DNA of 64,000 nt, from positions 42,333-106,332 of the IMG/VR virus record IMGVR_UViG_3300033074_001909; one strand, written 5' to 3'. The notes under the pieces were generated by a model, which saw only the letters and a list, made by a program, of their open reading frames with translations, had not been told where the DNA came from and searched no databases. This DNA comes from a virus (lineage: Duplodnaviria; Caudoviricetes). Positions 1-64,000 of this stretch are shown here, one piece after another. Positions within the stretch are counted from its first letter, which is position 1; every line of letters starts with the position of its first letter. Position numbers and translations under genes: made by a program.

Positions 1-542
1 ACGACCAGTATTTCGGGCCGGACGGTCCGGAGTGGTCGGCCGAAAATGCCGCCATGGGCGTCAAGGCGCGCGATTATCGATTAGCGGCCATTAAGGCAGT
101 CAGGCGGCCAGCCAAGCGGAATACGCTGCTGGAAGCGGAGTAAGCACGGCGGAGTGGAAGCAACGGAGTCACACAGGATGGGTACGAACCATGGATTGGA
201 TCTGGATTATGGATTGGACGGTGATAGCGCGGTGTTGGGGCGGCGGGGCCTGTCTCGCGGTCTGCATGTGGGCCGCGAGCTGCTTCGTGCTGCGCGACCG
301 GTGATGGCCCGCTTGCGACGGATTGGCCGCGGCGGACTCGGCTATGCCGTGGATGTCATGGCTCACGCCCGCTGCGCGCAGCTACGACGACTCGAGCATC
401 AACTGCAGCAGCTACGCCGTCGCGAGCGGCACCTGACCGCTTACATCCAGCATGAGCACAGCGATGGGTTGGATCTCGTGCTGGCCGTGCACGAGTTGCA
501 CCGCGTGCAGTGGGAACAGCGGCAACTCCGGGAGCGGTGGCT

Positions 543-905
543 ATGACGACCGGTTCCGAAGTTTGGCAACGCGCCCACGAACTGCATCGCCAGCGGGTGA
601 CCTGGGCCATCTACTACCGCGAGATCCTCGGCCCGGCGGGGCTGCTGGCCAAACTGCCGGCTGCTGACCGGCGGGAGTTTGTGCAATCCAGCGATTACCG
701 CCAGTTACGGCGCTGGCTGGCAGAACTGATGGAGGGCCGCTACCACGCCGACGAAGTGCGGCTGCGCATGATCACCATTCGTGTTCCGGAAGCGATTCAC
801 GAACTCTTGAAAGAGGAGGCTCACGACCACCGCACCAGTTTGAATCAACTGGCGATCAGCAAATTGCTGCAGCCGATCGCCCAAGACTACGTACCACGCA
901 AGTAG
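543..905 (+). CDS. Ribbon-helix-helix/HicB-like DNA-binding protein
   Basis: C-terminal 'MITIRVPEAIHELLKEEAHDHRTSLNQLAISKL' RHH pattern; ATG at 543 within ORF 510..905. Confidence 0.6.
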   Translation: MTTGSEVWQRAHELHRQRVTWAIYYREILGPAGLLAKLPAADRREFVQSSDYRQLRRWLAELMEGRYHADEVRLRMITIRVPEAIHELLKEEAHDHRTSLNQLAISKLLQPIAQDYVPRK

Positions 906-964
906 CCGCTCCGCAGTGAACTGAATCAGCGCGCGAGCGGCCGAGTCACCACCGAAAACTTGGC

Positions 965-2263
965 ATGACGGAGCATCCCACCATGGTCGCCGACCTGACG
1001 ATCGACGCGCGATTAAAGTCCGTGCTTCCCCCGCTGACCAGTGACGAAAAGGAACAACTAGAGGCCAATATCGTGCGGGCCGGGCGTGTCATCGACCCCA
1101 TCCTGTACTGGCACGATCCGGAAACGGAGAAGGACTGCATCGTGGAGGGCATGCACCGCTACGAGATTGCCACCAGACTGGGCATTCCGTTCAAGCGCGA
1201 ACCGCTCGTGCTGGAAAGCATCCAGCATGCCAAGTTATGGATTTTGGAGCATCAGGCCGGCCGGCGGCATTACGCCGACCGGATGCAGGCCCGACTCCTC
1301 CGCGGCCAACTCTACAACGAAAGTAAACGTCCCGACGGGGGTCATGGTCATCAACCCCCCTCAAAGAAGGGCGGGGACCAAAATGAACCCCCGCTCGATT
1401 CCGAGTCGGCACGAGATACCGGGCGTGCGGCGGAACGCATCGCGGCCAAGCACGGCGGCAGCGCGTCGGGCGTCAAGCGCGATGGCAAACTGGTGGCCAG
1501 CCTGAAGCAGATTAACCAGCGGATGCGCGAGAAAATCGAGTCTGGCGACTTGCGTGTGCCGGATGCCATCGTCCATGCGCTGGCCACGGTCGACCACGCC
1601 ACGCAGATGACAATCTGGCGCGACGTGCGGGTCCATCAGATGACATGGGCCGAGGCCTGCGCGCATCGCGGCGCCAAGGCTCCGCAGCCAGTTAAGACCA
1701 ATCCACCGAAAGCGACAGGTAAGACACCGACGCAGGGAAAATCGGCGGACCGCAGCGGGGACAAAGGACAGCGAATGGATTCCCCCGCTGCCGGCTTTTC
1801 TACACCACCACAGCCCCCGCAACTCATCAATGAGGCGCGGGAGTTATTCCATCGCATGACCCCAGCGCAGCGGCAGCAGGTGTACGTGTTATGGGGTGAG
1901 TGGCTGGAAGACAGCCAAGCCGATCAACAGGTGGTGAGCAGAGAGGAAACGAGGGCTGAACAACCCGAGAAAGTCGAGTCGACGCCGAAAACCAAAAAGC
2001 AGAAACGTACCACTTTTCAAAAGCCGACGATCGAGGAAATTCAGGCCTACTGTTACGAGCGGAACAACGGCATCAGCGGGCAGGATTTCTTTGACTTCTA
2101 CGAGGCGCGAGGCTGGAAGCTAACTAAGGGTGTGGCCATGGTGGATTGGAAAGCGGCCGTCCACACATGGGAAAAGAATCAACGGTTAGACACGTCGCGT
2201 CGTCGCGATCCACGCGGCACGCGCTCGGCGGCGGAGGAGTTTCTGTCCTCTCAGGCGAACTGA
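965..2263 (+). CDS. ParB-like N-terminal domain fused to phage replication-initiator-like C-terminus
   Basis: ParB-like 'PPLTSDEKEQLEANI...DPI...IVEGMHRYEIA'; C-terminal 'FQKPTIEEIQAYC..DFFDFYEARGWK..MVDWKAAVHTWE' typical of phage replication proteins. Confidence 0.7.
   Translation: MTEHPTMVADLTIDARLKSVLPPLTSDEKEQLEANIVRAGRVIDPILYWHDPETEKDCIVEGMHRYEIATRLGIPFKREPLVLESIQHAKLWILEHQAGRRHYADRMQARLLRGQLYNESKRPDGGHGHQPPSKKGGDQNEPPLDSESARDTGRAAERIAAKHGGSASGVKRDGKLVASLKQINQRMREKIESGDLRVPDAIVHALATVDHATQMTIWRDVRVHQMTWAEACAHRGAKAPQPVKTNPPKATGKTPTQGKSADRSGDKGQRMDSPAAGFSTPPQPPQLINEARELFHRMTPAQRQQVYVLWGEWLEDSQADQQVVSREETRAEQPEKVESTPKTKKQKRTTFQKPTIEEIQAYCYERNNGISGQDFFDFYEARGWKLTKGVAMVDWKAAVHTWEKNQRLDTSRRRDPRGTRSAAEEFLSSQAN
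1368..1394. repeat. 27-bp imperfect palindrome, copy 1 (parS-like candidate)
   Basis: AGGGCGGGGACCAAAATGAACCCCCGC; near-identical copies at 27209-27235 and 35763-35789. Confidence 0.8.
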
Positions 2264-2266
2264 CAT

Positions 2267-2881
2267 ATGACTCCCGCAGAGAAGCGTCGTTTGGTGGAAT
2301 TGGTGGCTGGGCTGTGCGAAGCGTTTAATCGCACGCCCACAAAAGCCACGTTTGAGGGCTACACGATCGGCCTCGAGGACATCCCTTTGCCAGCGATCGA
2401 AGGCGCGGTCCGCCGCGCTCTGCGGGAATTGCGGTTTATGCCTACGGCGGCTGAACTGCGGGAACTAGCCGGTGATCTATCTAGCAGCGATCGAGCGGTG
2501 ATTGCGTGGGATTGCGTGCTGAAGCACTTGCACCTCGGCCCGTACAAGCATGTGTCTTTCGTGGATGACCGCATTATCAATGCCACCATTCGCAACATGG
2601 GCGGCTGGCCGACGTTTACCTCACGCTTTACAGACGCCGAGTCGGAAAAGTGGCTTCGCAAGGAGTTTCTCGACACCTATCGCTCTTTACATCGCGCTGG
2701 CGTGACAGGCGATATGTGCGCGCCGCTGCCTGGTTTGGCTGGCGGATCGTATCCAGATGGCCGCGCCTACATTCCTCGGCTTGAGCAGGTCCGCACGGAG
2801 GGCGTACCGGCCTTGCCTGCGCCTGTGTCGCGCCAGTCGCGCGCGGCAGCATTACCACACGTCGAACTGAAGAGGCCGTGA
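2267..2881 (+). CDS. Phage replication accessory protein (helicase loader/inhibitor-like, DUF6475-like)
   Basis: 'RFMPTAAELRE', 'FVDDRIINATIRNMGGW', 'KEFLDTY'; directly downstream of the Rep-like gene. Confidence 0.6.
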   Translation: MTPAEKRRLVELVAGLCEAFNRTPTKATFEGYTIGLEDIPLPAIEGAVRRALRELRFMPTAAELRELAGDLSSSDRAVIAWDCVLKHLHLGPYKHVSFVDDRIINATIRNMGGWPTFTSRFTDAESEKWLRKEFLDTYRSLHRAGVTGDMCAPLPGLAGGSYPDGRAYIPRLEQVRTEGVPALPAPVSRQSRAAALPHVELKRP

Positions 2882-3456
2882 TTAAATGAAGCGAAAACCA
2901 TGCAAGCGATTGACGGGTTGGCGGTATTGGGTGGAACGGCTGCTAGGCCTGCGGGCGCAGCGGCTAGCGGAGTTACTGGCGCAGAGGAGGCAGGTGCTAT
3001 GACTGTTATGCGCGCCGAGGAGCTACAGCGGATTGCCACGCGATTGGCGAACTCATGTTTCGTTCGTTACTGGCTACATTGGAATCATCCTCACGAGCCG
3101 CACTACATGGCGATTGAGTGTCGCGATTTTAGAATGCAGCCGATGCAAATACGCGACATGGAACAGTACGGCTTTGAGTGGGATGAAGTTGACAGGCGAT
3201 ATTACATCGAGCGGGATTTGGTGGCGGATGGCCTGAAGTCCACATAATCCGCTGGTCGAACCACAAAGGTATCGAAGATGCGATGCGAACTGATTATCTA
3301 CTCGCACTCCGAGAATGGCTTGTCGCTGTTCGTCGTGCCGGAAACAGATACCGAGAGGCAGTTGCTGCGCGGGCTATGGACGCACGGCGAACTGAAAACC
3401 TGTAATGGCGTCGCAGACAGGAATAGCAGATCCGCAGGGCGTGGCAGAGGCGTGAT

Positions 3457-4173
3457 ATGAAGCCGCTAGGACGCAAAGCGTACGGTTCTATTGGACACCT
3501 GCCGAACAGCAGACTCGGCCCTGCAGATCACTGCGTGTCGCCGGGGCAAGCTCGTATTTGCTGCGAACGGCCTCGCGATAAATCCGACAAGATCATCGTG
3601 CAGGAAAAGTACGACGGAAGTTGCTGCGCCGTAGCTCGACTTAAAAACGAGATACATGCTTTAGGCCGCGCCGGCTATTTGGCGCGCACGTCGAAATACG
3701 AGCAGCATCATCTGTTTGCAGACTGGGTCAGCAAGCACGAGGACACATTTCGAGCGATCTTGCTGGAGGGCGAAAGAGTGGTCGGGGAGTGGCTGGCGCA
3801 GGCGCATGGCACCCGCTACGACATCAATTGCTTATTTCCGCCGTTTGTGGCATTCGACATTATGGTTGATGACAAGCGGATGGAATTCGATGCGTTCATT
3901 GACAGGATAGTGTGCGGCACTGGTGACGACACGCCTCCTGAATGCCTGTCGACTCCGCAAGTAGTGGGTTATGGATCAATGCCAGTCGCGGAAGCGATGC
4001 AGCAGGTATGCAATCCATTTGCAAAAGACCCTGTTGAAGGAGTGGTCTACCGCGTCGAGCGGCAAGGAAAGGTTGACTTCCTCGCGAAATACGTGCGGCC
4101 TGACAAGGTCGATGGTTGTTATCTGCCAGAAATCAGCGGGCAGGAAGCGGTGTGGAATTGGAAGCCTGAATAA
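3457..4173 (+). CDS. RNA ligase (Rnl2-like nucleotidyltransferase)
   Basis: Motif I 'QEKYDGS', 'VGEW', 'FVAFDI', 'EGVVYR', 'AKYVR'. Confidence 0.8.
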   Translation: MKPLGRKAYGSIGHLPNSRLGPADHCVSPGQARICCERPRDKSDKIIVQEKYDGSCCAVARLKNEIHALGRAGYLARTSKYEQHHLFADWVSKHEDTFRAILLEGERVVGEWLAQAHGTRYDINCLFPPFVAFDIMVDDKRMEFDAFIDRIVCGTGDDTPPECLSTPQVVGYGSMPVAEAMQQVCNPFAKDPVEGVVYRVERQGKVDFLAKYVRPDKVDGCYLPEISGQEAVWNWKPE

Positions 4174-4445
4174 TGCACACGCACAGAGTAACCGAAACGC
4201 ACTCCGACTCCCGCCAGCGACGGTTCAAAGTAGACTGCCGTTGCGACATGGATGTCATCCTGAGCGACTGGCGAATACCGCCTTACTTAGAACGGCCGAA
4301 AGATGGACCTTGGGCGGGATTGTGCGTGCTCGAGGTTGAGGCCACGCATAGCAAAGGCGGTTGGGTGGTACTGGTGCGATATGGGAAACCACCGCAGGCG
4401 ATGACGCGAAAACGCGATCGACTGGCGACATAGCAGGGATACGAC

Positions 4446-4808
4446 ATGAGTTACAACTGTACTACCTGGAAAACGACAACACTCGACAAGTTTCGTTTGC
4501 CGATTGCGAGCCTGTACAAACATCCTCGCAGCGATTGGCATCCCGAGCGACGTGACGTTACTGGGCTGACCATGTTCGCAGTGTGCGAAGCCGGAGTGTC
4601 AGGGCACGTGAACGGTGATTGGCTAGAGGTCACGAGCGTCGACATTGCTGGCGAGGGCAGCGGCACGGCACTGAACTGGATATTCGAGCCAGCCTTTGAG
4701 CACAGCACGGGAACGCTCGTAGCCACCTTGATCTGGGAGGGAGGCGATTCCATTCAGCGACTGTCGGTGGTAGACGGCCAGATCACGACAGAAGAGATCG
4801 ATATCTGA
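4446..4808 (+). CDS. Hypothetical phage protein
   Basis: Clean ORF in operon; a synonymous-only copy of its 3' end at 4910-4968 supports coding status. Confidence 0.65.
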   Translation: MSYNCTTWKTTTLDKFRLPIASLYKHPRSDWHPERRDVTGLTMFAVCEAGVSGHVNGDWLEVTSVDIAGEGSGTALNWIFEPAFEHSTGTLVATLIWEGGDSIQRLSVVDGQITTEEIDI

Positions 4809-4821
4809 CACAGGACACAAA

Positions 4822-4894
4822 GCGACCGTAGCCTAATGGATCAGGCATCCGCCTTCTAAGCGGAGATATGAAGGTTCGATTCCTTCCGGTCGTG
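4822..4894 (+). tRNA. tRNA-Arg(TCT), CCA not encoded
   Basis: Acceptor GCGACCG/CGGTCGT, D-arm GCC..GGC, anticodon arm TCCGC-CTTCTAA-GCGGA, T-arm GAAGG-TTCGATT-CCTTC. Confidence 0.9.
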
Positions 4895-4909
4895 TTGCAT
4901 GGATAGTCG

Positions 4910-4968
4910 AGCGATTGTCGGTGGTGGACGGCCAGATTACGACGGAAGAGATTGATATCTAAAACAGG
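4910..4968 (+). repeat. Second copy of the 3' end of gene 4446..4808 (direct repeat of 4756-4814)
   Basis: 59-bp copies that differ only by synonymous changes across the codons for RLSVVDGQITTEEIDI-stop. Confidence 0.85.
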
Positions 4969-5073
4969 CTCTGTAGTGTATTGGCCACACGCCGCTGTCA
5001 CCTTCCGGCCGAGTGCATGCTAGGTTGGATAACAAGCGCAGCGAAATAGCAGGTTCGATTCCTGCCGGAGTCT
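4967..5073 (+). ncRNA. tRNA-like RNA with ~40-nt expanded anticodon loop (intron-containing or pseudo-tRNA)
   Basis: Acceptor GGCTCTG/CGGAGTC, D-arm GTG..CAC, stem CGCTG/CAGCG enclosing about 41 nt, T-arm GCAGG-TTCGATT-CCTGC. Confidence 0.7.
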
Positions 5074-5468
5074 CTGGATTGCGAGAAGGCTGAGAGGCCC
5101 TAACACGGCCGGGTTATGTCGCGTCGGCACTTTATCCCGCAGAAAAAAGAGCCGAGTCAGAAATAGAGCAGCGGTTTTAATCTCCCGCTGTGATCGCAGG
5201 GGAGCGCGAGCCCCGAACGAAATCGGTCAAAGAGTGTCTCCTTATGGAGTTTCCCAGGCAACGGGTTGGTGGTCGATCCAACATGCACGCTCCGCCCTGG
5301 TCCACACGCGAGAACTAAGAAAACGCTCGTTAGTAAGCCGATTGCGACGATCCGCCAAGTCTCGAAAACTCTCAGTCAACGCCTACAAGCACGCCTAACT
5401 CGGAGAAGCAGGCTTTCTCGCGAGGGAAGCGTGCTTTAGGTGGAATTGATGACCACCTGGGTATCCGC

Positions 5469-5897
5469 ATGGATGAAGACCTCGTACGAGCCCGCGTAGC
5501 CGGCCGACTGGCAGCGAACGAATTAGCTGACCTGTACATCACCGAGTCCGCGCGCCTGAAAGAGCAGCACGGACTGGAGGCCTCGATCACGTTTTTGGAA
5601 ACGCTGCGAGACAATCTGCTGGCCATTCGACCTTTGGCGCCCGTCACACCGGTAACGCCGCCCGTAATGCCCGAGCCTGCCTATCGGCGGTCCGGATTCA
5701 GCGCCGACGAGTGCCCGGACGATTACGTCGTGGTCGAGTTTCACGAGGAAATTGAGGCCGAAACGGACCGGGCCATCCTGATCGGGCAGCACTGGATTCC
5801 CAAGAGCCAAATTTGGGAGTGTCCGGACCGTGGCGAGTACGTGGAATCGTTGGCCATTCGCGAATGGTTCGTCGACAAGGAGGGGCTGGCGACTTGA
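5469..5897 (+). CDS. Hypothetical phage protein
   Basis: ORF ending 'EAETDRAILIGQHWIPKSQI..IREWFVDKEGL', a pattern seen in small phage proteins. Confidence 0.6.
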   Translation: MDEDLVRARVAGRLAANELADLYITESARLKEQHGLEASITFLETLRDNLLAIRPLAPVTPVTPPVMPEPAYRRSGFSADECPDDYVVVEFHEEIEAETDRAILIGQHWIPKSQIWECPDRGEYVESLAIREWFVDKEGLAT

Positions 5898-5984
5898 CGA
5901 AATTTCGCCGTTGTTCTAAACAAAGTGGACTACCAATAGCGGCACTTCGATCAGAAGCCCGTCGAGCAATCGGCGGGCTTTTTT
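5894..5984 (+). promoter_or_regulatory. Promoter + conserved motif + intrinsic terminator (attenuation/antitermination module)
   Basis: TTGACG-17 nt-TAAACA; GGCACTTCGATCAGA at 5941-5955; hairpin GCCCGTCGA-GCAA-TCGGCGGGC then T6; near-identical module at 50182-50278. Confidence 0.75.
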
Positions 5985-6002
5985 CGTTTCTTGAGGGAGC
6001 GT

Positions 6003-6494
6003 ATGGACGCCGACACGATTCGACGCCTCGTCCTGGCAGACGCAGAGTTGAAGGCCTGGGCTTTGGCCGGACGCGACGGCGATATCGCCCGGGATGCGCG
6101 GCTGGCGGAATCGGTGGGCGTCGAGTTCCGGCTCACCTCCCGCGGAGTAAATGACATTTTCGGGCTCGTGCGGGGCGCCGCCATCATGGCCGCCCTCCGC
6201 GCCAAGGCGACCGAGGGGACTCCCGAAGGCGCTATCATCGCCGAAATGCTCTCCATGATGGACATCAAGACGATCGGCGAGAACCAAGGCGTCGATTTGA
6301 ATCATGCCGACGCGCCCACGCTGATGGGCCTGCTGGTCTCGGTCAGCATTGTCACGGCCGACGAAGCCGCTGTGGTGCTGTCCAAGGCCAGAAAGTCCGT
6401 CCAGCCCAGCGTGCAGGACGTGTCGCTGGCCCTGCGCGTCTACCGGCCGGAGGGCAAGATCGGCAAATACTCATCGTCCGAACTTCAATCCTGA
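6003..6494 (+). CDS. Hypothetical protein (first gene of putative virion operon)
   Basis: GAGGGAG RBS then ATG at 6003. Confidence 0.6.
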   Translation: MDADTIRRLVLADAELKAWALAGRDGDIARDARLAESVGVEFRLTSRGVNDIFGLVRGAAIMAALRAKATEGTPEGAIIAEMLSMMDIKTIGENQGVDLNHADAPTLMGLLVSVSIVTADEAAVVLSKARKSVQPSVQDVSLALRVYRPEGKIGKYSSSELQS

Positions 6495-6508
6495 GAGGGG
6501 CATGACAC

Positions 6509-6724
6509 ATGGCGAACAATCTCACGATCAACCTGAACGATACCGGCTGCGCCGACACGCCGTGCACGGCCGGGACGTTCAACGTGCGGGCGTTCTACAC
6601 CGAGGTGGACGCGGGGCACGTGTTCGGATCGTTCAAGAGCCGGGAAGCGGCGGAAAAGTGCGTGTTGGTCTTGGCTGGCCGCGAGGACGTGGTCAAGGCC
6701 GTGATCGAACCCGTGGTGACCTAA
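6509..6724 (+). CDS. Small hypothetical protein
   Basis: RBS GAGGGG; operon position. Confidence 0.55.
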   Translation: MANNLTINLNDTGCADTPCTAGTFNVRAFYTEVDAGHVFGSFKSREAAEKCVLVLAGREDVVKAVIEPVVT

Positions 6725-6741
6725 TCGAAAGGGGGCGGACC

Positions 6742-7041
6742 GTGGCGACTTTGTCAGAACTTCATTCCTTGCTGTCCGACGATAGCCTGCAGAACAAAGT
6801 CCGCGGGGCGGTCTTGAAGATGGCCATCGCGGTGGTGTTCGAGGATGCCGGCACGGCCAATCACGCCAATCGGCTGGCCTACGCGAAGGCGGCGTTGAAC
6901 GACGTGAATGGCGCGGCCGACGACATCGTCAAATATGTCATTGGCGCCAACGCTTCCTCGACGGCGGCGGAAATCCTCGCGCTGAGCGACAGCACCATCC
7001 AAGATCACGTGAACGCTTCTTTGGCGATCTTCGCGAGTTAA
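6742..7041 (+). CDS. Hypothetical protein (putative virion)
   Basis: GTG start after AAAGGGGG; in-frame 3' part of ORF 6349..7041. Confidence 0.55.
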   Translation: MATLSELHSLLSDDSLQNKVRGAVLKMAIAVVFEDAGTANHANRLAYAKAALNDVNGAADDIVKYVIGANASSTAAEILALSDSTIQDHVNASLAIFAS

Positions 7042-7044
7042 CCC

Positions 7045-7590
7045 ATGCCACTGCCCGATTTCAAGTTCACGTTCGAGCACGGCACCGCGGTGATCTGGGG
7101 TGAATCCGGCGCCAGCGGCGTTACCAAGACGCTGTCCTTCGATGGGCTCGCGGCGGGCTCGGCGCGGATGGGCGCGGCGGCGGACCTGGGGGAGGACTGG
7201 GACCAGTGGTATTACGTGCAGCTTGTGATTGAAAGCGGCACCGCGCCCACGGCCGCCGGCACGGTCGATTTGTTTTTGCCCTGCTCCTACGACAACAGCA
7301 CGTGGCCGGCTGGTGTCAGTGGCAGCGATGGAGCCTGGCCGAGCGATGGCAACGAGGACGAATGGGCCAAGCAACTGGACAGCGCGTACGTCTGCTCACT
7401 GAAGGCGACCAATGACGCTACCACGGTCCAGCGTCAGGCGCCAGTGTTGTGGCGTCCGAGTGGTCGTTATGTCGTGCCGGTCGTCGACAACAACATGGAT
7501 CAGGCGGTGCGCGACGAGACGACAGCGACCGATAACGACAGCCGGGTGATTCTAGTGCCGGTCCGCTCATTGGTGCAGCAGGCAGCATGA
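7045..7590 (+). CDS. Hypothetical beta-rich protein (putative virion)
   Basis: Stop/start overlap with the next gene; G/A/T/S-rich composition. Confidence 0.55.
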   Translation: MPLPDFKFTFEHGTAVIWGESGASGVTKTLSFDGLAAGSARMGAAADLGEDWDQWYYVQLVIESGTAPTAAGTVDLFLPCSYDNSTWPAGVSGSDGAWPSDGNEDEWAKQLDSAYVCSLKATNDATTVQRQAPVLWRPSGRYVVPVVDNNMDQAVRDETTATDNDSRVILVPVRSLVQQAA

Positions 7591-8435
7591 GAAACCACGT
7601 GCTACAACCGCCGTTTGCCACGGGCGTCCACGACGCGGAGTATCCGCAGTTGTGGAGCGGCATGATGTTTGGATGGTCTGCCAATCTGGGCATCACGGGT
7701 GGCATGATTCGCGACCGGTCTGGCAGGGCGAATCACGGCACGCTGACGAACGCGGACCTGGATACGTATTGGGGACGATCGTACGGTTACGCACGCTTGG
7801 CATTCTTCACTTCCTATGTGACGATACCTCGAAATGGTCGCTTTGATTTTTCAAGCACAAATCTGTTTTGGTCCGCATGGGTTAGTGATTTAACAACAAA
7901 TGGAATTATCTGTAGCACTATATTAAATTCATCGCCGTACTCAGGTTGGGAGATTGCATGTGGGACTATTTCAGCTAATAAGCTCCAATTGTGGAATAGT
8001 AGTGCCTGGGTAGCGAGTACGTCAAATGTAACAGGGACTGGTATTCGTCATTTATGCGTTTTTAACGATGGCGTAAATACTCAATTTTTCATCAACGGAC
8101 AATTAGACGCTACTGTTTCTCATATAAGATCTGCTACTCCAGGTGACTCAAATTTGGTTATTGGTGCAAGAGTGTCTGGATGGAATGCCATGAATTGCCG
8201 TGTTCATGATTTTTACATAGGCACAGCACAAACATCTACAGTTCAATCGCTTGTAACCATGCTGTACTTTCTCGGCCCCGGCGGCTGGGCTCGCCGCAAG
8301 TCGCCCGCGTCGGTGTGCGTGCCGCTCCAGACGCGACCGCCCCTGCGCCGTACCCGCTCGATCACGCCGAATCAATGTGTTGATATCCAGTTTCGGCATC
8401 GCAACATTGGTCATGGAAGGCTGAAAGCCGGATGA
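7587..8435 (+). CDS. LamG/concanavalin A-like domain protein (putative receptor-binding)
   Basis: 'DRSGRANHGTL', 'FWSAWV', 'HLCVFNDG..FFINGQL..NLVIG'; core is AT-rich. Confidence 0.7.
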   Translation: MRNHVLQPPFATGVHDAEYPQLWSGMMFGWSANLGITGGMIRDRSGRANHGTLTNADLDTYWGRSYGYARLAFFTSYVTIPRNGRFDFSSTNLFWSAWVSDLTTNGIICSTILNSSPYSGWEIACGTISANKLQLWNSSAWVASTSNVTGTGIRHLCVFNDGVNTQFFINGQLDATVSHIRSATPGDSNLVIGARVSGWNAMNCRVHDFYIGTAQTSTVQSLVTMLYFLGPGGWARRKSPASVCVPLQTRPPLRRTRSITPNQCVDIQFRHRNIGHGRLKAG

Positions 8436-8983
8436 GTTTCAACCTTGCCATTTACGGTGTTGAATTTGTGTTCTATCACGCTTTGGAGTCCCAAAGCTCA
8501 CCGGGGAATTTCCAGACCAACCCCACGCTGGCCAGCGGAGACGTCACGATCAGCAAAGACGGCGGATCGGCCAGTAATCTGAACACCACGCCCGCAGCGA
8601 CGCCGGCTGGCGGCAAGCGCATTAAAGTGACCGTGTCGGCCACCGAAATGCAGGCGGACGACATCTCGCTGGTGTTCTCGGATGCTGCCGGCGATGAGTG
8701 GTACGACTCGCACGTGCATATTCAGCCGCTACGGCTGCCGGCCAGCACGATCGACGACGCGGGCGGATCTCCCAGCACCACGGCGTTCGGAACGGATTTG
8801 ACCGAATCATCGGACGACTATTACGTCAATCAGTACATCTACTTTCTGTCGGGGACGAACACGGGACTGTCGCGGAAAATATCGGATTACAACGGCACGT
8901 CCAAGCAGATTACGATCGCGGTCGCGCTCCCCGATGCTCCAGCCGACGGAGACAAGTTTCTCATCCTTGGCAGGAGTGAATAA
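8432..8983 (+). CDS. Putative virion structural protein
   Basis: 'DVTISKDGG', 'DDYYVNQYIYF..G.SRKISDY' patterns; overlap with upstream gene. Confidence 0.55.
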   Translation: MSFNLAIYGVEFVFYHALESQSSPGNFQTNPTLASGDVTISKDGGSASNLNTTPAATPAGGKRIKVTVSATEMQADDISLVFSDAAGDEWYDSHVHIQPLRLPASTIDDAGGSPSTTAFGTDLTESSDDYYVNQYIYFLSGTNTGLSRKISDYNGTSKQITIAVALPDAPADGDKFLILGRSE

Positions 8984-9448
8984 ATGCCGTGGATGTGGGA
9001 ACTGCTGCAATGGTGGTGGTACGAAGAAGATGAGGAAAGCTCGTCGTCGTCCTCGTCCTCTGCCAGTAGTCTGAGTAGTTCCTCCAGTAGCAGTCTGTCT
9101 TCGTCGAGTCTGTCTTCGTCGAGTCTGTCTTCGTCGAGTCTGTCCTCGCTGTCGAGCCTGTCTTCTTCTTCGTCGTTATCCAGCAGCTCGTCACTTTCCA
9201 GCCAGTCTTCCTCTAGCAGTAGCCAGTCCTCGTCATCCTCTAGCAGTAGCCAGTCGTCGTCATCCAGCAGCCAATCTTCGTCATCGGTAAGTAGCTCGTC
9301 GCTGTCGAGCCAGTCTTCCTCCAGCAGCTCTTCGTCTTCGAGTTCCAGTAGTTCCACGAGTTCCAGTTCGCGGATCTTTGGCTCGCTGACCGGCACACTG
9401 TCGATCACGCCGTCGCTACAGGGCGTCTTATTCATCAATGGTCAGTAG
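8984..9448 (+). CDS. Poly-serine protein
   Basis: About 110-aa Ser tract using mixed Ser codons; Trp-rich N-terminus; starts immediately after the upstream stop. Confidence 0.65.
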   Translation: MPWMWELLQWWWYEEDEESSSSSSSSASSLSSSSSSSLSSSSLSSSSLSSSSLSSLSSLSSSSSLSSSSSLSSQSSSSSSQSSSSSSSSQSSSSSSQSSSSVSSSSLSSQSSSSSSSSSSSSSSTSSSSRIFGSLTGTLSITPSLQGVLFINGQ

Positions 9449-9457
9449 GAGCGTGCG

Positions 9458-9970
9458 ATGCCTCTTTACATTGGCTCCGACAACTCGGTGATCCTCGACA
9501 AACTCGCAGACGACGCCAACGGCCAATACATCAACGACGCGGATCTGTCCTTCACGCTGTACCGCCAGCGGGCTCAAGATGGCGTGATGACTGTCGGTTC
9601 GGCGTCACTGTCCTCGGATACAGCGGCCTTCGTGGCTGGCGACGTGGGCAAGTCGATCATCGTGCCGGGCGCCGGACCTTACGGCAGCGATTTGCAGACG
9701 ACGATCTCCGCCGTGGTATCCGCCACGCAAGCGACGCTGGCCGCTGCCGCTTCCACGGCGGTGACCTACGCGCACTTTCTGGTGTCGATACCCGACGCGA
9801 AGGATATCACGATGGATTACGTGGCCAGCAGCAACGGCCGCTACATCGGCATCTTGCAATCGACGGTCACACTGGGGCTCGACACGTACACGTTGGTAGT
9901 GGATATCGACGGCGGCATTGGGCGCATCGATCAACGGCAAGTGCAGTTGCCCGCTGTGTATCGTGGTTGA
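9458..9970 (+). CDS. Hypothetical protein (putative virion)
   Basis: RBS AGGAG; operon context. Confidence 0.55.
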   Translation: MPLYIGSDNSVILDKLADDANGQYINDADLSFTLYRQRAQDGVMTVGSASLSSDTAAFVAGDVGKSIIVPGAGPYGSDLQTTISAVVSATQATLAAAASTAVTYAHFLVSIPDAKDITMDYVASSNGRYIGILQSTVTLGLDTYTLVVDIDGGIGRIDQRQVQLPAVYRG

Positions 9971-10068
9971 CGAATTTGCGGTGCGGAGTAGACTGGCTGG
10001 CGAAACGGGCTCCTCGACCAGAGGCCCCGTCAGGATCAGGCAGTACCTGATTTGGACGGGGCTTTTTT
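9967..10068 (+). promoter_or_regulatory. Promoter + conserved motif + terminator
   Basis: TTGACG-16 nt-TAGACT; GGCTCCTCGACCAGA at 10008-10022; GCCCCGTC...GACGGGGC then T6. Confidence 0.65.
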
Positions 10069-10087
10069 CATGCGCGGTGACAGAATT

Positions 10088-10426
10088 ATGTCCATGACGG
10101 AAGCCTCGGGACCGGTCAAGCACGTCAATATTTCTGCATCCGCCTCCGGCGTGACGTCGCTCGTCAGCGCGGTCGCGAGTCATAAAATCCGCGTCCTGGG
10201 GATGGTGCTCAATAACACCGATGCCAGTACGGCCGTGAACGCGACCATCGAGGACGAGGACGGTGGCAATCTGATTGGCCCGCTGCGGCTGGCGTCGGGA
10301 GCCACGGTCACGCTGCCAGCCAGCGGACTGGGATATGGAGACACGCCCACCGGCAAAGGTCTGGCCATCCTCTTAGGAGGAGCCCAAGCCGTCGGTGGAT
10401 CACTCACTTATCAGGTAATCAAATAA
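10088..10426 (+). CDS. Hypothetical beta-rich protein
   Basis: ATG at 10088 within ORF 10052..10426. Confidence 0.55.
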   Translation: MSMTEASGPVKHVNISASASGVTSLVSAVASHKIRVLGMVLNNTDASTAVNATIEDEDGGNLIGPLRLASGATVTLPASGLGYGDTPTGKGLAILLGGAQAVGGSLTYQVIK

Positions 10427-10732
10427 ATGGCGGAACAACTATCGCAAGCGCTGATTCTGGCTCGAATCGACGACACGGTTGGCGCGGCGCCGCAAGATGC
10501 GTGGTCGCTCGGTCGCTCGCTCGTGACGGCCGTCGCGGACATCCTCCGGGACGCCCATATCACGGTCCAGCTCGACGACCTGATCGCGGCCGCCAAGTCG
10601 GCGTATGACCGGCAAGTGGCGCCGATCGACATCCCGTGGGTGCCGAATTTGATCGAACCGATGGTCGATCAACTGATCTGGCAGTCAATTGAATCCATGA
10701 TCCGCGCCTTACATTCGCGGTTAGGCCAATGA
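10427..10732 (+). CDS. Hypothetical protein
   Basis: Translationally coupled on both sides; 'PIDIPWVPNLIEPMVD' motif. Confidence 0.55.
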   Translation: MAEQLSQALILARIDDTVGAAPQDAWSLGRSLVTAVADILRDAHITVQLDDLIAAAKSAYDRQVAPIDIPWVPNLIEPMVDQLIWQSIESMIRALHSRLGQ

Positions 10733-11367
10733 ACTACGACGGCATCCAACTCTGTGGGGTCGAAGACACGCTGGGCGTGGGGCAGATGTGCCGCTGGCCC
10801 ATGATCGACGTGTCGTGGTCGATTCGCGCCTCGCTGCCGCAGTTTGCCGTCGAAGCCTTCCGCGAAGCCTGTGAACTGGCCTGGTCCTATTGGTCGAGCG
10901 TATGTGGCATCCGGCCGCGTTACACGCCGAATAATCTGACTGCCAATCTGGTGATCGGGCTGCAAACGATCGGGCCCGGGGGCGTGCTGGCCGATTGCGA
11001 ACTGCCGTGCGGCGCCTCCCAGGCCTCGAGCCTGCGGATGCGCATCGACACGCAAGAGTCCTGGGTCATCGCCGAAAATCCTCCGAACAACAAAATCGAC
11101 TTGGTGCGGGTGGTGTGCCATGAACTGGGGCACGGGATCGGCATTCCGCACATCGGCGGCGCCAACCTGATGGCGCCGACCTACAACGCCCGTCTCCGCC
11201 GGCCGCAGGTAGGCGACATCGCCGAGGCGGTCGCGCGTTACGGTACGCCCGTGGCCGTACCACCGCCGCCAGTGCCACCATCCGACGAGTACGAGGAAGT
11301 GACGGCGATCCTGCGCAAGGGCGGCAAAATCTTCGTGCGGACCAAAGGGGTGGTCACCGAATTATGA
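10729..11367 (+). CDS. Matrixin (M10)-type zinc metallopeptidase
   Basis: HELGHGIGIPH (HExxHxxGxxH) and Met-turn 'ANLMAP'. Confidence 0.85.
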   Translation: MNYDGIQLCGVEDTLGVGQMCRWPMIDVSWSIRASLPQFAVEAFREACELAWSYWSSVCGIRPRYTPNNLTANLVIGLQTIGPGGVLADCELPCGASQASSLRMRIDTQESWVIAENPPNNKIDLVRVVCHELGHGIGIPHIGGANLMAPTYNARLRRPQVGDIAEAVARYGTPVAVPPPPVPPSDEYEEVTAILRKGGKIFVRTKGVVTEL

Positions 11368-13094
11368 GTCTTGATCGACACGCCGCGGCCATCGCCCGCT
11401 GGCTGAAGTGGCTGGCCATCGCCGTATTTGCGCTGGCCGTGGTCCTGGCCGCCGCCACGCTCCGCGCTGCTGAGGAAGAATTGCCCGGCAAGCCTGTCGC
11501 CACGGCGGCCGAAGCGGTCGGGTGGGCGCTGGCGGATATCGCCACACTGGGCGAAGCCGATCGGCCATTCGCGCGGTACGTGTGGATTCCACCCTGGGGC
11601 GATGAACTGTGGGTGGCCGGCCTCAATTTCTCGCTCAACACGGCGGCCTCCCACGCGACCACCTTGCAACTTGGGACGCCCATCGCCAACGGCTGGATGG
11701 TACGCTACGACTTGCGTCGGCTGGCCCCTGTGGAAAAGCAACTCGAACGGCTACGTGCCGTGTGGGACGGACTCGCCACACAAGACCCCTACTTTCACGT
11801 GCCGGCCACGAACACCGGGTTGCAAGCCGCGGTGATCGCGCCGCACCTGAAGGAAGAACAGGCGGTGGCGCTGGCGGGACTGTCCCTGTCCACGGGCGCG
11901 ATCTATCGTGCGGACTTCCTAGTGGTGAAGATGCTCAGCACGCTCGAGGGGGGCAAGTATTACGACTTCCTCCAGGTCGACCGGCAGGTGAGTGAGGAGG
12001 AAAAGACACGTGGCGTGACGCCTCAGGATAAGTGGCTGGCGACGCTGGGAGTCTTCGAGCAAACGACCCGCAACCTGTCGGGCGATCAGCGGTCCGCAAT
12101 TTTCCGGTCGGCCGTCACGGGCAAGCCACGACGAATTGACGTGTTTTACGGGCTCGGGAGAGGCGGGAATCTCTGCACGATTACGCACGACATCTCCGAT
12201 GAGGACGTGGGAGCCGGCCAGCACCCCATTCGCAACCTACTGGAATTCCGCGACTCGGCCCGAGAAATCATCGTCGAGCGGCCCAACGGCACGCACGCCT
12301 TCGCGCTCACGAACGCCCAAGGCGAATTCCAGGATGCCGCGCCGGACAACGTGGCCCGTGACCATACGGTGCCCGCGCCCCATACGAGTCGTCTGCAGCC
12401 CGCTATTTCCTGCATCCGCTGCCATGGTCCACACGATGGCCTGCAGCCGTTCGGTAACGACGTGAAAACGATTTTGAAATCACGACTGGATGTCTTTGCC
12501 GACTTGGGTGCCAGCGAGCAGAATACGCGTGAACAAGTGGTGGATCGATTGGCCGGACTCTATGCGGGCCAACTCGACGCTCCGGACGGTCCGATCGGCC
12601 GTGGCCGGCGGGATTACGGCACCACACTGTACCGAATCGCACTCGATTCTGTGTTTGGCGTCGATGATGCGCGGATTGTGGCCGAACTGAGTCACGCCGT
12701 GAGTGATATTTTTTCGAGTTACCGCTACGACGTGGTAAGCCCAGAGCGGGCCTGCCTGGAACTCGGACTCGAAGTGGGCGATGGCGAGGGCATAGCGGGC
12801 TTGGATCGCCTGCTGGGCGACCCCTCGCTGGCGATTGTGGTCGATCCCGTGGTGGGCAGTCTCCGCGCTGGAATCTCGATCAATCGCACGGAGTTTGAGC
12901 AGGTGTTTGTCGACCTGTCGCTCCAGGCGGAATCGATCCGCACGGGCAAGACCATGTCGGAACTTCGCCCTGTGGGAAAGCCCATCGAAGCCGCACCCGT
13001 CGTGGATCAACCCACGCCTCCCGCACAGCCCACGGAACCGCCGCCGGCACAACCGCCACCAGCGCGACCCAATTCAACTAACCGACGAGGATGA
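11364..13094 (+). CDS. Secreted protein with a CxxCH (possible heme c) motif
   Basis: N-terminal hydrophobic signal/TM segment; 'SCIRCHG'. Confidence 0.6.
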   Translation: MSLDRHAAAIARWLKWLAIAVFALAVVLAAATLRAAEEELPGKPVATAAEAVGWALADIATLGEADRPFARYVWIPPWGDELWVAGLNFSLNTAASHATTLQLGTPIANGWMVRYDLRRLAPVEKQLERLRAVWDGLATQDPYFHVPATNTGLQAAVIAPHLKEEQAVALAGLSLSTGAIYRADFLVVKMLSTLEGGKYYDFLQVDRQVSEEEKTRGVTPQDKWLATLGVFEQTTRNLSGDQRSAIFRSAVTGKPRRIDVFYGLGRGGNLCTITHDISDEDVGAGQHPIRNLLEFRDSAREIIVERPNGTHAFALTNAQGEFQDAAPDNVARDHTVPAPHTSRLQPAISCIRCHGPHDGLQPFGNDVKTILKSRLDVFADLGASEQNTREQVVDRLAGLYAGQLDAPDGPIGRGRRDYGTTLYRIALDSVFGVDDARIVAELSHAVSDIFSSYRYDVVSPERACLELGLEVGDGEGIAGLDRLLGDPSLAIVVDPVVGSLRAGISINRTEFEQVFVDLSLQAESIRTGKTMSELRPVGKPIEAAPVVDQPTPPAQPTEPPPAQPPPARPNSTNRRG

Positions 13095-13095
13095 C

Positions 13096-13947
13096 ATGCG
13101 TTATTTCGCGTTACTGCTGCTCTTGTTTGCTCACGAAGCCCACGCCTGCCAGCGGTGTGGTCTGTTTGGGAATCGCTGCCGTTTTGTCTCGAGGCCTGTC
13201 GTGCAACAGCATGTGGTGTCACAACCAGTCGCTGTGGCGCCGGTCGCGACGTATCAATCGCCAGACGTATTCGTTGTGCAGAATAACTACCCGCAGCCGA
13301 ACGGTACGATCGGACTCCTGGCCCAGCAGGGCACGAGCGTGTACGGATATCAGGCCGCGGCCGCAGCGTACTTCGTAAATCCGGCCGAGACTTTGCGGCA
13401 AGCGGCAGAACTCGCCAAGGCGGCCAGTGCGACCGCCTCGATTGGCCTCACGGGCTACAACGAGACGGCACGCACGCAACTGACGCTGCAGGCGGCCATC
13501 GCGGAGCCGCTCGCGAAGGGGCAAGCGGCCGCGCAGGTCTTGGGCGCCGCGGGACTGTCGGCGCCATCCTCGCAGTCGCAATCATTCGCCCTGCGAATCT
13601 CGCAGGACTCCGCCGGACGCTGGCAGGTGACGCAAGCCGACCCCGCGCAAGTGTCCGCGACGGTCCACGCCGAGATCAACGAGCATTCGACGCCGACAGT
13701 TCCTGCGAGGCCCGTCAACGGCGCCTCGGTGCTGGCCGCGAAGTGCGCCCGGTGTCACGGGCTGAATCTCACCGAGCCCAAGGGCGGCATGTTCCTCGAT
13801 GCGGGTCATCCGTTGGACTGCGCTACCGTGGTCAAAGCGATCAAGCAGGTGAAGAGCAATAAGATGCCACCCGACGGTGGGCTGACGGATCAGGAAAAGG
13901 GGTTACTTCTCGACGAACTGCTTTCTCTCGAAAGGGACGGGTCATGA
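13096..13947 (+). CDS. Secreted protein with C-terminal cytochrome c-like domain
   Basis: Signal peptide MRYFALLLLLFAHEAHA; 'KCARCHG...KMPP...LTDQEK' (CxxCH plus candidate distal Met). Confidence 0.7.
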   Translation: MRYFALLLLLFAHEAHACQRCGLFGNRCRFVSRPVVQQHVVSQPVAVAPVATYQSPDVFVVQNNYPQPNGTIGLLAQQGTSVYGYQAAAAAYFVNPAETLRQAAELAKAASATASIGLTGYNETARTQLTLQAAIAEPLAKGQAAAQVLGAAGLSAPSSQSQSFALRISQDSAGRWQVTQADPAQVSATVHAEINEHSTPTVPARPVNGASVLAAKCARCHGLNLTEPKGGMFLDAGHPLDCATVVKAIKQVKSNKMPPDGGLTDQEKGLLLDELLSLERDGS

Positions 13948-14243
13948 AAGGTGTGTTAGCGTGTGTGTGCTTCTTGCTGTGCTGCGCGGACGTGTCGGCG
14001 CATGGCCGCGTGGTGGTTCAGCGGCAGGTAATTCGCCAGCCGCTGTTCCAGCGACAACGGGTGGTAGTGCGGCAGCAAGTCGTGGTGCCGCAGGCCGTGG
14101 TCGCTCCCCAAGCCGTGGTGGTGCAGCCGTTCGTTCAGTCGTATGCCGCGCCGTTGGTAGTGCCGCAAGCGTTCGTGGTGCCGCAGGCCTTCACGGCGCC
14201 ATCGTGCGGGGCATGTGGTTCGGCCGCATTGTTCCTGCGGTAG
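13944..14243 (+). CDS. Small secreted V/Q/P-rich protein
   Basis: Signal peptide and VVPQA repeats. Confidence 0.55.
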   Translation: MKGVLACVCFLLCCADVSAHGRVVVQRQVIRQPLFQRQRVVVRQQVVVPQAVVAPQAVVVQPFVQSYAAPLVVPQAFVVPQAFTAPSCGACGSAALFLR

Positions 14244-14246
14244 GTC

Positions 14247-14690
14247 ATGTCACTTTTCAGTGATCGCGACCTGATCGCGTGCATCGACCGGAACACGGCG
14301 CGGCTGGTCGGTGCTTTGATGCAAATCGCACGGGCGTTGCGTCGCCCCGCGATGCCGCGTCCGGTGTCGTTACACGTGGTTTCGCAAGGAGAGAATGGAA
14401 TGTTGCACTTTCGCATTGTGCTGCCGCCGCCAGGTGCCAGTGATGTCACTGCGCGGGAACTGGCGTACCAGATCGGGGACGGCGAACAGGTGATTGAGAC
14501 GCTGGAAGCCAGCGCTACGGAACTGGCAGGCCTGTCGGGGAATGATAACGATCAGGTCGTGGTATCGCTGACCGATATCGACGATGCCGGCAACCGCAGT
14601 GAACCGCGCGAGCAGACCTTCACGCTGACCGACACCATCGCTCCGCCGCAGCCTGGCGAAATGGGGCTGATCGTCGACAGCGAATCGTAA
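14247..14690 (+). CDS. Hypothetical protein (Ig/FN3-like C-terminus)
   Basis: 'DIDDAGNRSEP..DTIAPPQP'. Confidence 0.5.
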   Translation: MSLFSDRDLIACIDRNTARLVGALMQIARALRRPAMPRPVSLHVVSQGENGMLHFRIVLPPPGASDVTARELAYQIGDGEQVIETLEASATELAGLSGNDNDQVVVSLTDIDDAGNRSEPREQTFTLTDTIAPPQPGEMGLIVDSES

Positions 14691-14798
14691 CCAGGACGGA
14701 CCCTGGGGCTGTCCGTGCGGCGATGTCAGGAAGGCATCGCCGCACGGTAGCTATAAAAAGCGAGCGGTGTGGCGTGAGATTCGCAACCGAAAGGGCAG

Positions 14799-15197
14799 GT
14801 GATGGAACTATGGGGCTCATGGGAGCAAATCGCAGCCACGATTGCTGCCTTTTTGGGAGGAGGTGGACTCGTGGCCATCGCACGCATTGTTGCCGATTAT
14901 TTGAAGGATCGCGGCAAGCGACAGGGCGACCGAGATGCCGCGACCGATCACATCATCGAATCTCTGTTAGCGGATTATAAGGCCGAGTTACATGCCCTCC
15001 GGGCACGGCTCGACGCCAGTCATGAGGACCATCAGGATTGCCAGCGCCAAAATGCGGAACTGCGCGAGAAAATCGGCGCGTTGGCCGAGAAAGTCGCGCG
15101 GAACGACGAGGAAATCAAACAGCTCAAACTGTTCTCCTGTTCGGTAGCCGGGTGCCAACTGCGAAAAGAGATTGAACTGCGACAGAATCAAGGGTAA
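14799..15197 (+). CDS. Holin-like membrane/coiled-coil protein
   Basis: One N-terminal TM segment 'IAATIAAFLGGGGLVAIA' followed by a coiled coil. Confidence 0.5.
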   Translation: MMELWGSWEQIAATIAAFLGGGGLVAIARIVADYLKDRGKRQGDRDAATDHIIESLLADYKAELHALRARLDASHEDHQDCQRQNAELREKIGALAEKVARNDEEIKQLKLFSCSVAGCQLRKEIELRQNQG

Positions 15198-15256
15198 GGG
15201 TGAGGTGGCAGCCTCCCGTCACGCACGTCAACAATCCTCCCCGGGTAGATTGGACC

Positions 15257-16777
15257 ATGATGAGACAAGTCTGGTTGGCGGTCCTGTGTCTGGTTGCCGG
15301 CTGGTTGCCGGCTCAAGATCAGCCTTTGCAGTACTCGACTCGCCTGCGGACGGTGGAGCCAGGTGGCAAGTGCCATGTGTGGTTTCCGCAGAACGTGGCT
15401 GGCCCGAGTGGTCGGGGATACATCCCCAAGCTGCCGGTCGGCTGGACGTACGCGTATCCGGGCACTTACGGACGTGGTTGGTCCGAGTGGCATCGCGGAT
15501 GGGCCTGGGAAATTCAGGTCGCGCGGGACGCGCAGCCAGGTGCGTATGCGCTCGATTTCATGGACCAGGGTCAACCAGTTCCCGGGCTGACGCCGATTGT
15601 CGTGACGGTCTGTGCGCCGGCTCCCAAACGGCGCCTGAAGCGGCTGATGTCCGCCACGACGGCCGACCTGCAGTTTTACTTGGACCAGGGTTACGATCTG
15701 GAACTGGGTCCCTTTGAGTTTGTGATTACTACGCCGCTACAAGTGCCGGACGGGGCCCGGATTTGTTCGACCGGTGCGGCTCGCCTAGTGCGGACCGCCG
15801 ACCGCCATCCCGAGAACCATCCTCACCATGAAATGTTCATTCCGGAGGGGCGCTTCACGCTCGAGCGCGTGATACTCACTCACGACGGCACCATGCCGGC
15901 GGAGCCGTTGTACCTGCACAAGTGGCCTCGTGATACCTCACCCACCTGCCCCAATGTGACGGTGACCCAATGCGTGATCGAGCGCGGTTACTTGGGCAAG
16001 GCCACGGAGTCGAACATGGCCGTGGAGCGGTGCCGGTTCGCCGGCGGCGGGACGGGCATCACGCCCCTGAACGGTCGGTACGACTACTGTGAGTTCACTG
16101 GTACTTCCCCGGATCAGAGCCACAGATTCCTGTGCTGGGGAGCCAATGGCTTGCTGCTCACGAATAACCGGTTCGCCGGCACCTCGCGGGGATTTGTGTT
16201 CCAAACGGGGGACGTCGTCGGAGCCGCGTTGCTCGACAACTATTGCACCGGGATCCGCGGGGGTAGCGGCAACGCGAATGAGTGCCTCCTGTTTGAAGCG
16301 GGCACTGGATCGCCCATTGCCTGCGACGACGCACATGGTTGCCGAAATAACCTGGTCGTCGACCTGTGGATCAACGATTGTGCCGGGCCCGGCGTCTCGC
16401 TGTACGGATCCGGGATGCACGACAACCAGTTTTGGGGCGTGGACGCGCACACGGATAACAGCAGCCTGTACGTGATCGCGATCGGCGACGGACAAATCAC
16501 ACGTAACCAGTTTCACAATTGGCAATGCACGGGAGGAGTCGTGTTCCACGGTGATGTGGGACAGGTCACTTTCGGTAATATGCAGCTGCTCGAGTCACAG
16601 CAACGGCGGGGCAACCAAGGGCCGTTTGCACCTGTGATTCGGCACTTCAACGAGCATTATCCGTTCGACCTGGATGAAGAGGCGCGACAAACTGGCGTAT
16701 TCACGCTCTCGGGCGTCGGGCTTCTAATGCCCAACCGGACGTACGTGCCAATCGATGAGCTGACCGGGAAAAAATGA
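15257..16777 (+). CDS. Secreted right-handed beta-helix (pectin lyase-like) protein
   Basis: Signal peptide; repeated 'xxCxF/xxNNxF' beta-helix-like units. Confidence 0.5.
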   Translation: MMRQVWLAVLCLVAGWLPAQDQPLQYSTRLRTVEPGGKCHVWFPQNVAGPSGRGYIPKLPVGWTYAYPGTYGRGWSEWHRGWAWEIQVARDAQPGAYALDFMDQGQPVPGLTPIVVTVCAPAPKRRLKRLMSATTADLQFYLDQGYDLELGPFEFVITTPLQVPDGARICSTGAARLVRTADRHPENHPHHEMFIPEGRFTLERVILTHDGTMPAEPLYLHKWPRDTSPTCPNVTVTQCVIERGYLGKATESNMAVERCRFAGGGTGITPLNGRYDYCEFTGTSPDQSHRFLCWGANGLLLTNNRFAGTSRGFVFQTGDVVGAALLDNYCTGIRGGSGNANECLLFEAGTGSPIACDDAHGCRNNLVVDLWINDCAGPGVSLYGSGMHDNQFWGVDAHTDNSSLYVIAIGDGQITRNQFHNWQCTGGVVFHGDVGQVTFGNMQLLESQQRRGNQGPFAPVIRHFNEHYPFDLDEEARQTGVFTLSGVGLLMPNRTYVPIDELTGKK

Positions 16778-16917
16778 ACGGGTCCTTCCTCATGAGGACC
16801 ATCAGGAGTGCCAGCGCCCGCAACGACGAGGAGATTCGCCAACTCAAACTATTTTCCTGCTCTGTAGCAGGGTGCAACCTGCGGCGGGAAATTGAAGAAC
16901 GCAACGGCAAAGCATAA
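16774..16917 (+). pseudogene. Degenerate, internally deleted duplicate of the 3' half of gene 14799..15197
   Basis: Encodes ARNDEEIRQLKLFSCSVAGCNLRREIE versus ARNDEEIKQLKLFSCSVAGCQLRKEIE; CATGAGGACCATCAGGA is also shared. Confidence 0.75.
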
Positions 16918-16929
16918 GAGACCGGAAGC

Positions 16930-17994
16930 ATGACCACGACACGGAGCGAACAACTGTTCGCCATCGTCGACCGATTCAACCAAATCCATCGCGACTGGGC
17001 GGAGTTCGACACGAACAATCCCGAGCCCACGGAGTTGTACTGGCGCGCGCTGCAGGCCGTGCTGGATACGTTCGAAGGGGGCGACCTGCCAGCGGACTGC
17101 CGCCCCATGGCCGCCGCCGTCTACAAACTGGCCCAAGAGCGGGCCCGTTACGATGCCTCCGGGATGACCACGGTGCCGCAGTCGCTGTTTGCCGCGCGCG
17201 AGGAACTGGAGCGGGTAGCCCGGGCCGCACGCTCGCCGCTTGAGCGTCCCCATCGGGAAACTATTCAGGAACTGGCCAAGCAGAACGTCCCCCATGAGCA
17301 GATTGCCCGTATTTGGGGCCTGCGCCGCCCGGACGGTACGGGCCGGGCCGACCTCGTCCAGCAGGAACTGAATCAGCCCGGTTCGGTGATCGGGCCCAAC
17401 TATGTGCATCCCGAGGACCGCATGGCGCATGACCAAGTGCTGGTCGAGCGCCGCAACTGGCAGGCTTTGGAGGTGCTCAGCCAGAAGGAGCAGGAACGGA
17501 TCGAGGCGGATCAGAAGCCCTGTCCCGAGACGCCGCGGGAACTGTGGCTGATTGGGGTCAGCACGGCGCAGGCGGCGAGGATGTTGCGGCAGCCGCAAGA
17601 GCAGGTGGCCCGCCTGTGGGACGAGTTCGAACGGGAAAAGGTCGCGATTCAGACGGCGCAGGAGCGCCCGGCGCCCGTAGCGCCGCCCGCACCGGCGGTG
17701 GTAACTCCGCCGCCGGTGGCCGAAGCGGCCACGGCCGATCCGCTGGACGACATGCTGGGCGCAGCCGGCGACAGTCCCTACGCGCAGTTTGACGGCTGGA
17801 GCGAGCAGGAACTGCGGATCGAAGCCAAACGCCTGGGAATTCGCCTGCGAGGCCGCTTCACGCGTGAAACGCTGATGGATCGCATTTTGGCCGCGGATCC
17901 CACGGCAGAATTGGTGGATGACGACAGCGTCGCGGGCGTCGATGAGTTCGACCACGAGGGCGTGACGGTCGGCGAGACGGAGGAACCAACGTAA
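16930..17994 (+). CDS. Hypothetical protein with C-terminal HeH/Rho-N-like motif
   Basis: 'WSEQELRIEAKRLGI..TRETLMDRI'. Confidence 0.55.
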   Translation: MTTTRSEQLFAIVDRFNQIHRDWAEFDTNNPEPTELYWRALQAVLDTFEGGDLPADCRPMAAAVYKLAQERARYDASGMTTVPQSLFAAREELERVARAARSPLERPHRETIQELAKQNVPHEQIARIWGLRRPDGTGRADLVQQELNQPGSVIGPNYVHPEDRMAHDQVLVERRNWQALEVLSQKEQERIEADQKPCPETPRELWLIGVSTAQAARMLRQPQEQVARLWDEFEREKVAIQTAQERPAPVAPPAPAVVTPPPVAEAATADPLDDMLGAAGDSPYAQFDGWSEQELRIEAKRLGIRLRGRFTRETLMDRILAADPTAELVDDDSVAGVDEFDHEGVTVGETEEPT

Positions 17995-17996
17995 GC

Positions 17997-18293
17997 ATGG
18001 CCAAGAAAAGCAAGTTTGATTTTTCGCACGTCGAAGACGCCGCGCTGCGCGACAAGCTGGAGCGGACGGTGGCGGAACATGACCCCGCCGTGCCGCCCGA
18101 GGTGAACGCGCACCCGCGGTATGTGTTTGGCCGGGCCACCCCGCACCGTGACGTGGGTGGCAGCGTGATCGTCCGCAATGGACTCGACGAGGATCGGGCG
18201 GGTACGCTGCTTGGTCCGTTGGGTCGCGCGTGGCGCGTCGACGTCAACGGCACGGTGTTGATTGTGCATGATCCGGAAGACTCGTGGGGATAA
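17997..18293 (+). CDS. Hypothetical protein
   Basis: RBS GGAGG; follows upstream gene by 2 nt. Confidence 0.5.
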   Translation: MAKKSKFDFSHVEDAALRDKLERTVAEHDPAVPPEVNAHPRYVFGRATPHRDVGGSVIVRNGLDEDRAGTLLGPLGRAWRVDVNGTVLIVHDPEDSWG

Positions 18294-18401
18294 ACGACAT
18301 GGCTTTGAAGCGTTTCGGCAATCTGATGCTGGATCCGGCTGAAGTGGCATTCGAGGACGCCAAGCGACTGATGGACTATCTGGAAGGTAACGCAGCAGCC
18401 C

Positions 18402-19004
18402 ATGGGCAAACGCCGGATCAAACCGAGTGAACGCAAGCCGGTCGAGCCACCGCGCAAGCGGCGACGCGGCGTGGTGGACGAACCACCGGACCAAACGCCG
18501 CCCGATCCCGAGCAGACCAGCCCGTTCGAACACCTGCGGAACCCCAACCAGCGAATATTCCTGCGGGTGTACTGTCAGTGCTGGAGCATTACGCAGGCGG
18601 CCGAGGCGTCGGGCCTGTCGATATGGGCGCATTACTACTGGAAACGCACGGATGCGCTGTACCGGCGCGCGTTTGTCCTAGCCTGGAAAATCGCTGGGGA
18701 CCGGTGCGAGGAAGAGGCGTATCGCCGGGCGGTGACGGGTCTTCGCCGCTTGAAGTTTGGGCCGAAAGGCAAGCCGCTGATTGATCCCGCCACGCGCCAG
18801 CCCTACGTGGAGCACGAATTTTCGGATCGGCTGCTCGAGCGGCTGCTGAAAGCCTTCAAACCACATCGCTATTGCGACCGGCAGGAGACGCAGCACAACG
18901 TGTCGGTGGATAGTCCCGCGCAGGGCAGTGGGGGCATGACGGATCTCTTAAAGACCTTCTGTGATACACCACCAGAGTCCCCCGAATCTGCCGCTGCACC
19001 ATGA
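18402..19004 (+). CDS. terS: Terminase small subunit
   Basis: HTH 'SITQAAEASGLS..HYYW', 'EEEAYRRAVTG', 'FSDRLLERLLKA'; directly upstream of terL. Confidence 0.75.
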   Translation: MGKRRIKPSERKPVEPPRKRRRGVVDEPPDQTPPDPEQTSPFEHLRNPNQRIFLRVYCQCWSITQAAEASGLSIWAHYYWKRTDALYRRAFVLAWKIAGDRCEEEAYRRAVTGLRRLKFGPKGKPLIDPATRQPYVEHEFSDRLLERLLKAFKPHRYCDRQETQHNVSVDSPAQGSGGMTDLLKTFCDTPPESPESAAAP

Positions 19005-21624
19005 GTCGATCCGCGACTGGCTGCACGCGGCGGCCACGATTCCGATTCAGTGGCGACGTCGGAAGTATCTGCGCGACTGCCTGCGGGCCTCGTCCGAGTT
19101 GCGGGCCAAGTTGATCGAGAAGAACGACAGCCGGTTGACCACCCATATCCAACGGCTGTTCACGCATCCCTATTTCGCGTTCGAGCCCCGGCCCGATAAT
19201 CCCGCCGCCGGCGATCAGCAGACCGGGTTTCTGGAGTCGCAGGCCTTCACGACAGTGGCTCTGGGAGGCACGGGTAGCGGCAAGAGCTACATCGGCTCAC
19301 AACGGGCCATCAAGTTCCTCTGCGAGGATCAGCGACCGCCAATCAAGGACACGCCCTTCTTCGTGATCGCCGACAACCTGGAGGAATCCTCCAAGGCTTG
19401 CTGGGCGCAGAAACTCCACGATCTGTTGCCGCGGGAGTGGGTCGACTGGGACCGCATTACCTGGCGCAGCGCGAAGATGAATTTTCCGCGCATCGTGCCG
19501 CTGCGGCCCTGGCAGGACGACCCCAAGACGAACTGGGCGATTTACTTCTGCGGCTACACCCAGGACCGCAAGGCCTTCCAGGCCATCGCGGCCGGCGGCG
19601 CGTGGTTCACGGAACAATTCCCGTACGACATCTACGAGGAAGTCGTCGGGCGTATGCGACAATGGATGTTCAACGGCGCTCTGTGGCTGGAATTCACGCC
19701 GCTGGATCCGACCGACAGCGTCAAAGTCCAGGAGCTGTACGAGAAGTGGACGCGGGGCGAGCTCGACGAGGATCAATGGTCGTTCTACCGCCTCAACACC
19801 GAAGAAGCGGCGAAGAAGGGACACGTCAAGCAGGAGTTTGTCGACACGCTCAAGGCGACGATCTCACCCGAGATGCTCGCTACCCGCTTGCGCGGGGATT
19901 TCGGCTCCTACGAGGGTGTGATCTATCAGAGTCTCAACCCGCTAGTGCATTTCGTGCCCGGGACGCAATACGACAAGTGTCCGCGCGATATTAACCTGAC
20001 GTACAAGCGAGGCATCGACTGGGGCGCCGGCCCATCGAATGCGTTTGTCGTCTTGTGGGGCGCCAAGGATTCCATGGGCCGCTGGTTCATTTTCGACGAG
20101 TATTACACCACGGATCAGCTCATGACCTGGGAAGATCACGTGCGGGAGATTCACAAGAAGGATGGGTGGAAACTCATTGGCCAGATAGACCGCGGTCTGA
20201 CGACGTACCGCCTGGAGCCGATCCCAGGCGTGCCGCAGCGGTGGATTTACGAGCGCTCGAATTTTGGCCAGACCTACGCGCCACCCGAGCAGCCGGACTT
20301 ATTCCGTGAGTTCGCGAAATACTGCCTGCCCGTGACGCCAGCCCGGAATGCCTTTCACCCCGGCGTGGATTGCGTGCGGCGGCATTTGAAATTCGACGAC
20401 TTCACGCTCGAGCAGCGGACCGAGCCGCAACTGTTCATCGATCGGCGCGCGTGCCCAAATCTGGCAAGAGAACTGCCAGCGCTGCAGTGGAAAGACCCGC
20501 CCAAGGCAGGCGTGAATCCTTCAAGCGCCAAGATGGAACAGAAAAAAATACATGACCACTCCTGCACGATTTCTTCGACGCTCGTGTTGACGGAATCGGG
20601 ATGGAAGCCAATTATCGAGATCCAGCGAGGCGAGATGGTGGCCTCGCTCGACGGCTGGACTCGGGTGGAATGCGGAGCGGTCAAGACGGGCGTAAATCGC
20701 CCATTGGTGCGAATCACGTTGGACAATGGGGCCGAGGTGGTGTGTACTCCCTGCCATCGGTTCCCGACGGAGGATGGATCATGGATCGCGGCGGAACACC
20801 TGCTGGGCCGACGTTTGGCGAAGTGGTGCGATACACCACCAGGAGTGGGCAGATGGCGGAATCCATCGAGTACGGCGGAATGGTGTGGCGACGATACCCC
20901 AACTCGCGATTCCCGGCTGCTCGCTACTTCGTCAAGCGAGTTGGTAAGCGGCCTGATGCCATTCTTCTCCATCGCAGGATCTACGAAGATTTTGTGGGAC
21001 CAATTCCAAAGGGAATGGCCATCCATCACAAAGACGGGTGCATTACCAACAACCACCCATCCAACCTGGAACTTTGCACGTTCCGGGATCATTCACAAAA
21101 GCATGTGTCCGACAATGTCAACATGCGACAAGGCTTACGCGAGTGGCGACAGAAGCAGCCAGGACAACTTCGTCAAATCGCGAAAAATGCCAGCGACGCC
21201 TACTGGAGTGATCCACGCGTGGTCAGCCTTACTTGCTCGCATTGCGGCATCGCGTTTTCGTCAAAGGACGTGCGCACTAACCGAAAGCGATACTGCTCTG
21301 GTGCATGCAATCGGCAGGCGTTGCGAACCGAAAAGCGGCTATGCAAACATTGTGGCCAGGAGTTCTTGGCGGCATCCTTCGAGCCAAACGTCTTTTGTAG
21401 CAAGCGGTGCTCTGCGTGTTATGGAGGTATCCTCCTGCGGAACCGCCGACACGTACTGCATCGCGACTGAGTCGGGTTCGATGGTGTGGGGAGGCGGAGT
21501 CGTGGCGTCAAACTGTGATGCATTGCGCTACCTGCTATACTCCGACTGGATGGGCAACACGGGTGGCATCGAAGCCTTCCAGGCCCCGCAGCCGCATCGT
21601 CCGCAAGTGCGATTAAGGAAATGA
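18961..21624 (+). CDS. terL: Terminase large subunit containing an intein
   Basis: Walker A GGTGSGKS, nuclease 'GIDWG', C-terminal 'DHS|CDALRY' split by an intein. Confidence 0.9.
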   Translation: MIHHQSPPNLPLHHESIRDWLHAAATIPIQWRRRKYLRDCLRASSELRAKLIEKNDSRLTTHIQRLFTHPYFAFEPRPDNPAAGDQQTGFLESQAFTTVALGGTGSGKSYIGSQRAIKFLCEDQRPPIKDTPFFVIADNLEESSKACWAQKLHDLLPREWVDWDRITWRSAKMNFPRIVPLRPWQDDPKTNWAIYFCGYTQDRKAFQAIAAGGAWFTEQFPYDIYEEVVGRMRQWMFNGALWLEFTPLDPTDSVKVQELYEKWTRGELDEDQWSFYRLNTEEAAKKGHVKQEFVDTLKATISPEMLATRLRGDFGSYEGVIYQSLNPLVHFVPGTQYDKCPRDINLTYKRGIDWGAGPSNAFVVLWGAKDSMGRWFIFDEYYTTDQLMTWEDHVREIHKKDGWKLIGQIDRGLTTYRLEPIPGVPQRWIYERSNFGQTYAPPEQPDLFREFAKYCLPVTPARNAFHPGVDCVRRHLKFDDFTLEQRTEPQLFIDRRACPNLARELPALQWKDPPKAGVNPSSAKMEQKKIHDHSCTISSTLVLTESGWKPIIEIQRGEMVASLDGWTRVECGAVKTGVNRPLVRITLDNGAEVVCTPCHRFPTEDGSWIAAEHLLGRRLAKWCDTPPGVGRWRNPSSTAEWCGDDTPTRDSRLLATSSSELVSGLMPFFSIAGSTKILWDQFQREWPSITKTGALPTTTHPTWNFARSGIIHKSMCPTMSTCDKAYASGDRSSQDNFVKSRKMPATPTGVIHAWSALLARIAASRFRQRTCALTESDTALVHAIGRRCEPKSGYANIVARSSWRHPSSQTSFVASGALRVMEVSSCGTADTYCIATESGSMVWGGGVVASNCDALRYLLYSDWMGNTGGIEAFQAPQPHRPQVRLRK
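20563..21513 (+). mobile_element. Intein (317 aa) in TerL
   Basis: Starts with Cys (CTISSTLVLTESGWKPI), block B 'CTPCHRF', ends '...VVASN' before Cys+1. Confidence 0.85.
20853..21470 (+). CDS. HNH homing endonuclease nested in an alternative frame inside the TerL intein
   Basis: SD AGGAG at 20841-20845; 'LHRRIYEDFVGPIPKGMAIHHKDG..NNHPSNLEL'; C-terminal CxxC zinc ribbons. Confidence 0.85.
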   Translation: MAESIEYGGMVWRRYPNSRFPAARYFVKRVGKRPDAILLHRRIYEDFVGPIPKGMAIHHKDGCITNNHPSNLELCTFRDHSQKHVSDNVNMRQGLREWRQKQPGQLRQIAKNASDAYWSDPRVVSLTCSHCGIAFSSKDVRTNRKRYCSGACNRQALRTEKRLCKHCGQEFLAASFEPNVFCSKRCSACYGGILLRNRRHVLHRD

Positions 21625-22559
21625 CCATGGCACGACTGAATGCCTCCCAGCGTCGGCAGGTCATCCGGAACGCGACCCGCGAACTGCGCCGCTCGGGCGG
21701 ACGTCGCAGCGGATCGGGAGAGCCTGGCCCGTTGGGCGGCCTATTCCGCACGCTGGGGGCCCGCTTCGGGCCGCTGGGCGAGGTCATCGGCATGCTCGGG
21801 GATATCCTGTCCGGCGGACGGCGGGTGACCCGGCGCAATATCGAAGACGCGGTGCGGATCCTGACCGAAGAGGGATTTGAAGTCGCGCCAGCGCCACCGG
21901 AGGCGCCCCCGGTAATTGTGCAGCCTCCGCCGGTGGTGCCGCGTGGGGTACGCCCGGCCCCCGCGGTGCCGCCGGCATCGATTCCGCCGCTGCCGCCACA
22001 GGAACCGGCCGATCCGTGGCCCGCCGAACATTCGGTCCGGATTCTGCCGCGCCGTGTGCGAGGCGTCTACGACAGTATCCCGGCCGACATCGACACCTTC
22101 CAGGGCTGGATCCTCACGCCCCAGAGCTCCAACGTGCATGCGGTCGCGTACCACGAGGGTATCCTCTACGTGTGGTATCGGGCCGCTGGCAAGCCGACCG
22201 GGTACAAGGACGGGATCTCGTTATGCACCGGGAAGGCCTATAAGATCGGGATCCGGCCCGACGTGCCGGGCCCGATCTACTCGTATGGTGGCGCAGGCCG
22301 TCCGGTGCCACAGTCGGTGTTTGACGCGATTGCCACGTCGCGTTCGCCAGGCAAGCAGGTCTGGGACAAGTTGCGCGTGTGCGGATCGCAGTGGCAGCAT
22401 CAGTACGTGTACACGCTGACCGATGTGCCCATGGGTCAGGCGGTGCCCCGCAAGGCGACGCGTCGCGGGTTGGCGGTGCGCAATGTCCCCAATGTCGGTC
22501 TGGGGCCACGTGGATCTCGCCGTAGCACGCTGCCCGCACGTGTGGCGGGGATCCGGTAA
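21621..22559 (+). CDS. KTSC-like domain protein
   Basis: 'SSNVHAVAYHEGILYVWY...YSY...VPQSVFDAIATSRSPGK'. Confidence 0.6.
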   Translation: MTMARLNASQRRQVIRNATRELRRSGGRRSGSGEPGPLGGLFRTLGARFGPLGEVIGMLGDILSGGRRVTRRNIEDAVRILTEEGFEVAPAPPEAPPVIVQPPPVVPRGVRPAPAVPPASIPPLPPQEPADPWPAEHSVRILPRRVRGVYDSIPADIDTFQGWILTPQSSNVHAVAYHEGILYVWYRAAGKPTGYKDGISLCTGKAYKIGIRPDVPGPIYSYGGAGRPVPQSVFDAIATSRSPGKQVWDKLRVCGSQWQHQYVYTLTDVPMGQAVPRKATRRGLAVRNVPNVGLGPRGSRRSTLPARVAGIR

Positions 22560-22573
22560 TTGGCTCCGCATTC

Positions 22574-22628
22574 GTTGAATGCCCGCGCAGTGGCTTCGTT
22601 GCTGCGAGTACAGGTCGACCCACGCCTT
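22574..22628 (+). CRISPR. Solitary Cas12m-type repeat + 20-nt guide-length segment (plus strand)
   Basis: GTTGAATGCCCGCGCAGTGGCTTCGTTGCTGCGAG at 22574-22608 (stem CGCAGT/GCTGCG kept), then TACAGGTCGACCCACGCCTT. Confidence 0.75.
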
Positions 22629-22808
22629 TGGGCAAGAGCCAAGCCTCTGCGCGGGCACTTCGACCGGTTGGGACGAGTTCTGCGCAGCCCAAATCCGGAA
22701 CGCTCGCAGAAACAAAGCCCCTGCGCGGGCACTTCGACTTGTCGACAACCTGGATCCGGTCGAGCACCGGCTCTCGCAGGAACAAAGCCCCTACGCGGGC
22801 ATCATCGC
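22629..22808 (-). CRISPR. Orphan mini-array: 3 repeats, 2 spacers (34 and 38 nt)
   Basis: Repeats at 22773-22808, 22703-22738 and 22629-22664 are reverse complements of the main-array repeat, e.g. GTCGAAGTGCCCGCGCAGGGGCTTTGTTTCTGCGAG. Confidence 0.9.
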
Positions 22809-23008
22809 TCTAACCTGGGCCGGCCTTCGCTCCGCGGTCGACTGAGTCCCCCGCGAATCGACTTCGGTAGTTTCGCCGCGCCCGCATCACGCAGCCATTC
22901 CGACAGCGATTTACCTTCCTTCGCGGCCGCCGCCAGAAAGGCCGTCCACCAATCCTGCGGCGCCGTGATGTTGCGGCGGATCGTATCGTCTCCATGGGGC
23001 TCTGTCAT
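22802..23008 (-). CDS. Small ribbon-helix-helix regulator
   Basis: 'RRNITAPQDWWTAFLAAAAKEGKSLSEWLRDA'. Confidence 0.65.
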   Translation of the reverse strand: MTEPHGDDTIRRNITAPQDWWTAFLAAAAKEGKSLSEWLRDAGAAKLPKSIRGGLSRPRSEGRPRLER

Positions 23009-23021
23009 GCCGGTGATCCTA

Positions 23022-25398
23022 TCACGTCGTGACCGTTATCTGCAGGGTGGCTTTCTCGCGAGTCCAGCCATGCTGCCGCAGCATCCGCGCCTCGAGCAGT
23101 TCCACGCGGTCAAGGCACTGCTGGAGAAATCCCTGTGGCAGATCATAGTCGAGCCCCCAGAACCACTTCACAACCAGCCAGGTTTGGCGGTCGGTGATTG
23201 GTTTCGCGAGTTCCCGCTCCAGGCGGGTAGAAATAGCTTGCGTGGTGGTCATGGTTTGGACGCTCCATTGATTCGGAGTAGGTGCAGCTCGAATCGGTCC
23301 TTCTCTTCCTGCGTCGCTGGCCGAATCTCAACCGTTTCGCCCGCCTGCAAGGCTGCTTGCACATTAGACCAGTCCGACCGAATGCCTCCTGCGGTGTACA
23401 AGCACGACATGAGCGTTGCGCTGTCGTGGTAAAAATGCTCGCCGATGTAAATCAGTTTCATGGTCTTCATGGTCATGCTCCTTGTGAAGAAAATATCGAC
23501 CGTTGGCCGCGAATGGCCGGCGTCAGCATGCGGGCCGCTCCCCTCGCGGGTCGCGGAAACCACCGGCGACGGTCGTCGCGCCGGATCGACGCCGCAGCCC
23601 ACCTGCCGGACCGCATGACCGGGTGGCCGTCAGGATTGCGGGCTGCGGCGGTTTAGTCAGGTATGCTGGCGGCATCCGCGTACCGGAACGCAAACCCCGG
23701 CCCAGTGGCATCGACGAGATACCGGATGCCGGAATCTCCACGATAATTCCGAGAGCCCATCGACCGGGGCACCGGCGTTGAGCCCGGTGACGTGGTGTCC
23801 CGTGGGCATACACTCGATCAGCATCCGCTCGAACTCATCCGTCGGAAGGATACGTGCCACGTCGCGTCGTGGCACATCGGTGCGCCGCGAGCCGAAGCCA
23901 ATATTCCGGCGCCCGGTGATGATGAGTTCGTCGCCAATACGCTCGATGGTGTCACTGATTTTCATGATTCTCTCCGTGATCGAATGCCGCCTTGGGACGG
24001 CCGCCGGGCTCACCAGAGCCCGGCGGGGCATTAGGCCGCGAAAGCGGCCCCCTCTGCATCTACCCGTCGTACTTGACGCGCACAACGCAATGCCAGCCGG
24101 CCGCACCGTGCCAGGACATGGGCTCCTCGTCCTCCTGGCCGTCGACGTCCGGCGACGTGTCAGCCATGCCGCACTCGCCGCAAAACGTCAGGCCGCAGCC
24201 GTCCGGTGCCTCGTAGACTCGATATCGCGTGGCCATGGTCGTCTCCTTGTGTCTCTGCTACTCAGCCGCCTGGATGATTTTGGCGACATCCAGATCGCCG
24301 TTGCACGCCGCGTAAATCGGATCGCCATCCGTGTATTCTTCGCCTGGATCGTCCAGGCTGTCTACCATTCGCTCGGCAGCAGCGGTTACCTGCTCGGGCG
24401 TCAGCTTGGCCGCCACAAACGCATTGGCGGTGGCGGCATCCCAAACGCCAATTTCACACCACGGACGCGCCGTAGCGGCGGTGAAACCGTAATCGATCCA
24501 GTTCTCGGCCTCGTCCTTCGGGTGATTGCCAGTAAACATGCCGCCGTGGTTGCTGAGCATTTCCATCATGTCTTGAAGATCCCGATCGATGGTCGTCATG
24601 GTCGTGTCTCCTCGTGAAAGAAAATCTGGTCGCCGAGCCGCCCCATCGGCTACACAATGTTCGTCGCCTCAGGAATCACTCCGTAGCGATTCAGCAGCCC
24701 CACACGCCGTCGCGCGGCTGCTTCTGCCTGCTCTTGCGATGGATAGCCGCCGTTGCACCACGTGGCGTCGCCGATGTCGATGCGGTAGCCAAAACATCCA
24801 GCACTGTAGCCTTCCGGATTCTCGATGATCGTGATGTTGGCTTGCGGGCGTCGTTCGGTCATGGTCGTGTCCTCGTCTTCGTGTTGGATAAAACCGGGGC
24901 GGCCCGAAGGCCGCCCCTCCGTGGGCGTCAGAGCGACTCTACCGCAGCGAAACGGCTGCGGTAGTCCGCCGGGGTCATTCGCTCGGCTGTTACTGCCCCG
25001 GCTGCGTCCAGCCGGAGCAGCGTGTACAGCCAGTCCCTCCGGCCGCGATAGCCGGAGGTGACGATGATGATGCCCGTCGAGGGCACCCGAAAGACAGCGG
25101 CGGCGAAATCGTTGCCGCCGCTCGACGAGGTGGCTACGACCCCGGTCGGTTCGACCGGTGGCAGTTCTTTCGTGGCAACTGTCTTCGCCTGCTCGGGGCA
25201 GGCGAAGCCGTGGAACGTTCCCGCGTCATCTGCGTGCCACAGCACGCAGATGCCTGGGGACAGGCCAATCTTACGGTCGCCGATCGTGGCGACCTGGCCG
25301 TCGGCGTCGACTGCCAGCGACACACGCCGGCAGTTCGCGCCGGCTTGGCCGGACACGCTTTGCCCCGCCTTAATTCCGAGCAACATATTCGTGGACAT
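23022..25398 (-). other. Cluster of small minus-strand genes (23022-23252, 23249-23476, 23657-23965, 24060-24236, 24258-24599, 24650-24862, 24928-25398), putative early region
   Basis: Each gene has a similar GGAG/GAGGA...ATG ribosome-binding context; hairpins in the intergenic gaps. Confidence 0.65.
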
Positions 25399-25440
25399 GA
25401 GAATCTCCGTTCGTGGAAGTGGCTTGGTTGTGATGCGTAT

Positions 25441-25484
25441 ACTCTACACACTGTAAACGGCAGAAGTCAATAACAGTACACACT
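25441..25484 (-). promoter_or_regulatory. Sigma70-like promoter for the minus-strand cluster with direct repeats
   Basis: TTGACT-18 nt-TAGAGT on minus strand; TACACACT at 25445-25452 and 25477-25484. Confidence 0.55.
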
Positions 25485-25559
25485 ATTTTTTATCGAAATC
25501 CGGAAATAGTCGCAGTAGTCGATAGGGCATGGATTTAGGTATCATGCCCACAACAGGAC

Positions 25560-25604
25560 GGCACCTCGTTCCGAGGCCCGGGAGTCACTCCTTGGGCCTT
25601 TTTT
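25560..25604 (+). terminator. Conserved motif + intrinsic terminator ahead of the portal gene
   Basis: GGCACCTCGTTCCGA, then GGCCCGGGAG...CCTTGGGCC and T6. Confidence 0.65.
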
Positions 25605-25614
25605 GTTGGGAAAG

Positions 25615-28600
25615 ATGAGCATGACCACCACGCAACCAGGCGGGCAGCGGATCGGCGGACAGACCTACATGCCCGGGCAGATGCTGCCCGAACGCTATCG
25701 CCGCGTGCTGGAGCCGTCCGACCGGCCCCGCGATCCCGCCGTCCGTGATCCGGATCTGGCTCCCAACTTAGGCCGCCATACCGTCCCGCACATCATCACC
25801 TTCCAGGGGCTGGTCACCTCCCTAGCCCGGGCCTATCGCAATCCAGACGAGGCCTTCCGACACAGCGTCGAAAACGCCCACATGATGCTGACGGACCCGA
25901 CAGTGAGCGGGCCCTTGCACGCGCGGCAGATGATGACGGCGCTGCTCCAGTGGTCGGTGGAAAGCGAGGACGACAAAGATTCACAGCTCAAAGAAGCGGC
26001 CAGCCAACTCCAGAAAGTCCTGGAACGGACGCCGCGGTTCGCTGAACTGCGCCGGTGGCTGCTGGAAGCTATCTGGTATGGTCGCGCGGCCAGCCAGCAC
26101 GCGATCGGATTCCACCGCGATCGCTTCGGCGTGCGACGCAGGGTGATCAAGAAATGGCTGCCGATCTCTGGCGACAAGCTTCTCTTCCGCTACGACGACG
26201 GGAGCGGGGAGTTCGACCCGGATCAGATTGGCGTGCGGGTCAGCCCGGGACTCGGCCGCGAGGATATCATCGCCGGGCGGCGCAAACTCGAGGCCACAAC
26301 CGACGGCATGGGCTACTTCCTGGAGCCCTGGGAGCGTCGGCACTGGGCGGTCCACAAGCACATGATCCGCGACGGGGAATTCGAGGATCCACTCAGCGCA
26401 GGGCAGGTGCATGGCGTCGGCCTGCGGCACTTTCTCTATTGGGTCTGGTATCAGAAGCAGGAGGCTATGGCGCAGCTCGCCGAGGTGCTCGACCGTACTG
26501 GCGCGGGGATCACCATCTACTATTACCCCGTCGGGAATCAGGAAGCGAAAACCCAGGTGGAAAAGGTGGCCCGCGAGCAGGCGCACACCAACGTGCTGGT
26601 GATGCCGTTCGACCCGGCCAGCACAGGCGGCGACCCGTATTCGATTCAACAAATCCCGCCCAACGTAGCCGGCCTGCAGGCCCTCCAGGACATCGTGGAC
26701 GGTTATTTCGGCGACATGATCACGCGGGCCATTCTGGGTCAGACGCTGTCCAGCAAACCCTCCGCAGCGGGCATGAATACGGGCGTCTCGGATCTTCAGA
26801 AAGACTCCCTGTTCCATATCGTGCGATACGACGCGGTCAATCTCCAGGAAACCATCACGCGGGAGATCCTGTTGCCGCTGCGGGACTTCAACCTACCGAA
26901 GTTCCGCAACGTGGATTTCTTCTTCAAAATCTCGACCAAAGTCAGCGCGCCGCAGGAAGAACTGGCCGCCATTTATCAGGCCTGGCAGATGGGCACCAAA
27001 ATCCGCGTCCAGGATCTCTTCCAGAAGCTCGACATGGCCATGCCGGACAAAGACGACAAGGTCGTGTTTAACCCGCAGATTGTGTCAGCCATTCAGCAGG
27101 TCGAGAGCGCCCCGATGGGTGGTCTCGCCCCGCCCGGTGGCGCCGGGCCTCAGCCTCCCGGCGCCACCCCATTTCCACCCGGTGCTGCGGAAGGCACCCC
27201 TACAAGTGAGGGCGGGGGCCAAAATGAACCCCCGCCCATAGATAGAGGGGGTGCCAGCGGCCAACCGGAGCAACTGGATAAGGCCGAAAGCCCCGAGCAG
27301 GAACGCCGGAAGTTGTTTGGCCCGATCCTGTACGGTAAGCGCGAGGAGTATCTGGAGCGGATCAGGGAAGCGGTCGAGAACACCGAGCCCAACCCCACCG
27401 AGGCCCAGCGCGAGGCCGGCAATTATCGCAAGGGCGTGGTGCATTGGCGGGGTTTAGAAGTGGTGATCGAGACGCCCAAGGGTCAGCGGCGGCGCCCGGA
27501 ATGGCCAGCTCTGCGGGCGCATTACGGCTACATCCGCCGGCATTACCACACGGGCGAGCAACGGCTAGTCACCAGCGAGCCGTGCGCCGACGGCGACCAT
27601 CTGGATATCTTCTTGGGGCCACAGCCCGAAAGCGACATCGTGTTCGTGATCGACCAAGTGACGGCCGACGGAAAGTTCGACGAGCACAAGTGTATCCTGG
27701 GCACGACCAACAAGCGGGACGCCCGGGCGCTGTACCTGTCGAACTATGCGGACGGGTGGAAGTGCGGTCCGATCCGGGGCATGACGATCGAGACGTTCAA
27801 GCACTGGCTCGAGCACGGAGACCTGACGAAGCCGGTGGCGCGCCAGAAACTCAGGTACGCGCGGCAATTGTCGCTGTTTGACGATACGTTCTCGCTGGTG
27901 CGCAAGCCGAGATCACTCTTTGACGAAGGATCGCATCCCCGGGCAAAAGAGCATGTGGAGATCCAGGGCAAGGAATACGAAGGCGGGCAATGGATCCCGA
28001 AAGACGCGGCGGTGGAAGCCACGCCAGCGGCCCAAGAGAAAATCGAGGTAGTGGACAAGTCCACGGGCGAAACCGAACCACTTGAGCAAACGCTGAAACC
28101 TGGGGATAATGCCACCGCATCGCCACCGAGTCCCGAGGACGACTCCCATGACCAACCACGATCCGACGCAGAATTCGCACCTGGAGAGCCAGATTCCACC
28201 GGAGGAGATGGAGATCGAGGACGACCTGACGACGGAGAATCTGGCGGCGCAGGCGATTTGGGAGCAAATCCAGTTGGACCGTCAGAAGAACGGATCGTCA
28301 CCTCACGCCAACAGCACACGCGCCCAGCGGATCGATCCCTCGTTCCAGAGCGACTTCGACAACATCTAGACGACCACCAGCAGGAAGGCGTCGCCAAGGC
28401 GATTGCCTCTCTTCGGGATGTTGGTGGCTTCCTTAACTCCGACGGGACTGGCGTCGGTAAGGCGCAGCCGCTCGACGAACCGATTTTGACTCCCACCGGA
28501 TGGAAGCGGATGGGCGATCTGCAAATCGGCGATGAAGTCATTTCAGCCGACGGATTTCCCACCAAAATCAGTGGCGTCTATCCGCAAGGGCACCTGGAAG

Positions 28601-31600
28601 TCTATCGCGTCACATTCAGCGATGGATCGTGGACCGAATGCTGTGCAGAGCATTTATGGCAAACCCACACATGGTCTGATCGCCGGAATTTATCTCGCGG
28701 TTTGCGTCGCCAGGGCAATGTCCGCTCTCTACGTGAAATTGCGAGTAGTTTGGTAGCTAACGGAGGTCAATCCAACCATTCAATTCCCATGACAGCCCCC
28801 GTCGCATTTCAGCCGCGACAAATCTTGCTTGACCCGTATGTTTTGGGCGTGCTGTTGGGTGACGGAGGAATGTCCCGACAAGCATCGTTGACAGTAACCA
28901 GCGTTGACCAGGAAATTCTAGATAGCGTAGGGCATACCTTGCCTACTGGAGTGCGATTGCGACGCATTGGAAATAGTCCTAGCTACTCGATCACCACGGA
29001 TCGTCGCGCAACGAAGTCAGGCAATCCAATGGTGACGGAATTACGCCGTTTGGGACTTCATGGACCAGGAAAAACATCGGATACAAAATTCATCCCGGAA
29101 GACTACAAATTCAATTCCGTTGACGTTCGATTGTCCGTCTTGCAGGGACTAATGGATACAGACGGGACAATTGATAAGCGTGGCACAAGTTGCGTTTACA
29201 CGACAACTTCACGGAAATTGGCTGATGACATTGTGTTTCTTGTGCAGTCGTTGGGGGGAACCGCAAGAATCCAAAGCAAGCAACCAACGTATTGTTACAA
29301 CGGTGATAAACGAGACGGCAAGCAAGCGTACAACGTCACCTTGTGTCTTCCTCCTGAATTCAAGCCATTCCGGTTGTCAAGGAAGTCAGGACGAGTAGTT
29401 CCTAAGTCTAAGTACGCACCTAGGCGATACATCAAGACGGTGGAGCAAATCGGCAGTAAACCTTGTCAGTGCATTGCAGTTGAAAATAAGTCGCATTTGT
29501 ATCTGACACGCGGATTCATTGTCACGCACAATACCCGGCAGCTTCTCGCCACCGCGCAGCACTATCTAGATCAGGGTAAGAAGGTCATTGTCATCGCGCC
29601 TAAGGGCGTGACCAAAGCCGACTGGAAGAAAAAGACCGTCACCGGTTCCTGGCAGAATGACAGCCAGGCCATGGGTGTGCCGATCCACGTGACGCGGGAC
29701 GAGATCGACCCCAAGGCGGTCAATATCTCGAGCTACGAGAATCTCGCGAAGCTCAAACGGCAGGTCGACGACAACACGATCGTGATGTTCGACGAGGCGC
29801 ACTCGCTGAAGAATCGCGATTCCGCCCGCTCCAAGCACGGCGTGGAAATGGCCAATACCGCGGCGGCGGTACTCTTTGCCACGGCCACTCCCGTCGACAA
29901 GGTCGAGCACCTGCACTACCTGGACCGAGCCGGTGCCTTTGGCGGGCGATATTACGGCCAGACCTACGAGCAATTGGGACTGGAGCAAGTCGAGCAGAGC
30001 ATTGGCGGCGGCCAGACGGTCAAGAAGTGGCAGATTCGTCCTGGCGTCAAGGCATCCGAGGTCATGCGTCGCCTGTCGGGGCTATTCACGCGATTGACGG
30101 CCGATGGCCGGATGGTCAAGCGTGAAATCAGCATGAAGGACGTGCCGGTATCGGTACGGCAGGTGAAACTGCCTCCCGAGGCCCACGAAGTCCTGGATCG
30201 CATTGAGGAGGAACTGACTGGCACCTCGGCCAATGAGGGCCTGGAACGAGCTCGCATCCTGATGCACCAGCGGCGACAGCAGGAACCGTATAAAGTCGCC
30301 CCCGCAGTCGACGAAGCGCTGCAGGCGCTCGACGCGGGCCGGCAGGTGGTGATTTTCGCGTCACGGGTCAATGAATCGCAGGTTGGCGGAGAGGATGACG
30401 ACGACGAAAACGCCATCAAGTCCGAAGGAACCATGAAACTCCTGCGGGAAGAGCTCGAGCGGCGTGGCATCAAGCCGGCCGACATCGCGGAGATTCACGG
30501 CGGGGTCTCCAAGACGAAGATTCCGAAAGAAATGGACCGCTTCCAAGCTGGTCAGGCTCGCGTCGTGATCGCCACGGTGGAGAGTGGCGGCACGGGCATT
30601 AACCTGGACGACACGCGAGGAGACCGGCCGCGGACGCTGATCATGATGACGGCGCCATTTTCGGCGGTGGAAAACGTCCAGGCGGCTGGCCGAGTGTGGC
30701 GGCTCAAGACGAAGAGCATTCCCGAGATCAAGTATCTGTTCGGGGATACGGAAGTAGACGATTGGAATTCGGCGCTGATCAGCAAGAAGATGCGGACGCT
30801 GGGCGCGTCGGTAAGCGGCCAGATTGGCAAACTCGACGTGAACAATCTGAACGAGTCGGACGCGATCGATTTCGAGTCCGAAGAGCCGTACGAGTGGCAA
30901 TATCCCGGGGAGGGTGAACCGCCCTCGGCGTCGTTCACTAAACTGGATAGCGGCGAGTGGGGAATGCGAGTGGATGGCCGGGTGCGACCGGGCGAAACGG
31001 TCGAGATCGCGAAGCGGGACGGATCGAAAACGCGGCGGGTAGTCGGGAAGATCGTCAAGGCGGGCGCCGGATTCACGATCGCGACGTTGAGCGATGCGGC
31101 GCCAGCCCGCGAGCAATTGCCGCCGCCTCCACCACCGCCGCCGTCGCCGCCTCCCCCCAAAGCGCCCACGGCGAAGCCCAGTCATCCGTTCGAGGCACTG
31201 GCGGCGTGGTCGCAGCCGAAAAAGGTGAACACGGCGCAAGGGCCACGGATGGTGCGCAGCGCGCGCCCGACGGACAAATTCTGGAAAGAGTGGGGCAAGG
31301 ACAAGGAGCGATTGAAGCGTCAGGGGATCAGCGTCTCGAAGTACCAAGGAGAATGGCAGATTTCCTGGTGGCAGGAGGCACCTGATCGCAACGCGAAACG
31401 CTACGCCAAGGACATCCTGCCCGGCGGACTCGCCGACGACGCGCCACCGGTGGATGCCGCAGCCTTAGCCCGCGGCATCGCCATCGAGATGGAGCACACA
31501 GACGATCCGGCGATCGCCAAGGAAATCGCGGCCGACCATCTGGCGGAATTCCCGGACTACTACGACGCCTTGGAACAAATGGAAGCGTCGCTCCGGTCGC

Positions 31601-32058
31601 GTGCGTCGAAACTGGGAGATCGCCTGCGCTACGCCAAGGACTTAGCAGACCTGTCGGCCGAACCGCTCACCTACGCCTGCGCCTGCCGGCAGCGGTACGC
31701 GAAGGGTGACGAGTCGAGTCACGATCACGAACTGGGGCATGTAAGCGACCTGGAATTCGGGCAGGTGAGCGAGACGCCGGCATGGCGTGAGGCGTGGCAG
31801 CAAGAACTCGCCAGCGGCGAACTGAACGAGGAATCCAGCGAGAATCCAGCCGAGGGGCTGGCCGAGTATGTGGCGCTGGTGCTGCAGTCCCCGAAGCAGG
31901 CTCGCGACGAGTACCCGGTTTGCTGGGAATCGCTCGAGATGGCCGGCATGATCGAAGACGTGGCAAGCGACGGTCCAGCCCGTTATGCTTACGACGAAAG
32001 CCAGCACCCTCGTGACGATGATGGCATGGTTCAAGAATACTCCAAATTAACAGGTTGA
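25615..32058 (+). CDS. Portal (DUF935/Mu gp29-like) fused to polyvalent-protein domains: inorganic PPase-like, Strawberry-notch-like SF2 helicase with intein, DUF5661-like
   Basis: Portal 'LEAIWYG', 'ILGQTL'; PPase-like 'GNYRKG..IETPKG..HYGYI..DGDHLD..FDEHK'; helicase 'DGTGVGK|TRQ', 'DEAH', 'TATP', 'QAAGRVWR'; 'EMEHTDD..AKEIAADHL.E.PDYY'. Confidence 0.8.
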   Translation: MSMTTTQPGGQRIGGQTYMPGQMLPERYRRVLEPSDRPRDPAVRDPDLAPNLGRHTVPHIITFQGLVTSLARAYRNPDEAFRHSVENAHMMLTDPTVSGPLHARQMMTALLQWSVESEDDKDSQLKEAASQLQKVLERTPRFAELRRWLLEAIWYGRAASQHAIGFHRDRFGVRRRVIKKWLPISGDKLLFRYDDGSGEFDPDQIGVRVSPGLGREDIIAGRRKLEATTDGMGYFLEPWERRHWAVHKHMIRDGEFEDPLSAGQVHGVGLRHFLYWVWYQKQEAMAQLAEVLDRTGAGITIYYYPVGNQEAKTQVEKVAREQAHTNVLVMPFDPASTGGDPYSIQQIPPNVAGLQALQDIVDGYFGDMITRAILGQTLSSKPSAAGMNTGVSDLQKDSLFHIVRYDAVNLQETITREILLPLRDFNLPKFRNVDFFFKISTKVSAPQEELAAIYQAWQMGTKIRVQDLFQKLDMAMPDKDDKVVFNPQIVSAIQQVESAPMGGLAPPGGAGPQPPGATPFPPGAAEGTPTSEGGGQNEPPPIDRGGASGQPEQLDKAESPEQERRKLFGPILYGKREEYLERIREAVENTEPNPTEAQREAGNYRKGVVHWRGLEVVIETPKGQRRRPEWPALRAHYGYIRRHYHTGEQRLVTSEPCADGDHLDIFLGPQPESDIVFVIDQVTADGKFDEHKCILGTTNKRDARALYLSNYADGWKCGPIRGMTIETFKHWLEHGDLTKPVARQKLRYARQLSLFDDTFSLVRKPRSLFDEGSHPRAKEHVEIQGKEYEGGQWIPKDAAVEATPAAQEKIEVVDKSTGETEPLEQTLKPGDNATASPPSPEDDSHDQPRSDAEFAPGEPDSTGGDGDRGRPDDGESGGAGDLGANPVGPSEERIVTSRQQHTRPADRSLVPERLRQHLDDHQQEGVAKAIASLRDVGGFLNSDGTGVGKAQPLDEPILTPTGWKRMGDLQIGDEVISADGFPTKISGVYPQGHLEVYRVTFSDGSWTECCAEHLWQTHTWSDRRNLSRGLRRQGNVRSLREIASSLVANGGQSNHSIPMTAPVAFQPRQILLDPYVLGVLLGDGGMSRQASLTVTSVDQEILDSVGHTLPTGVRLRRIGNSPSYSITTDRRATKSGNPMVTELRRLGLHGPGKTSDTKFIPEDYKFNSVDVRLSVLQGLMDTDGTIDKRGTSCVYTTTSRKLADDIVFLVQSLGGTARIQSKQPTYCYNGDKRDGKQAYNVTLCLPPEFKPFRLSRKSGRVVPKSKYAPRRYIKTVEQIGSKPCQCIAVENKSHLYLTRGFIVTHNTRQLLATAQHYLDQGKKVIVIAPKGVTKADWKKKTVTGSWQNDSQAMGVPIHVTRDEIDPKAVNISSYENLAKLKRQVDDNTIVMFDEAHSLKNRDSARSKHGVEMANTAAAVLFATATPVDKVEHLHYLDRAGAFGGRYYGQTYEQLGLEQVEQSIGGGQTVKKWQIRPGVKASEVMRRLSGLFTRLTADGRMVKREISMKDVPVSVRQVKLPPEAHEVLDRIEEELTGTSANEGLERARILMHQRRQQEPYKVAPAVDEALQALDAGRQVVIFASRVNESQVGGEDDDDENAIKSEGTMKLLREELERRGIKPADIAEIHGGVSKTKIPKEMDRFQAGQARVVIATVESGGTGINLDDTRGDRPRTLIMMTAPFSAVENVQAAGRVWRLKTKSIPEIKYLFGDTEVDDWNSALISKKMRTLGASVSGQIGKLDVNNLNESDAIDFESEEPYEWQYPGEGEPPSASFTKLDSGEWGMRVDGRVRPGETVEIAKRDGSKTRRVVGKIVKAGAGFTIATLSDAAPAREQLPPPPPPPPSPPPPKAPTAKPSHPFEALAAWSQPKKVNTAQGPRMVRSARPTDKFWKEWGKDKERLKRQGISVSKYQGEWQISWWQEAPDRNAKRYAKDILPGGLADDAPPVDAAALARGIAIEMEHTDDPAIAKEIAADHLAEFPDYYDALEQMEASLRSRASKLGDRLRYAKDLADLSAEPLTYACACRQRYAKGDESSHDHELGHVSDLEFGQVSETPAWREAWQQELASGELNEESSENPAEGLAEYVALVLQSPKQARDEYPVCWESLEMAGMIEDVASDGPARYAYDESQHPRDDDGMVQEYSKLTG
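27209..27235. repeat. 27-bp palindrome, copy 2
   Basis: AGGGCGGGGGCCAAAATGAACCCCCGC. Confidence 0.8.
28462..29532 (+). mobile_element. Class-3-type intein (357 aa) with LAGLIDADG endonuclease in the helicase P-loop
   Basis: Starts with Ala (AQPLDEPILTPTGW); 'EHLW', 'CQCIAV', 'VTHN|T' give the Trp-Cys-Thr signature; 'LGVLLGDG', 'LQGLMDTDG'. Confidence 0.9.
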
Positions 32059-33294
32059 TTATGCCCAGTTTCTCTGTATTTCCTGGTCGAAGATAGTCTT
32101 GTGGTGCCACGTCGGTCCGAACGACAGGCTGGATACGCCAGCCGCGTGAGTCCGGAAGCAATGCTCGATCCACTCCAGAAACTCGGTTATCGAAGAGGCA
32201 ACGGATAAACTGGCAGTCGGCGGCAATTCCGACAGCAGGTAGTCGGCTCGGCGCCCGTCATTCGGTAGCTCTTCTAACTGATAGAAATCGTGATGAACGA
32301 TCACGGGCGACAGGTAGTCCAGCCAAGTGACGGCCAGGGAGTGCAGAGGTCCGCCGCAGTGTCGCGAGGCATATTCCAGGAGGTCGCAACAGTGGTAGCC
32401 GACCCGCAGCGGGCCTTGCCAGGGATTGGTCACGTTGTGGTCTGACAAAAGTCGCATGTCAGGGCGCCAGCCCGGGAACGGCCCGGCGCCGTGCCGTGTG
32501 GCCAGGGACCGCAGAATGCCCATGTGATGGACATCACGGATCCCCATCGCCTCGAGCGGCTCCCGGGCAGCATCAAGCGTCACAGTCGACCATGTGGTGT
32601 AAGGGTGGAAGCCCACGTGCTCGTCCAATAGGACGCCTTGGGCGCCCTCGAAGATGGCGCAATCCAACTTGCCGCTAAGGCCGGTGGCGGACAATTGCAG
32701 GTGAAGTTCTTGTGCCACTTCCTGGTACTTGTCGGCATACTCCAGGAACGCCGGCAGGGTGACGCTGAGGCCATAGTGCTCGGCCTGGGCCTGCAGTTTG
32801 TCTCGGCAGACGGTCCGCGACGACAGATCCTTGGCGAAGATAGTCAGGTCGAGGTGGCACCGGGCCATGTGCCGGCATTCGCCGATCCCCAGTCCGCAGG
32901 AACCGTGCCGCTGGTCCCCGCGAGCGCGCTCCCGTTCGCGATTGATGAAGCGATGCGCCACGGTCGCCACGGGGCACTCCGGATGGACACGCAGCAGCGA
33001 CCACGGGTCGGAGATACCCAGTTCTTGGAGGTGTCGAGCCTCATTACGCATGGCCAGGGGGTCGATGATCATGTCCCGCCAGAGCCACGTGGGGACGCCG
33101 TGCAGGGTGCCCGCTCCCCATTGGCTGAAGCAATGGGATCGCCCATCCGGCAAAACCACATGATGGGCGGCCTGGTATCCGCCGCTGTAGCGTACGACCA
33201 GGTCCGCCCGCCAGCGTTGGCAGAGGGCATCGACCATGGTGCCTTTCCCCTCGTCACCAAACCCGAGCCCCACGGTCACAATCGCCCTCGCCAT
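32059..33294 (-). CDS. Divergent adenylosuccinate synthetase-like protein
   Basis: 'GLGFGDEGKG', 'VRYSGG.QAAH', 'HGSCGLGIG', 'FEGAQG.LLD', 'TRHGAGPF'. Confidence 0.85.
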   Translation of the reverse strand: MARAIVTVGLGFGDEGKGTMVDALCQRWRADLVVRYSGGYQAAHHVVLPDGRSHCFSQWGAGTLHGVPTWLWRDMIIDPLAMRNEARHLQELGISDPWSLLRVHPECPVATVAHRFINRERERARGDQRHGSCGLGIGECRHMARCHLDLTIFAKDLSSRTVCRDKLQAQAEHYGLSVTLPAFLEYADKYQEVAQELHLQLSATGLSGKLDCAIFEGAQGVLLDEHVGFHPYTTWSTVTLDAAREPLEAMGIRDVHHMGILRSLATRHGAGPFPGWRPDMRLLSDHNVTNPWQGPLRVGYHCCDLLEYASRHCGGPLHSLAVTWLDYLSPVIVHHDFYQLEELPNDGRRADYLLSELPPTASLSVASSITEFLEWIEHCFRTHAAGVSSLSFGPTWHHKTIFDQEIQRNWA

Positions 33295-33308
33295 ATACCC
33301 TCGACTCC

Positions 33309-34271
33309 TTACAACGTTGTTAAGCCGGTGCCTTTGGTGACATTAGCCACGGCCCCCGGGCCATCCCGCAGCACGACGGCCTTGGTGACCGTATCGGCAG
33401 AGCGGCCCGCCTCGCCCAGATCCTGTGCCAACCCGGACAGGTCTACGGCGCCTTCACAGACGCCGATTTGGGCCGCGATGAAGTCGCTGATGGCGGCCGG
33501 ATCCTCGAGACGGAGCGCCTGCTGTCCCAAGTGTTGCTTCCAGAATTCCAGGATGCGCGGCTCGTTGTAGTAGGACGTCAGGTTCGGCAGGATGTAAAAC
33601 ACTTCCCACCGCTCCTGGGCCTCTTTCACGATTTGCTCCAGGGGAATGCTAGCTTCGAGTTTGTCGCCGAAGATGTTCTCCACCTGGTGACGATCGACGC
33701 GGGGATAGGCCATTTCATCGCCGATCAGGAAGGCATAGCCCTTCTTCTGACGCTTCTCCCAGGCGTCGCAGACCGTCTTGCGGGCCAGGAAATACAACGC
33801 CAGCTCGTAGGATTCGGTTCGTTGGCCACCCCCTCCGCCCTCGAGGAACAGGTTGGTCAGGTCGTTCTCGATCTCAATTCCAGACTCGAATTGCCCGACT
33901 TGGAGCGGCGCCCGGTCGCACGTGGCATCCCCGACGCCGGCCACGCAAATAGCGGCATCCGCCAAATAGGACTTGCGCAGCAGCAGGCCCATCAGGGAGC
34001 AGAGATTCGCTTGCAAGATGCCCGGGACGGTGTTCATCGAACCGGTGACGTCGAAGCCGACGAACACGGGCACGGATTCGGGATGCTGCGCGCTGTCGCG
34101 GCACTCGCGGATGCCGGCCTTGAGTTTGGCGGGATCGAGCGAGTGATGAGCCGCCGCAGCGGTTTTTCCTTTGCGGATCGCGTCGTCGTGCGCAAACGTC
34201 GGCGCGTTCGTGGCCGACCGATGCAGAGCACGCGAACTGTAATGTTCATCTGACCAACTTGTGCCACCCAT
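33309..34271 (-). CDS. von Willebrand A domain protein
   Basis: MIDAS-like 'FDVTGSM', 'EGGGGG..ESYEL', 'FLIGDE'. Confidence 0.8.
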   Translation of the reverse strand: MGGTSWSDEHYSSRALHRSATNAPTFAHDDAIRKGKTAAAAHHSLDPAKLKAGIRECRDSAQHPESVPVFVGFDVTGSMNTVPGILQANLCSLMGLLLRKSYLADAAICVAGVGDATCDRAPLQVGQFESGIEIENDLTNLFLEGGGGGQRTESYELALYFLARKTVCDAWEKRQKKGYAFLIGDEMAYPRVDRHQVENIFGDKLEASIPLEQIVKEAQERWEVFYILPNLTSYYNEPRILEFWKQHLGQQALRLEDPAAISDFIAAQIGVCEGAVDLSGLAQDLGEAGRSADTVTKAVVLRDGPGAVANVTKGTGLTTL

Positions 34272-34286
34272 GGTGAAAACCCCTTG

Positions 34287-35252
34287 CTACATGTCCAACG
34301 GAACAAACACCGGAGGTCCGAAAAGCTGATCCAGCAAGTCGGTAAACTCCGCACACAACTGCCACGCATCGGAGGGCGCTAATCGCCCCGGCAGGCAGCA
34401 ACTACGCATAAAGCCGCGCATCAGCGGCGGCAGAGCCTCCTCGCCGCCGGCCATCTGTACCAGCGTGCGGGCGGCCAAGTGAATATCCAGCGCGGGCGTC
34501 GCCTCCTTGCCGGGATACCACGCCTTGTGGCTGCTGGGCACGACAGGGACTGGACTGCCCAGTTTGGCGGCATGGATCCAGTCGCACAGCACCAGCCCGT
34601 GATTGGCAGCCGACCAGAGGCAGTGCTGGGGCAGGACGGCACAGTGCGCCCAGCCGTAGCGATGGGCAAAGCCCAGGACGGTGAGCATCCGCTTGAACAT
34701 CCACGCCAGGTGCCGGCTGTCGAGCGGGGCATGCTTTGTCAACACGTCGGCCGTGGTGAACAGCCCGGGACGCCGGTGGAACACGTTCACCCGGACTTTT
34801 CCCACCAGGAACGATTCCACGGGGAGGGGCAGGTAATGCGAGTAGGTCGACGTGCCCGCCGCCTGTTCATGCAAGTGCTCGAGCACTTCCCGCTCTTTGG
34901 CGAGGAGGTTATTCGCGGCCGGCAGCGTGACATAAGGCGTTTTGAGGAGGTAGGCCTGTCCGTCACTGGTCGCATACTGCACGTCGCACAGATCGCCGCG
35001 GCCCAGCGTGGAGCGCACGGAATACTCGCGGGTCGGCGAGGTCACCACCTGGAGCGGGGCCTGACTGGCGGCCGCTTTGAGTGCCCCGAGCTCGCGAAAC
35101 AGCCGGGCCGCCCGATCGCGGTCCCGTTCGGGGAAACGGTCCGGATGCAGCCGCACCGCGTACCAGCGATAGAGCGTGTCGGGGTCGGGACCGAAGAACG
35201 CCACTGGATCCAGTCGAGCCGAGGACAGTTCGCGCTCCAGGTCAGCCAGCAT
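34287..35252 (-). CDS. J-domain-like + protein-kinase-like fusion
   Basis: 'AVRLHPDRF' (HPD); kinase-like 'LGRGDLCDV', 'YLLK', 'AHCAVLPQH', 'LCDW' with a non-canonical catalytic loop. Confidence 0.7.
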   Translation of the reverse strand: MLADLERELSSARLDPVAFFGPDPDTLYRWYAVRLHPDRFPERDRDRAARLFRELGALKAAASQAPLQVVTSPTREYSVRSTLGRGDLCDVQYATSDGQAYLLKTPYVTLPAANNLLAKEREVLEHLHEQAAGTSTYSHYLPLPVESFLVGKVRVNVFHRRPGLFTTADVLTKHAPLDSRHLAWMFKRMLTVLGFAHRYGWAHCAVLPQHCLWSAANHGLVLCDWIHAAKLGSPVPVVPSSHKAWYPGKEATPALDIHLAARTLVQMAGGEEALPPLMRGFMRSCCLPGRLAPSDAWQLCAEFTDLLDQLFGPPVFVPLDM

Positions 35253-35289
35253 TTTGCATCTCCTTGCGAAACAGACTCACCAACGGGTA

Positions 35290-35321
35290 TTGCATTATGC
35301 GACTTATATTTCATAATGCAA
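35290..35321. promoter_or_regulatory. Palindromic operator / symmetric bidirectional promoter
   Basis: TTGCATTATG-12 nt-CATAATGCAA, which reads TTGCAT-16 nt-CATAAT on both strands between divergent genes. Confidence 0.7.
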
Positions 35322-35393
35322 CCCGGTGTGTGGTGATACCTGAAATGGACCGCATGGTATCCTGGGGCCTTTCCCAATTAGGAGGGGGTCGAC

Positions 35394-36590
35394 ATGGCAA
35401 GCGAGTGGGTGCCGTACACAGGGCCGCGCGGCGGCAAGGGCTGGCAGCACATGACGTCGGGGCAGGTGGTGTACGGTGATAAGCCAGGCGAGCAAGCCAA
35501 GCCCGAACAGTCGCCGCAGGCCGAGAAGCCCGTCCCCAGACCCGAGCAGGAAACCACGGCCTGGCATCCGGTAGGCGAGGGGCTGTGGCAACACCCCAAG
35601 ACGGGCGAACTGGTGAAAGGGAAATCCGCTCCCTCTGCCAGCGAGACCGCCAGCGTGCTGGAGCAGGCCCGCCAGCGGACGCGACACCCGAGCCAAGAGC
35701 CAAAGCCTGCTGCGGCACCCCCTCCGCAGCCTGCCGCGCCTCGATCGGCCTCACCTGAAGGAAGGGCGGGGGCCAAAATGAACCCCCGCTCGGTCGACGA
35801 GTTGGTGAAGGAACTGGATGCCCTGCCGGACGGGGTGGAAATCCTGGGCTGGAAGAAGGAAACGCCCATGGGCTTCGGCATGCCGCTGTGGACGCGTAAG
35901 GACGAGGCCAAGACGACGGCAGGCATGGTCAAGGCCCATGGCGTGATGGGGATTCGAGGGGCCATGCCAGACCCGCAGGCAGCCGCCCCTGAGCCAGCCA
36001 AAGGGGATCGAGCGTTCTCGCCCGAGGAACTCGACGACGTGGGCGCGGTGTCAGCCATGTTCGGGATTGCGCCCGGAGACGTGGGCAACGAGCAGCAATT
36101 GCGGCTCTTTTTGCGTCGGACAGCGCGGCATGTGGGCTTCGATCCGGACAAGGTGCCAGGAGACAAGACCGACAAGGCGGTGGCGGCAGCGCAATTCCTG
36201 CGGCAGCGGCGGGGACATCTCGAGGGGCTGGTGAAGATGGCGCAGGGCTATGGCTGGGGCGGAGGGTCTGGCCGCGAGCTGGCCCAGCGGGCCCGGCATG
36301 CGGGGCTGTATCTGGTCAAGAAGGCAGTGCAGGAGGGCTACGAAGTGAGCGGAGACACGGAACAAGAGCATTTAGCCGGAGCGCTGGACTACCTGCATCA
36401 CCGGGAGCAGGAGCGGCGGCCGGGTCACGACGTGGGCGGGGTGATTGGGCAGGCTCTGCAGCGGATGCTGGCGGGCAGCCGGTCAGGCCGGATCAGTTGG
36501 TGGGACGTGGCGATGGCGGCGGTTGGTTTTTATGTGGGTTACCAGTTGATGCGGCGTCTGCGCCGCAAAGGGAGGGACCGATCTTTATAA
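35394..36590 (+). CDS. Hypothetical protein (possibly head-associated; C-terminal TM-like segment)
   Basis: RBS AGGAGG; 'PYTGPRGGKGW' motif. Confidence 0.6.
   Translation: MASEWVPYTGPRGGKGWQHMTSGQVVYGDKPGEQAKPEQSPQAEKPVPRPEQETTAWHPVGEGLWQHPKTGELVKGKSAPSASETASVLEQARQRTRHPSQEPKPAAAPPPQPAAPRSASPEGRAGAKMNPRSVDELVKELDALPDGVEILGWKKETPMGFGMPLWTRKDEAKTTAGMVKAHGVMGIRGAMPDPQAAAPEPAKGDRAFSPEELDDVGAVSAMFGIAPGDVGNEQQLRLFLRRTARHVGFDPDKVPGDKTDKAVAAAQFLRQRRGHLEGLVKMAQGYGWGGGSGRELAQRARHAGLYLVKKAVQEGYEVSGDTEQEHLAGALDYLHHREQERRPGHDVGGVIGQALQRMLAGSRSGRISWWDVAMAAVGFYVGYQLMRRLRRKGRDRSL
35763..35789. repeat. 27-bp palindrome, copy 3
   Basis: AGGGCGGGGGCCAAAATGAACCCCCGC. Confidence 0.8.
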
Positions 36591-36605
36591 GATCGGGATA
36601 ATGGA

Positions 36606-37913
<1,308 letters not shown>

Positions 37914-37927
37914 TAGGAGTTTCAAAG

Positions 37928-38383
37928 ATGACCACTGCCATTGACCGAGTAGTTAGCCATGCGGAAGAAATCGCCAGCGGAAAGATTCACGCCGTGCAGC
38001 CTGGGTTGCCAGTGCGGTTTCCCGCAGCAGCGTCGGAAGGCGATGAGGGATGGCAAGGCGATCTCGGGCTGCGCGTCGTGCGTCAGGTTCCGGATGATTT
38101 GGTGCGCCTAGCTGCTCCGTGCGAGGCAGATCGGCAACTCGTGCCAGGTAACACGCAAGGCGCTCGTCACTGCCTTGATTCGCTGGATGGAGTGGAGATT
38201 TACCGGCCCAAGGACTGGGGACCAGAATCGCTACTCGGCCCCTGCCTCGTGTTCTCACAAGAACGGACAATCCTGCATCCGACGCATGGCGCGGTGACCG
38301 TGCCAGCCGGGTTTACGATCCAGTGTCGCTACCAGCGTGAGTTTGATTCCGAGCTGCGACGGGAGCGACGCAACGCGGATTGA
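37928..38383 (+). CDS. Conserved partner of DUF6745-like proteins
   Basis: RBS AGGAG; 'WQGDL', 'GARH', 'LHPTHG', 'YQRE'. Confidence 0.6.
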   Translation: MTTAIDRVVSHAEEIASGKIHAVQPGLPVRFPAAASEGDEGWQGDLGLRVVRQVPDDLVRLAAPCEADRQLVPGNTQGARHCLDSLDGVEIYRPKDWGPESLLGPCLVFSQERTILHPTHGAVTVPAGFTIQCRYQREFDSELRRERRNAD

Positions 38384-38447
38384 ACTGCAGGGAGATGGTG
38401 TCCTCCGCGATCTACGAGTTGTACAAGCGCCGGGAAGGTGAACAGCC

Positions 38448-40834
38448 ATGAGGAAGAAATTCCGCGTGCTGAGTAAGCAGCGTAAAGCGGCCCTCCGTCG
38501 TCGATTGTCGCACTGGATCAACCGGGCCGTGGCCCGTTGCTACGAGGCCCATCGACGGGACGACGTGGTCCGCCGCAGCATGTACGGCCGCGAGGCCAAG
38601 GGCTGGGCGGAGATTGCCAAGTTCCTCGAACCCGTCCACGTGACCGCGTACCGCAAGCCGGACGGCGGCATGGCCTTTCTGGGGCCAGGAGAAGAACCGT
38701 GAGCGACATCGACTTGAGCCCGCATGCCATGGAACGATTTTCGTCCCACTTGCCCGAGGTGCTGACGCAGCAAGTCGAGCAGGGTATTCCGGTGGGCGCA
38801 CAGCGAGGGGCCGATACGCTGCTGCAATTGCCATGCGGGCTGGTGGCGGTCGTCCGCAGGTCATCGGAGTCCGGCCGGCGGACGGTGGTGACGGTGCTGC
38901 CCAGGGACTATGCCATCGTGAACATGCAGGTCGTGGGGATTCAGCCGCTGGCTACTCCTCGGGGGGCGGATCTCAGTCAATTGCGGGTCGCGGGCGAAGC
39001 GGAAAATCTCCAGAAACTGGCCGAAGAGCATGCCCAGTCCTGCTTGAGTAAGAAGGAGCGGAACGCGATCCTGCGCGGGCTGGGTTATGACGTGCAGGGC
39101 GCAGCAGGTGGGCTATATCGAGAGTATTATCTGGCCGCGATGGACCGGAAGTTTGCGGATATGAGAGCGGCCTACAAACGTCAGATGAAAGGATTGCAAG
39201 ATGGTTAAGGTCTACGTGGTGGAAGATGGCTGGTACTCCAGCAGACACGTGGTTGGTGTGTTCTCGGAAGAGCGCAAAGCGGATGCGGAGACTTTGGCTA
39301 ACTCATGCAAGTGCCAGTGTGAATGCACGGAATTCGAGTTGGATCACCTGCGATTCGTTGATCCAGGCAAATCATTCTGGCACGTTGAAATGAAGCGTGA
39401 CGGTCGGGTGGTGTCGCTTTGTGAATATGACTTGCTAAATCTAGACGACATTGGCGAAGATGGTGTCGTGCCTCCCAACGAACCGGATGCGGAGTGCCGA
39501 CTGAAAACCGTGGGCACTCGGAAATGGCGGCTGCACTGGACAGGGCAAGCCGACAGCGACGAGCACGCCGTCAAGATCGTGAATGAGATTCGAGCGGAAC
39601 TGCTGGCTGGGCATGTGCGTCCTGGCGTGGTGGTCGAGGCCAAGTGAACACAAGGCTGGGAGAACCGACGGTGATTGCGATTGTCCGTGCCGAAATCGAC
39701 TAGCCGAGGAGAATCAATGACCCCGCTCTACTCGGTAGGCACGTGGGATCCGGAGCTCGAGGCGTACACGCCGCAAGTCGGCGTTCCATCCTTCAATCTG
39801 ACGCTCTGGCAGCTTCGCGATTCACTGAGGATGCTACGTGAAATGGGCTACACAGCGCACCGCACGAGGTGTCCAGACGGCACTCATGAAGACAACGACT
39901 GGAGCGTGTTGGTCGAAAGGACCGACGGAAAACCAGAGTCCGAGATCATGAAAGAATGGGAGCGGTAAGCCATGGCCACCGAGTGCCAGGACAATCGCTT
40001 GAAGGATCTCTTGTTCAAGTGGGTGCATGGCCGCACGGACATTGTGAGCGCGCACCTGAATAAGTCGTATGGCTCTTACTTGTTTGTCGTGGTACGCAAT
40101 GCTGTCAGATATGACCCGATGTTTGATGACGAACTTACCGATCTGGACCTAGCGATCGCCGAAGATCCAGAACTGCAACACGTGCGATTCAACACCATAG
40201 GGCTGCCGCCTGTGTCAGATGCAGCGCTGGCGTCGTTTGTGGACCAGAATACCAGCACGGTCATCTACGCAAAGGAGAACGAATGACCCCCGACCGCCTG
40301 AATGAACTCGGTTTGACAATCCTGCATCACCAGGCACTCTCGACCGAGGAGGCTGCCGACCTGTGGCAAGCGCTAGTCGGACAGCGTCCGCGCACGCCGC
40401 AGCGGTGTCATTTTTGCAATGGCGAGGGCTACAAGGCATCGTCAGTGGCGGCTAATCTCGACGCCCAGAAGATGCCCTGTGGCTGCTGCAAAGCGACTGG
40501 ATACAAGGACTGCTGGACGTGGAAGAAGGCAGAGCAGGCTGTGCGAGATGCCGTCGAGGCTACGCGACTGGATGTCCATCGGCTTCATGTCGACCAGGAC
40601 GCACCGTCCGTGTCCGTCCGCATAACCAGAGTGCCAGTGGAACCGATGGCGGTCAGCGAGTTAGCAAATCACGAGGCCCAGCATATGTCCCACGTAGCAG
40701 CAGATTTCGTGGAGGACTGGCTGGTGAATCACGTCGCCATCCAGTCTGATCCCGAGCGATGTAAACTCGCTTTAGCAGCCGTGTCATCACTCAACGCCCT
40801 GTACCAACTGATCGGCCGGCAAGCGGCTAAGTGA
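38448..40834 (+). other. Run of small hypothetical genes (38448-38702, ~38699-39208, 39201-39647, 39717-39968, 39972-40286, 40283-40834)
   Basis: Overlapping start/stop codons and RBSs; no recognisable families. Confidence 0.5.
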
Positions 40835-40974
40835 AATGAATCGAATGATCCACAATGACGGCACGCTTGAAGTTGCGGCGAAAAGTGCTGTCGGTGATCG
40901 GTCGCTAGAAGTCTCGGCGCCCGTTGGCAATATTGCCCGTTCGGGTAGGATGGCCAGCACGGAGGAACCGGACC

Positions 40975-43900
40975 ATGGCGACAGGATTCGCTGATCGGTA
41001 TGCGGCGGAATTTGAAGAGGACAAGCATCCTCGCGACGAAGACGGCCAGTTCACGTTGAAAGTCTCGAAGATCCACGGCCCCAAGGGGGAAAAGTTCGAG
41101 AATCTGGGCGGCAAGCAGCAAGACCTGTTTGCTTTCCGTGGCGAAAAGGGGCAGATGAACCTCTTTTCCGATGCTGGCGTACCGGATGAATTGCTGCCGA
41201 AGCACATCCGCAAGGGCAAGCCGGACACCTACGCCAAGGACGAAGATCCACCCGACTCAGGCCCGCAGTGGATGACCCTGGGCGGCGGCGCGCGGGCCCT
41301 GGTCGCCGAGGACGGCACGATCCTGCAAGGCTGCGAAGGCGTCAAAGGCTACGACCTCGACGAACTGGACGAGACCCGAGACGAGCGGGCCGCCAAGCAA
41401 GAGCAGGCCGAGGACGCGGGCTGGACGAGCGCCAAAAGCGACCGGGCCCGCGAGACATGGGAAGCCTTCAAGAACAGCGACCCGACGCACCCACACTTCA
41501 TCGGCTTGGTCCGGCACGGTGGTAAGTTCCACGCCTTCGACGAGAGCGCTGGGAAACTGCAGGAGCAGCTCGGCATCGGCGATGGGCAGACGGCCGAGTT
41601 CGACGAGGACAAATTGCCGCATCACATGGAGCGGCTGATTGAGAATGGGCATCGGGTAGCCGTGATCGACCGGGCCGAGGACGGGACGCCGGATTTGGAC
41701 AGCGACGCGGACCCCGAGGCCCAGCAGGCGGTGGCAGAGGCCCACGAGGATGTGGCGGAGCAACAGGAGACCAAACCGGCTGCGGCCGGCTTCGGCATTG
41801 AGCCCGTCCATCCCGAGCGACTGAAATTGACCCAAGACGGCCGCGAGATCGGTTACATGAACTTGCGCGTCATGGGGGACCGGGGCTACATCGACGATAC
41901 GTCGATTCACGCCGCATCGCGCGGGCAAGGCGTCATGCGGCAGCTATGGCCGCAGATCGAGCAGCACTTCCGTGATCAGGGAGCCACGTCCATTCGCGCG
42001 GACGTGGTCGATCCAGCGGTAGGGGAAAAGGTCTGGGGACCGCTGGGCTTCCAGAAGGAAGGCATGTCGGGGCCGGTGGAGGTGTATCGCAAGCACCTGG
42101 ACAGTCCGGCAGCCGATTCGGAACAGGCGACCGACAAGCCACCTAGCACCAAGCGTGGTCGACTGCCAAGCACGGACGACCCTGCGCATCACGCCGTGGC
42201 GCAGCGGTTCGGTATCCCTCCGGAAACCGTCAAGGAGATCCTCGAGACGCATCCGGATGAATTATCCCGCCGCGATAACTACTTCCCGCCGAACAGTCAG
42301 CGAGATGAAGTGGTCGGCCCGACACTGGACTACGAGCCCCATCCTCTGGGATCGGCCAAAATCGATTCGAGTCAGCACAAGGCCGGCGAGACCGACAATG
42401 CCTACGTGGATTTCCTGACGGAGTTCGACCCGCAGCAACTGAAACTCAGTGAGCCTGAAGACGGCATGAGCAAGAGCCAGTCCGTAGCTGCCTATGCGGA
42501 CTGGATTAAGGCGGGCATGGAACCGCCGCCTATCAGTGTGTTCGACAGTGCGAACGGAAATGGGAATCTCGTGTCGACAAACCGCCGTCGCGTGCTGGCT
42601 GCGCAGCAAGCTGGCGCCGACAAAATCGTAGGCTGGCACGGGAAGAATAATCCCGAGACGGGATTGCCGCTCAAGCTGGGCGATATCAAGCGAGCTTATG
42701 AAGAAGCCAAGGGGCAGGGCGCGGCAGCATCGGAATCCGACCAGCAGGAGCAGACGCCGGCCGACACGGCCGGCGAAGCGGACGACTGGAACGCCGCCAC
42801 CCAGTCCCCGGCCGAGGCCACCGATGACCAATTGGCCCGGGCCATCGAATTCGCCAGCCACCTGCACGGCCACCATCAGCGTAACGCCCAGAGCGGCCAG
42901 ATCACTCCCGAGCAACTCACCTCCCTGCACGACATGATCGACGGCCACGTGGCCACGATGCAGGCCGAACTGGAAAGGAGAAAGCATGCACAAGACCAGC
43001 CCGCAGACCGAGGAAACGCAGCCGCCAGTCCAGGCGGAACCGATGACGCATCAGCAACTGGCGCAGAAACTCGACCGACAAGCGGAACTGCTGCAGCAGA
43101 TCCTGGCCCGACTGGATCACTTGGAACGCGGCACCATGATGCGGGCCAGCGCATCGCCCAGGCCCCCGGCCCCGTCCGCAGCCTCTTAGAGTCGCTCCAT
43201 CGACTGCGGGACACCCGCAAGACGGGGCAAGTCGAGACGAAGGAACTGGGGCACGAGTACGCCCGGGAAATGTACGATCACTTGAAGTCCCTCCGGCACG
43301 CCGGGGACGACTTTGGCGAGGTGCATGACCTGTCGCAGGAACTGGGCCACGGGGCGATCGGGTACGCGTCCCCCGCCGGCAATGTGGCGATGGTCCCGCC
43401 GAAATTCAAGGGACAGGACTGGCAAGTGCGGTACACGCTGCCGCATGAGTCGCAGCAGGCCCCGGCTGCAACTCCCGCCGACGCGCCCAGTGAGCCAGCC
43501 GGCCAGGGCGACGAACTCGAACTGCTCGACGACGTGATGGAAGGCGACGCCTACGAAGGCGATCTCCCCGCCAGCGACGCCGGAGGCGGCTTCCCGTGGG
43601 AAGATGCCGGGCAGGATGAACCGCCGACCGCCCCGTCGCAGCAGCCAGCGTACTCCGACGCATGGCGCGACCTGCACGCGCAGCATCAGGACTTGGTCTA
43701 CCGCACCATCCCGCATCGGGAGCAGCAGTATCGGCAGGCAGTATCCCAGGCCCAACGCGACCAACAGCGGTTTGCGGCGAAGGCCGCCGAGTACCAGTCA
43801 CAGGCGGATCAACTCGAGAGCGTCACGCCCCGCGATCCGGCTCACGCCGTGCGCATGAAGTCGGACCGGCCTTACGCTGAGGCCCGCCGGCGGATCGACA

Positions 43901-46044
43901 AGCTTCGCAAGATGAGCGCCGACTTGGATCGCAAGGCCGACGAAGCGAAACTCCATCCCCGGATTGAGTTCGCGCGGCAGCAACTTGCCGCCTCTCAGTC
44001 GGCCGCCGAGCAGTTAGCGCAGCAGAAGGCCGAGGCCGGTGGCGCCTTGGCGCCCGAAGTCGACCCGGACACGGGAAAATCGATCAGCCGTCGCGCCTAC
44101 CTGGCCAAGCAGCGCGCGGCCGGCCGGGCCGTCCAGCAGGGGAAGGGGGTCAGTCCCCGCACGCCGCTGGGGCGCGCCATCATTGCGGCGGTGGGCGATG
44201 ACCCGGTCGAACAGCAGCATTTCGGTGAAGTCCTGAAAGAGATCCACGCCAACGACATCGACGCCGTGCGGAACCGGAACGACGCCATCAAGGAAACGCT
44301 GGCGAATTTTGGGTTCATGGGCCGGGATGCCGGAAAATTCCTGCAGGCGATCCGCAAGTACGAAGATGCGGACCAGTTCCTGCGCAAGAGTCCGCTGGGT
44401 AACAAATTCGACCAGATGACAGAGTACGCCCTGACGCACTTTGGCGAAGTATTGGACGTGGCGCACACTCGCACTCACGACGACCCGGAAAGCGCGTTCT
44501 TCGAGACGCTTCAGCGAGGCCTGAAACGCGTGCCCGAGCCGCACGATGACGAGGTGGTGTCGAAAGCCCTGGAGTATTACCTGTCCAGTCTGGAGTCATC
44601 GCGCGCCCACGAAGAGCGATTGAAAACCGATCCCGCGTACCGAGAAGAAATGGCCGCGATTGAGCGAGGCGATTACACATTCTCGCGGCAGGGCGCTAAG
44701 ATCCGGTACGCCCGCTGGGCGCGGCAGAGACTCAGCCGGTGGTATCGGTATGCCCGTCAGTTGTCGCTGTTTGATGATCCGGGCGGACTGCAGTCCGCAA
44801 CCAAGCCGAAGCCGAAAGGCAAGCAGAAAGGCCTGTTCGACGAAGACGACCACCCACGGGCCACGGAACACGTCGAGATCAAGGGGAAATCCTACGAGGG
44901 CGGTCAGTGGATTCCCAAGGACGAAGCGGCGCAGGCCAGCCCCGCAGCGGCGGAGAAAATTGAAGTCGTCGACCAGGACACGGGTCAAGCCCAGCCGCTG
45001 GACGAAGTGGAAGAACAGCCGTCGGAATCGCCCGGCGCAGAGCCGGCCTCGGCAGATCCAGAACCTTTCGAGTTCAAGACAGCCGCCCAAGCGGCGCAGG
45101 AGGGAATGTCTTTCGCATCATGGCAGCAGCCGATTACAGACGCCTATCGTCATGAGCGGATCGACGAGGATCATCCAGCCTGGCAAGCAGTCTTAAACGC
45201 CCCCAATGTGTCGGACTACAACGACGCCAGGCACGTGTTTGGCAAGCATGTCCTCGCGCATGCCGGCCAGCAGGAGGTCTTTGGCACGGTCACGGCGCTA
45301 TCCGACGACCTGCAATCCGGCACGATCACGATGCCCGACGGCAGAGAGGCCAAGCACTTCATTTCCAACATGAACGACCTGGGGCCGTTCCTGCAGGATC
45401 GCTTGAAGCGGTACATTGCTACGAAGGGGCTCGACGAAACGCGCGAGGCGCTGGCCCGTAGCGAAGCAGCCAAGTATTTGGCGGGTGTGATGGCCCAAGA
45501 GGCATTCCAGAAGCAGACCAACATCGGCGAGGTGATCAAGGCGCACGGGTTCGGCCTGAAGGAAGGTATGGCGATCCGGAGCATGGTCGCGGATGAGTTC
45601 ATGAAGTTGCAAGAGGCAGCCAAGCCCCAAGCGAGCGACGCGCGCAAGCGAGCTCAAGAGAAGCGGCGGCAAACCGACGAAGCGGCGGAGAAGAAGCCAG
45701 ACGACACCGCGACATCCGCCGGCAACTACGAGGGCATCCTGCAGGAATCCGCCCCCTACGAAGAGTACGGCGACAACTACAATCGGAACATCGCAGCCTC
45801 AGCTAATCGGCTGCGCGACGCGATGGAGCGAGGGCACGATGCCAAGATGCTGGATCACTTGGCATCCGAACTGCGCACCCGGATCGACGTGCATGGGAAG
45901 AAGCCACAAGGTGGCGGTGAGGCCGAACGAGGCGACAAGCCAGACGCAGCAGGAGCAGCAGCCGAAGTCCAGGATCCAGAGCAGCCAGCCGCCGAGGCCG
46001 TCGCCAGCGATCAAGAATCCAAGATGGTGATCATCGACAAGTAG
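40975..46044 (+). CDS. Large polyvalent protein (HPR motifs, MutS-I-like, GNAT, ParB-like domains)
   Basis: RBS GGAGG; 'EDKHPRDEDGQF'; 'LVRHGGKFHAF..LIENGHRVAV'; 'SRGQGV..WGPLGF'; 'PPISV..NRRRVLAA'. Confidence 0.7.
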   Translation: MATGFADRYAAEFEEDKHPRDEDGQFTLKVSKIHGPKGEKFENLGGKQQDLFAFRGEKGQMNLFSDAGVPDELLPKHIRKGKPDTYAKDEDPPDSGPQWMTLGGGARALVAEDGTILQGCEGVKGYDLDELDETRDERAAKQEQAEDAGWTSAKSDRARETWEAFKNSDPTHPHFIGLVRHGGKFHAFDESAGKLQEQLGIGDGQTAEFDEDKLPHHMERLIENGHRVAVIDRAEDGTPDLDSDADPEAQQAVAEAHEDVAEQQETKPAAAGFGIEPVHPERLKLTQDGREIGYMNLRVMGDRGYIDDTSIHAASRGQGVMRQLWPQIEQHFRDQGATSIRADVVDPAVGEKVWGPLGFQKEGMSGPVEVYRKHLDSPAADSEQATDKPPSTKRGRLPSTDDPAHHAVAQRFGIPPETVKEILETHPDELSRRDNYFPPNSQRDEVVGPTLDYEPHPLGSAKIDSSQHKAGETDNAYVDFLTEFDPQQLKLSEPEDGMSKSQSVAAYADWIKAGMEPPPISVFDSANGNGNLVSTNRRRVLAAQQAGADKIVGWHGKNNPETGLPLKLGDIKRAYEEAKGQGAAASESDQQEQTPADTAGEADDWNAATQSPAEATDDQLARAIEFASHLHGHHQRNAQSGQITPEQLTSLHDMIDGHVATMQAELERRKHAQDQPADRGNAAASPGGTDDASATGAETRPTSGTAAADPGPTGSLGTRHHDAGQRIAQAPGPVRSLLESLHRLRDTRKTGQVETKELGHEYAREMYDHLKSLRHAGDDFGEVHDLSQELGHGAIGYASPAGNVAMVPPKFKGQDWQVRYTLPHESQQAPAATPADAPSEPAGQGDELELLDDVMEGDAYEGDLPASDAGGGFPWEDAGQDEPPTAPSQQPAYSDAWRDLHAQHQDLVYRTIPHREQQYRQAVSQAQRDQQRFAAKAAEYQSQADQLESVTPRDPAHAVRMKSDRPYAEARRRIDKLRKMSADLDRKADEAKLHPRIEFARQQLAASQSAAEQLAQQKAEAGGALAPEVDPDTGKSISRRAYLAKQRAAGRAVQQGKGVSPRTPLGRAIIAAVGDDPVEQQHFGEVLKEIHANDIDAVRNRNDAIKETLANFGFMGRDAGKFLQAIRKYEDADQFLRKSPLGNKFDQMTEYALTHFGEVLDVAHTRTHDDPESAFFETLQRGLKRVPEPHDDEVVSKALEYYLSSLESSRAHEERLKTDPAYREEMAAIERGDYTFSRQGAKIRYARWARQRLSRWYRYARQLSLFDDPGGLQSATKPKPKGKQKGLFDEDDHPRATEHVEIKGKSYEGGQWIPKDEAAQASPAAAEKIEVVDQDTGQAQPLDEVEEQPSESPGAEPASADPEPFEFKTAAQAAQEGMSFASWQQPITDAYRHERIDEDHPAWQAVLNAPNVSDYNDARHVFGKHVLAHAGQQEVFGTVTALSDDLQSGTITMPDGREAKHFISNMNDLGPFLQDRLKRYIATKGLDETREALARSEAAKYLAGVMAQEAFQKQTNIGEVIKAHGFGLKEGMAIRSMVADEFMKLQEAAKPQASDARKRAQEKRRQTDEAAEKKPDDTATSAGNYEGILQESAPYEEYGDNYNRNIAASANRLRDAMERGHDAKMLDHLASELRTRIDVHGKKPQGGGEAERGDKPDAAGAAAEVQDPEQPAAEAVASDQESKMVIIDK

Positions 46045-46119
46045 TAGACGGTTTATCCGGGATGTGCGACACTTTCCACGCCCGCCAGTATCGCGGCCAG
46101 CCCTTGAACGGAATCATTC

Positions 46120-46521
46120 ATGCCACGTGCCAGCGCTCCCAGTCTTGCCCAGGCCCAGGTGGTGACCGCCGATCTGGTGACCACCTTGCGTGACTTGCTC
46201 CCCGTGTTGCTCCAGAGCCCCCGCGCCTGGGCCATCCGCTATCAGGTGAGAATCCGTAACGGCACCGTGGACCGCCGCAATTCCAAAATCTGGGACGATT
46301 CCCTGGATGATGTACCTTTTCGCGACGGCGAAGACGTGGACGTGGCCATGCAGCGCATCGAGGGCATGTTTCTCAAATTCCTGCCGCGGTATCTGGGCAA
46401 TGGCACCAACGGGGAAGCAGAGATCCTTGTGACGATCAAGGACAAGCGGGTAGCGTTTGCCACGGCCCTGGAGCGGCAACGGCTGTTCACGTGGAAGGCG
46501 GACGGCACGAGTGCCACGTAG
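46120..46521 (+). CDS. Hypothetical protein upstream of the type IV-B operon
   Basis: ORF ends 8 nt before csf1. Confidence 0.5.
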   Translation: MPRASAPSLAQAQVVTADLVTTLRDLLPVLLQSPRAWAIRYQVRIRNGTVDRRNSKIWDDSLDDVPFRDGEDVDVAMQRIEGMFLKFLPRYLGNGTNGEAEILVTIKDKRVAFATALERQRLFTWKADGTSAT

Positions 46522-46529
46522 GACGTTAA

Positions 46530-47279
46530 ATGACCGCCCCGCAATTATTTGCCAGCTACTGGCCCGAGGGACCGCATCGCTGCTACTACTGCGGCGGGCG
46601 ATGCGACGAGACGCATCGAGCTGCTGATCTGGTCCAGTCGTCGTTTACCGCACGTGATACCGTGGCTGGCGGTGAGTACGTGTGCCCTGGCTGCATCGCT
46701 GCGATGGACGAGAGGGCCACGATTACGCTGGCCGACGGCGAAGTGCGCGAAGGCCAGCGGGTCCGCTGCTACTCCTGGGTCATCACTGCCGAAGCGGCGA
46801 TCGCTGCCACCAAAGCTCATCGCGCGTGGCTGACAGGAGCGTGCCTGTCGCCTCCAGAACCGCCCTACGTCATCTCGATCAGCGACAGCGGGCAACGGCA
46901 CCTGCTGTATCGTGCCGTCGTATGCCATTCTCGCGAGATCATTACCGCCACTCTGGAGGGCGAGCGGGTAACATTCACACCCTATGAGCTTGACGAGCGG
47001 TTGACGCTGTGTCGCAAACTGATCGCGGCAACCGGCAAGCCGGCTCTGTCCGAAGCACCGACTGCACGATTCGGCATGTCGGTAGTCTCGCATCACGACG
47101 ACGAATCACTGATCTCCACGTGGCTGGAATGTCGCGAGCAACCGCTGTCTCGCCTGGCGGCGTGGCTCTCGCCTCCCAAGGAGGAATGCTTACTTGAGTT
47201 CCCAGCACCAGCAGCTCCCGCCCCCACTGCCTGTGCTCGACACCGAGCAGTTCAGGCAACGTTTAGCTGGCTTGATTGA
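46530..47279 (+). CDS. csf1: Type IV CRISPR Csf1 (Cas8-like large subunit)
   Basis: CxxC...CxxC zinc finger; 'PPEPPYVISISDSGQRHLLY'; operon context. Confidence 0.8.
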   Translation: MTAPQLFASYWPEGPHRCYYCGGRCDETHRAADLVQSSFTARDTVAGGEYVCPGCIAAMDERATITLADGEVREGQRVRCYSWVITAEAAIAATKAHRAWLTGACLSPPEPPYVISISDSGQRHLLYRAVVCHSREIITATLEGERVTFTPYELDERLTLCRKLIAATGKPALSEAPTARFGMSVVSHHDDESLISTWLECREQPLSRLAAWLSPPKEECLLEFPAPAAPAPTACARHRAVQATFSWLD

Positions 47280-47667
47280 CCAGCGATCCGAAGTGGACGC
47301 CGAAGATTTCGCCAGCGTGGCGGCGTGCGCTATCCATTTTGTCTCGTCGCTGCCGATTGTGTTCGGCGAGCAGCTCGAGCGCACCACACTGTGGGATAAG
47401 ATCGGCGCCGCCCTGGATACCGCTTACGCCAAGACCGCCGCCGATGATTGCGACTTCTTTATCAGTCGCGTGCTGGAGTCGATCCTGGCTTCTCCGGCGG
47501 CCGTCGCTCGCTGTGAGGCCATCGGCCAGGTGATAACGTGGCTCTCCGCTGCGCCGACTGAGATGCGGCACGCGTGGCTGCAGTACATCGCCACGCACCG
47601 CTATGCCGTGCTCGTACGCGCTCGCATGGCCTGGGAGCAGCAGAAGGAGGCTCGCGCCAATGCCTGA
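47194..47667 (+). CDS. cas11: Type IV-B small subunit (Cas11-like)
   Basis: Small helical protein between csf1 and csf2; RBS AAGGAGG. Confidence 0.6.
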   Translation: MSSQHQQLPPPLPVLDTEQFRQRLAGLIDQRSEVDAEDFASVAACAIHFVSSLPIVFGEQLERTTLWDKIGAALDTAYAKTAADDCDFFISRVLESILASPAAVARCEAIGQVITWLSAAPTEMRHAWLQYIATHRYAVLVRARMAWEQQKEARANA

Positions 47668-48544
47668 GACCTATACGATCCTCTGCGTGAGTGAAGCCGC
47701 CTCGCCAATCACGCACATGAGCGGCAGCGCCGGCAATGAGGCGATTATCGCTCGTGCGCCCGTGATGACGGATCGCGGGAAACTGTGGATACCATACCTC
47801 TCAGGTAATGCCCTGCGCCACCGTTGCGTGCGAGATCCAGGCGTGGATTTCCTTTTGGATCTTTACGAACTGCGAGGCAAACTTACACTGCCGCAGCTCA
47901 ATTTCCTGCGGCACGGCGGAAATCTCACGGAGTCCACCGCACACGAGAACACGGCCCGCATCGCCGAGATGAAACGCACTTGGCCGCTACTGCGATTGCT
48001 GGGTGGCTCGTTGCCAAACCAGATCCTGGCCGGCAGCCTGCAAGTCTGGCGTGGTGAACTGGTGTGCGAGGAAAACCGCCAATACCTGGCCACGCTCGGA
48101 GACTGGCTGCCCACGCGGCGACTCAAGGCTGCCGAGGAGTTCATCGGGAACTACCAGTACACGCGCGGCGATGCCGCGAAGTCCGGCGAGGCTCAGGCGG
48201 AGGAGGATCGCGAGAGCAATCTGATGATCTTCGCTGGCCAGCAGGTCAATCGTGGCTCGCTGTTTGTGCATGGCTTCGTGGCGCCTCACGCGTCGCGCGT
48301 CGAACTGGGCGCGCTGCTGCTGTCGCTCCGACTCTGGCAGTCCCGCGGCGGGACGATCGGCGGACAAGCGGCGCGCGGCCACGGCCGGCTGGCGATGTCC
48401 CTGGTCGGTGCGATCGACCAGTCGTGTGTGGACGAGTACGTCGAGTACGCGATCAGCGTGCGAGATGCGGCGATCGCGTGGCTTGAGGACTGCTTTGCGA
48501 AGCGAGCCGACAAGCCAGCGAAGACAAAGAAGGTGAAGGCATGA
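47660..48544 (+). CDS. csf2: Type IV CRISPR Csf2 (Cas7-like RAMP)
   Basis: 'SPITH', 'PYLSGNALRH', 'LRLLGG', 'IGGQAARGHG'; RBS AAGGAGG. Confidence 0.85.
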   Translation: MPETYTILCVSEAASPITHMSGSAGNEAIIARAPVMTDRGKLWIPYLSGNALRHRCVRDPGVDFLLDLYELRGKLTLPQLNFLRHGGNLTESTAHENTARIAEMKRTWPLLRLLGGSLPNQILAGSLQVWRGELVCEENRQYLATLGDWLPTRRLKAAEEFIGNYQYTRGDAAKSGEAQAEEDRESNLMIFAGQQVNRGSLFVHGFVAPHASRVELGALLLSLRLWQSRGGTIGGQAARGHGRLAMSLVGAIDQSCVDEYVEYAISVRDAAIAWLEDCFAKRADKPAKTKKVKA

Positions 48545-49206
48545 GCCTGCTCGTGATCGCGCACCTATCGTCGCCGCTGGCCGGTGATGCGCCGATGCTG
48601 GACGGACTGCTCGAGTTCGAGATGTCGCAGAGACTCGGTGCGGCGTATAAGGTCCGCCGCGATCAGCCTGCACCGCCCGCCGGAGCGATCCATATTCCGA
48701 TGCTGCGGCGCGGTATCGGCGGTTGGAGTGTTCCGCTCTGCTCGTCACCGATCTACACCGCCGAGAGTGATCGGCATGAGTACATCGGCAAGCGGCTGGC
48801 GGTCGAGCACGCCAGTGATTTACGCGAGGATGCACGGCTGGTCGTGGCGATGGGCAACGCGACCTACAAGTCATATCGCCTACCGCTGCGAGTGAGGAAT
48901 GTGTCACGCGTGGCGTGGTTCTGCGAGGGGCATCGATCGCCGATTTTGAAGCTGCTCAAATCGGTACACGCGATCGGCCGGAAGCGGTCAGATGGATACG
49001 GTCGCGTGGCGCGATGGACTGGCGAGAACGTGGATGGCAATCATCACTGGTACGGCGAGAGCGAGCACGGCCCGGTGCTCATGCGACCGCTGCCGTTTGG
49101 CGACTGGCTGCCGCGCAGCCTGCTCGGCGCGAAGCGAGATTTCGGTGCGGTCGTCGCGCCGTACTGGCATCCTGATCGCTATGCGGAGATTGTGGTGCCA
49201 TGCTGA
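48541..49206 (+). CDS. csf3: Type IV CRISPR Csf3 (Cas5-like RAMP)
   Basis: 'LDGLL', 'IGRKRSDGYGRV', 'MRPLP', 'PYWH'. Confidence 0.85.
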   Translation: MSLLVIAHLSSPLAGDAPMLDGLLEFEMSQRLGAAYKVRRDQPAPPAGAIHIPMLRRGIGGWSVPLCSSPIYTAESDRHEYIGKRLAVEHASDLREDARLVVAMGNATYKSYRLPLRVRNVSRVAWFCEGHRSPILKLLKSVHAIGRKRSDGYGRVARWTGENVDGNHHWYGESEHGPVLMRPLPFGDWLPRSLLGAKRDFGAVVAPYWHPDRYAEIVVPC

Positions 49207-49931
49207 TTCGCACTGCTCGCCACACGGCCGCAGACCTGGCATTGTGGGAGTCGCTCGAGGACGCCGACATTCTGAGGCAGGACGTGGCCGCCTATCGCGC
49301 ACGGTACGCTGAGGCGCTGCACGCGATCGCCGCGTTTACATCCGCAGGCGAGTGCTACGCCGGCATCAGTTGGGGGAAGGACTCTACCGTGCTGGCTCAT
49401 CTGATCCAGTGCGTCGCGCCTGACACGCCACTAGCCTGGACGCGAGTAGAACCGATCGCCAATCCAGACTGTGTGCTCGTGCGAGATGCGTTCCTGCGAT
49501 TGCATCCGCACGCGAACTATCACGAGATCACGGAGTGGTGTGAGTGGCGCGATGGAGAGTGGCACGCCACTGGCACGCTCGAAAGCGGCATCGCCAAGTG
49601 CCGAGAACGATGGGGAGAGCGGACGATACTCGGTATTCGAGCCGAGGAGAGCACCCAGCGTGGGTTCCGCATTTGGCGCCACGGACTATCGACGGATCGG
49701 TCGTGTGATCCACTGGGACGCTGGCGCATCGAGGACGTGATGACCTGCCTGGCAATCGAGGGACTGCCGGTGCATCCGGCTTACGCCATGCTGGGAGGCG
49801 GGCGCTGGCCGCGAGAGCAACTGCGGGTCTCGTCGCTCGGCGGTCGTCGCGGCGATGGCCTCGGGCGAGCAGAGTGGGAGCGCGAGTATTACGGCGATGT
49901 GGTGCGACGGCTGGCCATGACGGACACCTGA
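49200..49931 (+). CDS. PAPS-reductase (CysH)-like protein of the type IV-B system
   Basis: PP-loop 'SWGKDS', 'GIRAEES..R', 'PLGRW...DV', 'LPVHPAY'. Confidence 0.85.
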   Translation: MLIRTARHTAADLALWESLEDADILRQDVAAYRARYAEALHAIAAFTSAGECYAGISWGKDSTVLAHLIQCVAPDTPLAWTRVEPIANPDCVLVRDAFLRLHPHANYHEITEWCEWRDGEWHATGTLESGIAKCRERWGERTILGIRAEESTQRGFRIWRHGLSTDRSCDPLGRWRIEDVMTCLAIEGLPVHPAYAMLGGGRWPREQLRVSSLGGRRGDGLGRAEWEREYYGDVVRRLAMTDT

Positions 49932-49936
49932 ACGTA

Positions 49937-50161
49937 TTAATTGCGGCGATACTGCGTGGATTCGCGCGACGCTTCCACCAGGTCGATCAGGTGATTGACC
50001 AGTTCGGTGAGCATCTCATTCCGCCGCAAATCCGCAATCCGCTCCATGCGTTTATCGGCCGGCAAGGCCAGCAGCCCGTCCAGGCAGGACTGGCAGAGCG
50101 GAATCGGCGAGGCCGACGGAGCCAGTTCACACAGACACGATTGGCAGAGGTGACTTAGCAT
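49937..50161 (-). CDS. Small zinc-finger protein
   Basis: Two CxxC pairs followed by a helix; divergent from the late promoter. Confidence 0.45.
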   Translation of the reverse strand: MLSHLCQSCLCELAPSASPIPLCQSCLDGLLALPADKRMERIADLRRNEMLTELVNHLIDLVEASRESTQYRRN

Positions 50162-50181
50162 GGATTTGCGTCGGCGGTGTC

Positions 50182-50278
50182 TTGACGAAATTTCGCCGTT
50201 ATTCTAAATAACATACTCGCGACCAGAAATTGCGGTACTTCGAACAGAAGCCCGTCGGGAAACCGGCGGGCTTTTTTT
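50182..50278 (+). promoter_or_regulatory. Promoter + conserved motif + terminator (paralog of 5894-5984)
   Basis: TTGACG-17 nt-TAAATA; GGTACTTCGAACAGA; GCCCGTCGG-GAAA-CCGGCGGGC then T7. Confidence 0.75.
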
Positions 50279-50300
50279 GTTTCTTGAGGGAGTATTGGTT

Positions 50301-50576
50301 ATGGCTGACCCGGTAGTTCGAGACGGATTCGAAATCTCCGGCTCCACCGCGCGGCGCAACCAGCAATCCAACGCTCCCGTCGGATTTGAATATTACGACA
50401 CGACCGTCCGCAAGCTGTTCGTGATGGGCCCGCGCGGCTGGGAGCACGTCGGAACCGAAGAGGAGCAGTCCAGTAGTTCCTCCTCGTCGTCGTCCTCGTC
50501 GTCGCTGTCCAGCCAATCCAGTAGCTCCCTCAGTTCGCAGAGTTCTTCTTCGAGTAGCTCGAGTTCCCAAAGCTAA
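50301..50576 (+). CDS. Small protein with poly-Ser tail (paralog 1)
   Basis: VVRDGFEISGSTARRN..APVG..YYDT domain followed by a Ser tract. Confidence 0.7.
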   Translation: MADPVVRDGFEISGSTARRNQQSNAPVGFEYYDTTVRKLFVMGPRGWEHVGTEEEQSSSSSSSSSSSSLSSQSSSSLSSQSSSSSSSSSQS

Positions 50577-50590
50577 GGCACGGTTGACCC

Positions 50591-50791
50591 ATGGTAGTTC
50601 GAGACGGATTCGAAATCTCCGGCTCCACCGCGCGGCGCAACCTAATGTCCAACGCGCCGGTCGGACACCGGTATTACGACACCGACCACCGGCACCTGTA
50701 CGTGATGGGACCAGCCGGTTGGGAACGCGTCGCCGAGGAAGAGCAGTCGAGTTCCAGCAGTTCCAGTTCGTCCAGCAGTTCGTCGAGTTGA
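50591..50791 (+). CDS. Small protein with poly-Ser tail (paralog 2)
   Basis: Tandem duplicate; 50 bp identical at the 5' end (50312-50361 vs 50593-50642). Confidence 0.7.
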   Translation: MVVRDGFEISGSTARRNLMSNAPVGHRYYDTDHRHLYVMGPAGWERVAEEEQSSSSSSSSSSSSSS

Positions 50792-50801
50792 TTTTAGCTG
50801 C

Positions 50802-52511
50802 ATGAACACCGTCACGCCAATGCGACCGAAGCGCACGCGGGGGAACCCCACCGAGGACGGCGAGTTCGTGGTCTTCGAGCACGTGCCGATCTTCGATGAG
50901 CACGAGGGTGATGACGGCGTGGTGTACGACGAACGGCTGCTGCGGGCCATTGCCGACAACTGCAACCGCCGCATCCAGACCACCGGCGACTGGTGCCCGG
51001 CCGTGGTAGCGCACACCCGCGACCGCGAGGACAAGGCCACCGTCGATGACGATCCCCAGGTGATCGGGCTGTGCGGTCCGTTCTACGTGGCGGACTTCAC
51101 GAATGGCGATGGACGGCAGGTTAAAGCGATTCACTGCCACTTTTGGATCTTCCCCGAGGAAGAGAAGACCTTCCTGCGAAACCCGCGCCGCAGCGTGGAA
51201 ATCTGGCCCGAGGAGCGTCCGGAAGACCGGTATTTCGATCCCATCGCCTTGCTGGGCGCGGAAACGCCCAAGCGCGACCTGGGCATGATCTACAGCCGCC
51301 GGCGACCGGGCCGCGAGCCATCTCGGCGGTGCATGGCGGGGCCGCTGCGATACGCGAAGCGTTCGACGAAGCCGCTGCGGTACGAGGAAGGCGGCGGGGT
51401 CGCCAGCACCCCGGGCGGGAACAATACGTTCATTCCGGGGGCCGTCGAGATCCCCAAGAAGAAGAAACCACTTCAGCACGCGAAAGGATCATCGCCCATG
51501 GCGCTATCACCGGATGATATCAGCCAAATCGTCGAAGCCCTGCGGCCGACGATTGAATCGATTGTCGATGAGCGGATGGGGCCGGCGGACCTGGGCAATG
51601 ACGCCGATCTTGGCGCAGCCCCCGACTTGGGTGGCGCTCCGGACATGGGTGGCGCGGATCTGGGTGGTGCCCCGGGCGGCGACATGGACGACGTGCCGAA
51701 CTACGACGACATGGACGAGGAGTCGAAGCTCTACAGCCGCGGACTGGGCCGCAAATACATGCGGTACAAGAAGGACGAGGGCTGGGATGAGGACGGCGAG
51801 TCGTCGTTCATGGCCACGCTCGACGACGACGACAAGGGGAAACTCGGGTCGTACATGAAGTACATGTGCGACGACGATGACTCGAAGAAGCGGTATGCCG
51901 AGCGGTATGCCAAGAGCCCCATCGGCGGCACGGACCTCACCGAGTCGGGCCCGATGGCCACCGGCGAAATGAAAGACGGCGAGCCCACGCGTTACGGGAA
52001 GGGGATGCCCATGAATTACCAGAAGTTGCGTCAGGAACGCGACGAAGCCGCGGCCAAGTATTCCAAACTGAACCGCGAGCACCAGGAACTGAAGCAGAAG
52101 TACGCCAAGCAGGAAGGCGAACTGGCGACCGTCCGCCAGAAGGAACGCTATTCCCGCCGGCTGTCGCAACTCAAGGATCTCGAGCCGGAGTACGCGTTCG
52201 ACGCCGAAGAGGAAATGTCCCTCACCGAGGATTTTTCCGACGACCAGTTCACGCGGCACCTGGATGTGATCAAGACGCGGTACGCCAAGGTTAGCGGCCA
52301 GACGATGCCCACCGAGCGGGAGCGGCCCTTACCATCGCCCGCCCAGGAAAAGCAGCAGCGGTACGCCAAGCAGGCCACGGATCTGGTGCAGCGCTACCGC
52401 AAGGCAGGCCGCAGCATTGATTACGGCAAGCTGCTGGATCACCTGATCGAGAATCACGGCCAGGTGAACGAAGACAAACTGTTCCAGTCCAACGGCCACG
52501 CGGCCGCCTGA
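50802..52511 (+). CDS. Prohead protease/scaffold protein
   Basis: Upstream of decoration and capsid genes; 'VVAH', 'RRSVE', 'IALLGAETP' (Mu-type protease pattern); acidic and coiled-coil C-terminus. Confidence 0.7.
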   Translation: MNTVTPMRPKRTRGNPTEDGEFVVFEHVPIFDEHEGDDGVVYDERLLRAIADNCNRRIQTTGDWCPAVVAHTRDREDKATVDDDPQVIGLCGPFYVADFTNGDGRQVKAIHCHFWIFPEEEKTFLRNPRRSVEIWPEERPEDRYFDPIALLGAETPKRDLGMIYSRRRPGREPSRRCMAGPLRYAKRSTKPLRYEEGGGVASTPGGNNTFIPGAVEIPKKKKPLQHAKGSSPMALSPDDISQIVEALRPTIESIVDERMGPADLGNDADLGAAPDLGGAPDMGGADLGGAPGGDMDDVPNYDDMDEESKLYSRGLGRKYMRYKKDEGWDEDGESSFMATLDDDDKGKLGSYMKYMCDDDDSKKRYAERYAKSPIGGTDLTESGPMATGEMKDGEPTRYGKGMPMNYQKLRQERDEAAAKYSKLNREHQELKQKYAKQEGELATVRQKERYSRRLSQLKDLEPEYAFDAEEEMSLTEDFSDDQFTRHLDVIKTRYAKVSGQTMPTERERPLPSPAQEKQQRYAKQATDLVQRYRKAGRSIDYGKLLDHLIENHGQVNEDKLFQSNGHAAA

Positions 52512-52565
52512 AAGGAATGACCACCGCCGTGAGGCGGAGTTAGTCCCCACAACCGACGTTTTCAC

Positions 52566-52625
52566 GGCACTCTGACATAGAGCCCGGCGCATTCCCACCA
52601 CGGGGGTGTTAGCCGGGCTTTTTTT
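52566..52625 (+). terminator. Conserved motif + intrinsic terminator ahead of the capsid genes
   Basis: GGCACTCTGACATAGA, then GCCCGGC...GCCGGGC and T7. Confidence 0.65.
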
Positions 52626-52653
52626 GTTGGACCAAGCAAGAGGAGTAAGGCAC

Positions 52654-53043
52654 ATGGATGGTCCCACGGTGCGAGCCAGCGGGAATATCAACCCTGCCCG
52701 TTTCGTCACGATCGACGGGGTGTTTTCGGTCGCGGAAAGCAACTCGGGCGACACGAAGTTGCTCGGGATCACCAACGAGAACACGCGCAACGCGCCTGAC
52801 GCAAATGGCTCGAGCTACCACGCCATCGCGGGCGAGGCGCCGACGCTCCGCCGGCCTGGGCAGTTCTGCAAGCTCAAGATCGGCTCGGGCGGCTGCACCG
52901 CCGGCGACTTCCTCAAGCCGGATAACTCGGGCCAGGGCGTGACGGCCACCACCGGCGCCGTCGCCGGAGCACAGGCCATGGAAACCGCTTCGGAAGGCGA
53001 GTTGGCGGAAGTGCAAGTCCTGTTTCCGACCTACGTGGCGTAA
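52654..53043 (+). CDS. Head decoration/cement protein
   Basis: About 129 aa, G/A-rich, 'ASGNINPARFV', 'AGDFLKPD..GQGV'; directly before the capsid gene. Confidence 0.7.
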   Translation: MDGPTVRASGNINPARFVTIDGVFSVAESNSGDTKLLGITNENTRNAPDANGSSYHAIAGEAPTLRRPGQFCKLKIGSGGCTAGDFLKPDNSGQGVTATTGAVAGAQAMETASEGELAEVQVLFPTYVA

Positions 53044-53114
53044 GTCGCACAGCGTTGTGTGCCCTTCGGTGTAACGGGGCACGAAGTGTTCACAACCATA
53101 ACGGAGTATGAGAC

Positions 53115-54155
53115 GTGCCTACATCAACACCTGCCGATCGTACCACCTACATCCCGGATCATGCCGCCAGCGGCAAGCTGGTGGTGGATTTCAGCCGGAA
53201 CCCCAAGGACTTCAAACTGGCGGAATATTGCCAGTACATCCCCACGAAGAAGACCGAAGGGCGCTACGTCAAGATGACGGTCGAGCAAGCCGGCCGCATC
53301 CGCAACACCAACCTGGCCGACTTCCTGTGGCCGGACAGCGCGGACGCTCCGAAGGGCTTCGGTAACCTGGAGACGTTCAGTTGGGAATCGTACGTCGCCA
53401 AGCGGTACGCGTTTCCCTTCACGGTCGGCGAACTGGGTGTCGAGCAGGCCTCGTGGGACGTGCTGGCCAAGCATGCTCGGGACATGGCGCAGCTCGCCAT
53501 CACGGCTCGCACGCAGGCCGTGATCACGCTGGCGACCACCTCGGGCAACTACGACGCAGCCCATACGTCGGCTGTCTCGTCGATTTCGGGCGTGACCGGC
53601 AAGTGGGACGTGTCGACGACAGCGCGCATGGATATCAAGCGGAGTTTTGACTACGCCGCTGAAACGATCCTCAAGGCCACGTTGGGCAAGGTCCGCGCGG
53701 ATCAACTGATGGTGGTTATGTCGCCGGGCTGCGCGAAGAAGATCGCGACCAGCCAGGAAATGATCGACTACATCAAGCAGTCGCCGGCCGCCAAGGAACT
53801 GCTGACCAACACGCTGTCGAGCGCCAACCGCTTCGGCATGCCGGAAATGTTTCACGGTTACAAGATCGTGATCGAGGACGCCGTGAAGGTGACCACCAAA
53901 AAGGGCGCCACCACGACTAAGTCCTACGTGCTGGGCGATGCGACGCCGTTCATGTGCTCGCGGGTGGGTGAACTTGAAGGCGTGGAAAACTCGCCGTCGT
54001 TCTCGTCCTTCAGTGTGTTCCTGAAGGAGGAAATGACGGTCGAGAGCAAGCACGACCGCGACAACCGCCGCCACGAGGGGCGGGTCGTGGATCATTACGC
54101 CGAGACTTTTACGGCGCCTTCCAGCGCGTTTTTGTTCACGGCCGCGGTCGACTAA
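53115..54155 (+). CDS. Major capsid protein
   Basis: 346 aa, position in head module, strongly biased codons, RBS GGAG. Confidence 0.75.
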   Translation: MPTSTPADRTTYIPDHAASGKLVVDFSRNPKDFKLAEYCQYIPTKKTEGRYVKMTVEQAGRIRNTNLADFLWPDSADAPKGFGNLETFSWESYVAKRYAFPFTVGELGVEQASWDVLAKHARDMAQLAITARTQAVITLATTSGNYDAAHTSAVSSISGVTGKWDVSTTARMDIKRSFDYAAETILKATLGKVRADQLMVVMSPGCAKKIATSQEMIDYIKQSPAAKELLTNTLSSANRFGMPEMFHGYKIVIEDAVKVTTKKGATTTKSYVLGDATPFMCSRVGELEGVENSPSFSSFSVFLKEEMTVESKHDRDNRRHEGRVVDHYAETFTAPSSAFLFTAAVD

Positions 54156-54178
54156 CTCGGGTAAGGGGGAGTGGTCCC

Positions 54179-54688
54179 ATGGCCGCATTTGCCACGCCCG
54201 CCGACATGATGAACCGCTACGACGTGCGCACGTTGGGCGACATCTGCGGCGACGAGGACGTGCCCATCTCCAGGGACAAGCTCCCCACGAACCCCAAGTT
54301 GACGACGGCGCTGGCGTCCGCGTCCGGGAGGATCCTGGCCGCGGCGCTGCGGGCCGGTCGGTACACCGAAACCGACCTGCAGAACCTGACCGGAGAATCC
54401 AAGGCCTACCTCGCGGATCTCACCTGCCGTTACGCGTTTTGGCTGCTGTGGCAACGCAAGCCCTACGCCGACGAGCAACAACGCAAGGAGATCAAAGAGG
54501 CGGCCAACGAGGCCTTGGAAGAAATCCGCAACGGCGATGAATGCTTCAACGTGGCGGCGGTGATCGAGGCGGGACATCCCACCGTCGAGACCGTCACCCG
54601 CATGGAAATTGAACGGGACTGGGATCTGGTGGTGGATCAGGCGCGCGGGCGTCATTACCCGCGCCGCCGATCTTACCGGCAGCAATAA
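54179..54688 (+). CDS. Head-tail adaptor (DUF1320/Mu gp36-like)
   Basis: 'FATPADM..RY', 'ALASASG.I', 'GRY', 'ALEEIRNG'. Confidence 0.7.
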   Translation: MAAFATPADMMNRYDVRTLGDICGDEDVPISRDKLPTNPKLTTALASASGRILAAALRAGRYTETDLQNLTGESKAYLADLTCRYAFWLLWQRKPYADEQQRKEIKEAANEALEEIRNGDECFNVAAVIEAGHPTVETVTRMEIERDWDLVVDQARGRHYPRRRSYRQQ

Positions 54689-54701
54689 GGGAGTGTAAAC
54701 C

Positions 54702-55178
54702 GTGCCGCTATTGCATCGTGTCGCCGGCCCCGTGATCGTCACCTACAACAGCGTCCAGCTCGGCTATTCGACGGATGGCGTCAACATCCGCATCGAGCCG
54801 CGGTACGTCGATATCTTCTCCGACGACTACGGTGGCCGCGGCGGCGCGCCGGCCGATTCGCAGCTTTTGGGGGCCATCGCCTACGTCCAGGCCGACCTGC
54901 CCAAGTACGATCAGACAGAAGCCCACAAACTGACGGCCTTCGAGAAGTCGGGCGTGGCGGGCGTCTTGCCGCAACTCGGCACGCTCATCCGGCAGGAAAC
55001 CGAGTACGCGGTGTTATTGCTCGACGGCAAGAACGAGGACTGGACGTTCCCCGTGGCGTTCATCCGCCAGCCGATCGAAGTGAATAAGGGCACCAAGTTC
55101 TCGACGCTGGTGCTGGGCTTCGAGTGCTGGATCAGCGACGCTTCGGCGCGGCAGTTGTTCACGCATGCGGTTCCGTAA
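54702..55178 (+). CDS. Putative tail tube protein
   Basis: 'LGYSTDGVNI' motif; position. Confidence 0.55.
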   Translation: MPLLHRVAGPVIVTYNSVQLGYSTDGVNIRIEPRYVDIFSDDYGGRGGAPADSQLLGAIAYVQADLPKYDQTEAHKLTAFEKSGVAGVLPQLGTLIRQETEYAVLLLDGKNEDWTFPVAFIRQPIEVNKGTKFSTLVLGFECWISDASARQLFTHAVP

Positions 55179-55193
55179 CGGAAGGAATGATCC

Positions 55194-55505
55194 ATGGCGT
55201 ACGTGATGCACGAGGATTTGACCTGCCTGGCCCAAGCGGGCGGTTTCAACGCCGGTCATTTCCAGATCGAGCGGTACGAGTTTCTATTCGAGGGGCCGGA
55301 AAAGGCCCTCAAGCAGTCGGTCCGGTCCGCCGTCCGCGAAGCAATGGAAGCTCGCGAGAAGCGGGGCGTCCAGGGCGGCCGGCTGCATGTCGAGCTCGAT
55401 TCCGAGCGACCGGGCGCGGGGCGGGTGGTCGACCATGTCCCTCGCTGGAGCACGCCAGACGCCAAGGTCCATAAACTCGCTGGCGAGGAAAAGGCGGGTA
55501 AGTAA
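55194..55505 (+). CDS. Hypothetical protein
   Basis: RBS AAGGA; operon position. Confidence 0.5.
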   Translation: MAYVMHEDLTCLAQAGGFNAGHFQIERYEFLFEGPEKALKQSVRSAVREAMEAREKRGVQGGRLHVELDSERPGAGRVVDHVPRWSTPDAKVHKLAGEEKAGK

Positions 55506-55507
55506 TC

Positions 55508-56106
55508 GTGTTTTCGTGGCTGTGGCGACGGCGAGATATTTTCCGCTACTGGGACGGGCGCCGGGAGCGGGCCATCGATCCACTCGTGGCCTGGGCCCGC
55601 ATGTGGGAGGATCCCCAGTGCGATCCCCAGCGAGACTTCGGGCCAGCTACCGGCATGTCGGGCGAAGGGCTGCCGGTGGATTTCGATCCTGCGGCGCGGG
55701 ACCGCGTGCTGGCCATGGCGCGGCGGATGTTCGACGTGCAGGAGTTCAGCGAGTCGACGCCCGGACTGACGATCGACGAAACGTTCTCGCTCTTGTGGAC
55801 GTTCATCGGCTTTATGAACGCCATCAAAAAAAAACGCGCTCCCTTGCCGACGATGTCGCCACCTACACCATCGCCTACCTCGGAAGGCTCGACCACGAGA
55901 CCCGCGTCGGACTCCACCTCCACCGGGACCGAGTCGACAAACGGCGAGCCCTCGTCGTCCTCGAAGCGCTCTATTCGGCTCTGAGTCCGGTGCCCAGCAA
56001 GGCCCTGTTTGAGGCTGCGGCGCCGTCCGACGATGAGGGATCCGCCCGCTACGCCCTCGAACAGGCGCGTCATCAGCGCGACATGATGTTTACGGGGAGG
56101 CCCTGA
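55508..56106 (+). CDS. Tail assembly chaperone pair with -1 frameshift (0-frame ends 55984; shifted product ends 56106)
   Basis: A9 run at 55826-55834; -1 frame open to 56106, abutting the next gene. Confidence 0.7.
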
Positions 56107-58082
56107 TGGCGAAGAACCGGCCCCCCCGTGTCGTGCAGTTCGTGACGTCGCAGGGCAGCGTCTACGACGTCGACGAACAAGGCCGCACGACGCGCACCAA
56201 GTCGCCGCATGCCGGCCACGACCGCGATGACGTGGGACGCAAGGAGCGGTCCGATCAGACGTACTTCGTCTCGCAGGACGATGCCCAGCGGGTCGGCATG
56301 CACAACTCGCTGAACCGCGAGGCCCGCCCCCGCTTGCTCGTCCGCGGGAACGAATTGCTGCTGGTCTCCTGGAATGCCAAAGAGGGCCGCTGGGGCACGC
56401 ACGGGTCGCCAATTCCCCTGTCGCAGGTGCCGGAAGTCGGCCGCGCGCCGCTCGAGTTATGGAACGTCGCCCCCTACGTACTGGCGCCCAACGGCATTGA
56501 CGGACTTTCTCCGAGCAAAAGCCATCCGGGCAGTCCGATCACGGAGCTCCGCCACGCGCGCGAATCGCAGGTAGCGCCCCCGCTGCCGACACCGCCGTCG
56601 GATGTGCCCACCGCGCCGGTCGCCACGCCGCCCATGAGCGAAGGACGGCCGCCGATCGAGCCGCCGGTGACGCCGCCGCCCAGTTCCCGTCCGCCCCGCA
56701 GCGACGCCCGGCCCCCCGCCTGGGGTGACCTGGCACCCTTGCTGGCCAATCTGCTGCAACCGAGCGCCACGCCGTTCGCGGGCCAGTCGGAACCGCTCAA
56801 TCTGCGGTCGATCCTGACGACGGTGGCCGGCCAGTCGGCAGCGCCGCCCACGCGTCCCCGTACGGGCCTGGACAGCGTCCAGACAATGCTCGACGTGGCC
56901 GGGGTGTTTGATCCGACGCCGCTGGTGGATTCGATCAACGCCGCGATTTCGCTGGGTCGCGCGGCACGCAGCCGCAATCCAATCGAGCGGCGCGAGCACT
57001 TTACGGATGCCGCCATCAGTGCCGTGGCGGGCGGGCTGCCGTACTGGGGCGATAGCGCCAAGATTCCGCGGTTCTTGCGGGCCGCGAGCCACTCGGCCGG
57101 CCAGGCGGCCCGGGATTTCAAGACCAGTCGCTTGGCAACGCCCGTGAGTGGCAGCCCGCCGCTGCCGCCCCGTGGGGGCGGCACTCCGCCGCCCGTACCA
57201 CCACCGCCCCCGGGCTCACCGGGCGTCCCACCGCCGCCCGGCGGTGGCTTGCCACCCATGCCACCACCTGGCAGCGTACCACCGGGAGCGCCGCTGCCGC
57301 CCCCGGGTGGCACTCCGCCACCGGGATCACCGCCACCGCCCCCGGGCTCACCGGGAGGCCCACCGCCGGGTGGGTTTGGTGGCGGAGGGGGATGGCGAGC
57401 GGCAGCGCCGTTTCTGATCGGGATGGCGGCGGGCGGACTGGCGGGGATGCTGCCCGGGACGCCTCCGCAGCTACCGCCTCGCCGCTATGATTTGCCGGAC
57501 CTCGTGACGAATCCCGCGCAGCGCGGCATCGCGCACGACATGGGACGTATGGCCCGCCGGCAATTGCTGGGCTTCGGGGGCGTGCTGGCCAATCCCATTA
57601 ACCCGCTGGCCTGGGGTAATCTGGCCAAAGCCACTTTCGATAACATCCGCGAGTTACCGGCGGCCTTGTTGAATTGGGCGGAGGCCCTTAAGAGTTCACA
57701 AGAGCGGTTGCGGATGTTCAATGGTCAGTTGGCCAATACCTTCATGGAGTCGGAATGGCGCGAGATGATGCGCGACTTCCGCTCCGCAGGCCGCACGGCC
57801 GGCACGACCACGAATCTCGTGAGGGCGCTGGATGAGTTCAAAGACGACCTGCAGCCGATGAAGGACGCGCTGACCAACCTGACCAATGCGCTAGTAACGG
57901 CTGGCGTGGAAGGCGCAAACGTCGTGTACAACCTGGCCATGATGGCAACGAGCCTCGACCAAGTGGTGGAGATTGCGAATATCCTGCTCGGAAAATACGA
58001 CAGCAGCGAGAAGCCGCCCGCGCTGGAAATGTGGGAGAGCATCAAGGACCGGCCGCCCGGAGGGAGGCGCCCCCGCACATGA
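56106..58082 (+). CDS. Protein at tape-measure position: Pro-rich, with PT-TG-like segment and helical C-terminus
   Basis: Follows the chaperone; 'LDVAGVFDPTPLVDSINAAISL..DAAISAV..LPYWGD'. Confidence 0.5.
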   Translation: MAKNRPPRVVQFVTSQGSVYDVDEQGRTTRTKSPHAGHDRDDVGRKERSDQTYFVSQDDAQRVGMHNSLNREARPRLLVRGNELLLVSWNAKEGRWGTHGSPIPLSQVPEVGRAPLELWNVAPYVLAPNGIDGLSPSKSHPGSPITELRHARESQVAPPLPTPPSDVPTAPVATPPMSEGRPPIEPPVTPPPSSRPPRSDARPPAWGDLAPLLANLLQPSATPFAGQSEPLNLRSILTTVAGQSAAPPTRPRTGLDSVQTMLDVAGVFDPTPLVDSINAAISLGRAARSRNPIERREHFTDAAISAVAGGLPYWGDSAKIPRFLRAASHSAGQAARDFKTSRLATPVSGSPPLPPRGGGTPPPVPPPPPGSPGVPPPPGGGLPPMPPPGSVPPGAPLPPPGGTPPPGSPPPPPGSPGGPPPGGFGGGGGWRAAAPFLIGMAAGGLAGMLPGTPPQLPPRRYDLPDLVTNPAQRGIAHDMGRMARRQLLGFGGVLANPINPLAWGNLAKATFDNIRELPAALLNWAEALKSSQERLRMFNGQLANTFMESEWREMMRDFRSAGRTAGTTTNLVRALDEFKDDLQPMKDALTNLTNALVTAGVEGANVVYNLAMMATSLDQVVEIANILLGKYDSSEKPPALEMWESIKDRPPGGRRPRT

Positions 58083-59827
58083 CCGCGACCAATATCGTGT
58101 ACAACGGCGTGCCCATCGCCAACGTGCTCACCGAGGGCATTGACCACCAAGTCGTGTTCGACTCGAGCAACGTCAATCCGATCGCCGTACGCGTGACGGT
58201 GTCGGGCACTGGTTTGATTCACCGGGTGTCGGCCGGCATTCCCAGGACCATCGGTGTCAGCGCGGGCCCCGACCTAGCGGGTGGATTTAATGTGCTGATT
58301 GACGACTTGATGCAGCCGGGTCGCGCCTTTGCGATGTATCTGGGCGACACCGCGCTCTTTGATGTCGTGCCGGGGCATGTCCGTCCGGGCCTGTCCAATC
58401 CCAATGCAGGCGACGGGCTGCCGATCCGGCGCACTGACGTGAACCACGGGCCGATTCCGAGCATTCACGTACTGGAGACCATCAGCGGCAACACGATGAA
58501 AATCCAGTTCCGCATCGTGATGCACCTGCCTTACACCGATCGCGATGGCACCAAACTGGGCGGCGCCGTGTCCTTCCGCTGGTGGATCGCAGAGGATATC
58601 GATTACCGGGATGCGACCACCACGCGCACCTATCACGGCACGCTGCGCGTGCGGCACCTGGGTCACAACGTCCTGACGGAGATTCGCAATAACTTCGTGT
58701 TCCCGCCGCTGCTGTCCGGTTTTCAACGCCAGCGGATTTCGCTCAATCAGAAGCCCAACGGCCTGGAACTGGATTTCACGGTCACGGACAAAGAGGTATG
58801 GGCCGCGGCGCCGTCGCCAGCCACGAGGTGGGAGGGTTACCAAACCCAATTCACCGCCGAAAAACTGCTGCTGGTGTCCGAGGTGGGTGTCACGGTGTGG
58901 GGCGACAAAAAGACGCCCAAGAATGACCTGCTGGTGCTGTGTCGCAAGATTCTGGACACCAAACTGCATCGGCTGGATATGAGCGCCCAGGGCCAGACGT
59001 TCCTGCGGTCGCTGCGTATCCGGGATTCGTTCACCGACAACAAGATCGAGGCTTCTGCGTCGGTCAACATGATCCCCTCCAACAAGATTATCTGGAATCT
59101 GGAGAAGGGAAATTTCGGCCAGCCGCTCAATGTGGGTTTTCCGTCGTCGCCCAGCGAGTTTCCGACATACAACAAGGAACTCGCACGCACGGTCTCGCCA
59201 ACGGCGTGCATCAAAGGGCTGTTTTTGGCGGCGTTACAAGATCCCTTGCACGTGACAGACGCGTTCCGCTATCCCGAGGTGGTTGAGGACGCCAGGCAGG
59301 TTGTGTTTGGCGCATTGGACTGCGGCGAATCGGCACCAACCGAGCCAGAGATTCCCGCCGAAACAGACCGCAAAGTCAGTTCCGAGCATCTCGATTCGGC
59401 CTACACGGTGTATTGTCTCACCAGCGAGACCGACAAGAACTGGGGCACCATCGCCCTGCCGGTAGGCAAGTCCAGCAGCGGCCAGGATACGGCCGCCATC
59501 CTGAAACTGCATCAGCCGACCGCCAACCTGCGGGTGCGGCTGGAAGCCGAGCGGATCAATCAGTGGCCGACGCTGCCCAGTCCGCAGGAGTATTCCAAGT
59601 TGGGCTGCCAGTTCACGCCGCTGCGGACGCCGATCACGGGCTCCTCGACGCTGAGCGGCGATTACCGCAAGACGCTGTATCACGTATCGGCCGAATTGCA
59701 TTTCGGCCAGAACAAGGAAGCCACGGGTGGTATTCCGGCTGGGCTCTTACCGTATCGGGTGGCTGGCCAGGACAATGTATACGTGATCCCGTCGTCGGTG
59801 TTCAGCGACAAGATTCTGTTTGCGTAG
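58079..59827 (+). CDS. Putative tail/baseplate protein
   Basis: ATGA coupling with upstream gene; beta-rich; position. Confidence 0.5.
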   Translation: MTATNIVYNGVPIANVLTEGIDHQVVFDSSNVNPIAVRVTVSGTGLIHRVSAGIPRTIGVSAGPDLAGGFNVLIDDLMQPGRAFAMYLGDTALFDVVPGHVRPGLSNPNAGDGLPIRRTDVNHGPIPSIHVLETISGNTMKIQFRIVMHLPYTDRDGTKLGGAVSFRWWIAEDIDYRDATTTRTYHGTLRVRHLGHNVLTEIRNNFVFPPLLSGFQRQRISLNQKPNGLELDFTVTDKEVWAAAPSPATRWEGYQTQFTAEKLLLVSEVGVTVWGDKKTPKNDLLVLCRKILDTKLHRLDMSAQGQTFLRSLRIRDSFTDNKIEASASVNMIPSNKIIWNLEKGNFGQPLNVGFPSSPSEFPTYNKELARTVSPTACIKGLFLAALQDPLHVTDAFRYPEVVEDARQVVFGALDCGESAPTEPEIPAETDRKVSSEHLDSAYTVYCLTSETDKNWGTIALPVGKSSSGQDTAAILKLHQPTANLRVRLEAERINQWPTLPSPQEYSKLGCQFTPLRTPITGSSTLSGDYRKTLYHVSAELHFGQNKEATGGIPAGLLPYRVAGQDNVYVIPSSVFSDKILFA

Positions 59828-59847
59828 TCGCTGCGGCACAGCCTGCA

Positions 59848-59955
59848 CTCGCAGAAATCAAGCCTCTGCGCGGGCACTTCAACGATCCCGACCGGGAATA
59901 CGTGATGTCCGGACTTGACCTCGCAGACACAACGCCTCTGCGCTGGCATTCGCGC
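59848..59955 (-). CRISPR. Orphan mini-array: 2 repeats, 1 spacer (36 nt)
   Basis: Repeats at 59920-59955 (GCGCGAATGCCAGCGCAGAGGCGTTGTGTCTGCGAG) and 59848-59883 (GTTGAAGTGCCCGCGCAGAGGCTTGATTTCTGCGAG). Confidence 0.9.
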
Positions 59956-60148
59956 TATCTTCATAGTCCGCCACTACGCTCGTCAACACTGGACGGGAGT
60001 TCAGTAGATAGCGTCGGGCCAGCGGCCTACGATACCAGTGCCATCGAAGTCCCCTTGCACAGCTCACCACGATGCGAATTTCCCTGCGCCTCGCGCTCGA
60101 ACTTCGGTGGCCATCGTGGTGAGCGTTTTTTTGCGCTAGGGCCCAGTC

Positions 60149-60343
60149 ATGCGCTGGACAATCCGCGATCTATTCTACGTGCTGACGATCACCGCCATGG
60201 CCATCGCCTGGACGCTGGACGCCCGACAGAACTACGGGTCACCGACCGTCGGTAAAGTGTGCGAGGAGTGCGGCAGCGATGGCAACGCCCACACCCTGCG
60301 CTGCCCCGTGATTGCTCGTCTTATTCTTCACTCGGAGAACTGA
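60149..60343 (+). CDS. Small membrane peptide of a Planctomycete-type 'R(F/W)(S/T)IRDL' family
   Basis: MRWTIRDLFYVLTITAMAIAW followed by CxxC. Confidence 0.55.
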   Translation: MRWTIRDLFYVLTITAMAIAWTLDARQNYGSPTVGKVCEECGSDGNAHTLRCPVIARLILHSEN

Positions 60344-60345
60344 TC

Positions 60346-61422
60346 ATGAAACGTCGCGCCTTTACTCTCGTCGAGCTGCTAGTGGTCATCGCCATTATCG
60401 GGGTGCTGGTCAGCTTGCTCTTGCCGGCCGTGCAGGCGGCTCGCGAAGCGGCCCGCCGTATGTCGTGCTCGAATAACCTCAAGCAGATTGGACTAGCCGT
60501 CCATAACTTCGTGTCCGCCCGCGACACCATGCCCCGCTCCGGGGAACACCTCGTGGAAGTGGGCAACGTGACCTACAAGACGCAATGCTTTCACGGCCCG
60601 CTGTTGGTGCTGCTGCCCTACCTGGAGCAGTCCGCGCTGTTCGACAAGTTCGACTTGACGGTGCGCTACAACGAGGGAGCTAACCTGGCCCTGGTGCCGC
60701 TGGGAGCCGGTGGCGCCGCCACGATCAAGGCCTACCAGTGTCCCACCAATCCCGAGCGGTGGATTACGGACAAAGAGGGATTCACGGGCACCGATTACGC
60801 GCCGCTCCCTTACGTGGAAATCAACGCTGCGGCGGCCGCGGCCACCGGCTTGCCGGCTGGCTTGCATCCGGCAGCGCTCACGTCCCACCCGTACCGGCCG
60901 GCATACTACAAGACCTACTCGGGCGCTCATCCCAGCATCAGCCCTAGCAAAGCCTTTCAACTGAAAACGTCGGCCGAGCTCGCCGCGCTGGGCAATTTCA
61001 ACATCTACTTCGGTGGCGCCACGTTCGCGGACATCACCGACGGATCGAGCAATTCCATCCTGGTGTACGAGGACACCGGCCGCAACGAAAAGATGGACGG
61101 CACAGGCAGCCCGTCGCCAAATAACTACCTGGATCCAGTCGACAATCAGCCCCGCCGGCACTGGCGGTGGGCGGAGCCCGACAGTACGAGCGGCTGTTCC
61201 AAGCAGATCAACAACAACCGCACCCCGCGGGGTGGCCCGCCCACCTGCCCTTGGACGGCACACGATTGTGGCCCCAATAACGAATGGTTTTCCTTCCATC
61301 CAGGTGGCGCGCAAGTCGCCATGGCCGATGGCTCGGTCCGCTTCGCCAGCGAAACCACGGACCTGAAAGTCGTGTTTGCTCTGGGCACCCGCAAAGGCGG
61401 AGAATCGGTGACCCTGGATTAG
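60346..61422 (+). CDS. DUF1559 prepilin-type N-terminal cleavage/methylation protein
   Basis: 'AFTLVELLVVIAIIGVLVSLLLPAVQAAREAARR..C.NNLKQIGLA', 'DGSSN', 'HPGGAQVAMADGSVRF'. Confidence 0.95.
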   Translation: MKRRAFTLVELLVVIAIIGVLVSLLLPAVQAAREAARRMSCSNNLKQIGLAVHNFVSARDTMPRSGEHLVEVGNVTYKTQCFHGPLLVLLPYLEQSALFDKFDLTVRYNEGANLALVPLGAGGAATIKAYQCPTNPERWITDKEGFTGTDYAPLPYVEINAAAAAATGLPAGLHPAALTSHPYRPAYYKTYSGAHPSISPSKAFQLKTSAELAALGNFNIYFGGATFADITDGSSNSILVYEDTGRNEKMDGTGSPSPNNYLDPVDNQPRRHWRWAEPDSTSGCSKQINNNRTPRGGPPTCPWTAHDCGPNNEWFSFHPGGAQVAMADGSVRFASETTDLKVVFALGTRKGGESVTLD

Positions 61423-61424
61423 GA

Positions 61425-61453
61425 TTTACAAGAAGCAATTCATATTGCACAAT
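61425..61453 (+). promoter_or_regulatory. Promoter of the cas12m-like gene with internal palindrome
   Basis: TTTACA-17 nt-CACAAT; GCAAT-TCAT-ATTGC overlaps the spacer; RBS AGGAGG. Confidence 0.55.
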
Positions 61454-61488
61454 GGTCGCTTTCTGTAACCCATTCCAGGAGGAAGGCC

Positions 61489-63507
61489 ATGCCCATCGTC
61501 TACAGTTATCGCGCCAAGGTCCGGGAGCAGGATCGGCCGTTGATTATCGGGCAATTGCGAGCGGCCCATCGCTACCGCAATCGCTTGTGCGAGATCGAAT
61601 TGACGCGTCGTCAGCAGGTCGATGCGGCGTTGCGAGAAGTCTGCCCGCGCCTGCTGGAAGTGGAAGCGGAACTGGCGGCCCTCGACGGCGAATTGACCGC
61701 CGAATACGAGCGGGTCAAGAAGGCCAACGTGCAGGAGCGATCCCGCAAGCGTCCTCCCCAGGAGCAGCAGCAGCGGATCGCGGCCCTCAAGGCGCAACTC
61801 AAGGCCTTGCGAGCGGAACGCAAGACGCTGCGCACGGGTCTGTTCGGCATGTCCGAGCGAGTAGACAAATTGCGCAAGGCCGCTGCGGAATTGCATGGCA
61901 AGCCGGCGGAGACGGTAGCCACGATGCAGGGTCTGCTGTGGGAGGAGGGTTGCGACGGTTTGCGAGCGGCCCTGGCGGCGCGCCTGACAGCCGAGGCCGG
62001 CCAGAAGCGAGCGCAGGACGACGCGATCCGCGAGGAGTTGGCCAAACTTGTCGAACAGGAGAGCAACACGCCCGCCGCGGCGCGCCGCCTGGCGGAGATC
62101 GACACCGCCGCCAAGCAGGCCGCCAAGGACGCGCGACATCAAAGCGGTCTGTACTGGGGAACGTACCTGACGGTGGAGGAGGCGGCCGCGTCTTTCCGCA
62201 CGGGGGCGCCGCCGCGGTTCAAGCGATGGGAAGGACGGGGCCTGCTGGGTGTGCAATTCGTGGGCGGACTGTTGGTGGAAGATGCGTTGCGGGGTGCCAC
62301 CAAGTTTACCATCCGGGATGGCGCCAAGCCGAAGTGGCGCGAACTGCAAATGCGGATCGGCCAGCAAGAGGACGAATGTGCCACGCTGGATGTGATCTAC
62401 GATCGACCCCTGCCGGAGGATGCCACGATCAAGTGGGCCAAGCTGGCCTATCGCAAGGTGGCCAGCCAGGATCACTTCTATATCAATTTCATTCTGGATC
62501 GGCCCGGAGGGTTCCCACGGGATGATCGGGCCACGGAAGGGACGGCAGCGGTCGACATTGGCTGGCGCAGGCTGGACGACGGCAGCATTCGGGTGGCGTA
62601 CTGGATGGGCTCGGACGGCGAGGAAGGCTCGCTGGAGATCCCGGCCGGGCAGGCCCAGCGGCTACCGCGATGCGACACGCTCAATTCGGTGCGGTCGCTG
62701 CTGTTTGACGGCGCGCGGAGCGTACTGGCTCGCTGGCGAAAGATCGAGCAAGAACGCGACTCCGAACCGCCCGAGTGGCTGCGCGGGCAAGCCATGTGGT
62801 GCAAGTTCGAGATCCAAGGGGCGCCTGCCGGTCGTCAGGATCAATTGCGGCGGTGGCTGACCCATTTCCAAGGGCTGTGTGCCGCCTGGAGTGACATTCC
62901 GGCCATGCCGGAATGGCTGCAGACCTTGACCGACCACGCACACGCCTGGAAGTCGCATGGCAAGCTGGCCCAGGTAGTCTACGAGTGGCGCAATCAGCGG
63001 TTTGCGGGCGATGAGCACCTGTACGGGGTGTTTGAGGCGTGGCGGCAGCAGGACAAGCACCTGTGGGAGTGGACCGCGCATAACCGGCAGCGGTACTTAA
63101 ACTGGCGATTGGATTGCTACCGGGTGTTTGCCAGGATGCTGGCTCGGCGGTATCGCACGCTGGTGATCGAGGACGTGGATTGGCGGGCGTTTTCGGTCAG
63201 GCCGACGGCTGATGAAGCGGACGAAATGAAACTGGCCCGTGCCCGCAAGCACGTCACGGCGCCCAGCCTGCTGGAGAATTGCTTGCGGTATGCGTTCGGC
63301 GCGGCTGACACCAAGGACTTGCCAGCCAAGAACATGACGGCCACGTGCGCGGTATGCGGGGAGTTGTGCGGCGAGACCGACCGGTGGAAACTGGTGCTGG
63401 AGTGCTCGCAGTGTCGATCGAGTTTCGATCAGGACCGTAACGCGTGCCGTAACCTGTTGCGAGCGGCGGGGTGCGATGAAAAGTCCGCCAGTCTCTCGCA
63501 AGGCTGA
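61489..63507 (+). CDS. cas12m: Type V CRISPR effector, Cas12m-like (V-M, formerly V-U1)
   Basis: 'QLRAAHRYRNRL', coiled coil, 'GLYWGTY', 'RWEGRGLLGVQ', 'DRPLPEDATI', RuvC 'AVDIGWR' (D356), 'VIED' (E561), CxxC..CxxC, 'DQDRNA' (D649); adjacent array. Confidence 0.85.
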   Translation: MPIVYSYRAKVREQDRPLIIGQLRAAHRYRNRLCEIELTRRQQVDAALREVCPRLLEVEAELAALDGELTAEYERVKKANVQERSRKRPPQEQQQRIAALKAQLKALRAERKTLRTGLFGMSERVDKLRKAAAELHGKPAETVATMQGLLWEEGCDGLRAALAARLTAEAGQKRAQDDAIREELAKLVEQESNTPAAARRLAEIDTAAKQAAKDARHQSGLYWGTYLTVEEAAASFRTGAPPRFKRWEGRGLLGVQFVGGLLVEDALRGATKFTIRDGAKPKWRELQMRIGQQEDECATLDVIYDRPLPEDATIKWAKLAYRKVASQDHFYINFILDRPGGFPRDDRATEGTAAVDIGWRRLDDGSIRVAYWMGSDGEEGSLEIPAGQAQRLPRCDTLNSVRSLLFDGARSVLARWRKIEQERDSEPPEWLRGQAMWCKFEIQGAPAGRQDQLRRWLTHFQGLCAAWSDIPAMPEWLQTLTDHAHAWKSHGKLAQVVYEWRNQRFAGDEHLYGVFEAWRQQDKHLWEWTAHNRQRYLNWRLDCYRVFARMLARRYRTLVIEDVDWRAFSVRPTADEADEMKLARARKHVTAPSLLENCLRYAFGAADTKDLPAKNMTATCAVCGELCGETDRWKLVLECSQCRSSFDQDRNACRNLLRAAGCDEKSASLSQG

Positions 63508-63628
63508 GGCGGTAAGTAGTTGCGGCGAGAATAGGGATGACGGCGAGGGGCGGTCGTGAGGCGGCAAGCGACCACCTCTCGCAAAGATCGCGGTGGCGTA
63601 TGTCGTGTCCATGGTTTACGTACGTGCC

Positions 63629-64000
63629 GTTGAAGTGCCAGCGCAGAGGCGTTGTTTCTGCGAGACCGGATAATTACACATCGGTCGAGATCGAGCAGGC
63701 GGGTTGAAGTGCCCGCGCAGAGGCGTTGTTTCTGCGAGGGGTGCCGATTAGCCCATCGCTTGACCGGCCTACGGATGTTGAAGTGCCAGCGCAGAGGCTT
63801 TGTTTCTGCGAGTCGACCGTCTGGGAGGATGAGCCGCGGGGTGCCGTCGTGTTGAAGTGCCCGCGCAGAGGCTTTGTTTCTGCGAGCCTACGAGGACCTA
63901 GAGACGTACGTCGTCTCATCGACGTTGAAGTGCCCGCGCAGAGGCTTTGTTTCTGCGAGCGTTCTGGATTCGAGCAGCTGGGCGGACAGATCTTCGTGGA
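63629..64000 (+). CRISPR. CRISPR array, at least 5 repeats (36 nt) with 37-38-nt spacers, probably continuing past the window edge
   Basis: Repeats at 63629-63664, 63703-63738, 63777-63812, 63851-63886 and 63924-63959; consensus GTTGAAGTGCCCGCGCAGAGGCTTTGTTTCTGCGAG. Confidence 0.97.

Follow-up and report, generated by a model that had tools for sequence, protein, structure and literature searches.

The 64,000-nucleotide window analysed here is part of the genome of a tailed phage of ~106 kb found in wastewater and sludge; this phage probably infects a member of the Planctomycetota. The contig is circular: a 13-repeat CRISPR array spans its ends, and the spacer nearest the contig's end is identical to the one nearest its start. 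Within the packaging and head region of this genome, which includes a portal fusion (25603-32058) and the scaffold, major head and adaptor genes (52606-54688), five overlapping plus-strand genes, csf1, cas11, csf2, csf3 and a cysH-like gene, occupy positions 46530-49931. A reading made from the sequence only had placed a complete type IV-B operon between virion head genes at this position, and the gene content bears this out. All five reading frames are intact. The largest overlap (86 nt, 47194..47279) joins csf1 (46530..47279) to cas11 (47194..47667) and, as read from the sequence, encodes the Csf1 C-terminal tail in one frame and the Cas11 N-terminus in the other. The cas11 start codon is TTG, preceded by AAGGAGGA. 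The csf2 gene (47660..48544) begins with an ATG preceded by GAAGGAGG and overlaps cas11 by 8 nt at the junction ATGCCTGA; a csf2 start at 47603, which gives the longest ORF, was considered less likely than the ATG at 47660. The overlap of csf2 with csf3 (48541..49206) is 4 nt (ATGA), and that of csf3 with the cysH-like gene (49200..49931) is 7 nt (ATGCTGA). These overlaps show a set of genes predicted to be tightly coupled in translation, as had been claimed for the five genes with their CysH-like partner.

Each Csf and Cas11 protein was assigned by profile searches. Csf1, a Cas8-like large subunit of 249 aa with a zinc ribbon, matched PADLOC typeIV_Cas8 over nearly its full length (E 1.7e-60) as well as Csf1_0_IV (E 1.6e-29), and matched TIGR03114 below the model's cut-off (E 1.2e-12; 48 bits, cut-off 140). 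Its cysteines C18, C21, C52 and C55 are invariant across 15 homologues, and Csf1 homologues carry the JGI label 'CRISPR type IV-associated protein Csf1'. Csf2 (Cas7; a backbone subunit of 294 aa) matched typeIV_Cas7 (E 3.1e-76) and phrog_22746 (E 9.6e-63), with a TIGR03115 score under the cut-off; 562 homologues were found, the best 120 of them at 55-95% identity. Csf3, the Cas5 subunit (221 aa), matched typeIV_Cas5 (E 1.7e-31), Csf3_0_IV (E 2.4e-29), phrog_34599 (E 7.1e-27) and TIGR03116 (E 2e-6). HMMs therefore assign all of Csf1, Csf2 and Csf3, the three assignments whose failure the sequence-only reading had named as its refutation. Cas11, an all-helical small subunit of 157 aa, matched typeIV_Cas11 (E 5e-29); its AF2 model (pLDDT 85) was structurally closest to the type IV-B Cas11 in 7JHY (chain h; Z 10.7, rmsd 2.9 Å over 111 residues), with the runner-up at Z 5.1.

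The fifth gene encodes a 243-aa protein with a PP-loop ATP pyrophosphatase fold, which matched phrog_2302 PAPS reductase at E 2.1e-23 and PF01507 weakly (E 0.008). Its AF2 model matches PAPS reductase, the PAPS domain of FAD synthase, TtuA, TilS and LarE. Across 14 homologues, S57, G59, K60, D61 and S62 of the PP-loop SWGKDS are invariant and W58 is present in at least 90%; R147 and E150 of the GIRAEES motif are similarly invariant. The same 14 homologues have no conserved Cys, and the protein has neither a catalytic cysteine nor an ECGLH-type C-terminus. The CysH-like gene associated with IV-B systems is described as keeping the PP-motif while lacking the catalytic cysteine that PAPS reductases have (PMC8175902); the same combination is found here, and the gene is CasCysH-type by motifs, fold and position.

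The C-terminal tail of Csf1 ends in the motif QATFSWLD. A related motif (Qxx[FLM]x[WLF] or [LM][FY][DG]) was found in the last 12 residues of 46 Csf1 homologues among the nearest 120, compared with 3.6% for other 12-residue windows. It is present in 39/49 long-tailed homologues, and in just 2 of the 64 homologues with a short C-terminal tail (64 of 113 classified). Among relatives, the tail takes QLGLF- and QLLF-type forms (L010 and L018) and a looser form, QLHLGF (L014). Clamp-binding motifs have the consensus QL[SD]LF or QLxLxL, which QATFSWLD matches loosely only. The conserved tail motif of Csf1 resembles a sliding-clamp docking peptide, as judged from these sequence patterns. The overlap itself may account for some of the conservation of the motif, because the bases that encode QATFSWLD are shared with the conserved Cas11 motif FRQRLAGLID.

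PADLOC labels the profiles 'CAS-IV-A' in its description lines, and subtype IV-B was called from gene content instead. The cassette includes a Cas11-like small subunit, which is absent from IV-A, and contains no nuclease, helicase, Cas6 or adaptation genes. Cas1, Cas6 and Cas6e were not found in the 106-kb genome, and a DinG-type helicase (PF13307) was absent across the whole genome in a search that gave matches in control genomes. Similarly, no DinG, RecD or Cas10 domain was detected in the operon and its two neighbours. There is no CRISPR array at the operon, the nearest repeat copy lying at 59848, 9.9 kb away; the absence of both an adjacent array and cas6 had been correctly stated in the sequence-only reading. 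Membership of IV-B is supported by gene content, gene order and these absences. We conclude that 46530-49931 is a complete, intact, array-less type IV-B effector cassette (csf1, cas11, csf2 and csf3, followed by a CasCysH-type gene). It is an already described kind of system rather than a new kind, and as late as September 2026 the role of type IV-B was described as unclear (PMC13676074).

The closest solved system is that of Mycobacterium sp. JS623 (7JHY; PMC7937560), which has the same five-gene set and likewise no array, Cas6 or helicase. Its Csf2 is the top PDB sequence match to Csf2 here (E 2.3e-4) and its Cas11 the top structural match, but sequence similarity is very low (Csf2 phmmer E 2e-4; Cas11 17% identity). 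The JS623 system is on an actinobacterial plasmid, whereas the present cassette is in a tailed phage and has a Csf1 C-terminal tail motif encoded in the cas11 overlap. The IV-B loci of the 'Fuxiviridae', viruses of Bathyarchaeia, similarly combine a viral effector with an adjacent CysH-like gene and no adaptation module; the report on them (10.1101/2023.08.24.554615) cites IV-B in prophages and lytic phages, and a counter-defence or inter-element role has been put forward. In contrast to the Fuxivirus locus, where a mini-array adjoins the cas genes, the repeats here are at least 9.9 kb off and accompany a Cas12m-like effector, and the host is bacterial. Type IV-A (Csf plus CasDinG; PMC8175902, PMC11519345) shares homologous Csf1, Csf2 and Csf3, the lack of a nuclease and carriage on mobile elements, but has DinG, Cas6/Csf5 and an array and is without Cas11 and CysH; here DinG, Cas6 and an adjacent array are missing. 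In the cultured Skermania phage SPI1 (KR011061.1), five consecutive genes of matching sizes, Orf40-44, annotated as hypothetical, appear to be a distant relative; Orf42 aligned to Csf2 (tblastn, 25% identity, E 7e-7), and the other four are matched by gene order and size.

The cassette is flanked by a 133-aa ORF of unknown family (46120..46521, plus strand), which ends 8 nt 5' of csf1, and by a convergent 74-aa Cys-rich ORF (CQSC...CQSC; 49937..50161, minus strand). The upstream neighbour had been taken for a polyvalent protein gene; however, the gene that adjoins the operon is the 133-aa ORF, which had no family matches in profile searches and no homologues in 17 related loci, and a 1706-aa protein further upstream shows a GNAT domain only. 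On the 3' side, a terminator scan located a plus-strand element at 50182..50305 that forms the boundary between the operon and the head genes and comprises a promoter-like element, a 13-bp hairpin with a T-run (50246-50275), an SD and an ATG. The late head promoter proposed for this position failed a sigma-70 scan; what stands is a promoter-like element within a 125-nt unit present twice in the genome. The near-identical second copy is at 5894-6015, and its stem has one compensatory A-T to G-C change.

One phage variant appears to lack the cassette. In wastewater run X3, a 7.3-kb contig proceeds from 46520 through ACTC to 49939, so that exactly 46521..49938 (3418 bp) is missing, while other contigs of the run continue from 46520 into csf1; both forms are therefore present in one sample. 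The 133-aa ORF is still present in the joined form, where both flanking ORFs keep stop codons, that of the 74-aa ORF changing in frame from TAA to TGA. Because this one run, searched with a 30-nt flank at an 85% likeness setting, holds a variant without exactly this segment, the cassette appears to be an optional insert that varies by presence and absence. Variation between alleles is mostly synonymous: 29 of the 40 listed differences are at third codon positions, and of 38 codons that differ, 26 still encode the same amino acid. The indels between alleles are one deletion of 9 nt that keeps the frame and two +1/-1 pairs that compensate each other.

Seventeen other viral records contain the cassette, most of them with the five genes kept together, and key motifs are invariant across homologues of 30-65% identity. 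None of the genes that flank the cassette here recurs at the 17 loci, and the flanking genes differ in every relative. A terminase large subunit gene is found 0.4-2.8 kb downstream in 8/17, and several loci have fusions of an SNF2 helicase with a DNA methylase on the upstream side. The cassette of relatives pairs with Cas6e, radical-SAM or IbrA/IbrB-like genes. L002 and L014 have a B12-radical-SAM gene within the module or following it, and no cysH-like gene was detected in them; in L003, L005 and L015, csf3 and cysH are separated by an IbrA-like PAPS_reduct+DUF3440 gene together with a weak ParB-like one. One complete relative (G008/L010) has a true Cas6e inside the module without an array of its own, L009 has a weak Cas6e-like gene, and a mini-array was present in just 1 of 11 fully fetched relatives. 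The Cas6e of L010 hints that some members use CRISPR-type RNAs, which would fit the rival readings below too.

The genome also encodes a 672-aa Cas12m-like (V-U1) effector (61489..63507, plus strand; PADLOC Cas12u1 E 1.2e-75, Cas12f E 2.8e-71); V-U1 is now V-M, i.e. Cas12m (PMC11013384). An array of 36-nt repeats begins 122 nt past its stop codon (63629..64000, plus strand) and continues at the contig start, with 13 repeats and 12 spacers overall. The repeat has a hairpin at its 3' end, like other type V repeats. In inverse orientation, it forms a mini-array of 2 repeats and 1 spacer at 59848..59955 (minus strand), the copy nearest the operon, and four further copies, one plus-strand and three minus-strand, lie at 22573..22808. 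A compact V-U1 family Cas12 with an adjacent array and without Cas1 is the content of type V-M, and the array directly 3' of the protein and lack of adaptation genes recall described Cas12m systems (PMC11013384, PMC10442227); this one differs in being carried by a phage, whose genome also has extra mini-arrays and scattered, degenerate copies of the repeat. The Cas12m proteins described in the literature process pre-crRNA by themselves, without a partner (PMC11013384), and a Cas12m-like protein was found in 0/17 of the other viral records with the cassette, where a TnpB/Cas12 domain search was negative too. Because the array adjoins the gene, published Cas12m proteins self-process and none of the 17 records has the protein, the phage arrays are best assigned to the Cas12m-like effector, not to the IV-B cassette. 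The candidate guide RNAs of the sequence-only reading are thus real as a 13-repeat array and mini-arrays, and nothing indicates that they are part of the IV-B module. Its tRNA-like RNA proved to be an ordinary tRNA-Arg(TCT) (4822-4894) with no sign of a link to that module.

We propose that the cassette is an optional insert whose four Csf/Cas11 proteins would assemble a Cascade-like filament on RNA, by analogy with the solved Mycobacterium complex, with a Csf2 backbone, a Cas11 minor filament and a foot of Csf3 and Csf1. The filament would be a platform carrying the CysH-like protein, a putative ATP-dependent adenylating PP-loop enzyme, to the bound nucleic acid. It would act during phage DNA replication, before packaging, with the Csf1 tail as a possible tether to the replication machinery. 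The phage would probably gain a means of counter-defence or of competing with other mobile elements rather than adaptive immunity of the classical kind. This explanation, to which we give an even chance, is suggested by the enzyme partner, which varies or is doubled in relatives, by the SNF2 helicase/DNA methylase fusions upstream and by the downstream terminase gene of 8/17 loci.

A published hypothesis (PMC7038947, PMC8175902) would make the Csf filament a sponge or anti-CRISPR that soaks up host crRNAs or small guide RNAs, with the CysH-like protein as an auxiliary. The solved IV-B complex held heterogeneous RNA (PMC7937560), the Cas6e genes of the array-less G008/L010 and, weakly, of L009 would fit processing of host pre-crRNA, and the cassette is apparently dispensable for the phage, as is usual for anti-defence genes. 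The near-invariant enzyme partner, and its replacement by a radical-SAM protein, are however left unexplained, Cas6 was not found in this phage, and Pinilla-Redondo and colleagues judged such a complex anti-CRISPR unlikely (PMC7038947); we too hold it rather unlikely. That the phage itself supplies the guides seems still less probable. The IV-B complex would then be loaded with Cas12m-processed crRNAs of the 36-nt-repeat array or mini-arrays, two nuclease-free effectors sharing one guide pool. Both systems are on one circular genome with repeats in both orientations, and the inverse repeat can fold into a short GC stem with 8 nt behind it (ACTTCAAC or ACTTCGAC), the length of a class 1 handle; crRNA borrowing by IV-B has been proposed (PMC7038947, PMC8175902), and the Fuxivirus IV-B locus carries a mini-array (10.1101/2023.08.24.554615). 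Against this, the main array is directly 3' of the Cas12m-like gene and its repeat hairpin is type V-like, Cas12m processes without a partner (PMC11013384), the 17 related records have no Cas12 protein, 9.9 kb separates the operon from the nearest repeat, and the Mycobacterium system did not load co-expressed type I-E crRNAs (PMC8175902). Shared guides would let the Csf complex direct its adenylating enzyme to selected sites on DNA or RNA, a consequence that we consider just as doubtful; if true, the phage would have a naturally occurring type IV-B system whose guides can be identified.

A functionless passenger, recently acquired or decaying, would fit the cassette-less variant in the same sample and the flanking genes, which differ in every relative. 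We regard it as very improbable, given five intact frames, mostly synonymous allele differences, frame-keeping indels, motifs invariant over 30-65% identity homologues and five genes found together in most of the 17 records.

The cassette belongs to a large, mostly unannotated clade linked to Planctomycetota phages, in which the Csf core has varied nucleic-acid-modifying enzyme partners and tends to be found just before packaging genes. These partners and this placement suggest that the system acts on the DNA or RNA of the phage at about the time of replication. The conserved Csf1 tail motif is a testable candidate for clamp binding. Phage variants that apparently differ by exactly this cassette form a natural pair with defined boundaries, a handle for fitness and counter-defence tests, and the putatively self-processing Cas12m array on the same genome would make the long-standing idea of crRNA borrowing by IV-B testable with native parts.

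The operon at 46530-49931 comprises five plus-strand genes, each overlapping the next, as a sequence-only reading of this DNA had proposed. The 5'-most gene, csf1 (46530-47279), is followed by cas11 (47194-47667), which starts with TTG 7 bases after AAGGAGGA and shares 86 nt with csf1, then by csf2 (47660-48544), csf3 (48541-49206; ATGA overlap) and a cysH-like gene (49200-49931; ATGCTGA overlap). For csf2, the ATG at 47660 was preferred over the longest-ORF start at 47603 because GAAGGAGG precedes it, the overlap with the cas11 stop reads ATGCCTGA, and it is where the PHROG match starts. The subunit assignments were settled by PADLOC Cas profiles, with near full-length matches for Csf1 (typeIV_Cas8, E 1.7e-60), Cas11 (typeIV_Cas11, E 5e-29), Csf2 (typeIV_Cas7, E 3.1e-76) and Csf3 (typeIV_Cas5, E 1.7e-31); Csf1, Csf2 and Csf3, on whose recognition by profile models the earlier claim had been staked, are thus all assigned. 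The Pfam search returned no match for the csf1, cas11, csf2 and csf3 products, and the NCBIfam models for Csf1, Csf2 and Csf3 gave E values of 1.2e-12, 1.7e-5 and 2e-6, all far under their cut-offs. Csf1 has four invariant cysteines forming a zinc ribbon, and several of its homologues were named Csf1 by JGI. Among PDB sequences, Csf2 best matches its counterpart in 7JHY, the solved type IV-B complex of Mycobacterium sp. JS623 (PMC7937560). Searches of PDB sequences with Cas11 (phmmer and profile) found nothing relevant. The AlphaFold model of this all-helical small protein (pLDDT 85) has as its top structural match the Cas11 chain 7JHY_h (Z 10.7, rmsd 2.9 A, 111 residues), and the second-ranked match (Z 5.1) is likewise a Cas11; Foldseek found no match for the model, and 7JHY_h was recovered by the wide VIA search only. 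Complex prediction with Csf1, Csf3 or the CysH-like protein as partner (scores 0.32, 0.12 and 0.00) gave no evidence either way.

The CysH-like protein matches the phage PAPS-reductase family phrog_2302 (E 2.1e-23), has no PDB match by sequence and no PADLOC model, and has a fold like those of PAPS reductases and the PP-loop enzymes TtuA, TilS and LarE. Across 14 homologues, the invariant residues include S, G, K, D and S in the SWGKDS PP-loop and R and the first E in GIRAEES, and no cysteine is conserved. Such features are described for CasCysH by Taylor and colleagues (PMC8175902). No Cas1, Cas6, Cas6e or DinG-type helicase was found in the whole genome, with control genomes positive, which bears out the claimed absence of cas6. 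The region has no megablast match in the phage and plasmid collections. The operon carries a Cascade-like subunit set plus a PP-loop enzyme that is complete, conserved and translationally coupled, and the cassette has no nuclease, helicase, Cas6 or adaptation genes. Judged by this predicted gene content, the operon is subtype IV-B, an identity that we regard as almost certain.

The window covers the 3'-terminal 64 kb of an IMG/VR contig of 106,332 bp. Upstream of the operon lie a portal fusion protein (25603-32058), a 1706-aa protein and a 133-aa ORF without family (46120-46521) that ends 8 nt before csf1. The first feature downstream is a 74-aa Cys-rich ORF in convergent orientation; it is followed by a strong T-run hairpin (50246-50275) from the terminator-type scan, two small paralogous proteins (50302-50576 and 50591-50791) directly 5' of the head genes, a 569-aa protein, and then the scaffold, major head protein and head-tail adaptor. 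With the portal upstream and the scaffold, head and adaptor genes downstream, the operon therefore sits inside the packaging and head region, where the sequence-only reading had placed it. The 'polyvalent' label given there to the 1706-aa protein was not borne out, GNAT being the only domain detected, and the 'tRNA-like RNA' proved to be an ordinary tRNA-Arg(TCT) gene (4822-4894). Besides its Mu-type portal part, the 2151-aa portal fusion contains an inorganic pyrophosphatase domain, a helicase split by a LAGLIDADG/Hom_end element, and DUF5661. An N-terminal domain (VVRDGFEISGSTARRN...) is common to the two small paralogues, both of which bear long serine-rich tails. As to the 'late head promoter', a sigma-70 scan of 45500-51500 found no plus-strand promoter; what stands is a promoter-like element within a 125-nt unit that occurs twice in the genome (5894-6015 and 50182-50305). 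Each unit runs from the promoter-like element through about 35 nt to a 13-bp hairpin with a T-run, an SD and an ATG, and the copies show a single compensatory stem change between them. This layout suggests late promoters under antitermination control; a promoter followed by a close terminator would recall lambda PR'-tR' control.

At least three studies have yielded wastewater and sludge metagenomes that contain this stretch; no RNA run is among the public runs listed for it. In one public run (X3), a 7.3-kb contig opens with the 30 bases ending at 46520, then has ACTC, then 49939 onward; a second contig stops at 46520, and a third runs from 46520 into csf1. Both forms, with and without exactly 46521-49938, appear to be present in this sample; the evidence for the cassette-less form is this single run, with a flank of 30 nt and a likeness setting of 85. 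Without the cassette, the 133-aa ORF ends instead in TAA and the minus-strand ORF in TGA, so that both neighbours are left whole; the cassette thus sits in a gap of a few bases between two convergent genes. From this one run, the cassette appears to be optional for the phage. From about 48149 onward, contigs from X3 and two further runs (X5 and X7) represent a diverged allele. Among the 40 best-supported differences, 29 fall at the third codon position, 26 of the 38 changed codons are synonymous, and the indels are one 9-nt in-frame deletion and two compensating +1/-1 pairs. This excess of third-position and synonymous changes, together with the frame-keeping indels, therefore indicates purifying selection on the genes. 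Contigs from the same three runs depart from the reference at 49922 and return at 49936, which marks the cysH 3' end and right cassette edge (49922-49939) as a recombination hot spot.

Csf2 has 562 homologues in a large protein collection; the best 120 are at 55-95% identity, almost none with a functional name. The module is common to 17 IMG/VR loci, most of which keep all five genes; the cysH-like gene was undetected in L002, L007, L013 and L014, and cas11 in L015. None of the window's flanking genes is present in any of the 17 loci, and GC content ranges from 38 to 65% across the 11 related records fetched whole. In 8 of the 17, the module is followed at a distance of 0.4-2.8 kb by the gene for the terminase large subunit, and several loci have SNF2 helicase/DNA methylase fusions on the upstream side. 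Three loci carry, between csf3 and cysH, a second PAPS-reductase gene with DUF3440 (IbrA-like) and a weak ParB-like gene. Two of the loci without a detected cysH-like gene have B12-binding radical SAM genes (L002:1219-2547 and L014:11809-13050), inside the Csf module between csf2 and csf3 or directly after it. The cultured actinophage Skermania phage SPI1 (KR011061.1) has five consecutive 'hypothetical' genes, Orf40-44, that resemble csf1-cas11-csf2-csf3-cysH in order and sizes, the match itself being made for Orf42 only. Among reference genomes, the clade occurs in MAGs of Phycisphaerales, Phycisphaeraceae, Planctomycetaceae, Caldilineae and Acidobacteria. A DUF1559/HX9DG prepilin-type gene on the phage (60259-61422; PF07596, E 1.6e-49), possibly an acquired host gene, belongs to a family typical of Planctomycetota. 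Given the MAG distribution and this gene, the host is likely a member of the Planctomycetota.

The sequence-only reading had also pointed to candidate guides. Arrays are indeed present: the main one, 13 copies of a 36-nt repeat with 12 spacers, spans the contig ends (window 63629-64000 and positions 1-650 of the full record). The spacer at the contig end is identical to that at the contig start, so the assembly closes on itself inside the array; this is probably a complete genome of about 106.25 kb, either circular or with terminal redundancy, although the CheckV completeness estimate is 75%. Further repeat copies lie at 59848-59955 in inverse orientation and at 22573-22808 in both orientations, and more degenerate copies lie outside the window. 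Upstream of the window, G000:C1:15400-15730 and 17756-17791 (full-record coordinates) contain a cluster of six or more degenerate copies of the hairpin-forming half of the repeat (GCCCGCGCAGAGGC..TCTGCGAG), about 45-50 nt apart and so too close for normal spacers; these copies could act as decoys or as regulatory sites for a Cas12m-like protein. The gene for this 672-aa protein (PADLOC Cas12u1, E 1.2e-75; Cas12f, E 2.8e-71) ends 122 nt 5' of the array start. V-U1 has been renamed V-M, that is, Cas12m, and characterised Cas12m binds DNA without cleavage, lacks adaptation genes and processes its own pre-crRNA (PMC11013384). The phage's repeat has its hairpin at the 3' end, like other type V repeats, and has no exact match in IMG/VR, where the Cas12m-like protein has a single distant relative (27% identity). 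No homologue of this protein occurs in the 17 other viral records with the cassette, of which 8 are 90% complete or more, and a domain search of the related records found no other Cas12 or TnpB. One of the 11 relatives fetched whole has a mini-array about 5.5 kb upstream of its own csf1 (G013:C1:21894-22003, IMGVR_UViG_3300028735_000012), with two identical 37-nt repeats, a class-1-type hairpin and one 36-nt spacer; a weak TnpB-domain match in the same genome is an SF2 helicase with a zinc ribbon and not a Cas12. Comparison of all spacers with the 11 related phage genomes and the phage's own gave no match except one partial self-target, main-array spacer S4 against the minus strand of 10006-10032 (26/27 bases, E 2e-7). 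Because the array adjoins the gene of a self-processing type of effector, no Cas12 was found in the relatives and only one of 11 has a mini-array, the arrays on the phage are best accounted for by the Cas12m-like system, without the IV-B module.

Csf1 ends in QATFSWLD, preceded by a proline- and alanine-rich linker. The pattern Qxx[FLM]x[WLF] or [LM][FY][DG] occurs in the last 12 residues of 46 of the 120 nearest Csf1 homologues, compared with a frequency of 3.6% in other 12-residue windows. Short-tailed homologues, which make up more than half, almost never carry it; among the long-tailed ones, 39 of 49 do. Relatives show QLGLF- and QLLF-type forms (L010 and L018) and a looser QLHLGF (L014). 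The motif resembles bacterial beta-clamp-binding motifs, which makes the tail a candidate clamp-docking peptide. In this phage, QATFSWLD and the conserved Cas11 motif FRQRLAGLID are encoded by the same bases.

As a mechanism, we propose that the subunits would assemble on RNA into a Csf2/Cas11 filament like that of 7JHY (PMC7937560), that the filament would serve as a platform for an adenylating enzyme working on the bound nucleic acid, as proposed earlier (PMC8175902), and that its action would be timed to phage DNA replication, before packaging. We favour this platform because of the exchangeable enzyme partners, the DNA modification and replication neighbours, the proximity of packaging genes and the Csf1 tail motif. 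The mechanism itself is tentative, somewhat short of an even chance; identity and mechanism taken together are our best explanation, which we hold at even weight. The module might instead act as a guide-RNA sponge, which we consider unlikely. It would fit the relative L010 (IMGVR_UViG_3300044994_000102), a complete 53.6-kb phage that has a true Cas6e gene between csf3 and cysH (L010:11649-12161; TIGR01907, 79.7 bits, above cut-off) and in which neither an array nor a repeated hairpin was detected; at the same position, L009 has a weaker Cas6e-like gene, and repeat scans of the Cas6e-bearing genomes G008 (L010) and G007 found no array. Sharing of guides with Cas12m, whose array resides on the same phage and is explained without the IV-B module, seems less probable still, and a functionless passenger, to which the selection data run contrary, is very improbable.

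Type IV-B modules on prophages, lytic phages and archaeal viruses are already published (PMC7038947; 10.1101/2023.08.24.554615). The value of the present locus lies in the apparent plus and minus phage variants with exact boundaries, in a clade linked to Planctomycetota, in the Csf1 tail motif, and in the Cas12m array on the same genome, which allows the old crRNA-borrowing idea to be tested with native components.

Follow-up and report, generated by a model that had tools for sequence, protein, structure and literature searches.

A two-repeat locus in a Planctomycetes-type phage as a likely secondary array for phage-encoded Cas12m (type V-M)

Type V-M arrays are known for MmCas12m2, GoCas12m and MsCas12m (PMC10442227, PMC11013384; Wu et al. 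2022 cited therein). Cas12m systems use no tracrRNA, and their crRNAs, which are 50–60 nt long, are cut inside the repeat (PMC11013384). The crRNA of Cas12m2 has a 36-nt scaffold with a pseudoknot and a 20-nt guide which forms a 17-bp heteroduplex (PMC10442227), and the 5' 7 nt of this crRNA (-36 to -30) are disordered in the structure (PMC10442227). The locus described here, referred to below as the mini-array, is found in a 64,000-nt stretch of a phage genome (the window, positions 42,333 to 106,332 of the IMG/VR virus record IMGVR_UViG_3300033074_001909), and we consider it likely that the locus is a secondary CRISPR array for the type V-M (Cas12m) system encoded by the phage itself. It resembles the known type V-M arrays in its 36-nt repeat, its pseudoknotted scaffold, the order of 5' repeat and 3' guide and the lack of a tracrRNA, as well as in having no adjacent cas1/cas2 and in being carried by a mobile element. 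Unlike them, it stands apart from the main array, at a distance of 3.7 kb and on the other strand, has just two repeats and lies in a virion-gene region. The phage Cas12m, known here from sequence, is about 60–95 aa longer than the solved Cas12m proteins, and has D/E/D at the RuvC positions.

Virus-borne mini-CRISPR arrays with one or two spacers serve inter-virus conflict (reviewed in PMC11656645). The phage shares with them a one-spacer array in a viral genome and a main-array spacer with a 31/35 self-match; those mini-arrays, however, borrow host Cas proteins and have host-identical repeats (PMC11656645), whereas here the effector is phage-encoded and no host array with this repeat was found in the genomes searched. 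The closest phage-borne case is the MvCas12m of myxophage MV-1, which likewise has D/E/D and an array next to the effector gene, lacks cas1/2/4, and gave no protospacers when these were looked for (bioRxiv 10.64898/2026.09.14.751636). Only one array is described there, while the present phage carries dispersed secondary arrays and scaffold clusters. The same 2026 preprint terms its case of a phage-borne Cas12m the first, and phage Cas12m is nearly undescribed in the literature searched (bioRxiv 10.64898/2026.09.14.751636; PMC11656645). To this the record adds a phage with arrays on both strands, strain-variable spacers without adaptation genes, and a co-resident type IV operon. Racr (PMC10651486) and the cr-like RNAs (PMC10120712) are similar in that they are repeat-derived elements away from a main array, some of them degenerate, but they differ from the mini-array, which has a full-length strain-variable spacer and no complementarity to the phage's own genes.

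The phage record and its Cas12m system

The source is a 106,332-bp record of a Planctomycetes-type phage, which occurs in runs of 13 studies (wastewater, sludge, freshwater). Among its products are a large terminase, a major capsid protein and a DUF1559/N-methyl protein, the last of a kind typical of Planctomycetes. Its terminal 76 nt are identical (record 1-76 and 106254-106329) and run through a CRISPR repeat and spacer, and the record is therefore probably a closed circle of about 106,253 bp, judging from these ends, though it is classed as "linear, 75% complete". The features discussed in this study are collected in Table 1.

Table 1. Positions of the mini-array, its neighbours and the other repeat-bearing and effector loci of the phage (window coordinates unless marked as record coordinates)
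Feature	Position	Strand	Repeat copies	Remarks
Other dispersed array	22573..22808		2 minus-sense, 1 partial, 1 solo on opposite strand	+ sense solo repeat facing minus-sense two-spacer array
Type IV effector operon (csf1, cas11, csf2, csf3)	46530-49206			Inside virion-gene region
Converging 598-aa ORF	58031..59827	+		Coding-type GC3; TAG at 59825-59827
Intergenic remainder, 20 nt	59828..59847	-		From terminal repeat to TAG of converging ORF
Mini-array, both repeats	59848-59955	-	2	
Second, terminal repeat	59848..59883	-		34/36 to main-array consensus; 51.9 bits; scaffold intact
Spacer, 36 nt	59884..59919	-		Guide GTCAAGTCCGGACATCACGTATTCCCGGTCGGGATC
First repeat (crRNA sense)	59920..59955	-		28/36 to main-array consensus; 49.8 bits
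Candidate promoter	59957..59986	-		TTGACG (59986-59981), 18 nt, GAAGAT (59962-59957)
Hairpin then U7, terminator-like for + strand operon	60062..60131	+		-34.3 kcal/mol, z -4.0
cas12m, type V-M effector, 672 aa	61489..63507	+		D/E/D at RuvC positions (alignment)
Main CRISPR array, start	63629..64000	+	13	Crosses record junction; 13 repeats in all
Repeat cluster	Record 15385-15713	+	7	Outside window
Repeat cluster	Record 17645-17839	+	4	Outside window

The 672-aa protein encoded 1.5 kb from the mini-array matches the PDB Cas12m (E 1.6e-40), Cas12m2 (4.5e-14) and the PADLOC Cas12u1 model (1.2e-75), so that the mini-array has a Cas12m encoded in the same genome as its cognate effector. Weak matches of SMC type point to a coiled-coil-like stretch around residues 30-210 of the protein. 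A scan of metagenomes with this Cas12m returned only distant relatives (at most 39% identity) and no near-identical strains.

The main array begins 122 nt past cas12m. The one informative target match in the system comes from a spacer of this array (record 255-289), which agrees with the phage's own genome in 31 of 35 positions (window 10005-10039, minus strand); the mismatches fall on guide positions 4, 7, 29 and 35, and the 5' flank ends in ACTGC. This could be a tolerated self-match, or the spacer may have been acquired from a close relative; such a match is as expected if the spacers stem from close relatives, and it thus points to rivalry between related phages. The repeat core was searched for in 185,579 species genomes, where only single chance matches were found, with no arrays and no Planctomycetes among them, and there is no cas1 or cas2 in the phage record. 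With neither these genes nor a host array bearing the repeat, spacer gain stays unexplained, which counts against reading the mini-array as a working secondary array.

The same phage also carries a type IV effector operon without an array of its own, and we found no paper describing the pairing of a type IV effector operon with Cas12m in one phage.

Repeat scaffold and layout of the mini-array

Counting by a regular-expression census and by a covariance-model census, which agree, the repeat family of the phage record comprises 30 full copies and one partial copy. When the repeats are aligned, columns 8-36 are conserved, while columns 1-7 are conserved only after a canonical spacer. A pseudoknot is predicted in which columns 9-11 pair with 20-22 and columns 14-19 with 29-34 (nine pairs). 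Across 26 copies, 97.6% of the cells pair, three of the pairs show compensatory changes, and none of 500 shuffles reaches the score. Sliding the pseudoknot partners abolishes the pairing, and the orientation taken here as sense is the only one that the G-U pairs allow. The layout GCC-N2-stem-GGC-N6-stem-N2 of the phage repeat recurs, in the sense of the gene and with other letters in the stem, in arrays next to distant Cas12m genes (L044 and L051, 27–32% identical). The architecture also agrees with the published crRNA of Cas12m2 (PMC10442227). On this evidence the repeat folds as a Cas12m pseudoknot plus stem, with a dispensable 5' end.

The first-pass annotation had described a mini-array with a 36-nt spacer, an intact second repeat and exactly 20 nt left before the stop codon of the converging gene, and its coordinates and sequences are correct; both repeats measure 36 nt, and the stop codon is a TAG. 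The locus is a genuine mini-array with its crRNA sense on the minus strand, as both repeats match the array beside cas12m. It consists of at least two direct repeats with a unique spacer of canonical length between them (36 nt, versus 35–38 nt in the main array), and the 17-nt repeat core has 12 matches in the window against 0.87 expected. The second repeat is intact, as had been proposed: apart from two positions it follows the consensus, and all nine scaffold pairs are kept. In the first repeat the 5' 7–8 nt are divergent, while the 29-nt scaffold is intact with 9/9 pairs. The fold of the whole minus-strand region is no more stable than that of shuffles (z = 0.07), and an Rfam search gave no match.

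The degenerate 5' end of the first repeat had been attributed to a transcription start at the point where repeat homology begins. A start at this point is not needed as an explanation, since all scaffold-only copies show drift at these 7–8 nt. One of them is the first repeat of the other dispersed array, which lies partly within the 3' end of an RHH-like ORF of 68 aa on the minus strand (22802..23008). The drifted nucleotides correspond to the disordered positions -36 to -30 of the Cas12m2 crRNA (PMC10442227). If the first repeat requires the scaffold alone, this would account for the drift of its 5' 7–8 nt; the second repeat would be required whole, for processing, and it is predicted to provide the 3' processing site for the mini-array spacer. 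The mini-array is best read as a minimal unit for one Cas12m guide, and makes a clean natural example of such a unit, in which a first repeat with no more than its scaffold is followed by a spacer and a complete second repeat. Having the intact repeat at the transcription-distal end is nevertheless the reverse of the usual decay of arrays, and counts against the locus being a secondary array.

Variation of the locus between strains

Contigs of four runs were aligned to positions 57000-63640. A 1052-nt contig from X3 extends from one flank to the other (59585-60636), and its main difference is a group of indels over 59888-59918, which indicates, on the basis of this alignment, that X3 carries a different spacer, of about 34 nt, at the mini-array locus. 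Indels of X3 seen over the spacer at depth 12.7 were set aside, as they represent main-array sequence forced onto the mini-array. A 4306-nt contig from X4, which belongs to a 98%-identical Cas12m (P0001), matches 59632-59880 and 59920-63639 and has 316 nt between the two segments versus 39 nt here; we infer that the extra 277 nt would fit about four repeat-spacer units. Several spacers of X4 and X5 are missing from this record. The spacer content differs between strains while the flanks are 95–100% identical, and the locus is retained in strains of several studies. On these contigs, the locus behaves as a spacer-variable CRISPR array, of which the one-spacer form is one allele, or possibly a product of assembly collapse.

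Transcription, the 20-nt tail and competing readings

The genes adjoining the mini-array are all on the plus strand, and the mini-array is intergenic by GC3. A minus-sense crRNA therefore needs its own promoter. About 105 nt of leader lie between the mini-array and the plus-strand terminator, and contain the proposed -35. The two hexamers TTGACG and GAAGAT are present where the first-pass annotation had placed them, 18 nt apart, and together match the sigma-70 consensus in 8 of 12 positions, which falls short of the scan threshold of 9/12, the promoters of the host group being uncharacterised. Sites of this quality have a frequency of 0.27 per kb on each strand, and one is present in about 4% of leaders after shuffling. 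No shared promoter motif was found upstream of the six repeat loci. The candidate promoter is plausible, judging from its sequence: it is rightly placed but is a weak match. Contigs of the metatranscriptome X20 map to parts of cas12m and to the main-array end, but neither to the mini-array nor to its leader, so that they are uninformative on its expression.

On the opposite strand, the hairpin followed by U7 sits 235 nt past the stop codon of the plus-strand ORF, which places the mini-array between the stop codon and the terminator of the plus-strand operon, in the likely 3' UTR. Transcripts of this operon probably cross the mini-array in antisense before they reach the putative terminator. 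The first-pass annotation had called the converging ORF a tail gene, which is at most a putative assignment; its 598-aa product has no relatives in IMG/VR and no usable match in the ESM Atlas.

A secondary type V-M array at this position would be expected to work as follows. The minus-strand transcript would start within the 105–190 nt between the mini-array and the plus-strand terminator, and its first repeat would be bound by Cas12m through the 29-nt pseudoknotted scaffold. Cleavage of the pre-crRNA would take place on the 5' side of the second repeat, and about 20 nt of the 36-nt spacer would be left as a guide, in line with characterised Cas12m. With this guide, the complex could bind DNA next to a PAM, be it in a rival phage, in a plasmid or in the host, and block the transcription or replication of that DNA; target cleavage may also occur, because the RuvC positions are D/E/D. 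What lies downstream of the second repeat, namely the 20 nt and the antisense of the neighbouring gene, would be a by-product and would hold no designed short guide.

The first-pass annotation had instead regarded the terminal repeat and the 20 nt behind it as a purpose-built minimal guide, the phage having trimmed its guides to the shortest functional length. Twenty nucleotides is indeed the guide length of Cas12m2, whose heteroduplex measures 17 bp (PMC10442227), the terminal repeat of the mini-array is an intact scaffold, and the scaffold clusters found elsewhere in the genome have segments of 10–30 nt which are identical in other strains. However, the X4 contig has one extra base at 59837, which makes its tail 21 nt rather than 20. 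There is also no terminator, processing signal or other RNA-end signal at the stop codon of the converging ORF, where a 7-bp hairpin is ordinary (z = 0.45), so the RNA would continue into the antisense of the ORF; nor did the covariance model detect a hidden scaffold in the tail. A target search with the 20-mer, which had been suggested as a check, gave no match in the phage at up to 2/17 mismatches, only chance-level matches at 4/20, and no exact match in IMG/VR. The comparison with a second segment of the same length (22609-22628) stands only if the boundary of the repeat is forced to 36 nt: the copy at 22629-22664 departs from the repeat in its last 12 nt, so that the true non-repeat interval measures 32 nt, and the two 20-mers share no sequence. 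With a variable tail, no target in the phage or IMG/VR and a second example that is a boundary artefact, the proposed trimming of guides is not supported at this locus, and we regard a purpose-built guide as very unlikely. Any Cas12m guide is in any case cut back to about 20 nt in the RNA, so 20 nt remaining in the DNA have no special significance, and the tail is most likely leftover intergenic DNA, which corrects the idea of it as a designed guide.

For the 36-nt spacer, likewise, neither the phage, with up to 4/20 or 2/17 mismatches allowed, nor IMG/VR, INPHARED or PLSDB yielded a target. IMG/VR was scanned for exact matches to either half of this spacer, to the 20-mer and the repeat core, and to a main-array spacer and two strain-specific ones, and no matches were found; BLAST of the array regions gave none below E 0.2 in cultured phages and, for the mini-array, none in plasmids. 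This lack of targets, together with the missing adaptation genes and the weak promoter match, would suit an inert relic, that is a fragment of the main array copied by recombination and neither expressed nor used. A relic seems quite unlikely to us, as both scaffolds have kept all their pairs, as the spacers differ between strains amid near-identical flanks, which fits an array that is used rather than decaying, and as the locus has been retained across studies. The position of the locus in a probable 3' UTR, and its almost full complementarity to the main-array repeats, could also suggest an anti-repeat RNA made from the plus strand, which would pair with the main-array pre-crRNA and lead to processing of RNase III type or to a late shut-off of the guides. 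This we hold to be highly improbable: characterised Cas12m systems do without a tracrRNA (PMC11013384), a strain-variable spacer has no role in an anti-repeat RNA, and the pattern of decay fits a sense crRNA, in that first repeats lose only the dispensable 5' 7–8 nt, and what is missing from the terminal repeat of the other array is the 3' part. Finally, solitary viral repeats are known as decoys (PMC10651486), and the type IV effector genes of the phage are real and array-less, so that the locus might be a decoy against a host or rival Cas12m (similar to an RNA anti-CRISPR), or provide guides for the type IV complex. Decoys, however, have neither a canonical-length, strain-variable spacer nor a cognate Cas12m in cis, and the repeat forms the Cas12m pseudoknot with only 2 nt after the stem, not a Cas6-type hairpin with an 8-nt handle. 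RNA anti-CRISPRs are solitary repeats without a spacer in effector-less viruses, while two repeats, a spacer and cas12m in cis are present here; and neither the spacer nor the 20-mer is complementary to the phage beyond chance, in contrast to cr-like RNAs of the CreA/CreR/scaRNA type. Both forms of this explanation appear extremely unlikely.

A secondary array of the Cas12m system remains the preferred reading, and a likely one, although the lack of a protospacer for the 36-nt spacer in the databases searched, the weak promoter match and the probable antisense transcription by the plus-strand operon count against it. Array identity, scaffold structure, the cognate effector and the spacer differences are shown by these data; transcription, processing, the class of target and silencing are inferred. 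An extension of this reading, which we offer as a doubtful conjecture, is that of a two-class network of Cas12m guides, in which spacer-variable arrays (the main array, the mini-array and 22629-22808) would act against rivals, and fixed scaffold-only clusters with their 10–30 nt segments would stand upstream of genes. The terminal scaffold, facing the late operon at its 3' end, would in that network be a docking or processing site for Cas12m that couples the effector to phage transcripts, and not a by-product.

At the other dispersed array, the solo repeat faces the minus-sense array over a 32-nt unique segment (window 22573-22664), and the facing repeat keeps only its first 24 nt. Three small ORFs on the minus strand (117, 76 and 68 aa; window 22802-23602) lead straight into this array, and the product of the 68-aa ORF resembles a ribbon-helix-helix protein (...KSLSEWLRDA...). 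The array is probably co-transcribed with this operon of small regulators.

The clusters at record 15385-15713 and 17645-17839 are intergenic and in plus sense, and all their copies (seven and four, respectively) are scaffold-only, with the conserved cores separated by just 10–30 nt. Both end 16–39 nt ahead of the start codon of the next gene, and they keep compensatory changes in the stem (CGCGG/CCGCG, U-A). Strains X3 and X4 have two of these segments in identical form, while canonical spacers vary. These clusters of fixed short segments are a more unusual feature than the mini-array itself.

Follow-up and report, generated by a model that had tools for sequence, protein, structure and literature searches.

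A phage-borne Cas12m of the D-E-D kind with two clade-specific inserts, probably an RNA-guided DNA-binding silencer, in a genome carrying scattered scaffold units

Cas12m effectors (type V-M, formerly V-U1) have been split into four clades by the triad of their RuvC active site, clades 3 and 4 being those that carry D-E-D (Wu et al., 2022, cited in PMC10442227). The HDD pocket of Cas12m2 holds the non-target strand via Mg2+, and changing this motif to DED did not restore cleavage (PMC10442227). Omura et al. (2023) speculated that members of clades 3 and 4 might hydrolyse DNA (PMC10442227), and Bigelyte et al. tested four D-E-D orthologues (MsCas12m and three others) along with H-D-D and N-D-D ones, none of which displayed dsDNA nuclease activity and all of which bound DNA in a PAM-dependent manner (PMC11013384). 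A preprint of September 2026 reports a D-E-D phage Cas12m, MvCas12m of the myxophage MV-1, as the first of its kind (bioRxiv 10.64898/2026.09.14.751636). Repeat-like units lying outside a normal array, some of them in compact blocks, have also been described in phages, as viral Cracr/crlRNA arrays (bioRxiv 10.1101/2024.10.29.618823) and as RNA anti-CRISPRs consisting of solitary repeat units (PMC10651486); both exploit Cas proteins of the host and have been reported for types I and V-A.

We analysed a window of 64,000 nt (positions 42,333 to 106,332 of the IMG/VR record IMGVR_UViG_3300033074_001909; coordinates below are those of the window unless given as contig positions). A gene at 61489..63507 on the plus strand, with an ATG start, encodes a protein of 672 aa that is a Cas12m, as placed by profiles, matches to solved structures and an AlphaFold model. 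The PADLOC profile Cas12u1 (V-U1 being the old name of V-M) matches it with an E-value of 1.2e-75 (253 bits), and phmmer against the PDB sequences returns at E<1e-3 Cas12m chains only, the best being 23vw (E 1.6e-40), with GoCas12m (8pm4), MmCas12m2 (8hhl/8hio) and UnCas12m4a among the further matches; Pfam and NCBIfam detect only the C-terminal zinc-ribbon region, and weakly. A single-sequence AlphaFold2 model reached a pLDDT of 43, and we therefore used a model built on an alignment of 146 relatives (pLDDT 94, pTM 0.89). The modelled fold is bilobed as in Cas12m, with a WED domain, a coiled-coil REC, a RuvC with helical insertion and a zinc-ribbon TNB. The top four Foldseek matches of this model are the Cas12m entries 8hhl, 8pm4, 8hio and 8hhm (E down to 3.6e-22), with TM-scores of 0.60-0.70 to Cas12m2/GoCas12m (up to 0.63/0.70), as against 0.33/0.45-0.49 to Cas12f structures and 0.26/0.45 to TnpB (8h1j). 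The original prediction had called the protein Cas12m-like along its whole length, a view borne out by the profile, the PDB sequence matches and the fold; in the structural comparison that it proposed, the model groups with Cas12m, and neither with IS605 TnpB nor with another V-U clade.

Motifs read from the translation place the RuvC residues at D356 (AAVDIGW), E561 (VIEDVD) and D649 (FDQDRN), and the zinc ribbon as a CxxC...CxxC at C620, C623, C639 and C642. In the alignments, the three RuvC residues correspond to H317/D485/D579 in MmCas12m2 and to the D/E/D in PDB 23vw, the closest solved chain, itself D-E-D and deposited as 'DNA-binding protein Cas12m'; the positions proposed initially for the triad were thus correct. 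With D-E-D at these positions, the protein has the composition of the D-E-D clades (D-E-D, or N-E-D / D-N-D). In domain order, triad and zinc ribbon it resembles the described D-E-D Cas12m (clades 3 and 4, including MsCas12m and the three others of PMC11013384, and 23vw), and this likeness extends to a 36-nt repeat with stem and pseudoknot, an array directly following the gene and the lack of adaptation genes; it differs from them in being about 95-130 aa longer, owing to two inserts, and in being encoded by a phage. MmCas12m2 (8hhl, 8hhm, 8hio) and GoCas12m (8pm4) share with it the fold (TM 0.60-0.70), the crRNA scaffold and, by analogy, an expected activity of binding and silencing, but they come from actinobacterial hosts, carry H-D-D, lack the two inserts and are only about 19-21% identical to it. 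The effector is therefore a genuine, intact Cas12m of the known D-E-D kind, and a new, divergent and insert-bearing member of it.

The unusual length, remarked upon from the start, is real and resides in these inserts at residues ~120-190 and 420-472. In the model, insert 1 (~70 aa) would add four helices to the REC coiled coil, and insert 2 (~50 aa, residues ~420-472) would contribute two to the helical insertion of RuvC. Both are common only to this protein (P0001) and its nearest relatives, P0002 from another metagenome (98% identity) and P0026 (54%, 668 aa), all other cluster representatives being at most about 45% identical. P0002 lies on a sequence of 4.3 kb and P0026 on a 60-kb contig. 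Two PEWL motifs occur at residues 428 and 474, of which the first sits in insert 2 and the second corresponds to a family-wide P474-x-W476 motif. A tandem duplication as the origin of the PEWL pair was rejected (391 of 2000 shuffles score as high, with no signal beyond the motif itself). Near-identical copies of the gene were recovered from 15 metagenome runs of about 11 studies on wastewater, sludge and freshwater, and a metagenome scan for the close clade found relatives that were at most 34% identical. In two sludge metatranscriptomes, contigs from RNA libraries contain portions of cas12m, although DNA carry-over is possible there.

Downstream of the cas12m stop codon, a leader of 121 nt as read from the sequence (63508..63628, plus strand) precedes the main CRISPR array, which starts at 63629 in the same orientation as the gene. 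Five repeats fall within the window (63629..64000), and the array extends through the overlap of the contig ends as far as contig position 614; when joined, it comprises 13 repeats and 12 spacers, the last repeats being degenerate. Repeats measure 36 nt and spacers 37-38 nt, a pattern for which 0 matches are expected by chance. A promoter and terminator scan yielded nothing beyond chance. In the repeat, bases 14-19 pair with 29-34 to form a 6-bp stem that ends 2 nt from the 3' end, and a GCC at 9-11 could base-pair with the GGC that occupies 20-22 in the loop. Numbered from the 3' end, this pseudoknot joins -28..-26 to -17..-15, with the stem reaching -3, as reported for the pseudoknot and stem of the PmCas12m crRNA. 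Across the 23 distinct scaffold copies of the genome, 97.6% of the cells pair and three pairs show compensatory changes; none of 500 shuffles reached the observed percentage paired or the covariation score, and slid controls paired at 30-57%. The pairing positions and the covariation thus confirm the Cas12m-type repeat that had been recognised by its 6-bp stem and its GCC/GGC pairing. Arrays of the relatives contain near-identical repeats. Searches with the repeat scaffold found no exact match in IMG/VR, and in representative genomes 14 single matches scattered over unrelated phyla, which we took as chance.

The whole record is a single contig of 106,332 bp, classed as virus, and carries phage genes for a T4-type large terminase (Terminase_6N), a major head protein and a Mu-like portal to which a long polyvalent protein is fused. 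The first 76 nt of the contig recur, unchanged, as a stretch that stops 3 nt short of its end, and since this overlap includes a unique spacer, the assembly closes on itself inside the array; the genome is probably circular. IMG/VR lists the record as linear, CheckV estimates it to be 75% complete, and a related phage, whose major head protein shares 45% identity, has a complete genome of 97.5 kb. Cas1 (PF01867) and Cas2 (PF09827) are absent from the 106-kb record, in a search where the positive controls matched, and PADLOC identifies a type IV-B module (Csf1, Csf2, Csf3) in the same genome. The gene preceding cas12m encodes a DUF1559 / H-X9-DG prepilin-like protein. This family is typical of Planctomycetota, which suggests a host in that phylum. 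Relatives of the protein were found on 41 IMG/VR contigs, most of them with an array right after the gene. MvCas12m, which we compared by its description, is likewise a D-E-D Cas12m of a phage, with an adjacent array, without cas1/cas2/cas4 and with no identified targets; it differs in its length (610 aa), in belonging to a myxobacterial phage, and in that neither scattered units nor a type IV-B module were reported with it (bioRxiv 10.64898/2026.09.14.751636).

We consider it likely that this type V-M effector of the D-E-D kind, carried by a tailed phage of ~106 kb, serves as an RNA-guided DNA-binding silencer against rival mobile elements. By analogy with characterised Cas12m systems, it would process its own pre-crRNA into crRNAs made of a ~28-nt 5' scaffold and a guide of about 17-20 nt, recognise PAM-flanked dsDNA targets, and stay bound to them, blocking transcription or replication without cutting. 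The D-E-D pocket would probably hold the displaced non-target strand via Mg2+, as the HDD pocket does in Cas12m2.

The spacers offer some indication as to the targets. Spacer 8 of the main array (contig 255-289) matches a protospacer-like site in the phage itself at 10005..10039 on the minus strand, with 31 of 35 bases identical and mismatches at positions 4, 7, 29 and 35. The site lies between the ORFs 9458..9970 and 10052..10426, and two of the mismatches fall within the PAM-proximal seven bases. The simplest reading of these sequences is that spacer 8 was taken from, and would be aimed at, a related phage, the mismatches sparing the phage's own genome. No external protospacers were found for the spacers of the main array, the phages of INPHARED giving only weak matches (E 0.2-0.7), and neither two spacers nor the core of the self-matching site had an exact match in IMG/VR. 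The arrays vary between strains, as seen in two other metagenomes: in one wastewater strain the main array is much shorter; in another, about 316 nt stand in place of the 39 nt that the two repeats of a small array (mini-array D, described below) enclose here; and a third carries a different spacer in mini-array D. These differences imply turnover of the ordinary arrays, for which adaptation proteins are presumably provided in trans. Taken with the imperfect self-match of spacer 8, such variability suggests that the main array is most likely directed against related phages that compete with this one, or against other mobile elements.

The scattered scaffold units are a more unusual feature of this genome than the triad. 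A covariance model run over the 106 kb found 16 further full units and one truncated copy outside the main array, and nothing else. They form four clusters, all located in gaps between roughly called genes: cluster A (contig 15385-15713) with seven units, cluster B (contig 17645-17839) with four, cluster C (22573..22808) with units on both strands, and cluster D (59848..59955, minus strand), a mini-array of two repeat units around a 36-nt spacer whose content is strain-variable. Cluster C has a truncated unit and two full ones on the minus strand, with spacers of 34 and 38 nt, and these face a single unit on the plus strand. As to a tracrRNA, which Cas12m does not require, the sole inverted copy of the repeat lies in this cluster, 41 kb from the array. 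In the dispersed units, identity to the consensus is 85% for columns 8-36 of the repeat and drops to 42% for columns 1-7. The poorly kept columns correspond exactly to the stretch from -36 to -30, which is disordered in the Cas12m2-crRNA structure (PMC10442227). The compensatory stem changes found in scattered units argue against simple decay. Clusters A and B have guides of 11-31 nt, the published optimum for a Cas12m guide being 17 nt (PMC10442227). It is probable that the extra units provide this Cas12m with additional guides that are in part fixed.

This organisation invites another explanation, namely that the system is devoted to gene control run by the phage and not mainly to defence against rivals, the scattered units being hard-wired guides that send a binding-only Cas12m to host promoters or defence genes. 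We regard this as unlikely. The 16 full units and the truncated one, in four intergenic clusters, would suit such a role, as would the preservation of the effector-binding part alone, the loss being confined to the segment disordered in Cas12m2, the compensatory changes in stem and pseudoknot, and guide lengths lying around the reported 17-nt optimum. Other phages with a Cas12m also have compact or solo units of this sort: a 180-kb phage of IMG/VR carries about 25 divergent scaffolds of ~28 nt with spacers of 17-20 nt directly after its cas12m, and a 103.5-kb phage has solo units, two of which stand directly before the ribosome-binding sites of paralogous genes. The viral crlRNA arrays (bioRxiv 10.1101/2024.10.29.618823) set a published precedent. 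Against it, within the phage genome the scattered guides match no more than seeds of 10-13 nt, at chance level and without a shared flank, so that no target was found there, and the match of guide A1 to the -10 element of a promoter-like site before cas12m (12/16) is within chance expectation. Furthermore, a related phage (G004) has the main array alone and no scattered units, clusters C and D act like ordinary, changing arrays, and clusters A and B could be decaying arrays. Gene control of this kind, which resembles the viral Cracr/crlRNA or TldR-type repressors, can coexist with silencing of rival elements.

A combination of the two can be put forward, tentatively and with limited confidence. 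The binding-only Cas12m may draw on two sources of guides, the changing arrays (main, C and D) on the one hand, and on the other hand compact, adaptation-independent blocks (A and B) whose fixed guides of 11-31 nt may constitute a built-in CRISPRi programme, silencing chosen genes of the host (e.g., defence genes) or of rivals during infection. In blocks A and B the ~28-nt effector-binding scaffold alone is conserved, its changes being compensatory, and a similar pattern is seen in other Cas12m phages.

The intact triad raises the further possibility that the protein, in this longer D-E-D form, truly cuts DNA under RNA guidance, in cis or in trans, or that it marks a stage on the way from TnpB to the silencing Cas12m, as the original prediction had proposed. 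We searched exhaustively for relatives, obtaining 3212 cluster representatives at E<=1e-3, and aligned the nearest 173. D-E-D occurs in 112 of these 173 and is the majority state, the others showing N-A-D, N-G-D, H-S-D, H-D-D and other combinations. D647 and D649 are near-invariant among the relatives, and D356, E561 and D649 are all retained in the three members of the insert-bearing clade as well as in most relatives, which implies selection on the RuvC pocket and speaks against the silencer reading. In a midpoint-rooted tree of the 173 relatives, P0001, P0002 and P0026 group with full support as a D-E-D trio within a well-supported clade of 14 members, which also includes eight N-A-D, one N-S-D and one N-G-D proteins. 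In this tree, built without a TnpB or other Cas12 outgroup, the protein is placed among lineages that lose the triad, neither in a basal position nor at the transition from TnpB to Cas12m. As near relatives have repeatedly lost the triad (NAD, NSD, NGD), the function of the clade would not depend on catalysis, and this easy loss, as read from the sequences, fits a function based on binding.

A nuclease, or an intermediate, is therefore improbable in our view. What speaks for it is an intact triad conserved in the clade, the speculation of Omura et al. (2023) on clades 3 and 4, echoed for nuclease activity in the preprint on the phage Cas12m (bioRxiv 10.64898/2026.09.14.751636), and the clade-specific inserts, which could alter the behaviour of the protein. 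This is countered by the four D-E-D orthologues that did not cut dsDNA (PMC11013384), none of which is closer to this protein than about 40% identity, by the failure of the DED restoration in Cas12m2 (PMC10442227), by the nested placement among relatives with a dead triad in the outgroup-free, midpoint-rooted tree, and by a modelled fold far nearer to Cas12m than to TnpB or Cas12f. D-E-D is thus an ordinary state of Cas12m, and there is no reason to expect cutting; the protein is probably no missing link and no new nuclease. Of the original interpretation, the Cas12m-like identity stands and the idea of a cleavage-competent or TnpB-Cas12m intermediate form is not supported, given the frequency of D-E-D, the non-cutting orthologues and the nested position; it was right to caution that cleavage does not follow from an intact triad. 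For the conserved pocket of D-E-D Cas12m the literature offers no explanation of its role.

Finally, that a transposon-associated TnpB, a Cas12f or another V-U protein has been mislabelled here as Cas12m is extremely improbable: it could draw on a weak Pfam match to a Cas12f1-like TNB domain (E 0.005), on one PADLOC profile labelled Cas12f (E 2.8e-71; read as a label overlap with V-U1) and on a 'transposase' label given by PHROGs to the C-terminus (E 4e-4), but the fold and the profiles refute it, TnpB being rejected by the length (672 aa versus about 400 aa), by the presence of a CRISPR array bearing a Cas12m-type scaffold, by an NCBIfam IS200_TnpB (NF038281) score of 12.5 bits, far below the cut-off of 425, and by a TM-score of 0.26, Cas12f being rejected by the fold (0.33, versus 0.60-0.63 for Cas12m), and the sequence matches among solved structures being Cas12m only.

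Since D-E-D Cas12m had already been described and is, as far as tested, non-cutting, little changes for the claim that was made initially on the triad. The locus adds to the family a divergent, insert-bearing and phage-borne lineage found in wastewater, sludge and freshwater metagenomes, and a small natural DNA binder of possible interest to tool developers. It also provides one more case of scaffold units dispersed in a phage genome, here beside a matching effector that, by analogy, would only bind; the phage itself encodes this effector, in contrast to the viral crlRNAs and RNA anti-CRISPRs that rely on Cas proteins of the host. If the fixed guides of blocks A and B do work as tentatively proposed above, they would represent a virus-owned counterpart of the host-hijacking crlRNAs, and phages would run CRISPR-interference programmes of their own.

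Besides the main CRISPR array downstream of the gene encoding the 672-aa Cas12m (cas12m), the 106-kb contig (L042 in contig coordinates) carries further crRNA-scaffold units, 16 full and one truncated, which fall into four clusters and are all intergenic. Two clusters lie upstream of the window (A, L042:15385-15713, and B, L042:17645-17839) and two within it (C, 22573-22808, and D, 59848-59955). Conservation among these scattered units is limited to the effector-binding part of approximately 28 nt, in which stem changes are compensatory, and the "spacers" of clusters A and B measure 11-31 nt. The final unit of cluster A stops 1 nt upstream of an ATG, and that of cluster B 39 nt upstream of a gene start.

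The complete phage L033 (103.5 kb) encodes a Cas12m homologue and has identical solo scaffold units (L033:16640-16675 and 17192-17227, both on the minus strand), one 12 nt and the other 27 nt upstream of the start codon of a 162-aa gene; these two genes are paralogues. In L009, a 180-kb IMG/VR phage, approximately 25 strongly divergent scaffold units of ∼28 nt directly follow the cas12m homologue (L009:11800-13100) with a spacing of only 17-20 nt; this block is a compact array whose guides are already of usable size. No scattered units were found in L032, a related 97.5-kb phage with terminal repeats, whose major head protein and Cas12m are 45% and 31% identical to those of our phage. Compared with the repeat studied here, that of L032 (L032:12198-12670; stem CTCAGT/ACTGAG, pseudoknot CCC/GGG) has covaried in both stem and pseudoknot.

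Array content is not constant across strains, either in mini-array D (59848-59955) or in the main array (63629-64000): the main array is far shorter in one wastewater strain, while mini-array D has ∼316 nt inside it in another, roughly four more units, and a different spacer in a third. Neither cas1 nor cas2 is present in the phage. The IMG/VR entry is linear, with a CheckV completeness estimate of 75%; yet the first 76 nt of the contig, a repeat and a unique spacer, are identical to the 76 nt ending 3 nt short of its end (matching ends, L042:1-79 and window 63922-64000), and the assembly therefore closes on itself inside the CRISPR array.

Elsewhere in the genome, the head-gene region holds a type IV-B-like module (46530-49931) without an array of its own, in which PADLOC detected Csf1, Csf2 and Csf3 (E values 1.7e-60, 3.6e-76 and 1.7e-31); after these comes a gene with weak similarity to PAPS reductase (CysH-like). 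In a 2151-aa protein (25603-32058), a Mu-like portal is fused to an inorganic pyrophosphatase domain, a SNF2-type helicase, DUF5661 and a LAGLIDADG/homing-endonuclease stretch, the latter probably an intein.

Just 5' of cas12m is a promoter-like site, TTTACA-17-CACAAT (61425-61464); the guide of unit A1, from cluster A, matches it at 12 of 16 bases spanning the -10, no more than expected by chance. Directly upstream of cas12m we also observed a DUF1559/H-X9-DG prepilin-like gene (60259-61422) and, since this family is typical of Planctomycetota, it hints at a host in that phylum. Spacer 8 of the main array matches, at 31 of 35 positions, a protospacer-like site in the phage's own genome (10005-10039, minus strand), located in a gap between two ORFs and with the 5' flank GGTACTGC. 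This self-match is either a sign that kin phages are targeted or a self-regulatory site.
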